Assembly: GCA_001782645.1 (NCBI GenBank)
Contig: MFPH01000031.1
Span: 1 to 35,620, forward strand
Source: Candidatus Levybacteria bacterium RIFCSPLOWO2_12_FULL_37_14
Lineage (GTDB): Bacteria > Patescibacteriota > Microgenomatia > Levybacterales > UBA12049
DNA length: 35,620 bases
Reading direction: 5' to 3'
Shown: piece by piece, positions 1-35,620 of the stretch
Layout: the number at the start of each line of letters is the position of its first letter
Position numbering within the stretch: position 1 is the first letter of the stretch
Made by a program: the position numbers and the translations under genes
Notes under the pieces: model-generated
Database searches by the model: none
Told to the model about the DNA's origin: nothing
Seen by the model: only the letters and a program-made list of their open reading frames with translations

Positions 1-5
1 ATTTA

Positions 6-590
6 TTGGGAACTAGCAAATCTAAATCACAACCGGCTGCTCAGATTTCCGTAACCCCAGTACCTTCGCCTGCCGAAGCCTCAGCGAAGGAGGGGGACCC
101 AACCGCAAATTGGAAAACATATACGGTTACAAAATTAGGAATTGAATTTAAATATCCGCCTAATTTTTCCCCAATTGCAATTTTTGATAATGAATTATTT
201 CCAATCTCTTTTACGGACAACTCGAATACAAAACATCGTCTATCAACGTCTCCTGATATTTCCATTAAGGTTATTCCTATCGTTTCAGGAGATGATTACA
301 AAACAACCTTAATTAAGGATGTTATTTTTGCTGGCAGTGGCATGCACCCTAAATCTTTTGTCGAATTTTCTTCAAAAACGATTGGCGGAAATATGGTTTA
401 TTATATTAAAACCGGCCTATTTGAAGGAGTCCTCTCCATTAATTACTACCTTGTTAATAAAAATCAGGTTTTTGCTTTTAATCTGACCTCCAGTCCGGTT
501 GATTGGACAAATCCTAATTTTAAACCTGAAGAGGATCTCCTGAATTTGAATATGCAACAAATTCTTTCCACCTTCAAATTTACTAATTAA
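6..590 (+). CDS. Secreted or lipoprotein-like hypothetical protein, probably 5'-truncated by the window edge
   Basis: 194-codon ORF whose frame stays open to the window start. It has a Pro/Ala/Ser linker (VTPVPSPAEASAKEGDP) followed by a globular part with no motif I recognise. Confidence 0.6.
   Translation: MGTSKSKSQPAAQISVTPVPSPAEASAKEGDPTANWKTYTVTKLGIEFKYPPNFSPIAIFDNELFPISFTDNSNTKHRLSTSPDISIKVIPIVSGDDYKTTLIKDVIFAGSGMHPKSFVEFSSKTIGGNMVYYIKTGLFEGVLSINYYLVNKNQVFAFNLTSSPVDWTNPNFKPEEDLLNLNMQQILSTFKFTN
63..97 (+). repeat. GC-rich palindromic element copy inside a CDS
   Basis: ccttcgc (63-69) pairs with gcgaagg (84-90) and is followed by aggggga. It has the same ends as the intergenic element at 15965-16007 (ccttcgc...gcgaagggggg). 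Confidence 0.5.
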
Positions 591-591
591 T

Positions 592-1545
592 CTAGAGGGA
601 GTTGAGGAGGGTGAGGGTTTCTTCGGCGGTCATAATTCTCATTAGTTCTGCGCGGACGCTACTAGCGTTGGGGATGCCTGAAATATAAATTCGGTAAAAT
701 TTTTTCATCAGAGAAAAGTTTTTTGTCTTGCCCCAGGTCTTGTCAAAAAGTGTAACGTGTTCAATTAATAATTTTAATTTTTCTTGGTAGGATATTTCGT
801 CAGGATTAATGTTTTTTTTGTTAAATATCCACAAATTTTCAAAGATTCCGCGGCCGATCATAATTCCATCCAACCCATATTTCTTAGCCTTATCCATGGC
901 ATCGCTTCTGTCTTTTACATCTCCATTACCGATGATTAGAGTTTTAGCTTTCATTTTATTTCTTAGCTCAACTGCTTTTCCGATTTCATCCCAATGGTTG
1001 GGGACATCAGACATTTCTGCGACTGTACGTCCATGGACAATAAGGGCGTCAATGCCCATTTTGAGCAAAAAGCCTGTCCACTCTTCAGTTTGAATATCTT
1101 TGATTCCGATTCTCGTCTTGACACTTATAGGTAATCCGCCGGCACCCTGCCGAGTTGCCAAAATAATTTCTTTTGCAAGAGGGGGATTGTTAATTAATCC
1201 TGCACATGCGCCTTTTTTAATCACTGATTTTTCCGGACAGCCCATGTTGACATCTATTCCGTCAAAGCCCATTTCCTTCACCATTTTTGCAGTTTTCAAA
1301 AATTTCGCAGGATCCAATCCCCAAATTTGCGCTATGATTGGTCGCTCGGCTTCTGTAAAGACAAATCTTTTCCCCACCTTTACTTTCCCGCGGGAACACA
1401 TGCCCTCGACGTTGGTGAATTCAGTAAAAAAGACATCTGGCGCACCGCACTTGGCAAGAATTTGCCGGAAGACCGTATCGGTTACATCTTCCATCGGCGC
1501 CTGAATCAAAATCGGCTTTTTAATTTCCTCCCAAAAGCTTTTCAT
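592..1545 (-). CDS. dus: tRNA-dihydrouridine synthase (Dus family, FMN TIM barrel)
   Basis: 317 aa. The N-terminal ILIQAPMEDVTDTVFRQI and the DVNMGCP, KTRIG and VHGRT segments are typical of the Dus family. Confidence 0.9.
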   Translation of the reverse strand: MKSFWEEIKKPILIQAPMEDVTDTVFRQILAKCGAPDVFFTEFTNVEGMCSRGKVKVGKRFVFTEAERPIIAQIWGLDPAKFLKTAKMVKEMGFDGIDVNMGCPEKSVIKKGACAGLINNPPLAKEIILATRQGAGGLPISVKTRIGIKDIQTEEWTGFLLKMGIDALIVHGRTVAEMSDVPNHWDEIGKAVELRNKMKAKTLIIGNGDVKDRSDAMDKAKKYGLDGIMIGRGIFENLWIFNKKNINPDEISYQEKLKLLIEHVTLFDKTWGKTKNFSLMKKFYRIYISGIPNASSVRAELMRIMTAEETLTLLNSL

Positions 1546-1597
1546 GGTTGAGGTTTTATTTTATCATCTGGCAATCTAAAAAGCGAAAGCCATAAAA

Positions 1598-1675
1598 TCC
1601 TTAGGTTCAGATACAAAACAACACCCGGTGTTGATTAGCTTTGAACCTGGTGTTGATTAGCTTTGAACCTAAGGA
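1598..1675 (-). terminator. Long stem-loop downstream of the dehydrogenase gene; possible terminator
   Basis: 12-bp perfect inverted repeat: tccttaggttca (1598-1609) and tgaacctaagga (1664-1675). On the minus (transcribed) strand it is followed by TTTTAT. The loop contains the tandem duplication at 1627-1670. Confidence 0.4.
1627..1670. repeat. Perfect 22-bp tandem duplication (ggtgttgattagctttgaacct, two copies)
   Basis: Read directly: 1627-1648 is identical to 1649-1670. Intergenic, between the dehydrogenase stop and the dus start. Confidence 0.95.
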
Positions 1676-1696
1676 AATTGGCGAATGATGAAGCTG

Positions 1697-2842
1697 TTAG
1701 AGTTTGGCAGGATTTATGCGGATTATTTTATCATCCGTATTGTCGGGAGTACCGCGGCCATCCCTATTGCTTGTAGTTATGTAAAGCAAATTCTCCGGCT
1801 CGCCTCGCGGCGAAGCGGGTCCTACCACAACTTCCCTAATTCTTCCGATTTCTCCTTTAAGATGGGGGATAAGTTTCTTTTCGGCTATCTTGTATTCAAA
1901 TAGAGCCTCTCCTCTAAGACCGGCAAAAAATATTGAACCATTTAAAAAAGCTGTTCCGCTCGGCGCCCATGTGCCGGAACCGCTATTTAGGATCGGCGAT
2001 TCCATTCCGGCTTGTTTCTGATTTCCCTGAATAGTTGGCCAGCCGTAATTTTTCCCTGCTTCAATAATATTTAATTCATCCAGCGCACTAGGCCCATGTT
2101 CTGTTTCCCACAATTGGTTTTGGTTATCCCAGGCAAGACCTTGGGGATTTCTGTGCCCGAAACTAAAAACCAAGTTTCCGAAAGGATTGTCCAGAGCAGG
2201 TCTGCCTTCATCTGTTATTCTTAATATTTTTCCGGCCAATGAATTTATATTTTGAGCAAGAGAGGGTTCCTGAGCGTCCCCGGTTGTTATATAAAGAAAA
2301 TTATCCGGTCCGAATTTTATTCTGCCACCATTGTGATTGGATGCGCCTAGAATACCATCAACTATAATTTTTTGCTTTTGTAATTTATTATTTTCAAATT
2401 CAAATCTCGCAACCCGATTAAGGGTGTTGTCGTTAATGTTGGAATAAGTGTAATACAGATAAACAAAATGGTTTGCGGAAAAATCAGGATGAATTGCTAT
2501 TCCCAAGAGTCCGCCTTCGCCCGAATGCTTAACGTCACTTATGACAGCTATGAGATTAGGGTTTAAATTACCTTCATTATCGATAATTCTGACGCGTCCT
2601 GCTCTTTCTGTAAATAAAATACTTTTGTCAGGTAAGAAAACCAGCGCCCAGGGAATTTCCAAATTATCTGCCAAAATTGACAATCGGGGAATATCATTCT
2701 GAGCCTGATTTACTTCATTACTATCTAGTGATGGAGTATTTACAGTTATTTGTGATTGCCTCTTTCCCGCTAAATTAATGTAAACAAGACTCAAAATCAG
2801 CAGGACTGCTAAAATAATTAAGATCATTTTTTTGTTTGACAT
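1697..2842 (-). CDS. PQQ-dependent sugar dehydrogenase (glucose/sorbosone dehydrogenase family), membrane-anchored or secreted
   Basis: 381 aa with an N-terminal hydrophobic anchor. Family blocks present: GLLGIAIHPDF, HNGGRIKFGPDNFLYITTGD, GHRNPQGLAWD. Confidence 0.9.
   Translation of the reverse strand: MSNKKMILIILAVLLILSLVYINLAGKRQSQITVNTPSLDSNEVNQAQNDIPRLSILADNLEIPWALVFLPDKSILFTERAGRVRIIDNEGNLNPNLIAVISDVKHSGEGGLLGIAIHPDFSANHFVYLYYTYSNINDNTLNRVARFEFENNKLQKQKIIVDGILGASNHNGGRIKFGPDNFLYITTGDAQEPSLAQNINSLAGKILRITDEGRPALDNPFGNLVFSFGHRNPQGLAWDNQNQLWETEHGPSALDELNIIEAGKNYGWPTIQGNQKQAGMESPILNSGSGTWAPSGTAFLNGSIFFAGLRGEALFEYKIAEKKLIPHLKGEIGRIREVVVGPASPRGEPENLLYITTSNRDGRGTPDNTDDKIIRINPAKL
1799..1820. 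repeat. GC-rich element copy inside the dehydrogenase CDS
   Basis: ctcgcctcgcggcgaagcgggt is identical to 14368-14395 apart from a 6-nt indel. On the mRNA strand it folds as ttcgcc-GCGA-ggcgag. It encodes the ASPRGEPE segment. Confidence 0.7.
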
Positions 2843-2885
2843 ATTGTTGTTAATTATATACGATTATTATCTGTTTTTAAATTGC

Positions 2886-3932
2886 ATGATGAGAGTATTA
2901 ATTATTGTAATAATTATTATCGCGATAATCTTTTTTTCAGCACGGGCAATTTTAAATAATAAATCGCCAAGAGAACTGACGGCCAATAGTGTAAATAGTT
3001 TAAATAATCTTGAAGATAGGGGAGAGGTTGTAGATTCCCCCTATCCTCTTTCCATTGAATATATGCGTCAGCAGCAATATCCGGGCAGTAATCTTACTCT
3101 CGAACAAACTCTTCCAAATGGTTCAAATTACAATAAATATATTGCTTCATATAAATCAGATGGGCTAAAAATATATGCTCTTCTTACAGTTCCGCAAGGA
3201 GAAAAACCAAGCGGGGGATGGCCTGTAATTATCTTTAATCATGGATATATTGTGCCTTCAGAGTATAGAACCACGGAAAAATATATAGCATACGCCGATG
3301 CTTTCTCAAGGAATGGTTATATAGTTTTTAAATCAGATTATCGCGGGCACGGCAATTCGGAAGGGAATGCTCCTGGTGGCTATGGTTCTCCTGCTTATAC
3401 AATTGATATTCTCAATGCGATTAGTTCTATTAAGAAATTTAGAGACGTTGATATTAACAGAATTGGCATGTGGGGACATTCGATGGGAGGATTTATCACG
3501 CTTAGAAGCATGGTTATTTCAAAAGATATAAAAGCAGGCGTGATCTGGGCGGGAGTTGTAGCATCTTATCCTGATTTAATTAGTAGATGGAGGCGGTCAA
3601 GCATTACGCCAATTCCTTTGCCTTCGGGGGCAAGAAGATGGAGAGATCTTTTAGCTCAGCAATTTGGTTCTCCGCAGGAGAATCCAGAATTTTGGAATTC
3701 TATTTCTGCCAATGCGTATTTAAAAGATATTTCAGGTCCGATTCAATTACATCATGGGGGAGCAGACACATCCGTTCCTCTCCAATTCTCGGAAAAACTG
3801 GATAAAGATTTGAAAACAGCAAATAAGGAGTCAGAACTTTTTGTTTACAGGGATGATGATCACAATATTGCGAACAATTTCAACACCGCCATCCAACGTT
3901 CCGTCGACTTTTTCGATAAATATTTGAAATAA
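2886..3932 (+). CDS. Alpha/beta hydrolase, prolyl-oligopeptidase (S9)-like, with an N-terminal membrane anchor
   Basis: GxSxG nucleophile elbow (GHSMGG) and a C-terminal D...H (YRDDDHNI). I prefer the ATG at 2886 (MMRVLIIV anchor) over the track start at 2832. Confidence 0.8.
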   Translation: MMRVLIIVIIIIAIIFFSARAILNNKSPRELTANSVNSLNNLEDRGEVVDSPYPLSIEYMRQQQYPGSNLTLEQTLPNGSNYNKYIASYKSDGLKIYALLTVPQGEKPSGGWPVIIFNHGYIVPSEYRTTEKYIAYADAFSRNGYIVFKSDYRGHGNSEGNAPGGYGSPAYTIDILNAISSIKKFRDVDINRIGMWGHSMGGFITLRSMVISKDIKAGVIWAGVVASYPDLISRWRRSSITPIPLPSGARRWRDLLAQQFGSPQENPEFWNSISANAYLKDISGPIQLHHGGADTSVPLQFSEKLDKDLKTANKESELFVYRDDDHNIANNFNTAIQRSVDFFDKYLK

Positions 3933-3940
3933 TTTAAATT

Positions 3941-4378
3941 ATGGAAAAGGGGATTGATTATGTTGCTGTTGGGGTTGTATTTTTCTGCCATGACGGGAAA
4001 GGAAATGTTTTATTAAACAAGAGATCAAAAAAATCTAGAGATGAATATGACACATGGGATCCAGGCGGTGGAAGCATTGAGATTAAAGAAACGATAACAG
4101 ATACGCTTAAACGTGAAATAAAAGAAGAATATTGTACGGATATAATTAAGTCGGAATTTTTAGGCTTTAGAGATGTACACAGGATTGACGAGGGAGGAAA
4201 CAAAACTCATTGGATTGTATTAGATTTTAAAGTTTTAGTTGACAGGAAAAAGGTGAAAAATGGAATTCCGCAGAAACATCAGGAAATCGGATGGTTTAAA
4301 TTTGGTAGCTTTCCAAAGCCCCTTCATTCCCAATTCCCATTATTTTTACAAAAATACAAAGGAAAATTATTCCATTAA
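3941..4378 (+). CDS. NUDIX hydrolase
   Basis: 145 aa with a NUDIX box: GGGSIEIKETITDTLKREIKEEYC (GX5EX7REUXEEXGU pattern). Confidence 0.85.
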   Translation: MEKGIDYVAVGVVFFCHDGKGNVLLNKRSKKSRDEYDTWDPGGGSIEIKETITDTLKREIKEEYCTDIIKSEFLGFRDVHRIDEGGNKTHWIVLDFKVLVDRKKVKNGIPQKHQEIGWFKFGSFPKPLHSQFPLFLQKYKGKLFH

Positions 4379-4385
4379 GGCAGAT

Positions 4386-4417
4386 TTGACTTATTGAGCG
4401 ATAGACATTATTATAAT
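4386..4417 (+). promoter_or_regulatory. Sigma70-like promoter for the LytR_C gene
   Basis: TTGACT (4386-4391), 17-nt spacer, TATTAT (4409-4414), overlapping TATAAT (4412-4417). An AAGGA Shine-Dalgarno lies upstream of the ATG at 4438. Confidence 0.5.
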
Positions 4418-4437
4418 AAACGTAAGGAAATTTAAAG

Positions 4438-5157
4438 ATGGCTGTCCATAAAAAAACCGCAAGCGCTGAAAAAACTCCCGCCTTCACTAAAGTTTCGGCG
4501 GACAAGGAAGCACAGGGTGATAAAAAGTTAGACCAGCAGAAGCCCGTGGTCGTTTCGGATACCGTAACGGAAACAATTGTAATTGAACAGGCAGTTTCGC
4601 AAGCAGCTAGTTCGGAAATGCCCGCAGAATCCCCTGCAGAAAATCCTTTAACTGATTTTAAAGAAAAAATGGCTGAAGAAGAATTGCTCGTTACGGATGA
4701 TTCTCAAAAGAAGAATTATATGTGGCCCATACTTCTCATTTTTGCCATGGTAATACTTTTGCTGGTGGGAGTTTTTCTTTACAAATATGGGATAAATATT
4801 AAAGATAAGGTCAATGTAACAACGCCTGTTCCTTCTCCGACCGCTGCTCCGCAACCCACAAAGGTAGTAGATTTGATCAAGTATGAAATTGAGATACAGA
4901 ATGGAAGCGGGGTCAGCGGGGAAGCATCAAAGCAGGAAAGCAGTTTGAAGGAAGAGGGTTTTACGATTTCATCAATCGGCAACGCGGACAATTCTGATTA
5001 TACGCAGACTGTTATAAAAGCAAAAGCAGAAGTTGATAAAGATTTTATAGCCAAACTTAAAAGCGTTTTGAGTAATTCATTTACGGTGGGCGAAGCAGAG
5101 ATTTTGCCAGACGACTCCTCATCTTCTGTGGTTGTAATTATCGGAACTAAGAAATAA
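4438..5157 (+). CDS. Membrane-anchored LytR_C (LytR cell-envelope-related C-terminal) domain protein
   Basis: 239 aa: acidic N-terminus, one TM segment (WPILLIFAMVILLLVGVFLY), a Pro-rich linker, then IEIQNGSGVSGEASK...EGFTISSIGNAD...TVIKAK, typical of LytR_C. Confidence 0.7.
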   Translation: MAVHKKTASAEKTPAFTKVSADKEAQGDKKLDQQKPVVVSDTVTETIVIEQAVSQAASSEMPAESPAENPLTDFKEKMAEEELLVTDDSQKKNYMWPILLIFAMVILLLVGVFLYKYGINIKDKVNVTTPVPSPTAAPQPTKVVDLIKYEIEIQNGSGVSGEASKQESSLKEEGFTISSIGNADNSDYTQTVIKAKAEVDKDFIAKLKSVLSNSFTVGEAEILPDDSSSSVVVIIGTKK

Positions 5158-5166
5158 AATGGTTTC

Positions 5167-6186
5167 ATGAGGAAATTGGGAATTGGGATTCTTCTTCTTG
5201 CCGCAATCTTGGGAATGTTCACTTTTTTAAAGCGTGATTTTACTCAGAGAGAAAAAGTGAAAGAGAAGCCTCTGCTTAAATATACTTTTGAAAACCTAAA
5301 AAAGAGTAAATTTAAATCTTCGCAAATTACGCTGGGTACTGCTTTGGAAGAGAAAGAAAATCATATTTCCCAAATGTTTTACTATACGATTAGAGATGTT
5401 ATAAATGGGAAAAACAGAGAGAAAAAAGTAAGCGGACTGATAAATGTTCCGAAGAAAGAAGGTATTTATTCCGTTATTGTAATGTTGCGGGGATTTGTTC
5501 CGATGGAAACTTACGCAACCGGAACCGGCACAAAAAGAGCGGGGGAAGTTTTCGCCCAGAATAATTTTATAACTTTAGCTCCGGATTTTTTAGGATATGG
5601 TGTATCCGATAATCCCTCGCAAAATTCAATGGAGGAAAGATTCCAAACTTACACAACAGCGCTTACCCTTTTGTCGTCTTTGGAAAATTTGAATTCCGGT
5701 TTGGAAGCCAGTTATTCGGGGAGAATAAAAGCCGATTCCGCGAAAGTCGGAATTTGGGGACATAGTAATGGGGGACAGATTGCCTTATCTGTTTTAGAAA
5801 TAACAGGCAAGAACTATCCGACAGTTCTTTGGGCGCCTGTTTCCAAGCCATTTCCATACTCAATCTTATATTTTACCGATGAATTTGACGATCATGGGAA
5901 AGCGCTAAGAAAAATCGTTGCAAATTTTGAAAAAGATTATGATATAGAGCAATATTCAGCCAGTAATTTTTATTCATGGATCAATGCCCCGATTGAAATT
6001 CACCAGGGAATAGCGGATAACGCAGTGGCTCTAAAATGGTCGGATCAACTTGTTTCCGATTTGAAAAAATTGGAAAAAGATGTAATGTATTTTACTTATC
6101 CTCAGGCTGACCATAATCTATCGCCTGGCTGGGATGAAGCAGTAGAACGAAGCCTGAATTTTTATAGAAAATATTTACAAATGTGA
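5167..6186 (+). CDS. Alpha/beta hydrolase (S9/dienelactone-hydrolase-like) with a signal anchor
   Basis: 339 aa with a GHSNGG nucleophile elbow and a C-terminal ADH motif. Paralogous in type to the CDS at 2886-3932. Confidence 0.7.
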   Translation: MRKLGIGILLLAAILGMFTFLKRDFTQREKVKEKPLLKYTFENLKKSKFKSSQITLGTALEEKENHISQMFYYTIRDVINGKNREKKVSGLINVPKKEGIYSVIVMLRGFVPMETYATGTGTKRAGEVFAQNNFITLAPDFLGYGVSDNPSQNSMEERFQTYTTALTLLSSLENLNSGLEASYSGRIKADSAKVGIWGHSNGGQIALSVLEITGKNYPTVLWAPVSKPFPYSILYFTDEFDDHGKALRKIVANFEKDYDIEQYSASNFYSWINAPIEIHQGIADNAVALKWSDQLVSDLKKLEKDVMYFTYPQADHNLSPGWDEAVERSLNFYRKYLQM

Positions 6187-6340
6187 TTTACTTATAACTG
6201 TCGGGGACGATTTTGTGTAATTCTTCATAGATAATTTTATCAACAAATCTAACAGGATTTCCGGGTTTTTTTGAAACAATTTCTGTTTTTCCGCTTCGAC
6301 ATTTATCATAAAGGGCGTATTATAACGCAGGGTAAATTTT

Positions 6341-6349
6341 TGGTACAAT
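6341..6349 (+). promoter_or_regulatory. Extended -10 promoter placed for a leaderless transcript
   Basis: TGgTACAAT followed by 7 nt and the ATG at 6357. Confidence 0.5.
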
Positions 6350-6356
6350 ATAACTT

Positions 6357-7265
6357 ATGGATTTTGGATTCATTATTTTAACGATTTTCGGACTTTCGCT
6401 TTTTGAAGTTATCACCAGCGTTGATAACGCGATTATTAATGCGGAAGTGTTAAGAGGCATGAGCCAGAAAGCCAGGCGCTGGTTTCTTCTGTGGGGCTTT
6501 ATCTTCGCTGTTTTCGTAGTGCGTGGATTATTGCCTCTTCTGATTGTTTGGATTGCGAATCCGCAGCTCGGCATAATTAGTGTGTTCTTTGCAGCATTTT
6601 CGCAGGATCCCAAAATTGAGCAGGCGATTGAGGCAACATCCCCTTTGCTTCTTTTGGCTGGGGGAGTTTTTCTTGTTTTCTTATTTTTCAATTGGCTATT
6701 CTTGGAGCCAAAAAATTACGGATTACGCGGAGAAAGATTCTTTCATGCTCAGGGAGCATGGTTTTTTGCTGTTGTCTCGGTTTTGCTTACCGTAATTGTG
6801 TGGCTTGCTTTACAAAGTGACCCTATGCTTGCATTCGCGGCAGTTGTAGGATCTACGGCATTTTTTATTATTCATGGATTCAGGCAGTTCGCCGAAGAAC
6901 AGGAGAGAAGATTGATTTCCGGGAATATGTCGGACATAAGTAAAATTGCCTACCTGGAAGTTTTAGACTCAACGTTTTCGATAGACGGAGTAATAGGCGC
7001 ATTTGCTTTTACATTTTCGATTCCTTTGATTCTCCTGGGAAATGGTTTGGGGGCATTGGTTTTAAGAAAATTAACGGTGAGCAATATTGAAAGAATCAAG
7101 AAGTATAAATATTTGAAAAACGGCGCAATGTATTCAATATTATTCTTAGGGGCAATTATGGTTTTGGATAGCTTTGGATATCATATTCCCGCATGGCTCT
7201 CTCCGGTTATTACATTCGGAACAGTCGGATATTTTTTCCTCAAATCTAAGAAAGAATTGCTATAA
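6357..7265 (+). CDS. Integral membrane protein, DUF475 / TerC-related
   Basis: 302 aa and polytopic. It contains EVITSVDNAIINAEVL and a second SIDGVIGAFAF block, as in the TerC/DUF475 superfamily (from memory). Confidence 0.7.
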   Translation: MDFGFIILTIFGLSLFEVITSVDNAIINAEVLRGMSQKARRWFLLWGFIFAVFVVRGLLPLLIVWIANPQLGIISVFFAAFSQDPKIEQAIEATSPLLLLAGGVFLVFLFFNWLFLEPKNYGLRGERFFHAQGAWFFAVVSVLLTVIVWLALQSDPMLAFAAVVGSTAFFIIHGFRQFAEEQERRLISGNMSDISKIAYLEVLDSTFSIDGVIGAFAFTFSIPLILLGNGLGALVLRKLTVSNIERIKKYKYLKNGAMYSILFLGAIMVLDSFGYHIPAWLSPVITFGTVGYFFLKSKKELL

Positions 7266-7269
7266 GTTA

Positions 7270-7297
7270 TTGACAGAGATAAATATTTGAATATAAA
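7270..7297 (+). promoter_or_regulatory. Sigma70-like promoter driving a leader of about 140 nt
   Basis: TTGACA (7270-7275), 16-nt spacer, TATAAA (7292-7297). Confidence 0.5.
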
Positions 7298-7445
7298 CTA
7301 GAATAGGTATGCGATCCGCCAACTCTTACTTTTCGCCTTATGCTGCTATTCGTAGCGCGGCTCAAAGAGCGAGTACGGGCGGACGTAAGAAACTGTAATT
7401 CCAAATTAAATTTGGAAACAGTTTCTAACGAAGGTGGTGATATAA

Positions 7446-7571
7446 ATGGCGAATTCAAAAAAAGACTCAATTACTCTGACAAAAAACGGATTTATCGCAG
7501 TATTGCTTTTTGTTGTTGCGGTAACAATCTTGGCAGCTTACGCTTATCTAAATTATTCAGTGGTTAAATAA
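7446..7571 (+). CDS. Unannotated 41-aa single-TM peptide (MANSKKDSITLTKNGFIAVLLFVVAVTILAAYAYLNYSVVK)
   Basis: Strong Shine-Dalgarno GAAGGTGGTGA ending 6 nt before the ATG. Below the 60-aa cut-off of the ORF track. Basic N-terminus plus one hydrophobic helix. Confidence 0.6.
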   Translation: MANSKKDSITLTKNGFIAVLLFVVAVTILAAYAYLNYSVVK

Positions 7572-7605
7572 AATGGCAAAATAGTCATAATTCCGAAGAT
7601 TACTT

Positions 7606-8556
7606 TTAATTGTTATTAATTGTGTTCTTTGTATCTCCATTCATTTGTCTAAAAGCTTTTCTTTTTCGTAAAGATTCAGAAGTCGCATATGGTGACTTTC
7701 TGTCCTCGTATTCTCCTTCCAATACGTATGACTTGTCTCCGTATTTATTATAATAAAACAAACCAATATTATCTTCTCCGTCGTACAGCCATGTGTTACA
7801 TACCTTGCTTTTTATGAATTGTTCCTCGGAAGATAATTTATGCGTAAAGCCTGCGGAAGCAATTTTATCTATTAATTCCCTGTATTTATTTAACAGAGCA
7901 GGATTCAATTCCGATTCGGCAAGCGACAATGCTGCAAGAAATACTTCAAGTCGGAGCTTATCAGAGACATTTTCAGGTAATGTTCTTTGATAGTGTTGAT
8001 AAAGAGCGTGAAGGCTAAGCCAATTTGAAGCATCCGTAGGGAATAAATTTGCTTTCCAAAATTCCAGAATAAGCGCTTTGCTTTTTTCCTCATTAGCAAT
8101 AGTGTTTTTACTATCTGTTAAAGATTGCTTGTCCGATCTCTTTCGCAAACCGATAATCGTTCCTTTAGATCTTCTGATAGACTCTTTTTCAGGACTGAAA
8201 TAATCCTCAGGAATTCTGTGCCATTCCGGACGATCCTTTCTGCTTCTGTAAACAGCATTTCTTATCTGTTCTCTATTAAGGATTGGCTCCGTGATGAGGA
8301 GTATTTCCCAAACTGCTAATCCCCGTACGACAAAAGGCAATATCCTTTCGTAAACAGAGCTTTGTTTAACAACCTGTGATTTTTCTTTAGGTCCTGAATT
8401 CGCGGAAGCTATAATCAATTTTGTTTCCGGCGAATGAAGTAAGCCTTTGCAAGTCGGAACATGGGTGCCATCTTCACGAAGAATTAATGTTCCCTTGTTG
8501 AATGGATTCAGCATCCTGTTCGATCTCGTGACTATCCTGCTTTCTGTAGTTACCAT
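7606..8556 (-). CDS. Hypothetical protein (316 aa, orphan)
   Basis: Long ORF with no competing frame. No motif recognised. Confidence 0.65.
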   Translation of the reverse strand: MVTTESRIVTRSNRMLNPFNKGTLILREDGTHVPTCKGLLHSPETKLIIASANSGPKEKSQVVKQSSVYERILPFVVRGLAVWEILLITEPILNREQIRNAVYRSRKDRPEWHRIPEDYFSPEKESIRRSKGTIIGLRKRSDKQSLTDSKNTIANEEKSKALILEFWKANLFPTDASNWLSLHALYQHYQRTLPENVSDKLRLEVFLAALSLAESELNPALLNKYRELIDKIASAGFTHKLSSEEQFIKSKVCNTWLYDGEDNIGLFYYNKYGDKSYVLEGEYEDRKSPYATSESLRKRKAFRQMNGDTKNTINNN

Positions 8557-8646
8557 AGAACATTTAGCCTTTCGACATTTGCTCGACTTTGCAAAAAGAA
8601 AGTTAATGATATCATCTTAAAGGAAAATATTCATTAATAAGAAACA

Positions 8647-8817
8647 TTAAACTTGGATAGGTTCGGAAGCTTCCAGTAGGGCAGTATCCATTGTGGTTCT
8701 CAACTGGTCTGTGTTTTTACCTATACTTGTTAAAATCTGCACCATTCTTTCAAAAACTTCGGTACTCGGCCGCGTCTTTGCTGCAAATCTTAAATATTCC
8801 CTATCTTCGTTATTCAT
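8647..8817 (-). CDS. Possible 56-aa hydrophilic helical protein upstream of the 316-aa orphan
   Basis: ATG...TAA ORF (MNNEDREYLRFAAKTRPSTEVFERMVQILTSIGKNTDQLRTTMDTALLEASEPIQV) on the same strand as 7606-8556. A TACAAT lies 24 nt upstream; there is no Shine-Dalgarno. Confidence 0.3.
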   Translation of the reverse strand: MNNEDREYLRFAAKTRPSTEVFERMVQILTSIGKNTDQLRTTMDTALLEASEPIQV

Positions 8818-8883
8818 ATAAAAATATTTTAGCTGACAATTGTAACGATGGCTTGACGCAATTCGGACATTTTCTTGACAATC

Positions 8884-8912
8884 TATTCTTTTTAGGGAAT
8901 ACTAAGTATGGT
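8884..8912 (+). promoter_or_regulatory. Sigma70-like promoter for the DoxX gene
   Basis: TTGACA (8884-8889), 17-nt spacer, AATACT (8907-8912). Confidence 0.4.
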
Positions 8913-8929
8913 GAATAGTCAATAATTTT

Positions 8930-9457
8930 ATGGAAAAAATATCCAGTTTTCTTTTTTCAAACACTAAACTTTCCTGGCTATGGTTTTTTGTGAGAATTTA
9001 TGTTGGATGGACGTGGCTTACTGCGGGATGGGACAAGGTAATAAATCCCGTGTGGGCAGGGGACAAAGCGGGAGTAGCCGTATCCGGTTTTTTAACTAAA
9101 TCATTGACCAAAACAACAGGCGCGCATCCGGATGTGCAAGGATGGTATGCGTACTTCATAGAAACAATAGCTCTGCCTAATTCCGAGATTTTTTCCTATG
9201 TGGTTTCCTTTGGGGAGTTTTTTGTAGGGATTGCTTTAATTTTGGGCGCAGTTACAGGAATTGCAGCATTTTTCGGAGCATTTATGAATATAAATTATCT
9301 TTTCGCAGGAACTGTTAGTACAAATCCGGAGTTATTACTTCTTGAAATTTTCATAATGTTAGCATGGAAAACTGCAGGATGGTATGGTTTGGATAGATTT
9401 ATCTTGCCGCAAATTACAGCCTGTAAGTCGGGTAAAGCATCTAAAAAGCGCAATTAA
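8930..9457 (+). CDS. DoxX family membrane protein
   Basis: 175 aa with four TM segments. The N-terminal WLWFFVRIYVGWTWLTAGWDK is typical of DoxX/DoxD-like proteins. Confidence 0.75.
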   Translation: MEKISSFLFSNTKLSWLWFFVRIYVGWTWLTAGWDKVINPVWAGDKAGVAVSGFLTKSLTKTTGAHPDVQGWYAYFIETIALPNSEIFSYVVSFGEFFVGIALILGAVTGIAAFFGAFMNINYLFAGTVSTNPELLLLEIFIMLAWKTAGWYGLDRFILPQITACKSGKASKKRN

Positions 9458-9459
9458 CT

Positions 9460-10017
9460 ATGGCACAGATTAACAATAAGAACGAAAAAGTTTATGTTAC
9501 CCACATAAATATAAGGCAAAGCATATTTTTTTTGGTGCTTAAACTTATTCTGCTGGACATGATGGCTGTAATTATGGCGGCATTGTATTTTTCTTCGGTT
9601 TCAAATAAATTTATTCCCGAAGTATTAAATAATATAATATTATCATACAATTTGTCCTTTTTTTTGGTTCTGGTTTTTCTAAAAATCGCTTTGACTATTT
9701 ATGTTGTTATGAAATGGATAACTGAATATTACGAAATTTGGCCTCATGCAGTTATGCACTGGAGAGGCATTATCTGGAAAAATCAAGAGAAGCATCAATT
9801 ATCGCAGATGAGATCGGTAAAAATAGAACAGGGATTTTTTGGAAAAATTTTTGGGTTTGGTACGATATCTCTTTACAATTGGTATTTAAAAACCAATATT
9901 TCTTTGTATTTAATACACAATCCTATAAAATATTTTCATATTATTGAAAGTTTAATGCCAAAATCTGAAAATGACAGAGAAATTTTCTTGGACAAAACAG
10001 CTTCGGAAGAATCTTAG
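9460..10017 (+). CDS. Membrane protein with a bacterial PH (bPH_2 / YdbS-YdbT-like) domain
   Basis: Two N-terminal TM segments, then YYEIWPHAV...IKIEQGFFGKIFGFGTISLY, typical of bPH domains. Confidence 0.6.
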   Translation: MAQINNKNEKVYVTHINIRQSIFFLVLKLILLDMMAVIMAALYFSSVSNKFIPEVLNNIILSYNLSFFLVLVFLKIALTIYVVMKWITEYYEIWPHAVMHWRGIIWKNQEKHQLSQMRSVKIEQGFFGKIFGFGTISLYNWYLKTNISLYLIHNPIKYFHIIESLMPKSENDREIFLDKTASEES

Positions 10018-10042
10018 CATTTAGAGGAGGTGATTTGGAGTG

Positions 10043-10183
10043 ATGAATTTCGGAAATTGGGGAAGCGGGTATTATATGATGAATTCCGGTTTGGGGATTA
10101 GTATGTTCATCTTTTGGCTGATTATTTTAATCGACCTAATTCTTTTGGGAATTTGGTTATGGAAGCAAATAAATAAAAAATAG
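10043..10183 (+). CDS. Unannotated 46-aa small membrane protein (MNFGNWGSGYYMMNSGLGISMFIFWLIILIDLILLGIWLWKQINKK)
   Basis: Extended Shine-Dalgarno GAGGAGGTGATTTG (10024-10037). The start is the ATG at 10043, or the GTG at 10040. One TM helix. Confidence 0.6.
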   Translation: MNFGNWGSGYYMMNSGLGISMFIFWLIILIDLILLGIWLWKQINKK

Positions 10184-10206
10184 TTTTTTCCTATTCAAAA
10201 ATCTAC

Positions 10207-10258
10207 TTGACAAGAGATGGATTATGATTTAATATCTATCCCCATAGGGGGGATATCC
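10207..10258 (+). promoter_or_regulatory. Promoter plus CsoR-type operator of the copper/thiol operon
   Basis: TTGACA (10207-10212), 17-nt spacer, TAATAT (10230-10235). Directly downstream is a GC-cored inverted repeat, tatcccc-atagg-ggggata (10237-10255), resembling known CsoR operators. Confidence 0.65.
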
Positions 10259-10274
10259 TCAAAAAGAATAAAAT

Positions 10275-10547
10275 ATGGCATACAGACCTAAAGACACGCA
10301 GGAAAGAATTCTTCACCGTCTTAAGATAGCGCGGGGACATCTAAATAAAGTTATTCGGATGATTGAAGAAGACTGTTATTGCATTGATGTCTTGCATCAG
10401 ATGCAGGCAGTTGGAAGCGCAATTTCGGAAACAGAAGGCGTTGTTTTGGAAAATCATCTTAGAACATGCGCTCTTGACTCTATCAGAAAAGGCAAGCAGG
10501 AAGAAGCCATCAAAGAGATTATGACTGTTTTTAAGAAAAATAAATAA
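10275..10547 (+). CDS. csoR: CsoR-family metal-sensing repressor with a Cu(I)-type x-C-H-C fingerprint
   Basis: 90 aa. Contains YCIDVLHQMQAV (Cys) and NHLRTC (H-x3-C), the DUF156/CsoR signature. Confidence 0.85.
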   Translation: MAYRPKDTQERILHRLKIARGHLNKVIRMIEEDCYCIDVLHQMQAVGSAISETEGVVLENHLRTCALDSIRKGKQEEAIKEIMTVFKKNK

Positions 10548-10548
10548 T

Positions 10549-11046
10549 ATGAATGACAGAAAATTTATAATTATAACGGTTGTTTTAACGGTGGCGTTGC
10601 TTTTCGGAGGAATATTTTTCCTGACAAAAACAACTAACGCTCCTCAAATTACCGCTTCGCAAAATGCCAAAGCTTACGTAGTTGATCCTACAAGTTTTGA
10701 TTGGGGGGATATCCCGATGTATAAAGGAAATAAGACAAAAGTTTTTGCGATTAAAAATACAGGAACAGATACTCTTAAATTGTTTAATGTAAGAACTTCT
10801 TGCCATTGTACGAAGGCCTATGTTACGATTGACGGAAATGACAGTCCGAGCTTTGGTATGGATAACTTATCTGCTTGGACAGGAGAAGTGTTAGCAGGCA
10901 AAGAAGCAAAATTAACTGTGGTTTTTGATCCGGCATTTCATGGCCCCCAAGGCATGGGGGCGGTAAACAGATTTGTGTCCGTTGAGACAAACGACCAGGC
11001 AAATTCTAAGCTAACGTTTACTCTTACGGGAGCGGTAGTTAAATAA
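10549..11046 (+). CDS. Membrane-anchored DUF1573 domain protein (SCHCT motif)
   Basis: FDWGDIP...KVFAIKNTGTDTLKLFNVRTSCHCT matches the DUF1573 pattern. N-terminal TM segment. Confidence 0.75.
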   Translation: MNDRKFIIITVVLTVALLFGGIFFLTKTTNAPQITASQNAKAYVVDPTSFDWGDIPMYKGNKTKVFAIKNTGTDTLKLFNVRTSCHCTKAYVTIDGNDSPSFGMDNLSAWTGEVLAGKEAKLTVVFDPAFHGPQGMGAVNRFVSVETNDQANSKLTFTLTGAVVK

Positions 11047-11048
11047 AT

Positions 11049-12002
11049 ATGATTTCAAAAAAGCTTCAGAAAAAAATAAAAAAATTGCTGGCGAAAGTTA
11101 TTCCGCTTTGGCTAGTTATGATATTACTGTTAAATTCTATTCTGGCGACGGGATTTGTGCAGTATTATATTATGAAGAAAAACTTCAATGCGCAGCTTTC
11201 CGCTTTAGCGCAAACAACAAAGAATCCCGAAGAGCTGGTGCAAATTCTTAAGCAAAAAGTAATACCCCAAAAAGGATATAGATTAGCTGTGAAATGGAAT
11301 GATATCGGGAAGCAATTGCTGGAATCGGGAGCTATAGATAAGACAAAATACGAGGAGTTATTCGCGCAGGACCCTATTGCAAAAAAAGAAATGGCGGCGC
11401 ACATGATGAGTACTTCAAATGATTCAATGACAATAAATGAATCCAACTCCCGTTTTATGGTAAATACGTTGTGGGCGTTGGGACTGGTTAATAAGAGTAA
11501 AATCTTAGAAGAAGGATCAATGAAAACATACGGTAAGGGAGACGTGATGGGTTTTGCATCTACAGGCGGATGGACTTTGGGATCCAAGCCAACAAGCGAA
11601 CTTTATTCATCTAGGGAGATCATAAAGCTTACCTCGGAACAACAAGAATTAGTTAAGAAAATTGCCCTGACTGTTTATCGTCCGTGTTGCGGCAATTCAA
11701 CCGAATTTCCTGACTGTAATCATGGGATGGCAGCCTTAGGGTACATAGAGTTGGCTGTTGCCCAGGGGGTAGGGGAGAAAGAAATTTATCGCGACCTTCT
11801 GAGGCTTAATTCGTTTTGGTTTCCACAGCAGTACGTAGAGCTTGCCGCATATTTCAATCAGCAAAATGTCAGTTGGGATAAAGTTGATGCCAAAGTTGCT
11901 TTGGGTTCTCAATATTCTTCAGCGCAAGGAGCACAGCAGGTACATCAGGCTGTTCAAGGTGTGCCGGGCTTAAATGTTCAGCAGGGGGGTTGCGGGACAT
12001 AA
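11049..12002 (+). CDS. Membrane-anchored hypothetical protein with a CC-x8-C-x-H motif (RPCCGNSTEFPDCNHG)
   Basis: 317 aa with an N-terminal TM segment. The stop overlaps the next start (TAATG). I cannot assign a family. Confidence 0.7.
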   Translation: MISKKLQKKIKKLLAKVIPLWLVMILLLNSILATGFVQYYIMKKNFNAQLSALAQTTKNPEELVQILKQKVIPQKGYRLAVKWNDIGKQLLESGAIDKTKYEELFAQDPIAKKEMAAHMMSTSNDSMTINESNSRFMVNTLWALGLVNKSKILEEGSMKTYGKGDVMGFASTGGWTLGSKPTSELYSSREIIKLTSEQQELVKKIALTVYRPCCGNSTEFPDCNHGMAALGYIELAVAQGVGEKEIYRDLLRLNSFWFPQQYVELAAYFNQQNVSWDKVDAKVALGSQYSSAQGAQQVHQAVQGVPGLNVQQGGCGT

Positions 12003-12835
12003 TGGAACAAGTATTATTTCAAACCTCTTTAATTGCCGCATTCGTTGCGGGAATAGTTGCTCTTTTTGCTCCATGCTGCATCTCATTTTTATTGCCGGCT
12101 TATTTAGGTAGCGTATTCAAAGAAAAAGAAAAAGTGGTTTTGATGACCTTAGTTTTCGGATTGGGTATTTTTGTAATCATGTTGCCGGCAGTTTTGGGAG
12201 TGGCAGCGTTGTCCAAAGCTCTTTTTGTCTATCATGACAGTATTTATCTTTTAGGCGGGATTGTCATGCTTGTCTCGGCTGCGATTACTTTTTTGGGGAT
12301 AAAATTGCCAATGCCAAGTCTGCCCGGACGTAACACGCAAAAAACCGATGTGCTTTCGGTTTTTACTCTGGGAATTTTTTCGGGAATTACCTCTGCTTGC
12401 TGTGCGCCGGTTCTTATCGGCATCTTAACTTTAACATTCCTTTCGCCAAACTTCTTTGGAGCCCTATCAATTGGCGGAACGTATGTTTTGGGAATGGTCA
12501 TGCCTCTTCTTTTCATCGCAGTATTCCTTTCCGGAAAAATGGATAAATTTGCGTTTTTAAGAAAGTCATTGTTTAGTTTTATGTTTTTAGGCAAGAAAAG
12601 AATTGTAATTTTGAGCAGTTTTGTTGCAAGCATTATTTTTGCTTTTACGGGACTGATGATCCTTTATTTTAAAGCAATTGGCCGCTTGGGGATGGGGGAC
12701 GTATCGGGATTTACAAAAATGATTACTGATACGAGCAGTTTTGTAAATCAATATGTTGGAGGAAATTTGATTCTTAACCTTGCTTTCGTCGCGGTTCTTA
12801 TTTTTGTTCTTTATAAAATCAGTAAAAAAATATAG
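12002..12835 (+). CDS. Polytopic membrane protein, DsbD/CcdA-superfamily-like with vicinal cysteines (copy 1)
   Basis: LFAPCCISFLLPAYLG in TM1 and ACCAPVLIGILT in a later TM segment. The ATG at 12002 overlaps the upstream stop. Paralogue of 15044-15937. Confidence 0.6.
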   Translation: MEQVLFQTSLIAAFVAGIVALFAPCCISFLLPAYLGSVFKEKEKVVLMTLVFGLGIFVIMLPAVLGVAALSKALFVYHDSIYLLGGIVMLVSAAITFLGIKLPMPSLPGRNTQKTDVLSVFTLGIFSGITSACCAPVLIGILTLTFLSPNFFGALSIGGTYVLGMVMPLLFIAVFLSGKMDKFAFLRKSLFSFMFLGKKRIVILSSFVASIIFAFTGLMILYFKAIGRLGMGDVSGFTKMITDTSSFVNQYVGGNLILNLAFVAVLIFVLYKISKKI

Positions 12836-12861
12836 ATTAATACATGAGGAGGTGATTTGAA

Positions 12862-13029
12862 ATGAAAAAATGCTTAACAATGTGGCAAGTCTGGGCGGGG
12901 GTGGCAGCTATATTGGCAATAATGCTTATTTTTAAAAGCAATAGTCTTTTCTCAATTTTACCTTTCGCAGCTTTCCTAATCTGTCCGTTAATGATGATTT
13001 TTATGATGAAAGATCACAAAAAGCATTAA
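12862..13029 (+). CDS. Unannotated 55-aa DUF2933-like small membrane protein
   Basis: Extended Shine-Dalgarno GAGGAGGTGATTTGAA directly upstream. The C-terminal CPLMMIFMMKDHKKH resembles the CPLMHxFMH signature of DUF2933 (from memory). Confidence 0.6.
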   Translation: MKKCLTMWQVWAGVAAILAIMLIFKSNSLFSILPFAAFLICPLMMIFMMKDHKKH

Positions 13030-13032
13030 AGT

Positions 13033-13686
13033 ATGGAATACGCGTATGGAAACTGGTTTGTAGTAGTAATAATAAGCGGACTATTTCTTTGGTTTGTTTA
13101 CGACGCTTTCAAGCCTAAAAATAAGATTGATTGGCGGTCATTTGGTGCTTTTTCTGCTTTTATTATCGCTCTTTTTACAGAAATGTATGGTTTTCCATTA
13201 ACAATATACTTGCTTTCGTCTTGGTTGGGAAATAGATTTCCGCAAATTAACTTTTCTCATAACTCGGGACATTTGTGGGAAGATTTATTGGGAAATACAG
13301 CTGATCCGCATTTTAGCATTCTGCACATTTTAAGCTATGTCTTAATTGTTGGGGGATTAATCTTAATTAGCGTATCTTGGAAAGTGCTCTTTCAAGCCAC
13401 AAAGCAACATGTCATTGCAAAAACGGGCCCTTACAAATATATCAGGCATCCGCAATATGCTGGTTTTATAATTATTATTTTAGGATTTTTAATGCAATGG
13501 CCAACTTTACTTGCCCTAATTATGGCGCCGATTTTAACTATTATGTATATAAGATTAGCCCGAAAGGAAGAAGGGGAAGTCTTGCAAAAATATCCTCAGT
13601 ATAAAGATTACCTTAAAAACACCCCTGCCTTTTTGCCGACAATCAAAATCTTAAAAGTGCTGATAAATCATGAAAAAAAAGCTTAA
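13033..13686 (+). CDS. Isoprenylcysteine carboxyl methyltransferase (ICMT/PEMT) family membrane protein
   Basis: GPYKYIRHPQYAGF...ARKEEGEVLQKYPQYKDYLKNTP is the ICMT-family C-terminal signature. Confidence 0.8.
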   Translation: MEYAYGNWFVVVIISGLFLWFVYDAFKPKNKIDWRSFGAFSAFIIALFTEMYGFPLTIYLLSSWLGNRFPQINFSHNSGHLWEDLLGNTADPHFSILHILSYVLIVGGLILISVSWKVLFQATKQHVIAKTGPYKYIRHPQYAGFIIIILGFLMQWPTLLALIMAPILTIMYIRLARKEEGEVLQKYPQYKDYLKNTPAFLPTIKILKVLINHEKKA

Positions 13687-13688
13687 TT

Positions 13689-14150
13689 ATGAAACAACAA
13701 GCTTGTTTTTTATATCCAAACATTTTGGGGAAATCAGTAGCTAAAGGAATCATGGCATTTCTAGTCATTTTAACTGTATATTTTTTGGTCTTAACTCTGG
13801 TCTCAGGGTGGAGATTTGCGCAGGGACAATTTTTCCAATTTTGGTTTTATGTTGTCAGTCTTGCTTTGGGATTTGGAATTCAATTTGGTCTTTACAGTTA
13901 TCTTAAAGGCATCGTTAAGCAGAAGGCTTTTGCAGGGGGAGTTCTGGTTACAACCGGCGCAACTTCTGCTACGGCCATGATTTCCTGCTGTGCTCATTAT
14001 CTAACCAACATTTTGCCTATTCTTGGGGTAACGGGAATAATTACCTTCATAGGCCAATATCAAATTCAATTCTTTTGGCTCGGTTTATTCTTTAATTTCC
14101 TAGGAATTATCTATACTGGTAGCAAAATAATAAAATTTTCCAAACAATAA
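13689..14150 (+). CDS. Membrane protein with an intramembrane SCCAH motif
   Basis: 153 aa with about four TM segments, including TSATAMISCCAHYLTNILP. No family assigned. Confidence 0.65.
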   Translation: MKQQACFLYPNILGKSVAKGIMAFLVILTVYFLVLTLVSGWRFAQGQFFQFWFYVVSLALGFGIQFGLYSYLKGIVKQKAFAGGVLVTTGATSATAMISCCAHYLTNILPILGVTGIITFIGQYQIQFFWLGLFFNFLGIIYTGSKIIKFSKQ

Positions 14151-14152
14151 TT

Positions 14153-14653
14153 GTGAAAAAAATTGCAATAATTTTTATCGGTTTATTTCTGATAATTTTG
14201 GTGATTATACTTATGAAAAGTTTTTCTATCAGCATAAATTCAAAAAGTACAGGCAATTCCAATAAGGCGCTTAATCCAAGTCCAAGTAGTAGCAATAACT
14301 TGAAAGCAAAAGAAAATACAGAGGGTTCGGTTACTGTTGCAATTACTCAATTAAATTTAACAGATAACTCGCCTCGCTTTGCGGGCGAAGCGGGTTCATC
14401 GACCTTGGATTTTGAAATAGTGTTGGACACTCACTCCGGAGTATTGGATGCTGATTTGATTGGCGTATCCGAACTTGTTGATGATCAGGGGGAAATATAT
14501 AGACCAATAGCGTGGGAGGGGGATGGTCCGGAAGGGCATCACCGCAAGGGAGTTTTAAAATTTAAACCCATTCTGCCTAAGCCTAAGTCTATTGAATTGA
14601 AGATAAAGAATGTTGGCGGAATTCCCGAAAGAAGTTTTAAATGGAGCATCTAA
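14153..14653 (+). CDS. Secreted or anchored hypothetical protein with a W-E-G-D-G-P-E-G-H-H motif
   Basis: GTG start, signal-anchor MKKIAIIFIGLFLIILVIIL, and a beta-rich C-terminal domain. Carries the GC-rich element at 14368-14395. Confidence 0.65.
   Translation: MKKIAIIFIGLFLIILVIILMKSFSISINSKSTGNSNKALNPSPSSSNNLKAKENTEGSVTVAITQLNLTDNSPRFAGEAGSSTLDFEIVLDTHSGVLDADLIGVSELVDDQGEIYRPIAWEGDGPEGHHRKGVLKFKPILPKPKSIELKIKNVGGIPERSFKWSI
14368..14395. repeat. GC-rich element copy inside a CDS
   Basis: ctcgcctcgc-tttgcg-ggcgaagcgggt has the same 10-nt and 12-nt arms as 1799-1820. It encodes SPRFAGEAG. Confidence 0.7.
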
Positions 14654-14665
14654 AATTTAACTAAT

Positions 14666-15025
14666 ATGAGAGAGTTTTTTAAGCAGGGAATAGTGCAGAT
14701 ACTTGCGCAGCTTGGTATATGTACCGTAATGTGCGGCGCAGCTATTGGACTTTTAATTTCATCAGGGTGGCTGCTGCTTTTGTCCGATGAAGGGCGCAAT
14801 AAAACCTTTCTTATTCCGGCACTTATCGCCTTTGCCTTTGTGATATATGCATATATTGAAAATAAAAGGACCTGCCATCAAAAAGGTTTTTCATCAACCG
14901 GAGATAAGATATGGGGCATAATACTCTTCATGCTGCTTTCCGCATTAATTACAGTGCTTTTTACTCTCTATGTTTTTATCCCGTGGTGGATACCGAATTA
15001 TCAAGGTGGTTTTCTATTGCCTTAA
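14666..15025 (+). CDS. Small polytopic membrane protein (CTVMC motif)
   Basis: 119 aa with three to four hydrophobic segments. No family assigned. Confidence 0.6.
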   Translation: MREFFKQGIVQILAQLGICTVMCGAAIGLLISSGWLLLLSDEGRNKTFLIPALIAFAFVIYAYIENKRTCHQKGFSSTGDKIWGIILFMLLSALITVLFTLYVFIPWWIPNYQGGFLLP

Positions 15026-15043
15026 AATAACAATATATAATTT

Positions 15044-15937
15044 ATGGATCTTTTAATTAGCGCATCATTTGTAGCTTCGTTTCTCGCAGGAATTGCAGCG
15101 CTTTTTGCGCCCTGCTGCATTACAGTTTTACTGCCAACTTATTTTGCCTCCATTTTCAAACAAAAAACTACAGTTTTTTTAATGACTTTTGTTTACTTTC
15201 TTGGTATTTTATCTATTTTTCTTCCCCTTGGTCTGGGAGTAGCTCTGTTTACTCAAATCTTCAGTCAGTATCACGACACAGTTTTTCTTATCGGAGGGAT
15301 ATTTTTAGTCTTTTTGGGATTAAGTTTATTGCTGGGGCAGCAATTTTCTCTGCCTTTCAGAGTTCATCCGAAACTTCCAAAAGAGGATTTTATCTCAGTT
15401 TATATTTTAGGTATATTTTCTGCAATCGCTACCACTTGCTGCGCGCCGGTTCTGGCAGGAGTTTTAACTCTATCGGCACTTCCGGGATCGTTTATCTTGG
15501 GAGGCATTTATACCCTTGCTTATGTATTAGGAATGGTTTTGCCTTTGTTTATTATTGCTTCATTTTTGGATAAAATTGATTTTACCAAAAAGTTTTTCGC
15601 TTTTCGGAAAAGTTTATCCTACAACATTTTGGGTCAAAAAATTCACATTACTTTTGCTAATCTCCTGTCGGGCTTAACGTTTCTAATTTTAGGAATAATT
15701 ATTATCTATTTTGCAAAAACAGAACAGCTCACATCGCATTCTCAATATCAAGTAATGCTAAATATTTATCTGACAAAATTCATCAAACTTATAAGTGGTT
15801 TTGCCACATTAGTTCCCGAAGTTGTTTGGGCTTTGATTTTTGTCGGCATAGCGCTATTTATTACTTATTTTGCAATTAAAAAATTTAGGTCTCTAAAGAA
15901 AAGGGGGCTTGTCCCTCCGAAGCCCGATCCTAAATAA
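15044..15937 (+). CDS. Polytopic membrane protein, DsbD/CcdA-superfamily-like with vicinal cysteines (copy 2)
   Basis: LFAPCCITVLLPTYFA and TCCAPVLAGVLT, collinear with 12002-12835. It has an extra C-terminal tail, RGLVPPKPDPK, encoded by a GC hairpin. Confidence 0.6.
   Translation: MDLLISASFVASFLAGIAALFAPCCITVLLPTYFASIFKQKTTVFLMTFVYFLGILSIFLPLGLGVALFTQIFSQYHDTVFLIGGIFLVFLGLSLLLGQQFSLPFRVHPKLPKEDFISVYILGIFSAIATTCCAPVLAGVLTLSALPGSFILGGIYTLAYVLGMVLPLFIIASFLDKIDFTKKFFAFRKSLSYNILGQKIHITFANLLSGLTFLILGIIIIYFAKTEQLTSHSQYQVMLNIYLTKFIKLISGFATLVPEVVWALIFVGIALFITYFAIKKFRSLKKRGLVPPKPDPK
15905..15925 (+). repeat. GC hairpin forming the 3' tail of the CDS
   Basis: gggctt (15905-15910) pairs with aagccc (15920-15925). 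The loop contains tccctcc, an anti-SD-like sequence. Confidence 0.45.
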
Positions 15938-15964
15938 GGAATTCGGTAAAATAGTATTTAGGTG

Positions 15965-16007
15965 CGAAACCCTCCTTCGCATAAAGCTACGGAGGGCGAA
16001 GGGGGGT
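15965..16007 (+). promoter_or_regulatory. GC-rich palindromic leader element able to sequester the Shine-Dalgarno of the redoxin gene
   Basis: accctccttcgc (15969-15980) can pair over 12 bp (one G-U) with gcgaaggggggt (15996-16007), which contains the Shine-Dalgarno. Alternatively ccctcc (15970-15975) pairs with ggaggg (15991-15996). Confidence 0.55.
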
Positions 16008-16015
16008 GATTTGAA

Positions 16016-16690
16016 ATGAAGAAAACTGGAACTTTAGTAACTTTGGGTACGGGAATAATTGCGCTGATAGTCATTCTTAGTAATTACAATATCAAATTAA
16101 GCATGGATAAAAAAGAAGACTCGGTTTCTGTAAATCAACAAGTTTCTCCTGCGGTTCAAGAATCACAAGATGATTCTATGGCAAGCATGCATGGGGGAGC
16201 AGCTCCCGGCGCGAATGCAGCAGTTTTTAATAGCTTAATTGGCACAATAGCTCCTGATTTTACATTGGAAACATATGACGGAGATAAAATTACTTTAAGT
16301 AGCTTGAAAGGCAATAGCGTAATTTTGTTTTTCAATGAAGGTTTAATGTGTTATCCGTCTTGCTGGAATCAGATTGTTGCTTTTGGCAAAGACGCGGAAT
16401 TAGGCAAAAAGGCGGTTCTTTTGAGCATTACGGCTGATCCCAAAAATGACTGGAAATCCGCTTTAGATAAAATGCCGGAACTGGCTCAGGCAACAGTGCT
16501 TTTTGACAGCAATAGACAAGTTTCAGCAAAATATGGAGTCCTAACTCTTCCCTCATCAATGCACAAGGGACAGTTTCCGGGACATAGCTATGTAATTGTT
16601 GATAAGAATGGAATTGTTAAATTTGTTCAAGACGATGTCCAGATGGCAGTCAGAAATAAAGAACTGTCTTCCGAAATCGACAAGCTGTAA
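16016..16690 (+). CDS. Membrane-anchored thioredoxin-fold protein (redoxin / AhpC-TSA / TlpA-like) with an atypical CYPSC motif
   Basis: APDFTLETYDGDKITLSSLKGNSVILFFNEGLMCYPSC matches the redoxin N-terminal layout. N-terminal TM segment. Confidence 0.75.
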   Translation: MKKTGTLVTLGTGIIALIVILSNYNIKLSMDKKEDSVSVNQQVSPAVQESQDDSMASMHGGAAPGANAAVFNSLIGTIAPDFTLETYDGDKITLSSLKGNSVILFFNEGLMCYPSCWNQIVAFGKDAELGKKAVLLSITADPKNDWKSALDKMPELAQATVLFDSNRQVSAKYGVLTLPSSMHKGQFPGHSYVIVDKNGIVKFVQDDVQMAVRNKELSSEIDKL

Positions 16691-16699
16691 ATTCTTATT

Positions 16700-16903
16700 T
16701 TAACCGCAACAAGATTTTTTGGCAGGAACGTTTTCCTTTTTGTCAATGTAATTTTTTGCTCCTGCATTAAACTGATCTTTGCAGTTTTCTGAACAGAAAG
16801 AATATTTTGTGCCTCCAAATTCTGAAGAAAACTCAGTTTTTTTATCCAGTTTCATTTTGCAAACCGGATCAGTAACTTTTTGTGAAAATGAAAATCCAAA
16901 CAT
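16700..16903 (-). CDS. YHS/TRASH-type metal-binding domain protein with a C-terminal SCCG
   Basis: DPVCKMKLDKK...YSFCSENCKDQF is the YHS pattern. Shine-Dalgarno GGGAGGTGATTT lies upstream on the minus strand. Confidence 0.8.
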   Translation of the reverse strand: MFGFSFSQKVTDPVCKMKLDKKTEFSSEFGGTKYSFCSENCKDQFNAGAKNYIDKKENVPAKKSCCG

Positions 16904-16953
16904 AATAAATCACCTCCCTTGCCTCGCCGCAATTTTAATGTAGGCGGGTTTCG
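16904..16953 (-). repeat. Leader element homologous to 15965-16015, filling the whole copB-YHS intergenic gap
   Basis: The minus strand reads cgaaacccgcctacattaaaattgcggcgaggcaagggaggtgatttatt-ATG. It aligns with cgaaaccctccttcgcataaagctacggagggcgaaggggggtgatttgaa-ATG. Confidence 0.6.
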
Positions 16954-16954
16954 T

Positions 16955-19036
16955 TCAATCAAGCTTAGTTCTTCTTAAGAGTAAAGCATTGAAAACAACA
17001 ATAATTGACGATGCGCTCATTAATAATGCTGCCCATTCTGGTCGGAGTAGGATGCCAAATGATGGGTAAAGTATTCCTGCCGCTATTGGAACGGCAAAGG
17101 TATTATATCCTGTTGCCCAAATAAGATTTTGCACCATTTTCGTATTGGTTTTGCGGCTTAAAGAAATTGCCTTAACTACATCCATCGGGTCATTTTTCAT
17201 TAAGACTATGTCTGCCGATTCAACTGCAACATCTGTTCCTGCGCCTATTGCAATTCCGACATGCGCTTGGGTAAGGGATGGGGCATCATTAACGCCGTCT
17301 CCAACCATAGCGACGATATTTCCATCCTGCTGCAATTGTTTAATTTTATTAACTTTATCTTTTGGTAATACTTGAGCAAAAACAGTGTCCATATTGAGTT
17401 GTTTTCCTGTTTCATTGGCCACATCAGGGGTGTCTCCTGTAAGCATGGCTATTTTTATTCCCATATCATGCAGTCTTTTGACAACTGTTTTTGATTCCTC
17501 TCTGATGATGTCCGCAAGGAGAATTATTCCGGTTAATTTATTATTTATGGCAACATAGACCGGCGTAGCGGCTTTGATTTTTGAGTCAGGAATTATGAAT
17601 TTTGAATCATGTATCCTTAGGTCTTTCATTAAAGTTATGTTTCCTACAATAACAAACCTATTATCGACAATCCCTTCTGCTCCACGTCCTGGATAAGACT
17701 TGAATTTCTTAACGGTTGAAATTTTTAGTCCTTTGTTTTTTGCGTCTTGAACAATCCCTTTTGCTATAGAATGTTGTGAGTTTAATTCAACTGCCGCTGC
17801 TAATTTTAATAATTCTTGATTCTTGATTTTTGATTCTTGATTCATCATTACGTCTACTACTCCAAATTCTCCTTTTGTCAGTGTTCCTGTTTTATCAAAT
17901 ACCACATAACTGATTTTTCTGGCAATTTCCAAACCCTTCATATCTTTGATTAAAATACCATTTTTTGCCCCAAGAGTAGAAGTAATCGTAGTGACTGTGG
18001 GTATGGCAAGACCTAACGCATGGGGACAAGCAACCACAATTGCCGCAACTGCCACAGTTGCCGCAAAAACAATACCCTCAGGCAAAATAAATGCCCAGGT
18101 AACAAATGAAATAGTTCCGGCAATAATCGCTACGAAAAATAAGACACTGGCCGCTCGGTCAGCCAGATGCTGAACATTGGGTTTTGAACTTTGGGCTTCC
18201 CGGATTAACTTCATAATTTGGGAAATTGCCGTATCAGCCCCGGTTTTGGAAACTTCAATCGTTAAGGCTCCATCCTGATTGATAGTGCCGCCAATTACTT
18301 TATCGCCTTTTTTCTTAGTGATAGGCCTTGATTCTCCGGTGACCATAGATTCATTAACAGAACTTTCGCCATCTATTACTGCTCCGTCAACCGGAATTTT
18401 TTCTCCCGGCTTGACTAAAACTTTGTTGCCCATCACCAATTGACTGGTTTTAACATCCGTAATATTTCCGTTTTGAAGAAGATGAGCGGATGGGGGAATA
18501 AGCTTGGCTAATTCAGACAGCGCGCCTGTTGCTCCTCTGACAGCTCTCATTTCCAGCCAATGTCCTAGCAGAAAAACAGAAATAAGAGTAGATATTTCCC
18601 AATATAAAGATTCTTTGGGGAAGAGGAAAGTTGCTGCAACCGAAAAAGTATAGCCCGCTGTGATTGCAAAAGCTACCAGAGTCATCATTCCCGGATTTTT
18701 ACTGAATAATTCACCTTTTGCAGCTTTGAAAAAAGGTATTCCGCCAAAAAAGAAAATAAAAGTGCCCAAAACAAAAAGTAGGACTTGAATGCCTGAAAAA
18801 TTCAGATTAAAATGCAGCCATTTTTGGATATTGGGGGAAAGCAGCATGGTCAGTAAAACTGCAGGCAGGGAGATAAAGAAACGCTTTCTGAAATCTTTTT
18901 CCATTGAACTGTGGTCTTCGCGTCCTTCCTCATGGCTTGAATTCATCGGGACAAGCTTCATTCCGCATTTGGGACAAATACCGGGTTGTTCACGTATTAT
19001 ATCCGGATCCATGGGACAGGTATACATTAATTCCAT
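16955..19036 (-). CDS. copB: P1B-type heavy-metal ATPase, CopB-like (CPH motif)
   Basis: 693 aa with [15 protein letters not shown] and TGES motifs, and CPH in the transmembrane metal site (VVACPHALG). N-terminal Cys-rich metal-binding domain YTCPMDPD...CPKCGMKL. Confidence 0.9.
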
Positions 19037-19040
19037 ATAT

Positions 19041-19310
19041 CTATTGATGAACTCTCTTAAATAATTTTAACAGTTCTTCTGTTGCTTTGTTCTTTTGATT
19101 TTGAAATTGATCGGCAACGTGTGTTTTTAAGTGTTTCTTAAGCAAAAGACTATCAAGGCTTTTGATGGAATTTTGAATAGCCAAACTTTGGTTGAGCAAA
19201 TCTATGCAATATTCATCTTGATCAATCATTCTTTGCAGGCCGTCAAGTTGTCCTTTGATAATATTAATTCTTCTTTGAGCATCGCTCTTGACATCCCTAT
19301 TTGAATTCAT
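19041..19310 (-). CDS. CsoR/RcnR-family repressor with an atypical x-C-H-H fingerprint
   Basis: 89 aa with [13 protein letters not shown] (Cys) and KKHLKTH (H-x3-H, as in RcnR), but no His near the N-terminus. Confidence 0.8.
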
Positions 19311-19320
19311 ATATATTTAT

Positions 19321-19349
19321 AGTATATACCCCTGGGGGGTATATGTCAA
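19321..19349 (-). promoter_or_regulatory. Promoter with a CsoR-type operator embedded in the spacer
   Basis: The minus strand reads TTGACA-tataccccccaggggta(17)-TATACT-N10-ATG. The spacer contains the inverted repeat atatacccc-tgg-ggggtatat (19324-19344). No Shine-Dalgarno. Confidence 0.7.
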
Positions 19350-19365
19350 CCCCGCTCAGCGGGGT
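19349..19365 (+). repeat. GC hairpin directly upstream of a Shine-Dalgarno
   Basis: accccgc-tca-gcggggt is a 7-bp perfect stem, followed by cAAAGGAGGTGA and the ATG at 19383. Confidence 0.6.
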
Positions 19366-19382
19366 CAAAGGAGGTGAAAAAA

Positions 19383-19640
19383 ATGAAGCAATACGTTGTT
19401 CCAAACGCTTTAGCTGTCACAACGGCAATTATTTATGCAGCGTGCCGAATTTTAGTTGGTATATTTCCTGATGCATTTTTTACGATCGCTCAATCATGGT
19501 TTCATGGCATAGGGTTTAACAAATTAAGCGCTGAAAGCTTAACTATGTCATCATTATTGTTGGGTTTAATCTCATCCACAATTACAGCTTGGGTAGTCGG
19601 CTATATCTTTATAAAAGTTTACAAAGAATTTACTAAATAA
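19383..19640 (+). CDS. Small two-TM membrane protein (85 aa)
   Basis: AAGGAGGTGA Shine-Dalgarno 8 nt upstream of the ATG at 19383 (the track start at 19374 is a GTG inside the Shine-Dalgarno). Divergent from the csoR-like gene. Confidence 0.7.
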   Translation: MKQYVVPNALAVTTAIIYAACRILVGIFPDAFFTIAQSWFHGIGFNKLSAESLTMSSLLLGLISSTITAWVVGYIFIKVYKEFTK

Positions 19641-19678
19641 TCGAGCAAATCAGAAAAACCGGCTACAAAGCTTCACTT

Positions 19679-20080
19679 TTAACTTTCTAATAATTTTAGA
19701 AAGTCTTTTGGGGAGAGAATTTTTGTGTTATTATATTGTTTAAGTTTTAGAACAAGTTTGTCTCCGCTTATTAAATAATTTGCTTGAGCCTCAAGAGCTA
19801 GTTCCAGAACGAAATTGTCCGTAGCGTCTTTGCAGACAAAAAGCTTCTTTTTAGGAATATATTTTTCTGTTTTAGCATCTAATGCTTCTTCGATATCTTG
19901 GATTGCGCGAGCAGGTAAAAAAAATTTATTCTGCAGTTTGTTAATAATTTCTGATTTCAATTCGGGTGATAAACAAAATGTATATTTTTTATTTAACCAT
20001 GCTTCAATTATTGATTGAGGATTTCCACCATAAAGAACGCCGGAAATAAATACATTAGTATCGATAACGGCCTTATGCAT
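19679..20080 (-). CDS. PIN-domain toxin (VapC-like)
   Basis: 133 aa with AVIDTNVFISG at the N-terminus and the later acidic residues ATDNFVLELA and ISGD, typical of a PIN fold. Overlaps the upstream antitoxin gene by 8 nt. Confidence 0.85.
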   Translation of the reverse strand: MHKAVIDTNVFISGVLYGGNPQSIIEAWLNKKYTFCLSPELKSEIINKLQNKFFLPARAIQDIEEALDAKTEKYIPKKKLFVCKDATDNFVLELALEAQANYLISGDKLVLKLKQYNNTKILSPKDFLKLLES

Positions 20081-20366
20081 TTTTTATAATTGAGTAGGCT
20101 TTATCTTCGGAGCGGGGGACTTCTATTGATTTATTCCGAAGATATTTTTTAAAGGACTTTTTTCCTTCAGCAAAAATCTTTTGAAATTTAACTTTAAAAA
20201 GCTGATCCCTCTCTTTTTCTTGTTTCACTATTTCATTGTAAGGATAAATAACTACAGAGGGAGAACTGTCTTGCACTATGACAACAGGCTGTTTTGTCGC
20301 TTGTATCCTGTTAATAAGTTTTGCCAAATTATTTCTGGCATCGGTAATGCTTACTATCTGTAACAT
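20073..20366 (-). CDS. Phd/YefM-family antitoxin
   Basis: 97 aa. MLQIVSITDARNNLAKLINRI...PVVIV is the Phd/YefM N-terminal signature. Confidence 0.8.
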   Translation of the reverse strand: MLQIVSITDARNNLAKLINRIQATKQPVVIVQDSSPSVVIYPYNEIVKQEKERDQLFKVKFQKIFAEGKKSFKKYLRNKSIEVPRSEDKAYSIIKNA

Positions 20367-20375
20367 ATGTGGTAC

Positions 20376-20404
20376 ATCATACAGTACTTTCCACTGTTTG
20401 TCAA
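20376..20404 (-). promoter_or_regulatory. Toxin-antitoxin operon promoter
   Basis: The minus strand reads TTGACA-N17-TATGAT-N9-ATG. No Shine-Dalgarno. Confidence 0.6.
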
Positions 20405-20419
20405 GCCCCCAATATTTTT

Positions 20420-20428
20420 TGATATACT
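20420..20428 (+). promoter_or_regulatory. Extended -10 promoter placed for a leaderless transcript
   Basis: TGaTATACT followed by 6 nt and the GTG at 20435. Confidence 0.5.
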
Positions 20429-20434
20429 AAGTCA

Positions 20435-21058
20435 GTGGCCAATATAAAAAATCGTACTAAGGAAATTTCCGAAATGTTTATGCAGTCAGGTAAAAATCTT
20501 GCGCAAGTTGCCGCAAGTTCCGCGTTCGAATTCTGGCAGAGGAAAGATTTCCGTCTCTACGTAGATTTCCAGTCTCTTTCTCAAACAGAGCAGGATAGAA
20601 TGTTTAACGAGCTTGAGGTATCCGTATTGGGACTTTTTACTTTAAGCCTTGACTATGCGATTTCTATCGCAAAAAACGAATATGGGCAGCTTCTTGGGAT
20701 ATTGCAAAAAGAAATTACATTTGGGTTTCTCCAGTTATTTCTGGATCTGGGTACAGAAAAAAGGTTCGTAGATCAATGGAGGAAGCTCATTGAAATGCGT
20801 TTTAAGGAATACCGTGAACATTTTAAAGCCGCGATAAAAGAATCCGGTTCCTGGAAAGAATTTAGGGGAGATGAAGAGGGGAGGCAGATTTGGGCGCGCA
20901 TAGAAACCATTACAATCGATTGCCTGACTCACATTCGAAGAGGGAATGTTAAAAAAGATGATCCTTTATGGAAGCTTTTGAGGAAGTGGCTTATCACGCT
21001 TGAGGCGCAAATTTCCCCAATTGCAAAATTAGGGGAAGAAAATAATCCGCAAAATTAA
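20435..21058 (+). CDS. Hypothetical helical protein (207 aa)
   Basis: Long ORF. The GTG start fits the -10/N6 pattern. An alternative ATG at 20474 has a weak AAGGA upstream. Confidence 0.6.
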   Translation: MANIKNRTKEISEMFMQSGKNLAQVAASSAFEFWQRKDFRLYVDFQSLSQTEQDRMFNELEVSVLGLFTLSLDYAISIAKNEYGQLLGILQKEITFGFLQLFLDLGTEKRFVDQWRKLIEMRFKEYREHFKAAIKESGSWKEFRGDEEGRQIWARIETITIDCLTHIRRGNVKKDDPLWKLLRKWLITLEAQISPIAKLGEENNPQN

Positions 21059-21064
21059 AAAACT

Positions 21065-21083
21065 CGGCTGCAACCCCCCCCAA
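21065..21083 (+). repeat. C8-tract motif cggctgcaaccccccccaa (upstream copy)
   Basis: Matches 22105-22123 at 18 of 19 nt. Lies directly after the stop at 21058. Confidence 0.8.
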
Positions 21084-21113
21084 AAAAAAATCGCCCCAAA
21101 AATTCTAAATTTT

Positions 21114-21122
21114 TGCTATACT
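21114..21122 (+). promoter_or_regulatory. Extended -10 promoter
   Basis: TGcTATACT, 14 nt before the ATG at 21137. Confidence 0.45.
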
Positions 21123-21136
21123 TTCTGTGTTAAGGT

Positions 21137-22084
21137 ATGAAATTCAAAAAGGCGTTAATAATAAGCATTAGCGAAGATAGCTTAGACCGGAAATATTGGG
21201 AAAAACTAGATAAATTGGTTGAAAGGAAAATATGTCTCCCAAAGGATAGTCCTCAAATAAGAAAAGAATTGGCCGACGTAGACTGTATTTTAACAGGATT
21301 TCAAATAACTGTTGGCAAAGAAGAAATAGATGCAGCCCCAAATTTAAAATATATTAGCGTTTTAGCTACCGCTTACGGAAAAATTGACACAGATTATGCA
21401 AAGAAAAAAGGCATAATCGTGACCAATGTCCCGGGTTATGCTGCGGAATCAGTCGCGGAATTTGTTTTTGCAGTTATTTTGGAAAAAATAAGGGATTTAT
21501 CTAGGGCAAAAGCTCAGGCGAGTAAAGGAAGTTACGTAGAGACGGGATTTAAGGCAACCGAGATAAAGGATAAAATATTTGGAGTAATTGGTTTAGGAAG
21601 AATTGGAAGTAGAGTAGCGGAAATTGCCAAAAGTTTTGGAGCAGACGTCAGATATTGGTCGGAACACAGGAAGGAAGATTTAGAAAAAAGAGGAATTAAA
21701 TATCAGAATGCCGATAATTTAATTTCTCAAGCGGATATTATTTCTCTTAATTTAGCAGAAACTCCGCAGACAAAATATTTTCTAAATAAAAAAAGGATTA
21801 ATAGCATTAAAAAGGGGAACTTGATTATCAGCACGGTTCCTAATGAGATAACTGATCTAGTCGCATTGGAAAATAGGCTTAAAAAAGACGATATAACTTT
21901 TATTCTTGATCATTCGGATGAATTAAGCCCAGAAGATGCAAAAAGATTATCTAAGTATAAAAATTGCATATTGTATCCACCTATTGGTTATGTTTCAGAT
22001 GAAGCAAGAATTGCCAAGCAAGAAATTTTTATTAGCAATATGGAAAGTTTCCTAAATGGAAAACCTAAGAACATAGCGACATAA
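21137..22084 (+). CDS. D-isomer-specific 2-hydroxyacid dehydrogenase family protein (NAD-binding)
   Basis: 315 aa with the Rossmann motif GVIGLGRIGSRVA and the family layout (catalytic and NAD domains). Confidence 0.85.
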   Translation: MKFKKALIISISEDSLDRKYWEKLDKLVERKICLPKDSPQIRKELADVDCILTGFQITVGKEEIDAAPNLKYISVLATAYGKIDTDYAKKKGIIVTNVPGYAAESVAEFVFAVILEKIRDLSRAKAQASKGSYVETGFKATEIKDKIFGVIGLGRIGSRVAEIAKSFGADVRYWSEHRKEDLEKRGIKYQNADNLISQADIISLNLAETPQTKYFLNKKRINSIKKGNLIISTVPNEITDLVALENRLKKDDITFILDHSDELSPEDAKRLSKYKNCILYPPIGYVSDEARIAKQEIFISNMESFLNGKPKNIAT

Positions 22085-22104
22085 ATCTGATAATTCTTGG
22101 AAAC

Positions 22105-22123
22105 CGGTTGCAACCCCCCCCAA
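22105..22123 (+). repeat. C8-tract motif cggttgcaaccccccccaa (downstream copy)
   Basis: Contains the perfect 10-bp palindrome GGTTGCAACC (22106-22115) followed by C8. Lies between convergent genes. Confidence 0.8.
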
Positions 22124-22132
22124 GCCCAGAGA

Positions 22133-22798
22133 TTACAAGCTCTTTTTAATAATTAAAGTGATTTCGTCGTCAATCATCGTTCCGCCTTTTGGTAATATCC
22201 GCCCATCAATCTTCAAACCCTCGTCCTTTAATAAATTGCAAACATTAATTTTGAAAGATTTACTGTTAATAGTGGGGGACTGGAGTCGTATTTCCTGCGT
22301 TGTTAATTGCGCAAGCGCTATTTTCATATGATCCCGTTCAAAGATAACGGGGTCAACGACGGTCGACAAATTTCCTGTCGGAGCTAATATTCTTTTTGCC
22401 TCTATCACATGACTATGAAGATCTTGTTCATCTTCCGCATAATAAAATAAAGCACATACGGAAACGATTAAATCTATGGAATTATCTTCAAGCCCCGTTT
22501 CGCTAAAAGTTCCGTTGATATACTCCAAAAATTTGTATTGTTTTTTCGGAAGCTCGCGATCTAGAGCCAGACAATTTATTTTTTGTAAGAATAATTTTCG
22601 ACCGATTTGAGATATGGCTTTTCCCTTTCCGCACCCCATATCCAAAATTTTGCCCCCTTTTGTTAATTGTTTCTCCAAAGAATCTAGGAAATCTTTTGCA
22701 TGTGGAAAGCCATTTACCAGGGCGTAATCTCGCGAATCCCGATTTCTCTCCATGCTTACCATTTCGGAGAAAGGACGATATCCAATTGACTCATGCAT
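22133..22798 (-). CDS. Class I SAM-dependent methyltransferase
   Basis: Motif I ILDMGCGKGKA. I prefer the ATG at 22798 (MHESIGY), which has TATAAT 10 nt upstream. The track start at 22837 is a TTG. Confidence 0.8.
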   Translation of the reverse strand: MHESIGYRPFSEMVSMERNRDSRDYALVNGFPHAKDFLDSLEKQLTKGGKILDMGCGKGKAISQIGRKLFLQKINCLALDRELPKKQYKFLEYINGTFSETGLEDNSIDLIVSVCALFYYAEDEQDLHSHVIEAKRILAPTGNLSTVVDPVIFERDHMKIALAQLTTQEIRLQSPTINSKSFKINVCNLLKDEGLKIDGRILPKGGTMIDDEITLIIKKSL

Positions 22799-22881
22799 AT
22801 GGTCTAGAATTATACATAAAAGAATAAAATTCTCCAAATTATTCCTGCCAAATGCAGGTTTACAAATATAATAATAAAAGC

Positions 22882-22887
22882 TATTAT
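22882..22887 (+). promoter_or_regulatory. -10 element placed for a leaderless ppsA transcript
   Basis: TATTAT followed by 6 nt and the ATG at 22894. Confidence 0.45.
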
Positions 22888-22893
22888 AGATTA

Positions 22894-25287
22894 ATGGCTG
22901 GACGGAAATTTATTATTCCTTTCGAAGAATTAACGATTGCTGATGTGCCGGAAGTCGGAGGAAAAAATGCCTCGCTTGGAGAAATGATAGGATCTTTGAC
23001 CAAAAAGGGTATCAGGATTCCAGCCGGCTATGCGGTTACCGCAACTGCTTATAAATTTTTTCTTTCAAAAACAGAGCTGGGAAAATATATAGAAACAGAA
23101 TTAAATAATCTCAAAGATCAGGATTTAGACAAACTAAGCGAAGTTTCAAAGAAGATCCGCGAGAAATTTTTACAAACACCCTTTCCTAAAGAATTAGAAC
23201 AAAGCATCAGAAGTGCTCATGAGATTTTTGAGAAAAAATACGCCGAATTTGCAAGTTTTGCAGTCAGATCTTCGGCAACTGCTGAAGATTTACCAACAGC
23301 TTCGTTTGCAGGAGAGCATGAAACTTATTTGAACGTTAACGGCATTGAAGAGATATTAATTGCAGTAAAAAAAGCTATGGCTTCACTTTTTACGCCGCGC
23401 GCAATTTCTTACCGCGTAGAAAAAGGATTTAAACATTTATCCGTTTTTCTCTCGGTTGGAGTACAGCAAATGGTGCGTTCTGATATGGCGTGTTCCGGAG
23501 TAATATTTACGTTAGATACGGAATCGGGATTTTCAAAGGTTGTTGAGATAAGCGGTTCCTGGGGATTGGGGGAAATGGTGGTTCAGGGAAAAGTTACTCC
23601 TGACGAATTTATGGTGTTTAAAAAAACATTAGGGCAAAACGGCAATTGTGAATATGTGCCGATTATTAAAAAGAAGTTGGGCACTAAATTGTCCAAGATG
23701 ATTTATGCGCATCCCGGAACAAAAGTTTTGGAAACCACGGTTCAAGAAAGATCAAGATTCGTCTTAACCGATCAGGAAATTTTGACGTTGGCTAAATGGG
23801 CAGTTGTAATTGAAAAACATTATTCGGAAAAAAATAATCGCTGGACGCCAATGGATTTGGAATGGGCAAAAGACGGAGAAGACGGCGAACTATATATAGT
23901 TCAGGCAAGACCGGAAACAATTCATTCCCAGGAAGACTTTTCCAAAATTACGGAATATGTTAAGAAGGGAACAGGGAAAACATTATTAACGGGCGCCTCC
24001 GTCGGATCAAAAATTGCAACAGGCAAAGTGAATGTAATTAATGATTCAAAGCAAATAAATAAATTTAATAAGGGGGAGATTTTGGTGACAACTATCACTG
24101 ATCCGGATTGGGGGCCGATCATGAAATTAGCATCAGCAATTGTTACGGACAAAGGCGGAAGAACCTCGCATGCGGCAATCGTTGCGAGAGAGCTGGGGAT
24201 TCCTGCGGTTGTAGGAACCGGAAATGCAACCAAGCATTTGAAAACCGGAGATGAAATTACAGTTGATACGACCGGCACTGATGGAATAGTTTATAAAGGT
24301 ATCTTAGATTTTGAAATTATTAAACATGATGTCAGTAAAATTCCAACACCTAAAACGCACATTATGGTTAACATTGCCAGTCCTGAAATCGCTTTTGAAA
24401 AATCTTTTTTGCCCAACAGAGGAGTGGGATTGGCCCGCGAAGAATTTATTATTCAATCGGAAATCGGAATTCACCCGATGGCGCTTATTAATTATAATAA
24501 ATTGGATCAGGTTCTAAAAAATAAAATAGATGAAAAAACCCGCGGATATGATTCGGGGGTAAAATTTTACATTGACACATTAGCTTTTGGTATCGCTCAA
24601 ATTGCAGCCGCATTTTATCCAAATCCCGTGATTCTCAGATTTTCTGATTTTAAAACTAATGAGTACAGAGGATTATTGGGTGGAGAAGCGTACGAACCTT
24701 TGGAAGAAAATCCAATGCTTGGCTGGCGGGGAGCATCAAGATATTATGACAGCGATTTCCTTCCGGCTTTTAAGCTTGAGATTGAAGCGGTCAAAAAAGT
24801 CCGTTATGAAATGGGGCTTACAAATTTAACAGTAATGGTACCTTTCTGCAGGACTCCTGAGGAAGGAAAAAAAGTTATAAAGATTATAGAGGACTCCGGC
24901 TTGAAGAAGGAATTAGGTTTGAAAATATATGTGATGTGCGAGATTCCTTCCAATGTTATTCTTGCAGATAAATTTTTGGATGTCTTTGACGGGATGAGTA
25001 TTGGATCAAATGATTTGACTCAGCTCATTTTGGGTATTGATAGGGATGGTAATGATAAAGTCCGCAAAATTACTAATGAAAATAACGATGCGGTTAAAGA
25101 ATTAATAAAACAAGTTATAGGAATTTGTAAAAAGAGGGGGAAATATATTGGGATTTGCGGTCAAGCACCATCCGATTATCCTGAATTTGCAAAGTTTTTA
25201 GTTAATTGCGGGATTGACAGTATTTCTCTAAATCCGGATACGCTAATTAAAGCCACAATTGAAATAGCTAAAGCAGAACGCGGATGA
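22894..25287 (+). CDS. ppsA: Phosphoenolpyruvate synthase (PEP/pyruvate-binding, phosphohistidine swivel and PEP-utilising TIM domains)
   Basis: GGKNASLGEM, GGRTSHAAIVARELGIPAVVG and a C-terminal SIGSNDLTQ block. The start at MAGRKFIIPFEEL fits homologue N-termini. Confidence 0.92.
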   Translation: MAGRKFIIPFEELTIADVPEVGGKNASLGEMIGSLTKKGIRIPAGYAVTATAYKFFLSKTELGKYIETELNNLKDQDLDKLSEVSKKIREKFLQTPFPKELEQSIRSAHEIFEKKYAEFASFAVRSSATAEDLPTASFAGEHETYLNVNGIEEILIAVKKAMASLFTPRAISYRVEKGFKHLSVFLSVGVQQMVRSDMACSGVIFTLDTESGFSKVVEISGSWGLGEMVVQGKVTPDEFMVFKKTLGQNGNCEYVPIIKKKLGTKLSKMIYAHPGTKVLETTVQERSRFVLTDQEILTLAKWAVVIEKHYSEKNNRWTPMDLEWAKDGEDGELYIVQARPETIHSQEDFSKITEYVKKGTGKTLLTGASVGSKIATGKVNVINDSKQINKFNKGEILVTTITDPDWGPIMKLASAIVTDKGGRTSHAAIVARELGIPAVVGTGNATKHLKTGDEITVDTTGTDGIVYKGILDFEIIKHDVSKIPTPKTHIMVNIASPEIAFEKSFLPNRGVGLAREEFIIQSEIGIHPMALINYNKLDQVLKNKIDEKTRGYDSGVKFYIDTLAFGIAQIAAAFYPNPVILRFSDFKTNEYRGLLGGEAYEPLEENPMLGWRGASRYYDSDFLPAFKLEIEAVKKVRYEMGLTNLTVMVPFCRTPEEGKKVIKIIEDSGLKKELGLKIYVMCEIPSNVILADKFLDVFDGMSIGSNDLTQLILGIDRDGNDKVRKITNENNDAVKELIKQVIGICKKRGKYIGICGQAPSDYPEFAKFLVNCGIDSISLNPDTLIKATIEIAKAERG

Positions 25288-26468
25288 GAATTTCGCAAAT
25301 AAATCTTAAAATAATTCAGGATTCAAGAGGTAAAGATACTCTGGAGGCAGTAATGGAGGTTCGGGATTTGAGTGCGGTTGCTTCGGTTCCTGCAGGTAAA
25401 AGCAAAGGAAAACTTGAAACATCCTCAGTTGATCCATCGATCTGCTTACAAAAGTTTGCGGAAATAAAAAATGAATTATTGAATTTTGATTTTTCGCATG
25501 TTTTGCAATTTGATAATTTTTTAAAAAAAATGGACGGAACACCCGACAAATCTAATTTGGGCGGAAATTTAACTTTAGTTTTATCGATAGCTTTTACAAA
25601 ACTTTTTGCAAAATCCAATAATTTGCAAACATATCGGTTGATAGGAAAAATATTAAATAAAAATCCTGAAAAATTTCCTTATTTGTATTTTAATTTGATT
25701 GGGGGAGGTCAGCATGCTAAAAATAGTCTTCCATTTCAGGAATATATTTTGGTTACTAAATTTGATTCTCCGGTCGTCGGACTGGAATACGCAGAATTAA
25801 TGGTTGAAAAATTAAAGGCAGATATTTCAGAAAACTTTGGCGAAGTGAGAGTAGGAGATGAGGGAGCATTTGCTATAAAAAGTTCAGATCCGATACTTGG
25901 TCTTGAAATTTTAAATCGTAATTTAGATCGTCAAGACGTTAGCTTGGCTCTTGATGTTGCAGGATCAACTTTTTTTACAAACGGAAAATATAAAATCGGA
26001 GAAAAAGTTTTCGATACAACGGAAATGTTTGATCTTTATCAGAATTTAGTCTCAAAATTTCCTCTTTTATCAATTGAAGATCCTTTTTCCGAAGATGATA
26101 AATTGGGATTTGTAAAAATTTGCCAATTATTTAAGGACAATCCTTGGATCATCGGAGATGATTTAACTGTAACCAATAAAGAACTTATTCAAACAGCAAT
26201 TGACGAAAAACTAATGACAGGTGTAATTATAAAACCTAATCAAATAGGTTCTGTTTCGGAAACTTTGGATGCTATAAAACTTGCCCAAGACAATAACTTA
26301 AAAATAATTGTTTCCCACAGATCCGGGGAGACAAATGATGATTTTATTGCGGATCTGGCTTTTGGTTGCGAAGCAGATGGTTTAAAGAGCGGTTCTCCAA
26401 CGCAGGCGCAAAGATTAGTGAAATACAATCGGTTAATTGAAATTGAAAGGGAGCTTTGGATGCCTTGA
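25284..26468 (+). CDS. eno: Enolase (short, divergent form)
   Basis: 394 aa with IIQDSRGKDTLEA, GDDLTVTN, IKPNQIGSVSE and SHRSGETNDDFIADLA. ATGA overlap with ppsA. Confidence 0.85.
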   Translation: MRISQINLKIIQDSRGKDTLEAVMEVRDLSAVASVPAGKSKGKLETSSVDPSICLQKFAEIKNELLNFDFSHVLQFDNFLKKMDGTPDKSNLGGNLTLVLSIAFTKLFAKSNNLQTYRLIGKILNKNPEKFPYLYFNLIGGGQHAKNSLPFQEYILVTKFDSPVVGLEYAELMVEKLKADISENFGEVRVGDEGAFAIKSSDPILGLEILNRNLDRQDVSLALDVAGSTFFTNGKYKIGEKVFDTTEMFDLYQNLVSKFPLLSIEDPFSEDDKLGFVKICQLFKDNPWIIGDDLTVTNKELIQTAIDEKLMTGVIIKPNQIGSVSETLDAIKLAQDNNLKIIVSHRSGETNDDFIADLAFGCEADGLKSGSPTQAQRLVKYNRLIEIERELWMP

Positions 26469-26501
26469 TTGGCGAATGTACAATCTCTGTGGAAAGAAAT
26501 T

Positions 26502-26537
26502 AGAAATCCAAATTTGGAAATAAAATTCCCCAAACCG
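26502..26537 (+). repeat. Intergenic C-tract motif, copy A
   Basis: agaaatccaaatttggaaataaaattccccaaaccg. Includes the palindrome TCCAAATTTGGA (26507-26518). Confidence 0.7.
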
Positions 26538-26597
26538 AACGTTGATTTATGCCAAAGCGAGGCGTAGCTGTCATAGCGAAATATTGATATATTGGAT

Positions 26598-27479
26598 ATG
26601 GTGATTAAAAAAACTTTATTCTTCCTTGCTGGTTTCATTTCTGTTGCCGTATTTATCTTTGCTGCATTGGCGTTTTTTCCTCAATCGGTTAGCAATGTCA
26701 ATGTTTCGGGACTGCATCTTCGATCGCAAAATTGGAGCGGGACGATTACAATTACAGGAGATACTCTGTTTGTTCCATGGGTTACTTTGCGTATTGAGCC
26801 CGGAACAAAAATTCTTTTTGACAAAAATCCTGATATTCTCAATACTCCATGGACAAAATTTGCGGATGCTTATATTACAGAAAATAATGATCCAACCGGC
26901 CGTGAGGGCTATAATCAAAGCCATTTTGATCTAGCGGCAAAAATTGTAGCGATTGGTACAAAGGGGCAGCCTATTGTTTTTACGTCTTCACAGATAAAGC
27001 CGGAATATGCCGACTGGGATCAGCTGGTGTTATTTGGTGGCAGCATTCTTGATAATGTGGAAGTGTCCTACGCCCATAATGGTGTTTATGCGGGAACAGA
27101 TGGGGCACCTTTTGATTGGGGAAAAGTAGTTAAGATTACAAACAGCAGTCTTCATGATTCATTATGGAGTTGTATAGATGTTTGGTCGGCAAACGTTATA
27201 ATTACTAATAATGAAATTTATAATTGTTGGCATCAGGCAATTGGCATAAAAGCTAATGGTAATGATCTTATTTCAGACAACAATATTCACGATTCACAGT
27301 TGAGCGTTAATTGTGAAAAAGGTGCAACCCCCAAAATTATAAATAATCATTTTGAGGCAGCTCCAATTAATCCTGATTGTCCGACGGGTGAAGGAAATGT
27401 AGATATTGGTCGTGTTGCAGATACGATAGGGGGAACATACAACGGTAAATTAATATATCCCTCTAATTACCAGCAATAA
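26598..27479 (+). CDS. Secreted right-handed parallel beta-helix repeat protein
   Basis: Signal anchor, then repeated N-x-I-x-N/D-type turns (ITNNEIYNCWHQAIGIKANGNDLISDNNIHDS). The first ATG is at 26598; the track start at 26592 is a TTG. Confidence 0.65.
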   Translation: MVIKKTLFFLAGFISVAVFIFAALAFFPQSVSNVNVSGLHLRSQNWSGTITITGDTLFVPWVTLRIEPGTKILFDKNPDILNTPWTKFADAYITENNDPTGREGYNQSHFDLAAKIVAIGTKGQPIVFTSSQIKPEYADWDQLVLFGGSILDNVEVSYAHNGVYAGTDGAPFDWGKVVKITNSSLHDSLWSCIDVWSANVIITNNEIYNCWHQAIGIKANGNDLISDNNIHDSQLSVNCEKGATPKIINNHFEAAPINPDCPTGEGNVDIGRVADTIGGTYNGKLIYPSNYQQ

Positions 27480-27506
27480 TCGAAATATTCATTAAAATTT
27501 TATTTC

Positions 27507-27515
27507 TGTTATAAT
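27507..27515 (+). promoter_or_regulatory. Extended -10 promoter placed for a leaderless transcript
   Basis: TGtTATAAT followed by 6 nt and the ATG at 27522. Confidence 0.55.
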
Positions 27516-27521
27516 TTTATT

Positions 27522-28538
27522 ATGAAAGCTTTGCAGTATTTCGGTAAACAAGATCTGCGGTTCGTTGATCTCTCTGAGCCTCAAATAGGGGAGAATGAGA
27601 TTCTCATGAAGGTAAAGAAAGTCGGTATCTGCGGTACCGACTTACATATTTACAATAACGGAATGAATGTGCCGCTACCCTTAGTGTTGGGACATGAATT
27701 CGTCGGAGATATCATAAAAATTGGAAACAATGTAACAAATATTAAGGTAGGCGATAGGGCAGTGGCAGAACATGTTATTGGATGCGGGAAGTGTTCTTAT
27801 TGTTCTCAGGGGAAAAAGAATCTGTGTAAAGCTCCAACCATTATTGGCATTAATCGTCAAGGCGCGCTCGCAGAATACCTGCCTATACCTTCAGACTTAA
27901 TTTTCAAATTGCCAACAGAATTTTCCTATGATGAAGGAGTTTTAATTGAGCCACTTTCTATTGCCGTATACGCCGTAAGAAAAGCAGGGGTGGACGTGGG
28001 AGATAAAGTTGCAGTGGTAGGTCAAGGGCCGATTGGGCTTTTGGTAGATTTTGTTGCAGAAGCCTCAGGAGGAACTGTATTTGGATTTGACAAGCATGAT
28101 AATCGTATTACCTATGCTAAGAACATTCATGACATAAGCAAAGGATTCAACATAACACAAGCAGATTTTTTGAAGCAATTTAAAGAAGAAGCTGTCGATG
28201 GCGCAGACATTGTTTTTGAAGCAGTTGGAAGCGATACCTCTGTGGAGTTAGCCATTGAACTTGCCCGATCCGGAGGGAAAGTGATAGTGCTTGGTGTTTT
28301 CGAACATAATGTCACGATTAATATGATGAACATTGTCAAAAAAGAATTGCAGCTATATGGATCGTGGACTTGTGTTTTTTCTTTTGAGGAAACAATGCTT
28401 TTGATGAAATCCCAAAAACTTGACGCAAACCAACTGATAACAAATCGCTACTCTTTTCAAGATTCCATAAAAGCATTTCAAGAAGCAGCCTCAGATAAAG
28501 GGAATAGAATAAAATCAGTCATTGAATTTCCCGCATAA
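27522..28538 (+). CDS. Zinc-dependent MDR alcohol/polyol dehydrogenase (threonine/sorbitol dehydrogenase-like)
   Basis: GICGTDLH, GHEFVG, the structural zinc Cys cluster CGKCSYCSQGKKNLC, and GQGPIGL. Confidence 0.85.
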   Translation: MKALQYFGKQDLRFVDLSEPQIGENEILMKVKKVGICGTDLHIYNNGMNVPLPLVLGHEFVGDIIKIGNNVTNIKVGDRAVAEHVIGCGKCSYCSQGKKNLCKAPTIIGINRQGALAEYLPIPSDLIFKLPTEFSYDEGVLIEPLSIAVYAVRKAGVDVGDKVAVVGQGPIGLLVDFVAEASGGTVFGFDKHDNRITYAKNIHDISKGFNITQADFLKQFKEEAVDGADIVFEAVGSDTSVELAIELARSGGKVIVLGVFEHNVTINMMNIVKKELQLYGSWTCVFSFEETMLLMKSQKLDANQLITNRYSFQDSIKAFQEAASDKGNRIKSVIEFPA

Positions 28539-28566
28539 CCTCAAGCCATTTTAGGATTCAAGATTT

Positions 28567-28575
28567 TGTTATAAT
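28567..28575 (+). promoter_or_regulatory. Extended -10 promoter placed for a leaderless transcript
   Basis: TGtTATAAT followed by 6 nt and the ATG at 28582. Confidence 0.55.
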
Positions 28576-28581
28576 CTTTTC

Positions 28582-29424
28582 ATGAAGAAAAAAGTAGTTT
28601 TATTTATTTTTATAGTTTTAATTAGCGCAATTAGTTTTTATACTTTTAATCAAATAATTCCCGGTATTAATTTGCATAAAACAATACTAAACGCATTGTC
28701 GGGTGCAAGGGGAAAATACAGCGTTGTAGTTAAAGATTTGAAAAGCGAAAAAGGAGAATCGCTTTACGGCGATAAAGTTTACGATATTGGCAGTCTTTAC
28801 AAATTGTGGGTTATGGCAGAAGTTTTTGAGCAAATACAAAACGGTACGCTTTCGGAAGACGAAGTTTTGTCAGAAGATGTTAGAGTTTTAAATCAAGATT
28901 TCAATATTGATCCGGAATCATCAGAATTAACAGGAGGAACAATTACATTAACAGTAAAAGATGCATTAAAGCAGATGATTACGATTTCCCACAATTATTC
29001 TGCTTTACTTTTGACAAAACGGATAAAATTATCAAACGTTGCCAAATTTTTGGAAACAAATGGTTTCAAAGATTCTTCTGTTGGCGGAAGCGGCGATTCT
29101 CCCAAATCTACTGCAGATGATATCGCGCTTTTTTTTGAGAAATTATATAAAGGCGAACTTGCCAATACTCAATATACGAAAGAAATGCTGGACTTATTAA
29201 AAGCCCAAACTCTTAACGATAAGTTGCCGAAATATCTGCCGAAAGGAACAGTTGTTGCGCATAAAACAGGGGAGATAGATTATTTGTCCCATGACGGAGG
29301 AATTGTTTATACGCCAAAAGGAGATTATATTATTGTAGTTCTGTCTGAGAGTGAGTTTCCGTCGGGAGCAGAGGATAGAATTGCCCAGATTTCCAAATCA
29401 GTCTTTAACTATTTTGCTAAATAG
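28582..29424 (+). CDS. Class-A beta-lactamase-like serine hydrolase, membrane-anchored
   Basis: SxxK (SLYK), SxN (SHN) and KTG (HKTGE) motifs in the canonical order. Confidence 0.75.
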   Translation: MKKKVVLFIFIVLISAISFYTFNQIIPGINLHKTILNALSGARGKYSVVVKDLKSEKGESLYGDKVYDIGSLYKLWVMAEVFEQIQNGTLSEDEVLSEDVRVLNQDFNIDPESSELTGGTITLTVKDALKQMITISHNYSALLLTKRIKLSNVAKFLETNGFKDSSVGGSGDSPKSTADDIALFFEKLYKGELANTQYTKEMLDLLKAQTLNDKLPKYLPKGTVVAHKTGEIDYLSHDGGIVYTPKGDYIIVVLSESEFPSGAEDRIAQISKSVFNYFAK

Positions 29425-29458
29425 GTAGGCAAGGAGCTTGATATACCTATTGTTTTTT
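29421..29458 (+). terminator. Rho-independent terminator
   Basis: ataggta (29421-29427) pairs with tacctat (29444-29450), with an inner caag/cttg stem, followed by tgTTTTTT. Confidence 0.6.
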
Positions 29459-29596
29459 AATTTTTAATTTGTTAATGTAGTGGAATTGCTGCCCTGACAC
29501 GTTATGGTTTCAAGAGAAAATCAGCCTCAAAACCACAAGGTGCAATCCTATTTAAAAATATGGTAAAGGTCGCATCGCAGATATAGAAGATTAAAT

Positions 29597-30784
29597 ATGG
29601 CATCAGAAGCAATAGGGTCAGGACCAAGCGAGTACGAGAAACTAGGAGTTGATGCAGGAAAAAAAGACGTCCGCGAAATTTTTAAGAACCGCGTTGAGAA
29701 CGAATATCCAAATGCATTCGTAAACATAATTACAGATCCTCTTAACAGAGATTATGGACTTACACAACACATGGATGGGGATGGCAGCAAACTTGTTCAG
29801 CGTCTTCTAATCTATTCCGAAACAGGTGATTCAAGTGTAATTAGGGGCGCAGTTGATGATGGACTAGAAATGAATTTGGGGGATATTGCCGCTAGCGGAT
29901 TTGTTTTCGGAACTATAACAGTTACGGATGTTGTAAATATTAATGCTTTAAATTTACCAAAGAAAGTAATCATGAACGAAATTGGCCAAAGGTTTCAGGA
30001 ATTAATGGAACTATACAGAAGATATGGTTTTGACATCCATTTTCTTGGTGGTGAAACAGGTGATCTGCCAACTCAAGTAAACAGCGCTGTTTTTGACGTT
30101 GCTGTCTGGGCAAGAGCATTAAAAAAGGACATTATTGAAGGCAATGTTGAGCCGGGCGATAAGATTTATGGGTTTGCCAGTGACGGACAAGCAGTATGGG
30201 AAGACAAATATAATTCTGGAGTTATGTCAAACGGTCTTACTTTGGGCAGGGTAGGAACAATGTCTGCTGATTATGAGAAAAAGTATCCCCATCTTGGTAT
30301 TCATCATGGTAAATATAAAATTGGTGAAAAAGATGGCTTACCAAACGACATGTCAGTAAGCGATGCTTTGATTTCTCCAACCAGACATTGGGGTATTTTT
30401 ATAAAAATATTACTGGAGAAATTGAAAAAGTTAGGTTTATATGAAGATATCAAAGGAATGAGTCTAAACACGGGCGGAGCAGTATCTAAAATAAGCCATA
30501 TTGGTAAAGGCATAACCTACATGAAAGAAATGCCACCCGCAACAGAATTGGTAAAATTAATTCAAAGAGAGACTAGCGAAAGTTGGAAGGCAATGTATAA
30601 GGGGTTTAATTGTGGTGTTGGGCTAGACGTAGTAGTCAAAGATAAGCCAGAAATTAAACGAGTACTTGAAGAAGTTTCCGAAGAAACACACATAAAAGAA
30701 TACGAACTTGGAAAATGTGAAAAAAGCCCGGATGGCGTAAATCATGTAATCGCCAAAACTGATTATGGCACTTTTGATTACTAA
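29597..30784 (+). CDS. AIR-synthase-related (PurM-like) protein
   Basis: YEKLGVDAGKKDV N-terminus, MDGDGSK (compare DGVGTK in PurM), LGGETGDLP and a PGDKIYGFASDG...SNGLTLGR layout. Confidence 0.6.
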   Translation: MASEAIGSGPSEYEKLGVDAGKKDVREIFKNRVENEYPNAFVNIITDPLNRDYGLTQHMDGDGSKLVQRLLIYSETGDSSVIRGAVDDGLEMNLGDIAASGFVFGTITVTDVVNINALNLPKKVIMNEIGQRFQELMELYRRYGFDIHFLGGETGDLPTQVNSAVFDVAVWARALKKDIIEGNVEPGDKIYGFASDGQAVWEDKYNSGVMSNGLTLGRVGTMSADYEKKYPHLGIHHGKYKIGEKDGLPNDMSVSDALISPTRHWGIFIKILLEKLKKLGLYEDIKGMSLNTGGAVSKISHIGKGITYMKEMPPATELVKLIQRETSESWKAMYKGFNCGVGLDVVVKDKPEIKRVLEEVSEETHIKEYELGKCEKSPDGVNHVIAKTDYGTFDY

Positions 30785-30915
30785 TAAAAACAAAATAGGT
30801 AATAAACAATTTAGAAATTAACTGGAGAGGACATGCGTGGGAGTGCAAAAGTTCAAGCAAATAAAATTCTGATACACTCGTTTAAGCGGATTCAGCCTCA
30901 AATAACATCCTATAG

Positions 30916-30944
30916 TTGACTTTTGTCTTCAAAAAAACTATAAT
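30916..30944 (+). promoter_or_regulatory. Consensus sigma70 promoter
   Basis: TTGACT (30916-30921), 17-nt spacer, TATAAT (30939-30944), 17 nt before the ATG at 30962. Confidence 0.65.
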
Positions 30945-30961
30945 TATCTTTTGTAATTATT

Positions 30962-31693
30962 ATGGTTGAATCAAATAATACTGCAGGTAAAGAAATATTC
31001 GGAGCACAGCCCCTACTGAGAGATATTTTGGCTGAGTCCACCTTTAAGCCGGGAAGGTTGATTCCTTGCAATGTAAATAGCTTGAATCTTGGAGTTTTTC
31101 AAGAAGAGGCCAGACAGCTTGCGAACAATTGTTTTTTGGATGTTGATAATAAGGATTTAGGGAAATTGGTTTATGTAACCGGAAAAAAGAAAGTTCTCGT
31201 GCCTTTGCGTTTCTTTCAAGGTCATGCAAGGGGTGAACTTGCAATGTTGGGTATTACTTCTCAGGTGAGCAAGGAGATTGCCGAAAAAGAGAAATTGAAT
31301 GAACCATATTTAGCAATGACTATCCACTCGCAAGGAAACACTGATCTGTCTTTTTCAGCGACTGATTTATATCTCTTAATGCTTAATGATTCCAATCCTG
31401 GTGCGAGCGTTGCTTCATTTGCTGTAGGGAGAACGAAGAATATGCTGTTTTTTAGAGGTCAAAATACACCACAATTAGATTCCGGAGAGGCTGATAAAAA
31501 AGCAAGGCTTTGGCTATGGCAATTGGAAGAGCGGATAGGGCAGTTTATTAAACCGGGAATGAGCAGGGAAGAACGACTTTCAATCATAGATAAGGCTGAA
31601 AGGGCCCTCTTAAGACAAATCTGTGCGAAATATGACCTGCAATTCTTTTCCGGAGATACAAATGACGCTATCGTTACAAAACAGACTCCATAA
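30962..31693 (+). CDS. Hypothetical protein with a degenerate JAB/MPN-like motif
   Basis: 243 aa. IHSQGNTDLSFSATDL fits the H-x-H-x7-S-x2-D spacing, with the second His replaced by Gln. Confidence 0.55.
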   Translation: MVESNNTAGKEIFGAQPLLRDILAESTFKPGRLIPCNVNSLNLGVFQEEARQLANNCFLDVDNKDLGKLVYVTGKKKVLVPLRFFQGHARGELAMLGITSQVSKEIAEKEKLNEPYLAMTIHSQGNTDLSFSATDLYLLMLNDSNPGASVASFAVGRTKNMLFFRGQNTPQLDSGEADKKARLWLWQLEERIGQFIKPGMSREERLSIIDKAERALLRQICAKYDLQFFSGDTNDAIVTKQTP

Positions 31694-31700
31694 AAATTTT

Positions 31701-31724
31701 GGAAATCTAGAATTCCCCAAACCC
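31701..31724 (+). repeat. Intergenic C-tract motif, copy B
   Basis: ggaaatctagaattccccaaaccc, with the near-palindrome GGAAnTCTAGAnTTCC. Confidence 0.7.
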
Positions 31725-31729
31725 GTTTT

Positions 31730-31738
31730 TGATATAAT
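31730..31738 (+). promoter_or_regulatory. Extended -10 promoter placed for a leaderless transcript
   Basis: TGaTATAAT followed by 6 nt and the ATG at 31745. Confidence 0.55.
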
Positions 31739-31744
31739 GAGTTT

Positions 31745-32086
31745 ATGATTATTACGAAAATCACTCCTTATTCAAAAAAGGAAATAGAAAAGCTGAAAGA
31801 ACAGTTTGATATTTATATAAAAACAGTTATTGATATTAAGAAAAAGATTTGCTCTGCCGGTTGTGATCGCCATTTTGAATCAGAAAAAATTTTACTTGAT
31901 GACGGCTCGAAACAATCCAATATTTGGGGCGGAGGAATCGATCTCGATACAAAAACTATCGATTTTAATTCATTTATCAACATCAGACCAATGGATAAGA
32001 ATACCAGTAATGAAATTCAGGATCCAAAAATCCGCGAAGAACTTGAAAAATTGATGAAATATTTTTTTGGACAAATATATGAGTGA
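31745..32086 (+). CDS. Small hypothetical protein, possibly DUF5674-like
   Basis: 113 aa. KTVIDIKKKICSAGCDRHFESEKILLDDGSKQSNIWGGGI...FNSFINIRP resembles my recollection of DUF5674. This is not verified. Confidence 0.55.
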   Translation: MIITKITPYSKKEIEKLKEQFDIYIKTVIDIKKKICSAGCDRHFESEKILLDDGSKQSNIWGGGIDLDTKTIDFNSFINIRPMDKNTSNEIQDPKIREELEKLMKYFFGQIYE

Positions 32087-32345
32087 AGATAAATTATTAT
32101 TGTCATCAATAGCAATGGATCTTAAGCGTGTTGCTTTAGGATATTATAGAAAATCCGATAAGATGGCAGATAGGTTTTTGCAAGAAGCGATAAGGAGAAA
32201 AAATGAAATAAATTTGGAAAAAGTTAATATTTCTACAAAAAAATTACTTCAAGGCTTGGATAAGATAGTGAATGAAAATAACGATGCTAGGGCAGAGGAT
32301 GCCTTAATGTACAGCACGCTTTTCCAAAACGCCGCTCTTAAATAA
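32079..32345 (+). CDS. Small helical hypothetical protein (88 aa)
   Basis: The ATG at 32079 overlaps the upstream stop by 8 nt (the track start at 32067 is a TTG). Confidence 0.5.
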   Translation: MSEDKLLLSSIAMDLKRVALGYYRKSDKMADRFLQEAIRRKNEINLEKVNISTKKLLQGLDKIVNENNDARAEDALMYSTLFQNAALK

Positions 32346-32354
32346 GTTTGATAA

Positions 32355-32367
32355 CTCCCCAAACCCC
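32355..32367 (+). repeat. Intergenic C-tract motif, copy C (short)
   Basis: ctccccaaacccc. Its spacing to the -10 element is within 1 nt of that in copy B. Confidence 0.5.
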
Positions 32368-32372
32368 AGTTC

Positions 32373-32381
32373 TGTTATAAT
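32373..32381 (+). promoter_or_regulatory. Extended -10 promoter placed for a leaderless transcript
   Basis: TGtTATAAT followed by 6 nt and the GTG at 32388. Confidence 0.5.
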
Positions 32382-32387
32382 CATTTC

Positions 32388-32951
32388 GTGAAAAAAGAAA
32401 CGTTATCTGCTCTGTTTGATAAGATTAAACATCCATTGAGGCCAAGAATCGAACCAAGGATAGACAGTGCAAGTTGGGATAAGTTAGCTCAGGAGAGAAT
32501 GGCAGAAGCCAATCGGAGGAGCTTACCTCCAAGATTTTTTCACTCAACGTCTTCTGGTAGATATGATTTTACTATTCAGGAAAAAGGTGACTATGTCTTG
32601 ATAATCTATGATTCATATGTAAACACTAATAGTGAAAATGGGATGAATGAGGCAGTAGTTTTAGCTGTGGGTAGTGAGCCAAAATATGCTTATGGGTTTC
32701 CAACGGAAGTACCTTCGGAGAAGTTCTGGGTGGTGTCAGACATCGGAGAGGATTTGGAAGAGATCGGACTTGCTTTTCATCATCTTCAAAGGGCAAAATT
32801 ATTTGATTCCCGACAAAATAAAGGATCGTGGAGGGGATTATATCCAGACGCAGATGGATTAATTAAGAGTCTGGATGAAGAAGAAGCTATTTCTGGAAGC
32901 TTAAGAAATATTCCAGCAAATTTAATGAACACGCAGGAAGGCGAGAAATAG
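32388..32951 (+). CDS. Hypothetical protein (187 aa)
   Basis: ORF with a GTG start that fits the -10/N6 pattern. No motif recognised. Confidence 0.55.
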   Translation: MKKETLSALFDKIKHPLRPRIEPRIDSASWDKLAQERMAEANRRSLPPRFFHSTSSGRYDFTIQEKGDYVLIIYDSYVNTNSENGMNEAVVLAVGSEPKYAYGFPTEVPSEKFWVVSDIGEDLEEIGLAFHHLQRAKLFDSRQNKGSWRGLYPDADGLIKSLDEEEAISGSLRNIPANLMNTQEGEK

Positions 32952-32954
32952 ATT

Positions 32955-32979
32955 GGAAATCCAAAATCCCCCGGGGGCC
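32955..32979 (+). repeat. Intergenic C-tract motif, copy D
   Basis: ggaaatccaaaatccccc, merging into the 10-bp palindrome cccccggggg (32968-32977). Confidence 0.65.
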
Positions 32980-33008
32980 TCGATTTAGTTGATGTGGAGA
33001 CATTATTG

Positions 33009-33017
33009 TGGTATATT
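33009..33017 (+). promoter_or_regulatory. Extended -10 promoter placed for a leaderless transcript
   Basis: TGgTATATT followed by 6 nt and the ATG at 33024. Confidence 0.5.
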
Positions 33018-33023
33018 TCCGTC

Positions 33024-33326
33024 ATGACTGAACGTAAAAGAAATTCCACATTTAAACAACTATCTCCGGATGAGTTAAAATCCATTGCAAAAAAATGCAT
33101 TGAATCAGCAAGAGTCGCCAGGTTTGATGATGAGATGTTGGTAAAGCTAGAATATTCTTCGCGTGCTTTGCGGGCGGGAGGGTTTACGATCGAAAATCTT
33201 GGCATGGAGATAAACGACATCTTCGAAATTACAAACCGCCTTTTTGATAAAAAAATAGAGATAGATGCGAGATTTAAGAGAATGGAACAAGTTTTAGATT
33301 CATATCCACGAGCGAGTAGGCAATAA
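33024..33326 (+). CDS. Hypothetical protein (100 aa)
   Basis: I prefer the ATG at 33024 over the GTG at 32994 because of the -10/N6 arrangement. Confidence 0.5.
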   Translation: MTERKRNSTFKQLSPDELKSIAKKCIESARVARFDDEMLVKLEYSSRALRAGGFTIENLGMEINDIFEITNRLFDKKIEIDARFKRMEQVLDSYPRASRQ

Positions 33327-33335
33327 GTCTAATGC

Positions 33336-33371
33336 GGAAATCCAAAATTCCCCAAGCACCGTTTTGGATTT
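33336..33371 (+). repeat. Intergenic C-tract motif, copy E, embedded in a 10-bp hairpin
   Basis: ggaaatccaaaattccccaagcacc. aaatccaaaa (33338-33347) pairs with ttttggattt (33362-33371). Confidence 0.7.
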
Positions 33372-33379
33372 TAAAATTC

Positions 33380-33388
33380 TGCTATAAT
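33380..33388 (+). promoter_or_regulatory. Extended -10 promoter
   Basis: TGcTATAAT, 14 nt before the ATG at 33403. Confidence 0.5.
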
Positions 33389-33402
33389 CTTTTTATCCTT
33401 CG

Positions 33403-33951
33403 ATGGTGAGCGCGTCGAACCACTCAGGATATGATATGCATTTTAAAGCTTACGCATTTATTGACAGTCAGAATTTGAACTTGGGGACGAGTAAGGATAT
33501 TAGAAAAAAAGGAAGAATAATTTATAAAGGATGGAAATTAGACTTTAAAAAATTCAGGAGATATTTAACGGATAAATTCAGAGTCCAAAAAGCATTTCTT
33601 TTTATAGGGTTTATAAAACAAAATGATAGTTTATATAAAAAACTTAAGTCTTATGGATACGATTTGGTATTTAAGCCAACTGTTAAGGACAGTTTTGGCA
33701 AAGTTAAGGGGAATGTTGACGCGGAGCTTGTTCTTCATGCAGCAAAAGTTCAGTATGATAGATATGACAAAGCAGTGATTGTGGCAGGAGACGGAGATTA
33801 TTATTGTCTGCATGAATTCTTGGAAAAAAATAGGAAATTGTCGCATATTGTAATTCCAAATGAAAAGTCAGCATCTTCGCTTCTAAAACCCTTTCAGAAA
33901 TACAAGATATTTTTGAGTTTTGAGAGGAAAAAGTTAGAATTGAAGAAATAA
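33403..33951 (+). CDS. NYN-domain (LabA/DUF88-like, PIN-fold) putative ribonuclease
   Basis: AFIDSQNL, KGNVDAELV and VAGDGDY acidic motifs in NYN order. An alternative start at 33436 (MHFKAYAFID) is possible. Confidence 0.75.
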   Translation: MVSASNHSGYDMHFKAYAFIDSQNLNLGTSKDIRKKGRIIYKGWKLDFKKFRRYLTDKFRVQKAFLFIGFIKQNDSLYKKLKSYGYDLVFKPTVKDSFGKVKGNVDAELVLHAAKVQYDRYDKAVIVAGDGDYYCLHEFLEKNRKLSHIVIPNEKSASSLLKPFQKYKIFLSFERKKLELKK

Positions 33952-34063
33952 AAAGTGGGAGGCGTTGCAAGTAGACACGTAGTCTATTGTTCGTATTCTC
34001 CCTAGTGATTAACCACATTCTAGCATACGCTTACATAAGCGTCAATAGTCAGTTTATGTTTTT

Positions 34064-35269
34064 ATGAATTTGTCTGTCGGAATTGTTGGATTACCTAACG
34101 TTGGAAAGTCGACGCTTTTTAATGCGTTGTTGAAAAAGCAGACAGCTTTCGTCGCAAATTATCCTTTTGCCACTATTGAGCCAAATGTTGGAATCGTTCC
34201 TGTGCCGGATTCCCGTTTGGAAAAGCTTGCAGAAATCACCAAAATTGAGGCTAAAATGGCTGAATTGCCTCCGATAAAACCCGCAACAGTAAATTTTGTG
34301 GATATTGCAGGACTCGTAAAAGGAGCAAGCGAAGGCGCAGGATTGGGAAACAAATTTTTGTCACATATCCGCGAAGTTTCAATTATTGCCCATGTGGTTA
34401 GGGTTTTTACTGATGCCAATGTTATTAGATATGAAGATGAAGAGACCCGCCTTCGCCAAAGCTCCGGCGGGCAAGGGGGAAGTGTGGGACCCAAAGAAGA
34501 TTATGAGGCAATCGAAACAGAATTAATTTTAGCTGATTTGCAAACTATCCAATCGGCGCAGGGAAAAGTGAAAAGATTTGCCAAGGAAACAGAAAAAACT
34601 GCGATTGAAAAATTATTTAAAGGATTAAATGAGGGGAAGCGGGCCTCGGAAATTGAATTAATGTCGGAAGAGCAGGAATATGCCAATACGTTTTTTCTTC
34701 TGTCGGCCAAGCCGGAAATAATTGTCTTAAACGTGGAAGAAAAAGACTATAACGAAAAATCTATTGAATCTATTGCCCAAAAATATAAGGAGATGCTGAA
34801 ACCAGTTCAGCATGACAACGAGGGGAATACAGTTGTTATTTGCGCGAAAATTGAATCTGATTTATCAGAGCTTTCAGAAGATGAGCAAAAACAATATTTG
34901 GCAGATTTGGGCGTTAAACAATCTGGTCTTGAAAGATTGATAAAAAATGCTTATGCAACTTTGGGTTTGATTTCTTTTTTAACTTGCGGAGAGAAAGAAG
35001 TCAGAGCTTGGACCATTCGACGCGGTTCGACCGCTCTCATGGCCTCCGGCGAGATTCATTCGGATTTTATGAAGAAATTTATCAAAGCGGAAGTTGTTTC
35101 ATATCCTGATTTTGTAAGTTTAAACGGTCCCGCCCGCAACGACTTCGCTAGCTTGTCTAGCGTGTCGGGCGGGTGGAAAGCTGCGCGGGAGAATGGAAAA
35201 GCCCGCATGGAAGGCCGCGATTACATCATGCGGGATGGCGACGTAGTAGAATTCAAGATTGGGGTGTAA
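34064..35269 (+). CDS. ychF: Ribosome-binding ATPase YchF (Obg-like GTPase family) carrying two insertions
   Basis: GIVGLPNVGKSTLFNAL, FATIEPN, DIAGLVKGAS and a C-terminal TGS-like GEKEVRAWTI...DGDVVEF. At 401 aa it is longer than the roughly 363-aa length I recall for typical YchF. Confidence 0.92.
   Translation: MNLSVGIVGLPNVGKSTLFNALLKKQTAFVANYPFATIEPNVGIVPVPDSRLEKLAEITKIEAKMAELPPIKPATVNFVDIAGLVKGASEGAGLGNKFLSHIREVSIIAHVVRVFTDANVIRYEDEETRLRQSSGGQGGSVGPKEDYEAIETELILADLQTIQSAQGKVKRFAKETEKTAIEKLFKGLNEGKRASEIELMSEEQEYANTFFLLSAKPEIIVLNVEEKDYNEKSIESIAQKYKEMLKPVQHDNEGNTVVICAKIESDLSELSEDEQKQYLADLGVKQSGLERLIKNAYATLGLISFLTCGEKEVRAWTIRRGSTALMASGEIHSDFMKKFIKAEVVSYPDFVSLNGPARNDFASLSSVSGGWKAARENGKARMEGRDYIMRDGDVVEFKIGV
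34439..34480 (+). repeat. GC-rich palindromic element inserted in-frame in ychF (first insertion)
   Basis: cccgcc (34446-34451) pairs with ggcggg (34466-34471). The sequence aligns with the intergenic leader at 15965-16007, including a compensatory stem change. It encodes about EETRLRQSSGGQG. Confidence 0.65.
35129..35173 (+). repeat. 45-nt nested palindrome inserted in-frame in ychF (second insertion)
   Basis: cccgcccg (35129-35136) pairs with cgggcggg (35166-35173), and cgctag (35146-35151) pairs with ctagcg (35157-35162). It is exactly 15 codons (PARNDFASLSSVSGG) and starts on a codon boundary. Confidence 0.75.
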
Positions 35270-35284
35270 CTGTTGAGCCGGGGC

Positions 35285-35620
35285 TTAGCGTTTTTTCTTT
35301 TCTATGGGATTGTCGTCTTTATTCAATTCAAAATTATTCATATAGCATTTGATTATTTCTGAAGATTTTCCCAGAGCTTTGGCTAATTCGAGGATATTGT
35401 TATTGGGATGGTTTTGGGCGTAGAGAAGCACTTCTTTAACACCCTTCCGAATTACTTTTTTCCCATCCGGCCCAAGAGTATATCCCTCTCTGATTTTTGG
35501 CTTTTCCGTTGTTTGTCCAACCTCTTCTTTAAAGGAAAAGTGCCTAACTAAGGTTGTCCTATACCACTCTACTAATTCTTCATTCGTGAATTTTCCGCCG
35601 TCCTTTTTTTTAGCATTTTT
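35285..35620 (-). CDS. Hypothetical protein, 5'-partial (runs off the window end)
   Basis: My own translation of the minus strand is open for 111 codons from nt 35620 to a TAA at 35285-35287 (...ILELAKALGKSSEIIKCYMNNFELNKDDNPIEKKKR). It is absent from the ORF track because no start codon lies in the window. Confidence 0.5.
   Translation of the reverse strand, partial: KNAKKKDGGKFTNEELVEWYRTTLVRHFSFKEEVGQTTEKPKIREGYTLGPDGKKVIRKGVKEVLLYAQNHPNNNILELAKALGKSSEIIKCYMNNFELNKDDNPIEKKKR

Follow-up and report, generated by a model that had tools for sequence, protein, structure and literature searches.

A short GC-rich imperfect palindrome inserted in frame in two unrelated genes of a Levybacteria contig is a likely miniature mobile element

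The stretch of DNA analyzed here (35,620 nt of a Candidatus Levybacteria contig, hereafter the window) holds two unrelated coding sequences with almost the same short GC-rich sequence in them, and raises the question of how one sequence came to lie in both. An earlier note on this DNA described a 22-nt repeat, CTCGCCTCGC followed by GGCGAAGCGGGT (i.e. CTCGCCTCGCGGCGAAGCGGGT), at 1799-1820 in a minus-strand dehydrogenase gene, and a second copy, CTCGCCTCGC-tttgcg-GGCGAAGCGGGT, with a 6-nt difference at 14368-14395 in a plus-strand gene. We find the same repeat, and the translations given for it, GPASPRGEPE and NSPRFAGEAG, are both correct, but the boundaries need revision: relative to empty orthologous sites, the final T common to both copies is flanking sequence, and the element itself covers 1799-1819 (21 nt) and 14368-14394 (27 nt). 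We name this unit E, with the structure CCCGCTTCGCC-loop-GCGAGGCGAG. The features to which the text refers are as follows.

1697 to 2842, minus strand: host gene 1, a PQQ-dependent sugar dehydrogenase of the GSDH family (Pfam PF07995, E=1.2e-81; PDB 3a9g, E=2.8e-78)
1799 to 1819, minus strand: E21 copy, CCCGCTTCGCC-GCGAGGCGAG on the minus strand, read in the frame of the GSDH gene as (P)ASPRGE(P)
14153 to 14653, plus strand: host gene 2, a 166-aa membrane-anchored protein to which no function is assigned, in a copper/thiol-redox envelope gene cluster
14368 to 14394, minus strand: E27 copy, CCCGCTTCGCC-CGCAAA-GCGAGGCGAG on the minus strand, read antisense by the plus-strand gene as SPRFAGEAG
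16918 to 16948, plus strand: possible E-like hairpin of uncertain membership, CTTGCCTCGCC ... GGCGGG around a 14-nt loop rich in AT, between convergent genes
34446 to 34471, plus strand: degenerate E30-like copy in ychF, CCCGCcTTCGCC-AAAGCTCC-GGCGGG, within a 14-residue in-frame extra segment

Both main copies are insertions relative to orthologues. In the dehydrogenase, about 8 extra residues had been predicted at a G-P-D-G-x-L-Y turn, and 7 are present exactly there: the residues ASPRGEP are missing from 26 of 29 aligned GSDH homologues and from PDB structures 3a9g, 2ism, and 3das, all of which have the turn VVGP^DNLLY (the caret marks the insertion point) where the window protein reads VVGP-ASPRGEP-ENLLY. 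Orthologous DNA sites empty of this copy are found at three loci (L004, L002, and L003). The AlphaFold model of the dehydrogenase is confident except at the insert, which falls at residues 345-347, in a loop of low confidence that connects strands 335-340 and 353-357. The 166-aa protein, whose translation starts with a hydrophobic anchor and which has only weak Pfam matches, carries 9 residues (SPRFAGEAG) that are missing from all 18 of its homologues, and the syntenic site at locus L006, where DsbD_TM, AhpC/Redoxin, and copper P-type ATPase genes are neighbors, is also empty. Between filled and empty sites, the difference is a clean gain of 21 or 27 nt. Within the species the GSDH insert is fixed: each of the four members of the cluster has 381 aa, contigs L007 to L010 all carry it, and there is no presence/absence polymorphism among the cluster members and four independent contigs, and therefore no ongoing movement is observed. 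At locus L001, identical arms occupy the same GSDH site as in the window, in a protein that is only 77% identical.

Both copies fold as hairpins, as had been proposed, with a GCGA tetraloop in the dehydrogenase mRNA; the folding energies are -14.8 kcal/mol (z=-1.2) for this mRNA copy and -18.6 kcal/mol (z=-3.7) for that in the 166-aa gene. Covariance model R1 finds the E21 copy with 37.7 bits (E=4.9e-07) and the E27 copy with 43.5 bits (E=2.2e-08), and the 10-mer and 12-mer arms are commoner than in dinucleotide-preserving shuffles. GC skew is uniformly positive across the window, and the two copies lie in one orientation. The ychF copy is a weak R1 match (13.7 bits, E=0.18); the YchF homologues 2dby and 1jal in the PDB have a 14-residue gap opposite its extra segment, and its left arm and AAAGCT loop are those of a 30-nt metagenome form of E (loop AAAGCTCCA/AAAGCTTCA) and of the outer element of locus L076. 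The hairpin at 16918-16948 scores 12.2 bits (E=0.39), and its arms resemble a subfamily, CCTGCCTCGCC...GGCGGG, present at loci L002, L003, and L133. Overall, the density of E in the window is 2-3 copies per 35.6 kb. A generic scan for GC-rich perfect hairpins, which returned 5 where 2.7 +/- 1.6 are expected, is uninformative because the elements are imperfect palindromes. Separately, a related GC-rich hairpin at positions 60-101 lies exactly at the junction of a 504-nt deletion relative to contigs of the same organism.

The unit is found far beyond this contig. The exact 21 arm bases occur in at least 120 genome loci, where simple arithmetic at uniform base composition predicts about 2 chance matches, and forms with longer loops occur in at least 120 metagenome loci, with a 9-nt loop in 77 of the matches listed. 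The main forms are 21, 27, and 30 nt long, and a 24-bp form is less common. The centers vary in length (0 to 9 nt or more) and in sequence while the arms are constant, a constancy that is in part overstated because the scans required exact arms; diverged subfamilies exist, such as the one with GGCGGG mentioned above. Among the matches listed, hosts include many classes of Patescibacteria, Nitrospira, Pirellulales, Phycisphaerae/Sedimentisphaerales, Lentimicrobiaceae, Sphingobacteriales, Omnitrophota, Elusimicrobia, and others, i.e. phyla such as Patescibacteria, Nitrospirota, Planctomycetota, Bacteroidota, and Omnitrophota, with some doubtful taxon labels, in particular those of "uncultured Gammaproteobacteria" MAGs. 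Genes that hold copies include those for RpoC, GyrA, AtpD, ValRS, ArgRS, PurL, transketolase, and RNase J. With identical arms in housekeeping genes across many phyla, E looks like an unusually small and widespread mobile DNA.

Outside the window, about 8 extra copies are present in 730 kb of pattern-selected loci, and copies of one genome have lineage-specific outer modules in common. A CRISPR repeat, an RNA gene, and an uptake signal were each rejected because of the layout and density of E. A scan of viral contigs gave one match, on a contig with 61% GC, and BLAST against phages and plasmids of cultured bacteria gave only partial matches at chance level (E>=0.8). No Rfam family matches E at gathering and E-value thresholds, and full-text literature searches with the arm sequences and descriptive terms found no earlier description of it; one paper that contains CCCGCTTCGCC concerns an unrelated mycobacterial primer.

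Coding and non-coding sequence both hold copies of E, in either orientation, and the unit is read in each of the six frames. The suspicion that copies avoid stop codons was borne out: the arms are free of stops in six of six frames, and certain loops account for all the stops, which occur in 8 of 204 element-frames. Where genome GC is below 50%, copies with lengths that are multiples of 3 lie in ORFs of at least 250 aa in 36 of 71 cases, compared with 0 of 10 for other lengths (Fisher P=0.0018). Copies in genes are free of stops and a multiple of 3 long, which argues that they are read through, probably as 7-10 extra residues in surface loops; for copies in long ORFs, translation is the simplest reading of these sequences. 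Translational bypass was rejected because lengths in long ORFs are multiples of 3, with none of the 10 copies of other lengths located there.

The insertion sites have a simple signature. Immediately before E (position -1) stands G or A in 113 of 127 copies and in 70 of 77, and immediately after it (+1) stands C or T in 106 and 68, respectively, so that junctions typically read purine-E-pyrimidine. Most often, the 4-mer to the left of E is GAAG, CCGG, or TTTG and that to its right is CGAG, CCGG, or CGAT; 5' of E, no conserved target of 4-5 nt like that of IS200/IS605 is seen. The search for target-site duplications in 127 copies was negative in general: 98 have no flanking direct repeat, and the 5 with repeats of 6-7 nt all lie in tandem-heptamer contexts. 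A weak strand bias is present, with the CCCGC... strand being the C-rich strand in 41 of 61 low-GC copies (P about 0.01, uncorrected). GSDH genes are hot spots: of 120 homologues, 15 from scattered lineages carry E-type peptides, which fall at three different P-D turns; the occupied alleles are polyphyletic, and the empty sites (TTA^CCGGAT, GGA^CCGGAT, and GGN^CCNGAT) have in common a target, A/T^CCNGAT, that encodes Pro-Asp turns and characterizes these hot spots but not other E sites. The apical loop of a hairpin is a frequent location, either that of another E (L076, L111, L112, L020, and L134) or that of some other hairpin (L044, L049, and L064).

Taken together, we consider it likely that E is a family of miniature, non-autonomous, GC-rich imperfect-palindrome mobile elements, which resemble RPEs and REPs in behavior and belong to neither. 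Weighing against this reading are the fixation of the GSDH insert in this species, the modest copy density, the missing conserved 4-5-nt target, and the fact that the loci analyzed revealed neither a full-length parent nor a transposase or other protein family that recurs near the copies. Such elements would be moved in trans by a candidate enzyme that recognizes the hairpin and acts on single-stranded DNA, perhaps an HUH/Y1 transposase working in the manner of IS200/IS605 and RAYT, or alternatively a structure-specific activity that cuts and ligates. Occupied alleles may also spread among related strains by short-patch homologous recombination.

Among the alternatives, an unlikely one is that the copies are excision footprints of a larger cut-and-paste transposon with terminal inverted repeats of about 10 nt, both of whose ends were left behind around a variable repair junction, and of which only in-frame footprints survive in genes. 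Constant arms around a center that varies in length and sequence fit this explanation, as do the missing target duplications and the coincidence of the hairpin at 60-101 with the deletion junction. Against it, the centers are not random: CGCGAA (28 times), GACTCA (9 times), and RRAGCTYCA (dozens) recur across phyla. Nesting of E in E and the composite units specific to lineages suggest that what was copied is the small unit, and the essential genes rpoC, gyrA, and atpD would first have had to survive insertion of the full transposon. A full-length parent (arms 0.1-4 kb apart with an internal ORF) was sought in about 1 Mb of loci, in which only chance single-arm matches were found, i.e. no element with E termini and an internal gene.

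Slightly less probable still is that E is a cis-acting motif selected by the host (e.g. a site for a DNA- or RNA-binding protein, an uptake-like signal, or an mRNA hairpin), kept by selection and spread by recombination instead of transposition. This would account for arms that are identical across phyla and in orthologous copies of proteins with 77% identity, and for the polyphyly of occupied alleles. In addition, loci L133 and L132 are 97% identical, and of the 7 substitutions that separate their first 600 nt, 4 touch the insert, which fits import by short-patch recombination. Yet copies arise as insertions and not by point mutation, their use of both orientations, six frames, and coding as well as non-coding DNA is a poor fit to a function at the level of RNA or protein, uptake sequences are far denser, and Rfam holds no matching family. 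Finally, although some odd-length matches in high-GC genomes look like chance (L056, L109, L121, and L131), chance, assembly or sequencing artifact, and gene conversion of a shared domain are effectively refuted, given that the expected chance count is negligible (about 7e-5 for a 22-nt identity within 35.6 kb, by simple arithmetic), that the same insertion is present in independent JGI, ENA, and NCBI assemblies and in records labeled complete chromosomes (OY970292.1 and OY969116.1), and that, as the earlier note argued against gene conversion, the two host proteins share no similarity.

How does a mobile E compare with known systems? The suggestion that it is an RPE-like element holds for behavior, i.e. 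in-frame and stop-free insertion in coding sequence, but not for membership, as E is too small and has the wrong hosts. Like RPEs, it is a palindromic repeat inserted in frame in unrelated and often essential genes, where the extra peptide falls in tolerated positions; in Rickettsia conorii, many of 44 RPE integrations are in-frame fusions (PMC10969869). RPEs are about 100-150 bp long (PMC10969869) and form about ten families, each of which has a conserved peptide of its own, whereas E measures 21-30 bp and all six frames are used to read it. They are also confined to Rickettsia and close relatives, while E is found in many phyla, with no Rickettsia among the matches listed.

The REP/REPIN-RAYT system and E both consist of 20-40-nt GC-rich imperfect palindromes in composite or nested arrangements with no target duplication, and for both a single-strand hairpin chemistry is plausible (PMC2817692, PMC3733652, and PMC3116915). 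REPs differ in being extragenic, whereas E lies inside genes in about half of its copies from low-GC genomes and in both main copies of the window; in having a GTAG or CGTC head, where E starts with CCCG and ends with CGAG; and in being species-specific in sequence, where E is common to several phyla. REPs also reach hundreds per genome and accompany a RAYT gene for a Y1 transposase, which they typically flank; in the loci counted, the density of E is modest, and clustering of all ORFs in 121 loci (8 kb around copies) revealed no recurrent neighbor family and no transposase. With IS200/IS605-type single-strand (HUH) mobilization, E shares the hairpin and the absence of target duplication; those elements insert 3' of a specific 4-5-nt target, and the features general to E sites are a purine at -1 and C or T at +1, with A/T^CCNGAT at the GSDH hot spots. 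A bias of orientation relative to replication is also expected of them, and E has the weak strand bias given above.

The mobile GC clusters and "byps" of yeast mitochondria are organellar elements of about 30-60 nt, usually with a short duplication of the target. E resembles them as a short GC-rich hairpin that invades AT-rich genomes, including protein-coding genes, and both are optional, with polyphyletic site presence, and insert into one another. The ribosome skips byps, which may be in or out of frame, whereas all E copies in long ORFs are free of stops and a multiple of 3 long, which makes read-through the simplest reading. Like bacterial MITEs such as the Coxiella QMITEs and intragenic ERIC, E is a non-autonomous inverted repeat that adds to proteins in frame (PMC10969869 and, in excerpt, PMC5896051). 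MITEs are 50-500 bp long, have terminal inverted repeats, duplicate their target site, and can be traced to a parent IS family; E is several-fold shorter, lacks the duplication, and has no parent in the loci searched. DNA uptake sequences are 9-12-nt motifs that occur about once per kb and arise by substitution, while E is a 21-30-nt insertion at low density. GCGAAGC (GGCGAAGCGGG) is present on one strand of every canonical copy and on both strands of the common 27-nt form; it belongs to the GCGNAGC "mini-hairpin DNA", described in an excerpt of PMC13037366 as an extraordinarily stable compact hairpin of 7-8 nt. That literature treats a structural motif, whereas E is a dispersed genomic insertion element, and the mini-hairpin may have a role in its mobility.

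A wider claim, toward which we lean somewhat less than against it, is that E forms the core of a class of hairpin mobile DNA that is ultra-small (21-30 bp), pan-bacterial, and so far undescribed. In this case, a putative enzyme acting in trans would recognize one conserved hairpin in at least 5 phyla, E would insert without target duplication into single-stranded loops and CCNGAT-like targets, and the multiple-of-3 lengths and stop-free arms would have evolved for hiding in essential genes as harmless loop insertions.

If truly mobile, E would rank with the smallest known units of mobile DNA, and the question it raises is which enzyme recognizes a single conserved 21-bp hairpin across hosts this diverse. 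It would account for recurrent short GC-rich protein indels in genomes of the candidate phyla radiation and other environmental bacteria, a kind of indel that influences alignments, phylogenies, and structure models. E is also a marker for horizontal exchange between co-occurring phyla, and its recurrence at the same Pro-Asp turns is a natural experiment in the loop tolerance of beta-propellers. In-frame "stealth" insertion in housekeeping genes, as by the RPEs of Rickettsia, would then be widespread in uncultivated bacteria.

Two segments of the window carry the same unit, which we call E: a small GC-rich hairpin of arm-loop-arm form, mainly 21, 27 or 30 nt long and noted as CCCGCTTCGCC-loop-GCGAGGCGAG, a strand that is the minus strand in both copies. 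The 22-nt repeat with a tttgcg indel is present as an earlier note had described it:

1799-1820, inside ORF 1697..2842 (minus strand), GSDH-family PQQ sugar dehydrogenase; CTCGCCTCGCGGCGAAGCGGGT
14368-14395, inside ORF 14153..14653 (plus strand), 166-aa protein; CTCGCCTCGC-tttgcg-GGCGAAGCGGGT

The first ORF is a clear GSDH member (Pfam PF07995, E = 1.2e-81; PDB 3a9g, E = 2.8e-78), while the 166-aa protein has a hydrophobic anchor at its N-terminus and receives no firm family assignment in a Pfam search. Since the GC content of the window is only 37%, both segments are sharp GC spikes. The translations and hairpins claimed for both copies are reproduced on recomputation, with predicted mRNA folds of -14.8 kcal/mol for the dehydrogenase copy (a GCGA tetraloop hairpin) and -18.6 kcal/mol (z = -3.7) for the other.

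Both copies are insertions. At the dehydrogenase turn, the window has VVGP-ASPRGEP-ENLLY in place of the VVGP-DNLLY found in 26 of 29 aligned homologues, and the same 7-residue gap is found against three solved structures; the extra segment, earlier put at about 8 residues, is real and comes to 7. In the AlphaFold model (mean pLDDT 86), insert residues 345-347 are the sole low-confidence stretch within the propeller, between strands 335-340 and 353-357. Likewise, SPRFAGEAG is missing from all 18 homologues of the 166-aa protein. Candidatus Levybacteria and other Microgenomates are the source of the homologues, which places the window in a candidate-phyla-radiation bacterium. The DNA of empty orthologous sites fixes the boundaries of E: GGA|CCGGAT becomes GGA|CCCGCTTCGCCGCGAGGCGAG|CCGGAG in the dehydrogenase, and GATAA|TTC... 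becomes GATAA|27 nt|TTCATCG in the other gene. Both gains, of 21 and 27 nt, are clean, and the target is not duplicated; such in-frame insertion supports the RPE-like reading proposed earlier. The window organism occurs in several groundwater metagenomes at >99.9% identity, and no presence/absence polymorphism of the insert was found among the cluster members and contigs of its species that we compared.

Among the best 120 GSDH homologues, E-type peptides occupy three different Pro-Asp turns, with empty sites TTA|CCGGAT, GGN|CCNGAT, and GGA|CCGGAT:

Turn after FL: 11 proteins, mostly PASPxGGP
Turn after KFG: one protein, nested PASPASPRGVQRGEP
Turn after VVG: the window, P0002 and P0005

Occupied alleles are scattered on a neighbour-joining tree drawn without support values. 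Forms differ at the VVG site: canonical and 21 nt long in the window, 27 nt long in locus L001, and in L135 a 21-nt derivative with the loop end of L001; the arms are identical despite proteins at 73-77% identity. Two GSDH alleles are 97% identical, one empty (L132, 1018-1030) and one filled (L133, 201-235) with a CCTGCCTCGCC-GCAA-GGCGGG variant; among the 7 substitutions of the first 600 nt, 4 touch or directly adjoin the insert, and there are hints here that this insert may have been imported by short-patch recombination. An extra hot spot lies after AAY (L003:10919-10936, P0028, P0032, P0043, P0055, P0074, and P0087), where inserts of 6-7 residues (LPPEGG, LPRRQAG, LSPEGE, and LPAGEAG) are encoded by another small GC-rich hairpin, CTGTCCCCCGAGGGAGAG.

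Searching one genome per species yields at least 120 loci with the exact 21 arm bases and a 0-6-nt loop, against an estimated ~2 chance matches at uniform base composition; within the window, both arms are commoner than shuffled sequence predicts, and by our own arithmetic a 22-nt identity within 35.6 kb has a chance expectation of ~7e-5. A metagenome scan for 7-37-nt loops likewise gives at least 120 loci, and 77 of those listed have a 9-nt loop. Over the matches listed, the commonest lengths are 21 nt (30 copies), 27 nt (74 copies), and 30 nt, 24 nt being rarer; CGCGAA, GACTCA, CGCAAA, and RRAGCTYCA loops are seen repeatedly. By record title, hosts among the matches listed are Patescibacteria (many classes), Nitrospira and other Nitrospirota (>8 independent MAGs), Pirellulales, Phycisphaerae/Sedimentisphaerales, Lentimicrobiaceae, Sphingobacteriales, Ignavibacteriales, Omnitrophota, Elusimicrobia, WOR-1, and Raymondbacteria. 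Almost every listed match is a MAG; the one isolate match, like those in genomes of at least 64% GC, has an odd length and looks chance-like. No full copy was found in the plasmids of cultured bacteria or the phages searched. Several contigs titled "uncultured Gammaproteobacteria" (L050, L034, L014, L041, and others) are MAG contigs of 34-42% GC whose RpoC and AtpD fragments are closer to actinobacterial/Bacillus-type PDB chains than to E. coli chains, so these labels are probably unreliable.

Copies lie inside RpoC, GyrA, AtpD, ValRS, ArgRS, PurL, transketolase, copper ATPase, Fpg, and RNase J. Comparison with PDB structures, made for AtpD, GyrA, and RpoC, puts E in a variable or gapped segment each time. 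Among listed copies in genomes below 50% GC, 36 of 71 with a multiple-of-3 length lie in ORFs of at least 250 aa, compared with 0 of 10 of other lengths (Fisher P = 0.0018). E is read in all six frames, and its arms are stop-free in every one, the avoidance that the earlier note had proposed to look for; stops occur in 8 of 204 element-frames, each due to the loop. Given this length rule and the stop-free arms, read-through translation of frame-neutral copies is the simplest reading, and on it neither bypass nor splicing is required.

Position -1 is a purine in 113/127 and 70/77 listed copies, position +1 is C/T in 106/127 and 68/77, and 98 of 127 listed copies lack a direct repeat on their flanks. 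A small number with 6-7-nt repeats are within tandem-heptamer tracts. In several Levybacteria-like loci (L079:5751-5771, L079:7031-7051, L106:7035-7055, L091:2882-2902, L046:3186-3206, and L126) E sits exactly between heptamer units (AACTTTG, GAAATTG, AGTTTTG, and CAATTTT), from which apparent 7-nt flanking repeats arise. Nitrospira copies have flanking CGTGAAG/CGTATCT heptamers and distal inverted copies, which together make MITE-like units of ~110-150 nt. E is frequently in the apical loop of a larger lineage-particular hairpin (CCTGCCTGyCCGG|E|yAGGCAGG in Sphingobacteriales, ATTCCCGCG|E|AAGGCGGGAAT in Levybacteria) or in the loop of a second E (L076, L111, L112, L020, and L134), and its loops also host other GC-rich modules. 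Outer modules are common to copies of one genome, so composite units appear to be multiplied within genomes while the core stays constant across phyla.

Made from 30 variants, a covariance model recovers the two window copies (43.5 and 37.7 bits) and two weak matches. One, 34446-34471 in ychF, falls at a 14-residue gap in PDB homologues, and its DNA matches the left arm and loop of the 30-nt form; the other, 16918-16948, is between convergent genes. The window holds further segments of note:

60-101: GTACCTTCGCCTGCCGAAGCCTCAGCGAAGGAGGGG..., GC-rich hairpin with arms CCTTCGC/GCGAAGG
10941-10964: GCCCCCAAGGCATGGGGGC, short perfect GC hairpin within ORF 10549..11046; no match to E
19345-19366: GTCAACCCCGCTCAGCGGGGTC, short perfect GC hairpin, intergenic, terminator-like; no match to E
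33157-33182: TCTTCGCGTGCTTTGCGGGCGGGAGGG, in a 110-aa ORF without family; similar to the reverse strand of the 27-nt form (…GCTTTGCGGGCG…)
35129-35173: CCCGCCCGCAACGACTTCGCTAGCTTGTCTAGCGTGTCGGGCGGG, second in-frame extra segment of ychF (~15 aa, PARNDFASLSSVSGG), not in PDB YchF structures; its 45 nt form a strong palindrome (DNA fold -18.8 kcal/mol) of a sequence family other than E

The 60-101 segment is a structural variant, a hairpin at a deletion junction: in same-organism contigs L007-L009 its place is taken by 504 nt corresponding to one of the two tandem domains in a 396-aa protein, and contig L010 terminates exactly at the junction.

E is a dispersed insertion, frame-neutral in genes, without target duplication and loop-nested, that recurs at similar targets and is conserved across phyla. 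No associated enzyme was found in loci around the copies, and no parent element in the loci examined. We infer that a hairpin-recognising activity on single-stranded DNA would mobilise E in trans, as this would fit the lack of duplication, the loop nesting, the weak strand bias (41/61 copies), and the GCGAAGC on one strand, which matches GCGNAGC, a "mini-hairpin DNA" motif (PMC13037366). Three rivals, each of them unlikely, are that E copies are excision footprints, that E is a host-selected motif spread by recombination, and that the repeat is artefact or chance.

Like Rickettsia RPEs (PMC10969869), E inserts in frame into essential genes, but it is five-fold smaller, is tied to no single peptide, and does not occur in Rickettsia among the matches listed. 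In size and shape E is close to REPs, yet it often lies within genes, has no GTAG/CGTC head, and is common to several phyla; from MITEs it departs in target duplication and size. E is also reminiscent of yeast mitochondrial GC clusters, although it is bacterial and frame-preserving. Searches of the full-text literature by arm sequences and descriptive terms, whose incomplete coverage makes this absence of evidence only, returned no earlier description. E is an ultra-small, in-frame palindromic insertion element, probably mobile, that crosses phyla.

Follow-up and report, generated by a model that had tools for sequence, protein, structure and literature searches.

A CsoR-headed operon of cysteine-rich membrane and envelope proteins in a Levybacteria genome, probably an unstudied copper-defence system

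The window, a 35,620-nt stretch of the genome of Candidatus Levybacteria bacterium RIFCSPLOWO2_12_FULL_37_14, encodes an operon of 11 co-oriented genes on the forward strand (10275-16690), beginning with csoR1 and ending with a redoxin gene. It probably serves to defend the cell envelope against copper, as a system that has gone unstudied. Our best reading builds on the order of the genes, their cysteine motifs and families, the conservation of the operator and the genomic link to copper genes, and holds, with a probability of roughly 0.55, that the system is derepressed by copper and that CcdA-type shuttles keep tethered cysteine proteins in reduced form, so that these can capture Cu(I) and repair thiols. 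The widespread core consists of four genes, encoding CsoR, a DUF1573 protein (CxC), a 317-aa anchored protein (P317) and a CcdA-like protein, and the other genes are accessory. A first-pass annotation had proposed an uncharacterised envelope system handling Cu(I) and thiols, which is supported along three independent lines, by CsoR1 and its operator, by the gene neighbourhood and by a cueR-linked gene set in Burkholderia.

Table 1. Features of the operon and the adjoining genes, with coordinates in the window.
Feature	Position	Strand	Description
sm47	10040..10183	+	47-aa Met-rich single-pass membrane protein (MM..GYYMM..DLILLGIWLWKQINKK), just upstream of the operon promoter
Sigma-70-like promoter	10207..10235	+	TTGACA-17-TAATAT; 10/12 consensus positions matched; sequence read directly
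Type-1 CsoR operator (predicted)	10234..10258		ATCTATCCCCATAGGGGGGATAT; C-tract/G-tract palindrome, ATCCCC-N-GGGGAT
csoR1	10275..10547	+	CsoR-family repressor; PF02583, E 1.3e-23; C36/H61/C65 Cu(I)-type signature
DUF1573 protein	10549..11046	+	PF07610, E 1.2e-13; N-terminal membrane anchor and Ig-like domain
P317	11049..12002	+	317-aa anchored protein; N-terminal membrane helix and ~250-aa helical extracytoplasmic domain
CcdA-like 1	12002..12835	+	Polytopic; APCC in TM1, CCAP in TM4; 39% identity to CcdA-like 2
DUF2933 protein	12862..13029	+	Small membrane protein (CPLMMIFMM); PF11666, E 1.8e-8
ICMT-family protein	13033..13686	+	Membrane methyltransferase; PF04140, E 4.5e-10
M153	13689..14150	+	Membrane protein; about four helices predicted from hydrophobic segments
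S166	14153..14653	+	Anchored Ig-like beta-sandwich; AF2 pLDDT 76.8
M119	14666..15025	+	Small membrane protein, CTVMC; lineage-specific accessory gene
CcdA-like 2	15044..15937	+	PF02683, 43.2 bits; architecture and CC pairs as in CcdA-like 1
78-nt spacer	15938..16015	+	Hairpin (~15968-16006) includes the redoxin gene Shine-Dalgarno
Redoxin	16016..16690	+	Anchored thioredoxin fold; AhpC-TSA, E 1.1e-16; MCYPSCW (C-x3-C)
YHS-domain protein	16700..16903	-	PF04945, E 2.7e-14; SCCG end
P1B-type ATPase	16955..19036	-	N-terminal HMBD; PF00122, PF00702, PF19335
csoR2	19041..19310	-	CsoR-family repressor; PF02583, E 5.8e-22; C-H-H signature
Type-2 operator (predicted)	19323..19344		TATATACCCCTGGGGGGTATAT; between divergent promoters
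DUF5676 protein	19374..19640	+	Two-helix membrane protein; PF18926, E 4.1e-17

The operon genes are separated by 1, 2, -1, 26, 3, 2, 2, 12, 18 and 78 nt in gene order, in keeping with the tight spacing that the first-pass annotation had described, and no strong internal terminator was found within the operon. Every cysteine motif that it had listed is present: TSCHCT in the DUF1573 protein, RPCC-x8-C-N-H in P317, APCC and CCAP in both polytopic paralogues, CPLMM in the DUF2933 protein, SCCAH in M153, CTVMC in M119, CYPSC in the redoxin, GHH in the secreted protein (S166) and a C-terminal SCCG in the YHS protein. Pfam likewise confirms the family names CsoR, DUF1573, DUF2933, ICMT, AhpC-TSA/Redoxin, YHS and E1-E2 ATPase. 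Two details needed correction, as CYPSC is a C-x3-C and not a C-x2-C motif, and the first paralogue most likely starts at the ATG at 12002, matching public gene calls, and not at the TTG at 11990. The ten non-regulator proteins of the operon (1990 aa) contain six CC dipeptides, versus 0.29 expected from their own cysteine content, and none occurs in the remaining window ORFs (7597 aa). Vicinal CC pairs were seen in P317, both CcdA-like paralogues, M153 and the YHS protein, and alignments show that the CC residues of the operon are kept in homologues.

The CsoR operator postulated ahead of the operon was borne out by the type-1 palindrome, whose sequence overlaps both the -10 hexamer and the point where transcription probably begins. 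In related loci, a C-tract/G-tract palindrome lies upstream of csoR in 37 of 47 regions, versus a background of 0.2 per 270 nt, and the pattern ATATCCCC-N3-5-GGGGGATAT occurs upstream of C-H-C-type csoR genes. Those csoR genes that are followed by a DUF1573 gene are of the C-H-C type in 23 of 25 cases, and the Cu(I)-site histidine is kept in CsoR1 and in 48 of 49 related regulators. Two operator types track two CsoR types in these loci, with the ATACCC-N-GGGTAT type found upstream of C-H-H csoR genes elsewhere. In the window, the type-2 operator lies between the divergent promoters of the DUF5676 gene and of a unit in which csoR2 is directly upstream of genes for the YHS protein and an ATPase that is CopB-like by the motifs CPH (TM4), YN and MSASS, read from the translation. 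CsoR2 would control the ATPase, YHS and DUF5676 genes and, with its C-H-H signature, may sense a signal other than Cu(I). The DUF5676 protein, with conserved C24, W42 and H44, is encoded in 29 of 80 related P317 loci.

Gene neighbourhoods were compared in a full-flank sample, made up of 41 P317 loci whose flanks each extend for 5 kb or more, and in a wider sample of 80 P317 loci. The genes recur together: CsoR, a P1B ATPase or a YHS gene is present in 37 of the 41 full-flank loci, with a P1B ATPase in 34, DUF1573 in 33 and a CcdA-like gene in 28. In the wider sample, DUF1573 is encoded in 57 and a P1B ATPase in 53 of the 80 loci, and a CcdA-like gene adjoins P317 or DUF1573 in 51. On a conjugative plasmid of Burkholderia contaminans, genes for DUF2933, CcdA(CC), an AhpC/TSA-family redoxin, ICMT, a P-type ATPase and a P317 homologue are co-oriented downstream of cueR and lie among multicopper oxidase, DUF411/CopG, SCO and TlpA genes. 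CueR is a MerR-type Cu(I) sensor unrelated to CsoR. In the Burkholderia gene order, CcdA(CC) is followed by the redoxin (CQPC) and then by a small protein with CxxC, whose annotation places it in the thioredoxin family. The P317 homologues of B. thailandensis and P. fungorum are also located in metal-resistance islands, and those of Burkholderia carry an RRRF Tat-like signal. The operon is real, and the system, whose core genes recur on Burkholderia plasmids, is not peculiar to organisms with a minimal envelope, the setting in which it had been placed.

This linkage bears on the explanation that the operon does ordinary housekeeping work, in handling disulfides or maturing cytochrome c, and lies near copper genes by chance. 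Such a role could be read from homologue annotations, for example 'cytochrome c biogenesis protein CcdA', and from the resemblance of the redoxin to ResA, but it is highly improbable given the tight co-oriented genes behind a CsoR operator, their lack of a strong internal terminator, and copper linkage in 37 of 41 full loci under two unrelated copper sensors. Furthermore, the window ORFs that were scanned with Pfam yielded no gene for heme handling, and Patescibacteria are generally not known to possess respiratory cytochromes.

Profile and structure searches recovered known families by Pfam and placed the paralogues in the CcdA family, but P317 stays without a Pfam or PDB fold match and is a new protein family. 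No relative of known function was detected by Pfam, by sequence or profile searches of the PDB, or by Foldseek searches of PDB and BFVD with the AF2 model (pLDDT 93.5, pTM 0.83; helix 4-56), none of which returned a match. The family comprises 514 clusters at 50% identity, and the species genomes that encode relatives number at least 589, most of them from Patescibacteria. W142, C213, C214, N216, D222, C223 and C315 are invariant and H225 nearly so (alignment A1). The family motifs are YRPCCxNxTxFPDCNHG, which contains PCC-x8-C-x-H, and a GGxCG tail at the C terminus. Some members are joined to a rhodanese domain whose CKTGRMS active-site loop is intact, a fusion that recurs, and others to a four-helix membrane domain with CxxC, seen where CcdA1 and DUF1573 are absent. 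As a CcdA-like gene is absent from about a third of P317 loci, some of which have these fusions, CcdA is not an obligatory partner of P317.

The two polytopic proteins had been described as paralogues of unknown function. Their paralogy holds (39% identity, E 2e-53), but they belong to the CcdA/DsbD_TM family, which points to reductant transfer. CcdA-like 2 matches Thermus thermophilus CcdA (5vkv, E 1.4e-14) with the first cysteine of each pair on a CcdA active-site cysteine, and CcdA-like 1 has weak DsbD/TsoB matches and falls under the Pfam threshold for DsbD_TM. The CC pairs are kept in 50-53 of 55 homologues. The redoxin, with conserved SSMH and PGH motifs and PDB matches to Bcp, TlpA and ResA, is encoded next to a CcdA-like gene in 7 of the 8 loci that have it. 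The leader between these two genes folds as the first-pass annotation had suggested (dG -30.6 kcal/mol, z -2.95), but it matches no Rfam family and is not conserved in six other loci with the same gene pair. The DUF1573 protein has conserved TSCxCT, M104, H131 and R141 (66 sequences), and in selenoprotein relatives UGC replaces CxC (PMC9312934), a replacement typical of redox-active or metal-binding sites. The DUF1573 protein, P317, S166 and the redoxin each have a single N-terminal hydrophobic helix, which fits an extracytoplasmic location, as does the Tat-like signal of the Burkholderia P317 homologues.

The same cysteine pairs could instead make the CC-type CcdA proteins translocators of Cu(I), a thiophilic metal, and not electron shuttles. 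In this rather unlikely scheme, the CcdA scaffold would be re-purposed, with the doubled cysteines forming a four-thiolate membrane site like the CC of MerT/MerF, the DUF1573 protein, P317 and the redoxin giving or accepting the metal on the outside as it passes from thiolate to thiolate, and M153 (CCxH) providing a second conduit. The excess of vicinal pairs and their near invariance in the CcdA-like homologues fit this scheme, as do the P317 fusions to another cysteine-pair membrane domain and the flexible P317 tail (last residues pLDDT 59, C315 invariant), which recalls metal-delivery tails; the LysE/DsbD superfamily, moreover, includes metal transporters. It is opposed by the classic CcdA partner layout, in which a Trx-fold protein adjoins, together with a small thioredoxin-family protein in Burkholderia. 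In addition, neither Pfam nor NCBIfam gave a match to MerT, MerC or MerF, a dedicated copper ATPase is already encoded next door, and the energy coupling for export is not obvious.

The accessory genes form the modules M153-S166, CcdA2-redoxin and DUF2933-ICMT. M153, for which no Pfam family was found, has invariant S93, M97, C100, C101, H103 and P110 (alignment A3) and occurs in 17 of 80 loci, with S166 as a neighbour in nearly all. S166 has invariant H94, W121, H129, H130 and W164 (alignment A4), and its top Foldseek matches are DUF4426 (3uc2, 1.8e-4) and MPT63, followed by weaker ones to CrdA and FetP. The small protein sm47 is a member of the conserved gene set in other genomes. It is encoded in 12 of 80 related loci, where its gene invariably shares the strand of P317, is no more than 3 kb away from it and mostly lies between CcdA-like and DUF5676 genes. 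M119 has no above-threshold Pfam family and a homologue in 1 of 80 loci. DUF2933 and ICMT occur as a pair alongside copA on islands and plasmids of proteobacteria (PMC8478169), as was also seen by genome comparison, and the ICMT shares ~60% identity with Acinetobacter plasmid ICMT genes adjoining DUF2933 and a P-type ATPase.

The ICMT also weakly matches the methanethiol S-methyltransferase MddA (E 0.0011), which would suit an operon that handles reactive sulfur species (persulfides, sulfide) and not copper. Such an operon would be akin to the cst operons under CstR control; P317 would carry or process sulfur, and the methyl acceptors of the ICMT-like enzyme would be small thiols. Not every regulator of the CsoR family senses copper (PMC10318464), and the recurrent rhodanese-P317 fusions with their intact loop, as well as DsrE-family genes in the P. 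fungorum P317 island, point the same way. A DoxX gene lies upstream of the operon (8930-9457), but DoxX is found in just 2 of 80 P317 loci. The retained Cu(I)-site histidine of CsoR1 and its relatives, neighbourhoods dominated by P1B ATPase, YHS and HMBD genes, and the Burkholderia copy downstream of cueR among multicopper oxidase and CopG-like genes make a sulfur-handling operon improbable.

According to the copper-defence reading, rising cytoplasmic Cu(I) would cause CsoR1 to leave the DNA, so that the eleven genes are transcribed, and their products would work on the outward-facing side of the membrane, where exported copper attacks thiols. The two CcdA-family proteins would take up reducing equivalents from thioredoxin in the cytoplasm and deliver them through the membrane to tethered partners, CcdA1 presumably to DUF1573 (CxC) and P317 (CC, C, H and C-terminal Cys tail), and CcdA2 to the C-x3-C redoxin. 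We infer that the reduced partners bind and buffer Cu(I) and also undo copper-catalysed disulfides in envelope proteins. M153-S166, with MxxCCxH in the membrane and a His/Trp beta-sandwich outside, and DUF2933-ICMT would be add-on modules common to other copper islands.

In canonical CcdA, one cysteine per half suffices, whereas each active-site cysteine is doubled to CC in the CcdA-like proteins of the operon, a feature for which a disulfide relay does not account and which resembles the intramembrane CC of Mer transporters. A connection between DsbD-like proteins and copper is known from other bacteria. DsbD was reportedly first found as the Escherichia coli copper-tolerance locus cutA2/dipZ, copper stress makes DsbC and DsbD needed, and the Scs system of Salmonella ties DsbD-like proteins to copper tolerance.

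The operon is chromosomal, in a genome of Candidatus Levybacteria (Patescibacteria), and its flanking genes are ordinary (PPDK, enolase, dehydrogenase and TerC). It comprises 11 plus-strand genes encoding, in order, CsoR1, DUF1573, P317 (a 317-aa anchored protein), CcdA-like 1, DUF2933, ICMT, M153, S166, M119 (small proteins named by their length in aa), CcdA-like 2 and a redoxin. The spacers measure 1, 2, -1, 26, 3, 2, 2, 12, 18 and 78 nt, and no strong terminator-like site was found inside the operon. Genes for a YHS protein, a P1B ATPase and a second CsoR (CsoR2) are convergent with it, and a second palindrome, TATATACCCCTGGGGGGTATAT (19323-19344), sits between divergent promoters and faces a DUF5676 gene. 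An identical 317-aa protein in the same gene order is present on JGI and ENA groundwater metagenome contigs, and among named relatives the closest are proteins of Levybacteria MAGs.

Coordinates of the features in the window
Feature	Position	Strand	Remark
316-aa ORF without Pfam match	7606-8556	-	upstream of the region
DoxX and bPH_2 membrane protein genes	8930-10017		precede sm47
sm47 (47-aa Met-rich membrane protein)	10040-10183		outside the operon
TTGACA-17-TAATAT promoter	10207-10235	+	directly 3': ATCTATCCCCATAGGGGGGATAT
GC-tract pseudo-palindromic operator	10234-10258		overlaps the -10 hexamer of the operon promoter
Operon of 11 genes	10275-16690	+
CcdA-like 1 start	12002		ATG, probable
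ICMT gene	13033-13686	+
Strong hairpin	15968-16006		CCCUCCUUCGC...GCGAAGGGGGG; sequesters the predicted redoxin Shine-Dalgarno
YHS gene	16700-16903	-
P1B ATPase gene	16955-19036	-
csoR2	19041-19310	-
DUF5676 gene	19374-19640	+
PIN_3 gene	19679-20080	-	toxin-antitoxin pair with PhdYeFM
PhdYeFM gene	about 20073-20366	-
Class I methyltransferase gene	22133-22837

The cysteine motifs that the first-pass annotation had listed along the operon were all found in the window proteins. Vicinal CC pairs number six in the ten non-regulator proteins, against 0.29 expected, and none occurs in the remaining 7597 aa encoded by the window. Pfam profiles bore out the earlier assignments of CsoR, DUF1573, DUF2933, ICMT, AhpC-TSA/Redoxin, YHS and E1-E2 ATPase, and additionally identified DsbD_TM in the second CcdA-like paralogue, an HMBD on the E1-E2 ATPase, and DUF5676. 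According to the gene calls of L001 and L002 (L numbers denote sampled P317 loci), the copper genes are followed directly by the PIN_3/PhdYeFM pair. Other Levybacteria loci (L003, L077) share the DoxX-bPH_2-sm47 trio in synteny; near P317 it is otherwise rare. Elsewhere sm47 is found inside CsoR operons. At L004 (11699-12271) an sm47-like segment forms the C-terminus of a longer Met/His-rich protein, and at L037 (8797-9720) one protein joins a similar Met/His-rich domain to a C-terminus that resembles DUF5676. C24, W42 and H44 are conserved in DUF5676.

CsoR1 matches Trns_repr_metal (PF02583) with 83.6 bits (cut-off 22.8) and carries the ligand signature C-C-H-C at positions 34/36/61/65, which is of the Cu(I) type (Cys36, His61 and Cys65 in M. 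tuberculosis numbering). CsoR2 reads E-C-H-H and departs from the x-C-H-C pattern. In related loci, a C-tract/G-tract palindrome occurs in 37 of 47 csoR upstream regions, compared with a background of 0.2 per 270 nt, and two palindrome types track two CsoR types. C-H-C csoR genes are preceded by ATATCCCC-N-GGGGGATAT (ATCCCC..GGGGAT) and mostly head DUF1573-P317 operons, CsoR genes followed by DUF1573 being of the C-H-C type in 23/25 cases; C-H-H csoR genes are preceded by ATACCCC-N-GGGGTAT (TACCCC..GGGGTA) and mostly stand at the head of ATPase or YHS genes. One operator of each type is present in the window, each where expected. Judging from these sequence features, we infer that CsoR1 would be released from its predicted operator in a Cu(I)-dependent manner, and the ligands of the C-H-H class point to another metal selectivity or affinity. 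The division into two paralogue classes was noted from csoR2 and its operator in the window (19041-19344) and from the related loci L009, L033, L034, L038, L046, L058, L067, L073, L077 and L079. P1B-3 (CopB-type) ATPases carry CPH in TM4, YN in TM5 and MSxS(T/S) in TM6; the translated window ATPase contains ACPHALG, GYN and MSASS and conforms to this pattern.

The surroundings of P317 homologues were surveyed in species-representative genomes. The six-frame ORFs of 80 loci were searched with the window proteins, and counts were also made for the 41 of these loci that have flanks of at least 5 kb in both directions.

Window protein homologues encoded near P317
Protein	All loci	Loci with both flanks at least 5 kb
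DUF1573	57/80	33/41
CcdA-like	52/80	28/41
P1B ATPase	53/80	34/41
CsoR	46/80	29/41
DUF5676	29/80	15/41
M153	17/80	9/41
S166	15/80	8/41
sm47	12/80
YHS	10/80
redoxin	8/80	4/41
ICMT	3/80
DUF2933	2/80
M119	1/80
Any of CsoR, ATPase, YHS	62/80	37/41

The common gene order is CsoR, DUF1573, P317, CcdA, (sm47), DUF5676, ATPase. M153 adjoins S166 in nearly all loci that have them, and the redoxin gene adjoins a CcdA-like gene in seven of its eight loci. These counts thus identify the window operon as a composite of a widespread four-gene core and three accessory modules, namely DUF2933-ICMT, M153-S166 (with M119) and CcdA-like 2-redoxin.

Homologues of P317 with 30-33% identity (E 1e-22 to 1e-27) are also encoded on ten plasmids of cultured Burkholderiaceae. 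On a conjugative plasmid of B. contaminans the genes follow the order cueR, two small hypotheticals (one Met-rich), DUF2933, CC-type CcdA, an AhpC/TSA-family redoxin (CQPC), a small CxxC protein annotated as thioredoxin family, ICMT, peroxiredoxin, P-type ATPase, the P317 homologue (YRPCCDNSTFYQDCNHG, with an RRRF Tat-like signal) and a class I SAM methyltransferase. Genes for a multicopper oxidase, DUF411, a DsbD-domain protein, CcdA, TlpA and SCO surround this cluster, and the same island has a gene for a separate BNR/Sortilin-like protein (L084 22873-23775). The full CcdA ORF begins ..ALFAPCCISVMLPAY (L084 9063-10010, corresponding to NZ_CP090638.1 131062-132009); its RefSeq start is placed about 90 nt too far downstream, with loss of the first membrane helix and APCC. 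In B. thailandensis and P. fungorum, the DUF2933, P317 and SAM methyltransferase genes lie inside copper and mercury islands.

Taken together, the operon is strongly linked to copper because of its Cu(I)-type regulator and conserved operators, the neighbouring pump and YHS genes, and the presence elsewhere of an unrelated Cu(I) sensor gene upstream of the same gene set. The earlier proposal of a CsoR-controlled envelope system handling Cu(I) and thiols is supported, the thiol part of it through CcdA membership, thioredoxin-fold neighbours and the Sec/Cys equivalence at the DUF1573 CxC.

The P317 homologue adjoins a class I SAM-dependent methyltransferase gene in all three Burkholderiaceae islands sampled (L084 16271-16885, L085 9919-10485 and L086 8102-8719). 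These neighbours and the operon ICMT (PF04140, 40.3 bits; cut-off 24) hint at a methylation step linked to the system. The class I methyltransferase of the window was discarded as a counterpart, the similarity being generic only. The window ICMT is about 60% identical to ICMT genes on Acinetobacter plasmids (e.g. NZ_KX528688.1 9782-10432), which form part of cop clusters, with DUF2933 on one side and a P-type ATPase on the other, whereas the window ATPase and the Acinetobacter plasmid ATPase share only 39% identity; this difference suggests that the DUF2933-ICMT pair may have been exchanged horizontally between phyla.

P317 matches no entry in Pfam or NCBIfam, the PDB yielded nothing significant by sequence or profile search, and a Foldseek search of its model against PDB and BFVD gave nothing below E 0.1. 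A Pfam scan of all 67 aligned family members yielded two stray matches only. A word-indexed search retrieved 6242 relatives, and those from an exhaustive search fell into 514 clusters at 50% identity. Genes for relatives are present in no fewer than 589 GTDB species genomes, nearly all of them Patescibacteria with some Chloroflexi. Within the 67-sequence alignment W142, C213, C214, N216, D222, C223 and C315 are invariant and R211, P212, N224, H225 and G226 nearly so, giving the motifs YRPCCxNxTxFPDCNHG and, at the C-terminus, GGxCG. The AlphaFold2 model (pLDDT 93.5, pTM 0.83) starts with a long N-terminal helix that serves as the anchor (residues 4-56), continues into a globular domain made up mainly of helices and ends in a C-terminal tail of lower order. 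P317 appears to represent both a new protein family and a new fold.

Homologues of P317 occur as fusions to an N-terminal rhodanese with an intact active-site loop, to a four-helix membrane domain with an invariant CxxC, or to a C-terminal BNR/Ycf48-like domain. The rhodanese is anchored and retains the loop CKTGRMS (L055, L061, L064, L071, L074, L075 and homologue P0137), and five of the six rhodanese-P317 loci have no CcdA-like gene nearby. The membrane domain, of about 170 aa with invariant CPxCG..P..GLExK, belongs to no Pfam family and was seen at L027, L076 and L077, in homologues P0136 and P0142 and in about a dozen others. Profile-profile comparison aligned it collinearly with the M153 family, Cys pairs included, with a probability of only 27%, and BLASTP between the two found nothing. 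Homologue P0161 bears the BNR/Ycf48-like beta-propeller in its C-terminal half. Given the rhodanese fusions, the system may have a component of sulfur chemistry, in line with an unlikely alternative in which the operon would handle reactive sulfur species rather than copper.

The two polytopic proteins of the operon had been described as paralogues with APCC and CCAP motifs, which they are (39% identity, E 2e-53), and can now be assigned to the CcdA family. CcdA-like 2 matches PF02683 with 43.2 bits (cut-off 27.1) and T. thermophilus CcdA (5vkv) at E 1.4e-14; CcdA-like 1 has no Pfam match by itself. Conserved features comprise APCC..LLP, H78, PMP, CCAPVL and Y161, and in the alignment to 5vkv the first Cys of APCC (TM1) and of CCAP (TM4) coincides with a CcdA active-site Cys, each of which is doubled, unlike in CcdA, where TM1 and TM4 each have a single conserved Cys, followed by Pro, in mid-membrane. 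Gene adjacency makes electron transfer from thioredoxin via CcdA to an extracytoplasmic thioredoxin-fold partner a candidate pathway.

One such partner may be the redoxin (AhpC-TSA, 61.4 bits; cut-off 26), in which MCYPxCW, SSMH and PGH are conserved. The CYPSC that had been noticed in it is present and is a C-x3-C motif; the Burkholderia homologue contains CxxC instead. A peroxiredoxin assignment was rejected because the peroxidatic motif PxxxT/SxxC is absent (FFNEGLMCYPSCW, in which neither Cys has a Pro at -7 or a Thr/Ser at -3), and the protein is thus treated as a TlpA/ResA-like thiol-disulfide protein, not a peroxidase. Sco copper chaperones combine CxxxC and a distal His on a thioredoxin fold; the redoxin, at most a candidate Sco protein, has CxxxC and conserved His183/His190 and scores only 14.1 bits with PF02630 (cut-off 22.8). 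The structured 78-nt leader reported before its gene does fold well and is lineage-specific: it has no Rfam match, its hairpin is absent from the related loci examined, and a role as a general regulatory RNA was dropped for these reasons.

DUF1573 (PF07610, 51.3 bits; cut-off 26.1) retains TSCxCT in 64 of 66 sequences together with conserved M104, H131 and R141, and its CxC motif shows Sec/Cys equivalence. This equivalence, CcdA membership and the thioredoxin-fold neighbours (Burkholderia CcdA, redoxin and thioredoxin-family genes) favour a copper-derepressed reductant relay, which would keep tethered Cys proteins reduced; the reduced proteins would bind Cu(I) and undo copper-catalysed disulfides. 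By analogy, we liken this favoured relay to Scs and DsbD/DsbC of Gram-negative bacteria and to CcdA-Etrx of streptococci. However, a reductant relay leaves unexplained the near-invariant doubling of both CcdA active-site Cys, the CC motifs of P317 and M153 and the Cys tail of P317, and these features keep alive the alternative that CcdA serves as a conduit for Cu(I). A thiolate-relay machine of DUF1573, P317 and CC-type CcdA, in which the Cys-doubled CcdA would act as an intramembrane Cu(I) site and pass metal (or metal and electrons) to or from P317, a new-fold Cys-cluster protein with a swinging C-terminal Cys arm, is a reading we consider rather unlikely. If true, this would be a new class of system that transports or sequesters copper, one found widely among Patescibacteria and mobile through plasmids of Proteobacteria.

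Among the remaining proteins, M153 conserves S93, M97, C100, C101, H103 and P110, and S166 conserves H94, W121, GGHH and W164. The S166 model is an Ig-like sandwich with DUF4426 and MPT63 as best Foldseek matches and the copper proteins CrdA and FetP as weaker ones.

Literature searches on DUF1573 and copper, DUF5676, Patescibacteria CsoR, CcdA and CsoR, and the gene combination found no description of the module, P317 or DUF5676 in the library searched. Many Patescibacteria keep the module beside a copper pump despite their tiny genomes, and P317 and the CcdA-like proteins are 60-90% identical across Microgenomates, which argues for an important, unstudied element of how copper is handled at the cell surface. 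With its confident model and invariant Cys4/His site, P317 is a good target for metallobiochemistry, and the Cys-doubled CcdA prompts one to ask if a shuttle for disulfides could turn into a conduit for metal. The same genes on conjugative copper and mercury plasmids of cultivable Burkholderia make the system testable and bear on the spread of metal resistance.

The system is of a known kind, a Cu-sensor-controlled envelope defence with DsbD-family reductant import, and new in composition. As in the canonical CsoR-copZA systems of B. subtilis and M. tuberculosis (cso), a C-H-C CsoR, a GC-tract pseudo-palindrome over the promoter and a nearby P1B ATPase are present. Contrary to these, the window has no CopZ, the operon headed by CsoR codes for ten envelope proteins instead of the pump, and the pump has its own C-H-H CsoR paralogue and a distinct operator type. 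The mercury transporters MerT and MerF carry a vicinal CC in their first membrane helix, with the motifs CCLGPL and CCFTPV. The window CcdA (CCAPVL) shares this intramembrane CC followed by Pro; its fold is CcdA-like and only the CC-x-P motif resembles the Mer transporters. No operon protein has a Pfam or NCBIfam match to MerT, MerF or MerC, and MerR, MerP and MerA are missing among the Pfam-scanned window ORFs.

In common with CcdA-ResA/StoA of B. subtilis and CcdA1/2-Etrx1/2 of S. pneumoniae, the operon places a six-helix DsbD_TM-type gene next to a gene for a tethered extracytoplasmic thioredoxin-fold protein and has its CcdA gene in duplicate, with a separate partner gene beside each paralogue. 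It differs from these monoderm pairs in the doubling of each CcdA active-site Cys to a vicinal CC, in an extra C-terminal extension of about 100 aa, in the partnership of one paralogue with DUF1573 and P317 instead of a thioredoxin-fold protein, in the C-x3-C of the redoxin, and in the predicted control of the whole set by a Cu(I) repressor. With Scs and DsbD-DsbC of Salmonella, Caulobacter and E. coli it would share thioredoxin-fold substrates and envelope reductant import tied to copper tolerance; the paper that describes the ScsB family names a peroxiredoxin-family envelope protein of Caulobacter as a DsbD-family substrate (PMC3322552). Unlike Scs, the CcdA-like proteins have no soluble domains and hence none of the N- and C-terminal periplasmic domains of ScsB, the operon encodes no ScsC/DsbG-like or DsbA-like protein, its partners DUF1573 and P317 are unrelated to Scs proteins, and the host is a monoderm; the resemblance to Scs is one of functional analogy only.

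DUF2933-ICMT together with merR-copA on genomic islands has already been published, with no function assigned to the pair (PMC8478169). The merR-copA-cupredoxin-DUF2933-ICMT core cluster of proteobacterial genomic islands (PMC8478169) and of Acinetobacter or Burkholderia copper plasmids differs from the window in having a MerR/CueR sensor in place of CsoR and a cupredoxin in place of DUF1573, and the DUF2933-ICMT pair is rare in the CPR loci sampled (ICMT 3/80, DUF2933 2/80). Both arrangements combine DUF2933-ICMT with a nearby Cu P-type ATPase and a Cu(I) sensor, and the B. contaminans plasmid additionally shares CC-type CcdA, redoxin and P317 with the window.

Follow-up and report, generated by a model that had tools for sequence, protein, structure and literature searches.

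The ychF gene in the analysed stretch of DNA (35.6 kb in full, hereafter the window) contains a clean 45-nt insertion, and the inserted block belongs to a family of GC-rich hairpin repeats, here called family A, whose copies are dispersed in AT-rich CPR genomes. The block is very probably a short, selfish palindromic repeat that YchF tolerates in the form of a disordered surface loop, neutral and without a function for the protein.

The 45-nt block consists of CCCGCCCG, CAACGACTT (9 nt), CGCTAG, CTTGT, CTAGCG, TGT and CGGGCGGG in this order (Table 1). The first-pass annotation had described it as a nested palindrome, and direct reading of the sequence confirmed two perfect inverted repeats of exact reverse complements, an outer one of 8 bp and an inner one of 6 bp. 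Because the internal loop between them is asymmetric, they are two nested inverted repeats and not one unbroken palindrome. The GC content is 0.69 for the block, 0.42 for the ychF gene and 0.376 for the whole window, in agreement with the earlier description of a GC-rich block in an AT-rich gene (69% versus 42%). The pattern CCCGCC-N10-40-GGCGGG has two matches in the window, both within ychF, compared to 0.03 expected by pattern count, and chance therefore does not account for the palindrome. The predicted folding energy of the block is –16.0 kcal/mol as single-stranded DNA (z = –4.5) and –24.2 kcal/mol as RNA (z = –3.5), with 0 of 200 shuffled sequences folding as well. A covariance model (R1) matched the block with 51.8 bits (E = 8.5e-9) as its sole match, and thus found no second family A copy in the 35.6-kb window.

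Table 1. Positions in the window of ychF and of the palindromic segments located in it.
Feature	Coordinates	Strand	Description
ychF, ribosome-binding ATPase YchF/OLA1 family	34064..35269	+	401 aa; ORF, Pfam MMR_HSR1 and YchF-GTPase_C
Family B palindromic insertion CCCGCCTTCGCCAAAGCTCCGGCGGGCAAG	34446..34475	+	within a 14–15-residue insertion ...ETRLRQSSGGQG of ychF
Family C palindromic segment ATGCTGAAACCAGTTCAGCATGAC	34793..34816	+	peptide MLKPVQHD; third palindrome in ychF
Family A palindromic repeat, 45-nt GAC...GTGTC subtype	35129..35173	+	in-frame in ychF; peptide PARNDFASLSSVSGG, YchF residues 356–370
Left outer arm CCCGCCCG	35129..35136	+	exact reverse complement of 35166–35173
Left inner arm CGCTAG	35146..35151	+	contains the T of the compensatory pair, compared to GCAAGC...CTTGC copies
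Right inner arm CTAGCG	35157..35162	+	exact reverse complement of 35146–35151
Right outer arm CGGGCGGG	35166..35173	+	pairs with 35129–35136

In the ychF ORF the block begins in phase 0 and spans 15 codons, so that the reported codon-boundary start and exact length (residues 356–370) both hold. The 401-aa protein is longer than YchF in most Levybacteria relatives (365–367 aa). It matches the YchF structures 2dby, 1jal and 8kie in the PDB (E ~1e-80), and phmmer alignments to these proteins from Thermus, Haemophilus and E. coli, respectively, each contain a 15-residue gap exactly at the insertion, which bears out the proposal that the protein regains the length of E. coli YchF once the block is removed. 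In the window the block is flanked by TTAAACGGT and TGGAAAGC, whereas the nearest relative with an empty site (L002) reads TTAAACGGT directly followed by TGGAAAGG. A clean 45-nt gap is common to eight relatives in the DNA alignment, no target-site duplication being present in this empty-site alignment, and the sequence of the closest homologues is ...FVSLNG|WKGAREN... (84–86% identity over conserved columns). The polymorphism for exactly these 15 codons that the first-pass annotation had proposed to look for among orthologues thus exists. The same insertion, with two substitutions, is present in an independent assembly (L070, ENA SRR1658473, PRJNA268031; protein 99% identical), which rules out an assembly artefact; one of the two, GGG to TGG, disrupts the outer stem of the hairpin.

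Distribution of the insertion among YchF homologues, whose names include Candidatus Levybacteria, is patchy. Solved structures of YchF lack the 15 residues, as do 107 of the 121 closest homologues; the 14 others have some insertion at the same loop. Each of these 14 has insertion-free nearest neighbours, with up to 91% core identity. The six loop-insertion genes for which DNA was available differ in subtype (45-nt GAC, 45-nt GCC and 36-nt AATGC), and the loop also takes other short inserts, such as PPAGG and GPTFAEVSARQ. The shared codon boundary in several lineages could reflect a site preference or gene conversion instead of independent neutral insertions.

The insertion site is a predicted loop. 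In the AlphaFold2 model, pLDDT falls below 50 at residues 355–366, a stretch bordered on either side by a C-terminal-domain helix modelled with confidence (pLDDT 86–93 for the flanking blocks), and mapping residues 356–370 onto the model places the insertion in a loop.

The first-pass annotation had overlooked that ychF also contains palindromic insertions of two other families, at 34446–34475 and 34793–34816. Family B occurs in nine copies with differing contexts in the local data, one of them a compensatory variant (CCCTCC..GGAGGG). The family C segment folds as DNA with z = –4.2, and its motif recurs at another ychF site and in other genes, with a compensatory variant ATCCTGAA..TTCAGGAT.

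To sample family A, metagenome contigs were scanned with a pattern that fixes the conserved arms, and at least 117 contigs matched. Among the matches listed, 99 copies lie in AT-rich DNA (mean flank GC 0.41), in 95 distinct flank contexts and with 71 distinct sequences. They are 36–51 nt long, 42 nt being the commonest length, and have the consensus CCYGCCCGCAACGCC-[GCAAGC-loop-GCTTGC]-GTGGCGGGCGGG (among the matches listed); since the search pattern fixes the arms, arm conservation and arm pairing in this sample are partly by construction. No independent covariation of the arms was detected in the family A alignment, for the same reason of sampling, and an RNAalifold consensus, which shifted the register, was left out. 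Three of the copies listed (in L089, L131 and L142) share 43 of 45 bases with the window copy, the sole difference being one compensatory pair (GCAAGC..CTTGC versus GCTAGC..CTAGC). The expectation that other copies of the element exist is therefore amply borne out by at least 99 copies in AT-rich contigs, in 95 flank contexts, the three near-identical ones included. Several contigs carry more than one copy: four lie within the 5.9 kb of L114, and two each in L078, L143, L105, L164 and others. Neither a flank nor a target consensus was apparent across the copies listed, and no transposition intermediate of family A was found.

In ~1 Mb of GTDB Levybacteria-related sequence (63 loci), L023 contains the one clear family A copy outside ychF. 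An exact search of these loci for the left-arm word returned only L023 and a half-match at window positions 33147–33178, and no high-copy GC-rich 11- or 12-mers other than CCGCCAGCTGGCGG were detected, at a coverage (~16 kb per species) that is thin for genome-level families. With no second copy in the window and only L023 in ~1 Mb, the copy number in this genome may be low. The arm pattern used for the metagenome contigs gave a single match in IMG/VR viral contigs, a GC-rich chance match, and hence no sign of phage carriage. Hosts of family A include Levybacteria (from the names of ychF homologues, and L023) and a Magasanikbacteria-like Parcubacteria genome (from its AlaS). Near-identical family A sequences are present in at least two CPR superphyla.

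Family A copies are found in-frame in ORFs for TatD, CysS, ComEC-like, Fpg, UvrD-like, PrmC, AlaS, PGM/PMM, LeuS, QueA and IscS-like proteins. At least 13 long-ORF copies are known besides that in ychF; all copies within long ORFs preserve the host frame and are read through without a stop codon, and comparison with the nearest homologues shows the two copies in AlaS to be clean insertions of 14 residues. The coding copies use both orientations and all phases, that is, all six frames. Among the matches listed, 44 of the 71 distinct sequences are stop-free in all six frames and 49 of the 71 have a length divisible by three. Multiples of three are not significantly enriched in coding-like compared to other contexts (15/19 versus 30/46, p = 0.38, among the matches listed), and the bias runs through the whole family rather than the coding copies alone. 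Other copies are intergenic, such as that in L023 between convergent genes, or lie in or beside tRNA sequences. The copy in L144 is located in a 16S-tRNA-Ile spacer and not within the rRNA gene, according to a universal rRNA motif search. After in silico excision of the element, ARAGORN called no complete tRNA over the rejoined sequence, since what the element interrupts is only a 5' tRNA fragment that lies upstream of a complete tRNA. A search of Rfam 15 gave no match at the gathering score in the window, and only tRNAs in 15 element-bearing loci.

A small GIY-YIG nuclease gene adjoins about a quarter of the sampled family A copies (among the matches listed). At ~25 of the loci listed, the GIY-YIG ORF lies ~10–115 nt from the hairpin or in an overlapping stop-to-stop frame, and the neighbouring ORFs match the Pfam GIY-YIG family with E ~1e-16 to 1e-17. 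The encoded proteins have 78–90 aa, one example being that of L146:1087–1326.

In the explanation that we favour, a family A copy would have been pasted exactly between the codons for Gly355 and Trp371 of ychF, without duplication of the target. Since the length of this copy is divisible by three and the ychF frame runs through it without a stop codon, the gene remains open, and the element would be translated as a 15-residue Ser/Gly-rich disordered surface loop in the C-terminal domain of YchF. Its persistence would be due to neutrality at a permissive loop, and not to usefulness to YchF. How the element spreads is a more tentative matter: a trans-acting, structure-specific enzyme might have mobilized it at the DNA level, the neighbouring small GIY-YIG nuclease being the one candidate among the sampled loci. 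With similarly low probability, the hairpins might be non-autonomous partners, or the recognition or processing structure, of an undescribed CPR mobile system with a stand-alone GIY-YIG cassette of 78–90 aa. Such a cassette would invade tRNA genes at the D-loop and duplicate the 5' part of the tRNA, and hairpins set free in this way would colonize spacers, tRNA leaders and permissive loops in housekeeping proteins throughout the CPR phyla.

The patchy distribution bears on whether the hairpin has a role of its own in ychF, either by regulating the gene as RNA or DNA (through pausing, mRNA stability or a protein binding site) or as a useful loop, in which case it would not be selfish. At least six divergent, Levybacteria-like ychF genes do carry related hairpins at this very codon boundary, the hairpin interiors differ yet keep pairing (GCTAGC..CTAGC versus GCAAGC..CTTGC), and the hairpin fold is strongly favoured in both DNA and RNA. 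However, pairing-preserving differences are also expected if the insertions derive from distinct palindromic source copies, and the outer stem is already broken in the 99%-identical L070. Moreover, the 107 of 121 close homologues that lack any insertion at this position include all the nearest ones, and identical or near-identical hairpins are found in ~95 unrelated contexts, both intergenic and in ORFs read in any of six frames (among the matches listed). We consider a role in ychF very unlikely. A local origin, in which a lineage-specific extension of the YchF loop became palindromic in situ without any transfer, is extremely improbable. Template switching during replication can generate perfect inverted repeats, and the loop is a hot spot for other short inserts, but the 43/45 match to three contigs with unrelated, non-ychF flanks, the arm-to-arm similarity to ~99 copies elsewhere (among the matches listed) and the single clean 45-nt block opposite an empty site all speak against it.

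Translation of the element is a separate question, as a stable hairpin within an ORF might instead be cut out of the mRNA or skipped by the translating ribosome, like T4 gene 60 or the 'byp' elements of Magnusiomyces mitochondria. The 'byp' elements derive from GC clusters, and related GC-rich palindromes are reportedly bypassed in a yeast mitochondrion (Lang et al. 2014). Yet a preserved frame free of stop codons, as seen in ychF and in all long-ORF copies, would be needless if the element were skipped, which argues against bypass. No take-off and landing codon pair is evident, the flanking codons being GGT and TGG, and we know of no bacterial splicing of a 45-nt hairpin. This reading is therefore highly improbable, and we infer that the ychF element is translated and not removed.

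Several other identities were rejected. The hairpin is followed by TGGAAAGCTGCG, with no T-run, and lies within the ORF, 96 nt before the stop codon, unlike an intrinsic terminator. An intein or intron is ruled out by size and position, and a MITE by the absence of a target-site duplication in the empty-site alignment and of a flank consensus.

The first-pass annotation had likened the element to Rickettsia palindromic elements (RPEs), which were reportedly described by Ogata et al. in 2000 as RPE-1 to RPE-8. The likeness stands as regards behaviour, namely in-frame insertion into ORFs and multiple copies dispersed in coding and non-coding DNA, as a resemblance and not as family membership. 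Both are dispersed palindromes, intergenic as well as in-frame in conserved genes, that add surface peptides, are patchily distributed even between close relatives and do not encode a transposase. RPEs are ~100–150 bp long and come from the alphaproteobacterial genus Rickettsia, whereas family A elements are 36–51 nt long (45 nt here), occur in CPR, are strongly GC-rich in AT-rich genomes and often lie beside tRNA genes and the GIY-YIG gene. The element is thus RPE-like but belongs to no RPE family, from which it is set apart by length and host lineage, and kinship in sequence is not to be expected. REP/REPIN sequences of proteobacteria are 20–40 nt long, extragenic by definition and mobilized by RAYTs (IS200/IS605-like Y1 transposases). 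They resemble family A in being short, imperfect GC-rich hairpins in many copies, with intergenic copies between convergent genes, as in L023. In contrast, family A is often intragenic and in-frame (ychF and at least 13 other long-ORF copies), and the gene repeatedly found beside it encodes a GIY-YIG nuclease.

In yeast mitochondria, GC clusters are likewise found within genes (var1, rRNA). Like family A, they are GC-rich palindromes of ~42 nt, sporadic in an AT-rich genome and with several subtypes, a resemblance in kind only; they are organellar and unrelated in sequence, while family A lacks target-site duplication and has many copies in-frame in housekeeping protein genes. These clusters, for example the 42-nt GC42, are sporadic GC-rich palindromes with quick subtype diversification, evidence of horizontal spread and putative target-site duplications (Wu & Hao 2015, PMC4478555). 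Palindromes in coding sequence have also been described in organelle genes of Nematomorpha mitochondria (PMC6649704) and Volvox organelles (PMC2670323). These inverted repeats are embedded in protein-coding sequence and translated, as in ychF, but are organellar, often far longer (up to 284 bp) and of other sequences.

No description of such in-gene palindromic elements in CPR was found in the literature. To our knowledge, selfish palindromic DNA within protein-coding genes is known only from Rickettsia and some organelles. A much shorter family, mostly of 42 nt, shows the same behaviour in CPR, a huge and mostly uncultured branch of bacteria, and affects core genes such as ychF and those for aminoacyl-tRNA synthetases and repair enzymes. 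Family A thus offers a tangible origin for some unusual insertions in CPR proteins, and its copies are usable as markers at strain level and of horizontal transfer. CPR proteins should be annotated and aligned with caution, as peptides that recur among them, such as GPARNAS..VAGG, are products of the repeat rather than signs of common protein descent. The linked GIY-YIG nuclease is a testable candidate for the mobility enzyme of in-gene palindromic elements; if the proposed system of nuclease and hairpins exists, it would account for some of the short insertions in CPR genes that have long been noted without an explanation.

The ychF product matches the PDB chains 2dby (Thermus), 1jal (Haemophilus) and 8kie (E. 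coli) with E ~1e-80 by phmmer. In all three alignments, a 15-residue gap falls exactly at the 45-nt element at 35129-35173, which begins in phase 0 and specifies YchF residues 356-370 (PARNDFASLSSVSGG). The 8-nt outer arms and the 6-nt inner arms of the element are each exact reverse complements, and its GC content is 69%, compared to 42% for ychF and 37.6% for the window. The first-pass annotation is therefore confirmed in describing two nested perfect, GC-rich inverted repeats that start on a codon boundary, span 15 codons and account precisely for the extra residues. The 45-mer folds much better than its shuffles (z = -4.5 as DNA, -3.5 as RNA). The motif CCCGCC-N10-40-GGCGGG occurs twice in the window (0.03 expected), both times within ychF, and its other occurrence corresponds to a second gap of 14 residues in the PDB alignments, at approximately query residues 123-136.

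Coordinates of ychF, of palindromic repeats in the window and of related hairpins at other loci (L, DNA locus or contig; site 2, the ychF loop holding 35129-35173)
Feature	Location	Strand	Description
ychF ORF	34064-35269	+	401 aa; Pfam MMR_HSR1 and YchF-GTPase_C
Family A, ychF	35129-35173		CCCGCCCG CAACGACTT CGCTAG CTTGT CTAGCG TGT CGGGCGGG
Family B, ychF	34446-34475	+	CCCGCCTTCGCCAAAGCTCCGGCGGGCAAG; peptide ...TRLRQSSGGQG; matches the 14-residue PDB-alignment gap
Family B, second copy	4477-4506		30 nt; CCCGCCTTCACTAAAGTTTCGGCGGACAAG; encodes TPAFTKVSADKE; near start of ORF 4438-5157
Family C, ychF	34793-34816	+	ATGCTGAAACCAGTTCAGCATGAC; peptide MLKPVQHD
Family D	14368-14394 and 1799-1819		CTCGCCTCGC...GGCGAAGCGGG; two different ORFs, opposite coding orientations
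Site-2 hairpin	L066		45 nt; GAC...GTGTC type
Site-2 hairpins	L067, L068		45 nt; GCC type
Site-2 hairpins	L064, L069		36 nt; AATGC start in L069
Family A, four copies	L114 (5.9-kb contig): 749-784, 1061-1096, 2659-2700, 3134-3175		Magasanikbacteria-like
Family A, intergenic	L023 (Levyibacteriota genome)		between convergent genes
Family A, intergenic	L144		16S-tRNA-Ile spacer
D-loop hairpin cassettes	L146:1000-1410, L124:1770-2168, L090, L095, L135, L075, L081

The 120 best YchF homologues, Candidatus Levybacteria (CPR, Microgenomates) by the names from their sources, are mostly 365-367 aa long. Site 2 has the short form ...F-V-x-x-x-G-W-K... in 107 of the 121 sequences, and PARNDFASLSSVSG(G/W) is found there only in the window and in the 99%-identical homologue P0001. 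At the DNA level, the filled allele TTAAACGGT[45 nt]TGGAAAGC is aligned with an empty allele in L002, in which TTAAACGGT is directly followed by TGGAAAGG. The same clean 45-nt gap is present in eight relatives, bearing out a presence/absence polymorphism of exactly these 15 residues, and no target-site duplication was found in the alignment with empty-site relatives. An independent ENA assembly encoding P0001 (L070) carries the element with two substitutions, one of which (GGG -> TGG) disrupts the outer stem. In an AlphaFold2 model of the 401-aa YchF (58-sequence alignment, mean pLDDT 73), pLDDT falls below 50 at residues 355-366 and 118-140, the two larger insertions, and is 86-93 in the C-terminal domain around 355-366. 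The insertion is modelled without regular structure between helices 347-352 and 371-376, which fits a tolerated surface loop, the placement raised in the first-pass annotation.

Some site-2 insertion is present in 12 further homologues, five of which start with GPARN.... The DNA obtained for these five (L064, L066, L067, L068 and L069) contains a hairpin in every case, with shared ends and dissimilar interiors or lengths: the 5' end is CC(C/T)GCCCGCAA(C/T)G, and the 3' end is GCGTG(G/T)C(G/A)GG, after which comes a C/T-N-G-G/A tail that varies. A covariance model of family A, the dispersed repeat family to which the window element belongs, gives scores of 37-54 bits for these five and for L070. 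Every insert-bearing YchF has nearest neighbours without an insert; for example, P0048 is closest to the insert-free P0049 (91% identity over conserved columns) and P0103 to the insert-free P0116 (89%). Because of these insert-free neighbours and the different hairpin subtypes, the pattern is most readily accounted for by several insertions that occurred independently in a single permissive loop of ychF. A single ancestral insertion would have to be followed by many precise losses, and this scenario, like gene conversion, is a less probable account that retains some weight. Separately, a short perfect palindrome, CCGCCAGCTGGCGG (peptide PPAGG), lies in the site-2 loop of several lineages (P0013, P0028, P0040, P0066 and L047); with nine copies at five loci it is the sole repeated GC-rich 11-mer in the GTDB loci, and it could represent a hairpin element in minimal or collapsed form.

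A search for other copies, suggested in the first-pass annotation, was run on JGI/ENA metagenomes using the pattern GCCCGCAAYG-N6-30-GCGTGKCRGGCNGG and returned at least 117 stretches. Among the matches listed, 18 stretches in GC-rich DNA were set aside, being either matches by chance or part of a conserved gene unrelated to the element. AT-rich DNA yielded at least 99 copies (mean flank GC 0.41) in 95 flank contexts, comprising 71 distinct sequences; the pattern used for the search fixes the arms, so part of the arm conservation in this sample is built in. The most frequent form among the matches listed is the 42-mer CCTGCCCGCAACGCCAGCAAGCTGGCTTGCGTGGCGGGCGGG, and further subtypes measure 36, 39, 44, 45 and 51 nt. 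Three loci (L089, L131 and L142) share CCCGCCCGCAACGACTTCGCAAGCTTGTCTTGCGTGTCGGGCGGG, which departs from the window copy at only two positions, paired with each other in the inner stem. None of the metagenome copies among the matches listed lies in ychF, and several contigs hold more than one copy, up to four in L114. A minus-strand segment of the window at 33147-33178, CCCGCCCGCAAAGCACGC, matches the left arm only of family A (15/18 bases) within ORF 32994-33326 (peptide ..SSRALRAGGF..). This could be a half copy that has decayed, or a match by chance.

Host genes were identified from their translations, with search confirmation for AlaS only. In-frame copies were found in long ORFs, among them those for TatD (L076, L077), cysteinyl-tRNA synthetase (L080), a ComEC-like protein (L085), Fpg (L097), a UvrD-like helicase (L099), PrmC (L100), alanyl-tRNA synthetase (L114), phosphogluco/mannomutase (L115), leucyl-tRNA synthetase (L116), QueA (L126) and an IscS/NifS-like desulfurase (L141). 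Coding copies use both orientations and all three phases, with recurrent peptides such as PARNA..VAGG, RPQRQQAGLRGGR, PPATQASLLALRAG and PARHA.QLAGVAGR. The last two L114 copies lie within AlaS, which has 679 aa compared to 616-618 aa in its relatives. Aligned as protein with P0129 and P0130, each of the two appears as a clean insertion of 14 residues, nested in an older lineage-specific insertion. The AlaS relatives are named Magasanikbacteria or Patescibacteria, placing L114 in the Parcubacteria group. Among the matches listed, 44 of the 71 distinct element sequences lack a stop codon in all six frames and 49 have a multiple-of-three length, with no significant difference between coding-like and other contexts; such frames and lengths would allow copies inserted at random to persist within ORFs. 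Other repeat-derived peptides are present in the same host proteins, for instance in CysS (FSPSTSSGQAKRQQ, L080) and PrmC (SLRGVKCSEAERNDEAIS...PLAMT, L100), suggesting that the coding regions of CPR genomes hold many further families of palindromes.

Three further palindrome families (B, C and D) were found in the window. Other hairpins occupy the 34446-34475 loop in relatives (a longer one in P0002, different ones in L027, L064 and L010), and a Y(E/Q)DE motif precedes all of them. Copies of family B are present at five additional loci, and in some of them the arms are the compensatory pair CCCTCC..GGAGGG. Family C occupies two different ychF sites among relatives, one near residue 62 in other Levybacteria, as well as other genes (L002, L016, L025, L134), and has a compensatory variant, ATCCTGAA..TTCAGGAT. 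The family D peptides are NSPRFAGEAGS and GPASPRGEP, with more copies in L033 and L186. Given its insertions of families A, B and C, the 34-36 extra residues of this YchF are largely repeat-derived. A GC-rich inverted repeat at 63-90, CCTTCGC...GCGAAGG, lies inside ORF 6-590 (PSPAEASAKEG); the local data gave no further copy.

At least seven loci among the matches listed have the hairpin within the D-loop of a ~25-nt tRNA 5' fragment; the tRNAs are those for Asn, Met, Pro, Val, His, Phe and Arg. In these cassettes, where the hairpin can have either orientation, the fragment is directly followed by an ORF of ~78-90 aa with a GIY-YIG nuclease domain (PF01541, E ~1e-16 to 1e-17), then by a complete copy of the same tRNA, located downstream at 255-295 nt from the hairpin. 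The hairpin directly abuts the tRNA 5' end at another six loci: ARAGORN identifies tRNA-Lys(UUU) in L072, L089 and L105, while in L131, L118 and L098 the contig end cuts the gene or there is no ARAGORN call. The final G residues of the abutting hairpin (mostly three) are also the first acceptor-stem bases, and the upstream flank usually ends in GGG too. Four of these six loci have a GIY-YIG ORF immediately upstream; in L105 a second hairpin upstream of its GIY-YIG ORF splits a tRNA-Lys 5' fragment. Overall, such an ORF adjoins the hairpin in ~25 of ~100 AT-rich loci among the matches listed, and none linked to a hairpin was found within the window. The association is far from random, and it offers the GIY-YIG nuclease as a lead, a candidate enzyme for hairpin movement. 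At L037:2420-2730 a GIY-YIG ORF with no adjacent tRNA lies between direct repeats, AACGGGG(C/T)TGAC, suggesting that the nuclease gene is mobile as well.

The element at 35129-35173 is a copy of a dispersed palindromic repeat that was inserted cleanly into a loop with the reading frame kept; its presence varies between close relatives, and its family occurs in many genes of at least two CPR lineages. The insert is probably translated, because frame and stop absence are kept in every coding copy, and it would be near-neutral under selection, spreading at the DNA level with the aid of a trans-acting enzyme. Neither a target consensus nor a target duplication was found in the empty-site alignment or the flanks of copies, which speaks against a MITE of the classical cut-and-paste kind; insertion that depends on a hairpin or other structure, or copying mediated by repair, fits.

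In-frame inserts in ychF and many other genes support the earlier reading of behaviour like that of Rickettsia palindromic elements (RPEs). The phenomenon is functionally the same, but the CPR element is far shorter, has a different host and is not an RPE family member. Its closest counterparts in length and base composition are the palindromic GC clusters found in yeast mitochondria, which include a 42-nt element (PMC4478555), but it is not one of them. It resembles REP sequences as a hairpin, but is not extragenic, has no RAYT partner seen and is not a member. No target-site duplication accompanies it. The first-pass annotation knew of no description for CPR-like genomes; our full-text search likewise found no paper linking coding palindromic repeats to CPR/Patescibacteria, although mentions elsewhere are possible. 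A 2024 survey of CPR rRNA-gene insertions reported many short uncharacterised ones, and GIY-YIG genes within non-intron insertions, with no mention of palindromes or hairpins (PMC11270868). Family A is a newly recognised family of very short RPE-like or GC-cluster-like repeats in CPR bacteria, and its association with tRNA genes and with a GIY-YIG nuclease is unexpected.

Follow-up and report, generated by a model that had tools for sequence, protein, structure and literature searches.

The extra segment in the ychF gene of this Candidatus Levybacteria (CPR) genome probably belongs to a dispersed family of GC-rich miniature hairpin repeats that are selfish or neutral and mobilized in trans, a reading to which we assign a probability of roughly 80%. 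The ychF copy is a secondary entry, translated in frame into a surface loop predicted to be disordered. Within the window, i.e. the whole stretch of 35,620 nt analyzed here, sister copies inserted beside Shine-Dalgarno (SD) sequences in two intercistronic spacers and probably also in at least two other coding sequences (CDSs). In related Levybacteria, members of the same family inserted into YchF repeatedly at further positions. The family extends beyond this genome and is present in many bacterial phyla. The initial annotation had interpreted the segment as a mobile or copied structured element able to reside in a 5' leader or, in frame, in a CDS, and had proposed a covariance-model scan, a covariation test and an alignment of YchF orthologs. 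Further copies, presence/absence patterns and covariation support the mobile and structured character of the element, but the intergenic copy cannot be regarded as a dedicated leader element that gave rise to the one in ychF.

Local alignment of the ychF segment (34444-34479) with the intergenic sequence at 15968-16004 yields 33 identical columns out of 40, with five mismatches and two one-base gaps (score 41), in line with the homology originally counted by hand at about 33 of 41 columns. This score was reached by none of 5,000 mononucleotide and 5,000 dinucleotide-type shuffles of the GC-rich intergenic copy (maximum 25-26), and in 40 Markov-simulated windows the ychF segment scored 26 at best. 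The proposed scan with a covariance model (CM) identified five matches in the window at 36-55 bits, with the next best at 11 bits, and a 28-position pattern matched four times in the window versus zero expected. The Smith-Waterman scores of the copies likewise exceeded every null. The settings of the five full copies are unrelated: two are intercistronic leaders and three are CDSs. Both strands and more than one frame are represented, and there is an additional half copy:

34444 to 34479, plus strand: copy A, the element core in ychF (CM 54.8 bits, E = 1e-11), read as TRLRQSSGGQG, with stem CCCGCC/GGCGGG, loop TTCGCCAAAGCTCC and tail CAAGG.
34430 to 34477, plus strand: extra block of ychF versus its orthologs, which includes copy A (codon alignment with L008 and L007).
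15968 to 16004, plus strand: copy B, a full element in the spacer between the DsbD_TM and redoxin cistrons (CM 49.8 bits; flanking genes by Pfam).
15907 to 15923, minus strand: partial copy, 3' half only (reverse complement GCTTCGGAGGGACAAGC), recognized by eye against the family consensus and missed by the CM.
16920 to 16954, minus strand (CM match 16915-16950): copy D, in the spacer between a copper P-type ATPase gene and a YHS-domain gene (CM 35.7 bits; Pfam; filled versus empty site).
4475 to 4510, plus strand: copy C, in frame near the N-terminus of a LytR_C-domain protein (ORF 4438-5157; CM 49 bits; Smith-Waterman score 37; Pfam).
61 to 96, minus strand: copy E, antisense inside the plus-strand ORF 6-590 (CM 40.5 bits; Smith-Waterman score 27).

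Copy C is read as TPAFTKVSADK and carries a compensated inner A-T pair (CAC...GTT), and copy E is read as SPAEASAKEG within an ORF (6-590) that returned no Pfam match. No further copy turned up when the CM was applied to 10 kb beyond the window and to 21 kb of the relative L008. Several other GC-rich islands are visible in the window.

In ychF, the extra block comprises 16 codons (YEDEETRLRQSSGGQG) in place of a single Glu codon, for a net gain of 45 nt. The corresponding protein insert spans 14 residues facing a gap in the solved YchF structures 2dby, 1jal and 8kie, and 15 extra residues relative to its own clade, in which the site reads IIR-E-GSVGP; relative to E. coli and B. subtilis YchF, the initial annotation had put the excess at about 13-14 residues. 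Alignment of YchF orthologs revealed that the site is empty in 117 of the best 120 and reads IIR-E-GS in 57 of the 59 listed, and the segment is thus not ancestral. In the codon alignment, L008 provides an empty site, while L007 shows a filled site with a second, nested copy of 30 nt. Other Levybacteria carry sequence of the same family at three further YchF sites, with insertions of 33 nt at about residue 64 (L137), 30 nt at about residue 247 (L138) and 39 nt at about residue 352 (L139). The AF2 model of the protein, otherwise confident, has pLDDT values below 50 at residues 123-140.

The modal unit of the family, yCCkCC-TTCGCyrArGCTwC-GGmGGr-CAAG, is 30 nt long and consists of a 6-bp stem (yCCkCC/GGmGGr), a conserved loop (TTCGC-yrAr-GCTwC) with an inner G-C/C-G pair, and a short CARG tail. 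Copies are preceded by A/T and then yCC, and end in C-A-(A/G)-G. The compensatory change first noticed between the ychF stem (CCCGCC/GGCGGG) and the intergenic stem (CCCTCC/GGAGGG) can be read directly in both copies, and the covariation test places it within a family-wide pattern, the stem covarying strongly across more than 240 copies from other genomes. Two stem positions covary with Fisher p-values of 3e-18 and 3e-24, and all four doubly compensated haplotypes are common. Paired cells account for 94% of the total; the figure is 88% for shuffled data and falls to 28-49% if the 3' partner is displaced by 1-3 columns. Changes on both sides occur in five of the eight pairs, a result matched by none of 500 shuffles. 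The 5' stem bases are conserved and pair with the 3' side even though the first search pattern had left them unspecified. The single-sequence fold of copy A is not unusually stable (z = -0.35), and folding energy was likewise uninformative for copies C, D and E; since single copies do not fold with unusual stability, the evidence for the stem lies in covariation over many copies and not in folding energy. The loop variant follows host GC content. With Rfam 15, the element had no match in the window at the gathering threshold and none at E <= 1 in six element-bearing loci, where the only matches were to the host RNase P RNA and tRNAs, and searches of the literature with its DNA words, its peptide words and the topic returned no description of it.

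A pattern scan of species-representative genomes located the element in at least 120 loci from Patescibacteria, Bacteroidota, PVC, Acidobacteriota, Proteobacteria and other groups, with GC content ranging from 0.33 to 0.75 and unrelated flanks; among the loci listed, a single one (L116) bears a Rickettsiales label. Carriers include Niastella populi (L010), Tundrisphaera lichenicola and an Armatimonadetes chromosome of 4.66 Mb (OY969415.1). At least 120 metagenome contigs match the pattern with the tail left unspecified. An origin from a universal housekeeping sequence was considered and dropped, as neither 5,426 E. coli genomes nor the PLSDB plasmids contained a match. IMG/VR contributed only eight loci, which indicates that the element is not mainly carried by phages.

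Four insertion junctions could be resolved, and none of them shows a target-site duplication; repeats shared by the two flanks, looked for in 125 copies, did not clearly exceed a roughly estimated chance level. The nested copy in L007 and the insertion in L138 lie directly 5' of CAAG in the target and copy D lies 5' of AGGG, while the empty site for L137 (AAA/ATG, the slash marking the insertion point) has no word of this kind. A terminal AAGG was also considered as a fixed insertion target and dropped as a general rule in view of this L137 site and of the tail-free pattern, with which only C-A-(A/G)-G was seen and CAAGG occurred in 3 of 120 copies among the matches listed; the first search pattern had enriched for AAGG. 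The AAGG of the element coincides with an AAGG that is native to the copy D SD, to J12/13 of RNase P RNA and to the empty ychF site.

Both intercistronic copies of the window lie directly on SD sequences. The contact originally described for copy B is borne out: its 3' CGAAGG merges into the SD GGGGGGTGA, followed after 8 nt by the ATG at 16016. Among relatives, L141 has a 10-nt spacer without the element at this site and L140 retains the 3' half only. The half copy at 15907-15923 lies in the final codons of DsbD_TM, and together with copy B it makes up an inverted doublet. As a 35-nt insertion, copy D separates the ATPase stop codon (16955-16957) from AGGGAGGTGA, the native SD of the minus-strand YHS-domain gene, which has its ATG at 16900. 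In the close relative L140 the site is empty, with CTTGATTAA joined to AGGGAGGTGATTTATTATG; in the window these two flanks enclose ACGAAACCCGCCTACATTAAAATTGCGGCGAGGCA. This SD was not introduced by the element, because it is also present in the relative lacking the element, and copy D is itself a secondary insertion beside a pre-existing SD.

These contacts could be taken to mean that the element is a cis-regulatory RNA hairpin of 5' leaders, controlling translation or mRNA stability by sequestering or presenting the SD. In that view, ychF would carry a duplicate that arose by accident or was exapted. Consistent with such a role, copy B can form an alternative helix of 12-16 bp, pairing CCCUCCUUCGC with GCGAAGGGGGG, that covers the SD (-22.6 kcal/mol, z = -3.1), and in six other loci (L042, L054, L096, L099, L113 and L127) the AAGG is fused to (G)AGG with an ATG 5-9 nt on. 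The sense bias seen in Patescibacteria points in the same direction. However, copies in small genomes are mostly inside CDSs, others are antisense, in RNase P RNA or at tRNA ends, and orientation is close to 1:1 outside Patescibacteria. Together with the prior existence of the copy D SD, the poor fold of that copy (z = +0.5) and the lack of Rfam family matches, this makes a primary regulatory function improbable.

An equally improbable alternative is that the element serves stable RNAs, as a processing, protection or protein-binding hairpin, or derives from P12 of RNase P RNA, with genic copies as by-products. The element occupies P12 in L025, L030 and L119, its 3' half there coinciding with the conserved GGCGGGyAAGGGUGAAA of the family consensus, and both P3 and P12 in L198. 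It also abuts mature tRNA 5' ends in at least seven loci, tRNA 3' ends in at least three and the tmRNA 3' end in one, far above the expectation from the small fraction of the genome that such genes represent, and its sequence conservation across phyla would fit a cellular function. Against this, the associations are restricted to loci labeled Bacteroidota or Chlorobiota and a few unlabeled or metagenome contigs, E. coli genomes lack the element, which is hence not universal, both orientations occur within RNase P RNA, and many copies reside in ordinary CDSs. Apical loops, moreover, simply tolerate self-folding hairpins.

Across the family, copies are found on both strands and in all frames. 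Patescibacteria depart from this pattern: 28 of 36 copies lie inside long ORFs, sense copies outnumber antisense copies by 23 to 5, and one reading frame, P[SA]FAKA[TS]A[GD]K, is used by at least 17 of the 23 sense copies in ORFs, although a second reading frame is equally free of stop codons. An overall 44:14 sense bias was at one point considered as an RNA- or transcription-coupled signal, which was rejected once the bias proved confined to Patescibacteria and to one reading frame. Stop codons do not explain the 44:14 bias, and selection on the peptide explains it better because of this very restriction. The favored frame might suggest that what is selected is a peptide module, with proteins gaining a short functional motif such as PSFAKATAGK, and not an element acting at the DNA level. 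We regard this as very unlikely, given that the frame read in the ychF copy (RLRQSSGGQG) is not the favored one, that copy E lies antisense, that neither copy B nor copy D is coding and that further copies sit in RNA genes and spacers. Covariation keeps base pairing and not amino acids, the inserted segments are predicted to be disordered, and the frame preference is better explained as that of the least harmful peptide. Protein hosts include YchF, the LytR_C protein, the ORF lacking a Pfam match and IleRS (in L160).

Finally, chance likeness between GC-rich islands of an AT-rich genome, or an ancestral part of YchF, for which one might invoke the other islands in the window and a ychF folding energy no better than that of shuffles, is refuted by the alignment score (41 against a maximum of 26 in 5,000 shuffles of the GC-rich partner), the pattern count in the window, the empty site in nearly all of the best 120 orthologs and the hundreds of matching copies elsewhere.

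Our best reading is therefore that of a hairpin repeat akin to REP or RPE sequences, with copies persisting in the loops of proteins, in intercistronic leaders and in hairpins at the periphery of stable RNAs. It would be selfish or neutral DNA copied or moved in trans by a putative enzyme that recognizes the folded hairpin through its conserved loop and a stem constrained in structure only. The most likely substrate would be single-stranded DNA, as in REP/RAYT or IS200/IS605-type HUH transposition, which also proceeds without target duplication. Visible copies would then be the survivors of selection, found in frame and stop-free in protein loops, in spacers, and, where stable RNA genes are concerned, in apical hairpins or at the gene ends. 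A length divisible by three and mostly open frames would ease survival inside genes, and copies adjacent to an SD may incidentally alter translation or mRNA stability. No RAYT- or IS200-like gene was seen beside the copies in the 2-20 kb read around each.

Repetitive extragenic palindromes (REP/REPIN) are mobilized by RAYT tyrosine/HUH transposases (PMC3116915, PMC3733652). Like the element, they are short (20-40 nt), GC-rich imperfect palindromes that are dispersed, sometimes as inverted doublets, lack target-site duplications, are likely recognized as folded hairpins, may affect mRNA when located between cistrons, and occasionally occur inside genes (PMC3733652). REP superfamilies end in an unpaired GTAG or CGTC tag (PMC3733652), whereas the element has neither tag at either end; GTAG is present solely within its loop on the reverse strand, and only if w = A (about 55-60% of copies). 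The element further differs in that its copies are mostly intragenic in Patescibacteria, that no RAYT gene was found within 2-20 kb of copies, and that its loop is conserved across phyla, whereas REP families are specific to a species or genus.

By the accounts summarized in two papers, RPEs are palindromic repeats of about 100-150 bp confined to Rickettsia (Ogata et al. 2000, via PMC10969869, PMC3733652), and share with the element a reduced AT-rich host genome, in-frame location in unrelated housekeeping genes, translation as extra surface segments and the existence of non-coding copies. By those same accounts, RPE families each encode a longer conserved peptide, while the element is 30 nt long and spans many phyla; no sequence relationship was seen with the RPEs as described there. 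MITEs (Correia/NEMIS, RUP, ERIC etc.; PMC10969869, PMC3184786) are also small non-autonomous repeats that can fuse in frame with ORFs or alter the expression of neighbors. They are, however, 70-300 bp long, derive from DDE insertion sequences and have terminal inverted repeats and target-site duplications, in contrast to a single 30-nt hairpin without duplication. IS200/IS605-type HUH mobilization shares with the element the hairpin and the absent duplication, with CAAG as a target word at two events but not in L137. Unlike CRISPR repeats, copies are dispersed singletons and do not form a regular array with unique spacers.

The GC clusters of yeast mitochondria and the small dispersed repeats of cyanobacteria, reportedly described by de Zamaroczy and Bernardi in 1986, Weiller in 1989 and Elhai et al. 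in 2008, are GC-rich hairpins of about 20-50 nt that spread in AT-rich or compact genomes, nest within each other and also occur in coding and RNA genes. They are said to be lineage-restricted, and differ from the element in host and sequence; M-type yeast clusters are also said to duplicate their target, whereas no duplication was seen here.

Near-identity across phyla, from Saccharibacteria to Acidobacteriota, is unexpected for REP-like DNA, which is normally lineage-specific, and weighs against a mobile hairpin repeat of this kind. Something must hold the sequence constant, and this constancy needs a very widespread recognizing protein, frequent horizontal spread or a cellular function. The strong enrichment exactly at tRNA/tmRNA ends and RNase P RNA hairpins, like the sense and frame bias in Patescibacteria, also sits uneasily with the preferred reading, and such site and strand patterns could mean function or targeting instead of passive survival. 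More speculatively, the element might represent an undescribed pan-bacterial class of 30-nt hairpins whose loop is fixed by one widespread protein, be it HUH/RAYT-like, another hairpin-specific nuclease or recombinase, or an RNA/DNA-binding factor. The active insertion of such hairpins would be directed at targets that are single-stranded or form hairpins (tRNA ends, RNase P hairpins, their own loop and SD-proximal sites), and their three-multiple length and open frames would be adaptations to the essential genes of gene-dense genomes such as those of CPR.

If a mobile hairpin repeat is indeed responsible, one 30-nt unit would account for many odd short insertions in conserved proteins of CPR/Patescibacteria and other uncultured bacteria, with insert peptides such as PSFAKATAGK, RLRQGYGGQ and the antisense SLGEGG type, as well as for small ORFs that are spurious and for differences in the size of RNase P RNA. 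The covariance model would let annotators flag such inserts and mark non-homologous columns in alignments and phylogenies, and the recurrent insertions in one essential GTPase would constitute a natural experiment on how proteins absorb insertions.

Most copies are singletons. Adjacent pairs in metagenome contigs are convergent in 7 of 15 cases and lie 0-68 nt apart, and no transposase was found between the paired copies of L253 or L160. Tandem runs were observed in L028 and L029, with periods of 61 nt and 37 nt, respectively, and intervening sequence that is identical or very short.

The window is AT-rich (37.6% GC overall), with a few sharp GC islands. The initial annotation had noted that a segment within ychF matches an intergenic segment at about 33 of 41 columns; local alignment of the ychF GAGACCCGCCTTCGCCAAAGCTCCGGCGGGCAAGGGGG with the intergenic GAAACCCTCCTTCGCATAAAGCTACGGAGGGCGAAGGGGG returned 33 identical columns out of 40, and both hairpin stems read as described there (CCCGCC/GGCGGG and CCCTCC/GGAGGG). 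The alignment score of 41 lies above the best in 40 simulated windows (26) and above all 5000 mononucleotide- and 5000 dinucleotide-type shuffles of the GC-rich partner, the controls that annotation had proposed (maximum 26), which argues against chance as an alternative reading. Searching with the ychF segment identified further window copies at 4475-4510 (+, score 37), 16915-16950 (-, 28) and 61-96 (-, 27). The proposed model scans recovered all five copies, with E-values of 5e-8 to 3e-6 for an HMM built from them and 36-55 bits for a later-built covariance model. Beyond these five, no match to that model in 91 kb exceeds 25 bits, and the one at that level is the nested copy in a relative. 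The five contexts are mutually unrelated, and the window contains no Rfam match and no tRNA genes.

Copies and related features in the window
34064-35269, ychF ORF
Copy A, within YchF
Copy B, spacer between a DsbD_TM gene and a redoxin gene
Copy C, N-terminus of a LytR_C protein
Copy D, spacer between a copper P-type ATPase gene and a YHS-domain gene
Copy E, antisense within an unknown ORF (no Pfam match)
15907-15923, antisense, partial copy (17-nt 3' half)
35126-35170, +, second in-frame ychF insertion (45 nt, GPARNDFASLSSVSG)

One ribosome-binding context recurs in the window, at 10026-10048, 12848-12870 and 16002-16024: GGAGGTGATTTGAAATG, an extended and near-perfect Shine-Dalgarno sequence with fixed spacing. 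It accounts for the likeness that copies B and D show at their 3' ends beyond the element.

Alignment of 122 copies yielded the consensus yCCkCC TTCGC y rAr GCTwC GGmGGr C AAG, the modal unit being 30 nt from the first stem base through CAAG. In a sample with the tail left free, the bases 3' of the stem are C (75%), A (60%), A/G (45/35%) and G (59%). The four 5' stem bases, though left out of the first search pattern, show conservation and are complementary to the 3' side. Pairing holds in 94.2% of alignment cells, against 87.6% in shuffles and 28-49% with the 3' partner slid by 1-3 columns; both sides change in five of eight pairs, and no shuffle reached the observed covariation. Fisher tests of stem covariation were also positive at the two variable positions in an independent metagenome sample (p = 3e-18 and 3e-24), where all four doubly compensated haplotypes are frequent (39, 27, 21 and 12 copies). 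Window copies C and D show compensation at the inner G-C/C-G pair as well. Host composition is reflected in the apical tetraloop, TAAA occurring in 56% of copies in loci of GC <45% and 10% in loci of GC >=55%.

At least 22 contigs, including LBSY01000001.1 of GCA_000990055.1 and Rifle aquifer assemblies, encode a YchF protein identical to that of the window, and its close homologues carry the label Candidatus Levybacteria. Alignment to solved YchF structures leaves two of its segments, 14 and 15 residues long, opposite gaps; the first agrees with the 13-14 extra residues originally estimated. Of the 120 best homologues, most have 365-367 aa, and IIR-E-GSVGP is the clade state at the first site; the insert in its window form is confined to three of them (the window protein, its 99% twin and P0002). 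Three further homologues (P0029, P0075, P0087) have a YQDE...RLPA...GG segment at roughly this site and P0017 has YEETTNVGPRLQSP there; judging from the protein sequences, these may be diverged relatives of the insert. Both inserted segments fall in regions of pLDDT <50 between confident core elements of the AlphaFold2 model (mean pLDDT 80). In codon alignments, the ychF of locus L008 lacks 45 nt at the first site, and that of L007 (protein 76% identical) carries the same insert plus 30 nt, CCAGCCTTCGCTAAAGCTTCGACCGGCAAG, a second element copy that lies inside the loop of the first.

The 30-nt family also occupies other YchF positions in other Levybacteria.

Further YchF inserts
L137, 33 nt, CCCTCCTTCGCATAAAGCTTCGGAAGGGCAAGG, ~residue 64, at an AAA|ATG site empty in three other genomes
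L138, 30 nt, CCCCACTTCGCTGAAGCTTCGAGGGGCAAG, ~residue 247
L139, 39 nt containing CCCACCTTCGCTGAAGTTTCGGCGAGGCAAGG, ~residue 352

At the copy D site, relative L140 reads CTTGATTAA directly followed by AGGGAGGTGATTTATTATG; in the window, 35 nt are inserted between the stop codon and the Shine-Dalgarno sequence common to both. The filled/empty comparisons with L008 and L140 therefore identify copies A and D as secondary insertions; neither left a target duplication. Where the window has copy B, the spacer of L141 measures 10 nt and that of L140 keeps just the 3' half of an element; copy B, too, is not ancestral at its site, although these alignments yielded no clean junction for it. An isoleucyl-tRNA synthetase gene in a low-GC genome (L160 235-3441, -) contains at least two element-derived segments (…SAEALAKA…, …SSSAKASEDK…), so repeated insertion in one essential gene is not specific to YchF.

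The second ychF insertion forms a very stable hairpin (CCCGCCCG/CGGGCGGG, inner stem GCTAGC/CTAGCG; -34.2 kcal/mol, z = -4.4). It is missing from L007, L008, L137 and L138; more distant orthologues have 'GPARN...' peptides at its site, and L139 carries its 30-nt family copy exactly there. This looks like a different hairpin family in the same permissive YchF loop. Separately, L137 and L138 share a 21-nt insertion encoding ASSGQAP (e.g. GCAAGCTCAGGGCAAGCTCCG) at ~residue 119, common to many Levybacteria and present in 21 of the 120 best orthologues listed, which could be what erosion has left of an old GC-rich element.

A degenerate 28-position pattern matched four window copies (0 expected) and at least 120 loci in a species-representative genome collection. 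The listed loci span GC 0.33 to 0.75 with unrelated flanks, and are labelled Bacteroidota/Chlorobiota (~35), Patescibacteria (~28), PVC and Omnitrophota (~22), Proteobacteria (~17), Acidobacteriota (9), Armatimonadota, Cyanobacteria, Cloacimonadota, Bdellovibrionota and one Nanoarchaeia MAG. The match on that last contig (L125, Candidatus Nanoarchaeia, DPANN archaea) may be genuinely archaeal or may stem from a binning error. A second pattern with a free tail gave at least 120 metagenome matches; IMG/VR gave only eight loci, and E. coli genomes and PLSDB plasmids none.

Counting copies within ORFs of >=100 codons, 28 of 36 Patescibacteria copies are genic (23 in sense and 5 in antisense orientation), and P[SA]FAKA[TS]A[GD]K is the reading of at least 17 of the sense ones. 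Most Bacteroidota/Chlorobiota copies lie outside long ORFs (20 of 45 inside; 9 sense, 11 antisense), and in other phyla the genic share varies by group, with sense and antisense about equal. Stop codons do not account for the Patescibacteria bias, given the number of open frames (2.4 sense vs 2.3 antisense). Flanks are purine-rich on the element's strand, with no target duplication seen, and GC-rich contigs contain inverted adjacent doublets.

In Bacteroidota/Chlorobiota-labelled loci and a few unlabelled or metagenome contigs, copies lie right beside stable RNA genes, at their mature ends. In Bacteroidota-type loci, 0-2 nt separate the element from the tRNA 5' end or the tRNA or tmRNA 3' end.

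Copies at stable RNA genes
tRNA 5' end, L017 864-897
tRNA 5' end, L036 3861-3894
tRNA 5' end, L041 2111-2143
tRNA 5' end, L069 24-57
tRNA 5' end, L083 5963-5996
tRNA 5' end, L093 5829-5862
tRNA 5' end, L117 3289-3320
tRNA 3' end, L051 388-419
tRNA 3' end, L019
tRNA 3' end, L220
tmRNA 3' end, L105 2160-2192
RNase P RNA P12, L025 (RNA gene 4881-5299)
RNase P RNA P12, L030 (RNA gene 5924-6367)
RNase P RNA P12, L119 (RNA gene 5195-5581)
RNase P RNA P3 and P12, opposite orientation, L198 ~9187-9369

Three of the copies at tRNA 5' ends sit at the tRNA-Ala of an Ile-Ala pair, and degenerate partial copies accumulate upstream of tRNA-Met in L041. The RNase P hosts are Chlorobiota, Bacteroidales and other MAGs, and the element's 3' half (GGCGGGCAAGG) coincides with what the RNase P consensus conserves at P12-3'/J12-13. 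A Bacteroidetes MAG (L028 7386-7953) has the element as part of a 61-nt tandem repeat next to a tRNA-Arg gene.

The mobile or copied structured element first proposed thus takes shape as a dispersed hairpin repeat family of wide taxonomic range, secondarily and repeatedly inserted, with conserved pairing and, as predicted from the ORFs, read through in-frame. It would be selfish or neutral DNA that a protein recognising the folded hairpin mobilises in trans. The closest analogy is offered by a single-strand HUH-type process (REP/RAYT, IS200/IS605), in which the stem is read by structure and the loop by sequence, and which leaves no duplication; this mechanistic step has roughly one chance in three. 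Among the alternatives, a leader riboregulator would draw on intercistronic copies B and D and has also to accommodate the copies in coding sequences; a stable-RNA-linked function or origin would draw on the tRNA, tmRNA and RNase P positions and has to accommodate the genic Patescibacteria copies; a peptide module would draw on the reading frame shared by most Patescibacteria sense copies and has to accommodate the antisense copy E and the non-coding copies B and D.

Compared with known repeats, the element works in like manner to REPs/REPINs (PMC3116915, PMC3733652) but lacks their defining GTAG or CGTC tag, and in like manner to Rickettsia palindromic elements (PMC10969869), although its size and host range do not fit; the hallmarks of MITEs are missing. 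Rfam 15 has no model for it, and we found no description in the literature searched, mostly papers from outside the subscription journals, so an earlier description is possible. Its sequence constancy across phyla and its unit length, a multiple of three, were unexpected.

In a Flammeovirgaceae MAG (L026), four copies form part of a longer repeat whose flanks are conserved and whose stem is A-T compensated (CCCACC/GGTGGG). In the window, two more GC islands within coding sequences, 1789-1831 (GSDH-family gene) and 14368-14397 (ORF 14153-14653), share ACCCGCTTCGCC...GCGAGGCGAG on the reverse strand; they reach only ~11 bits with the covariance model and may represent a second, related repeat family.
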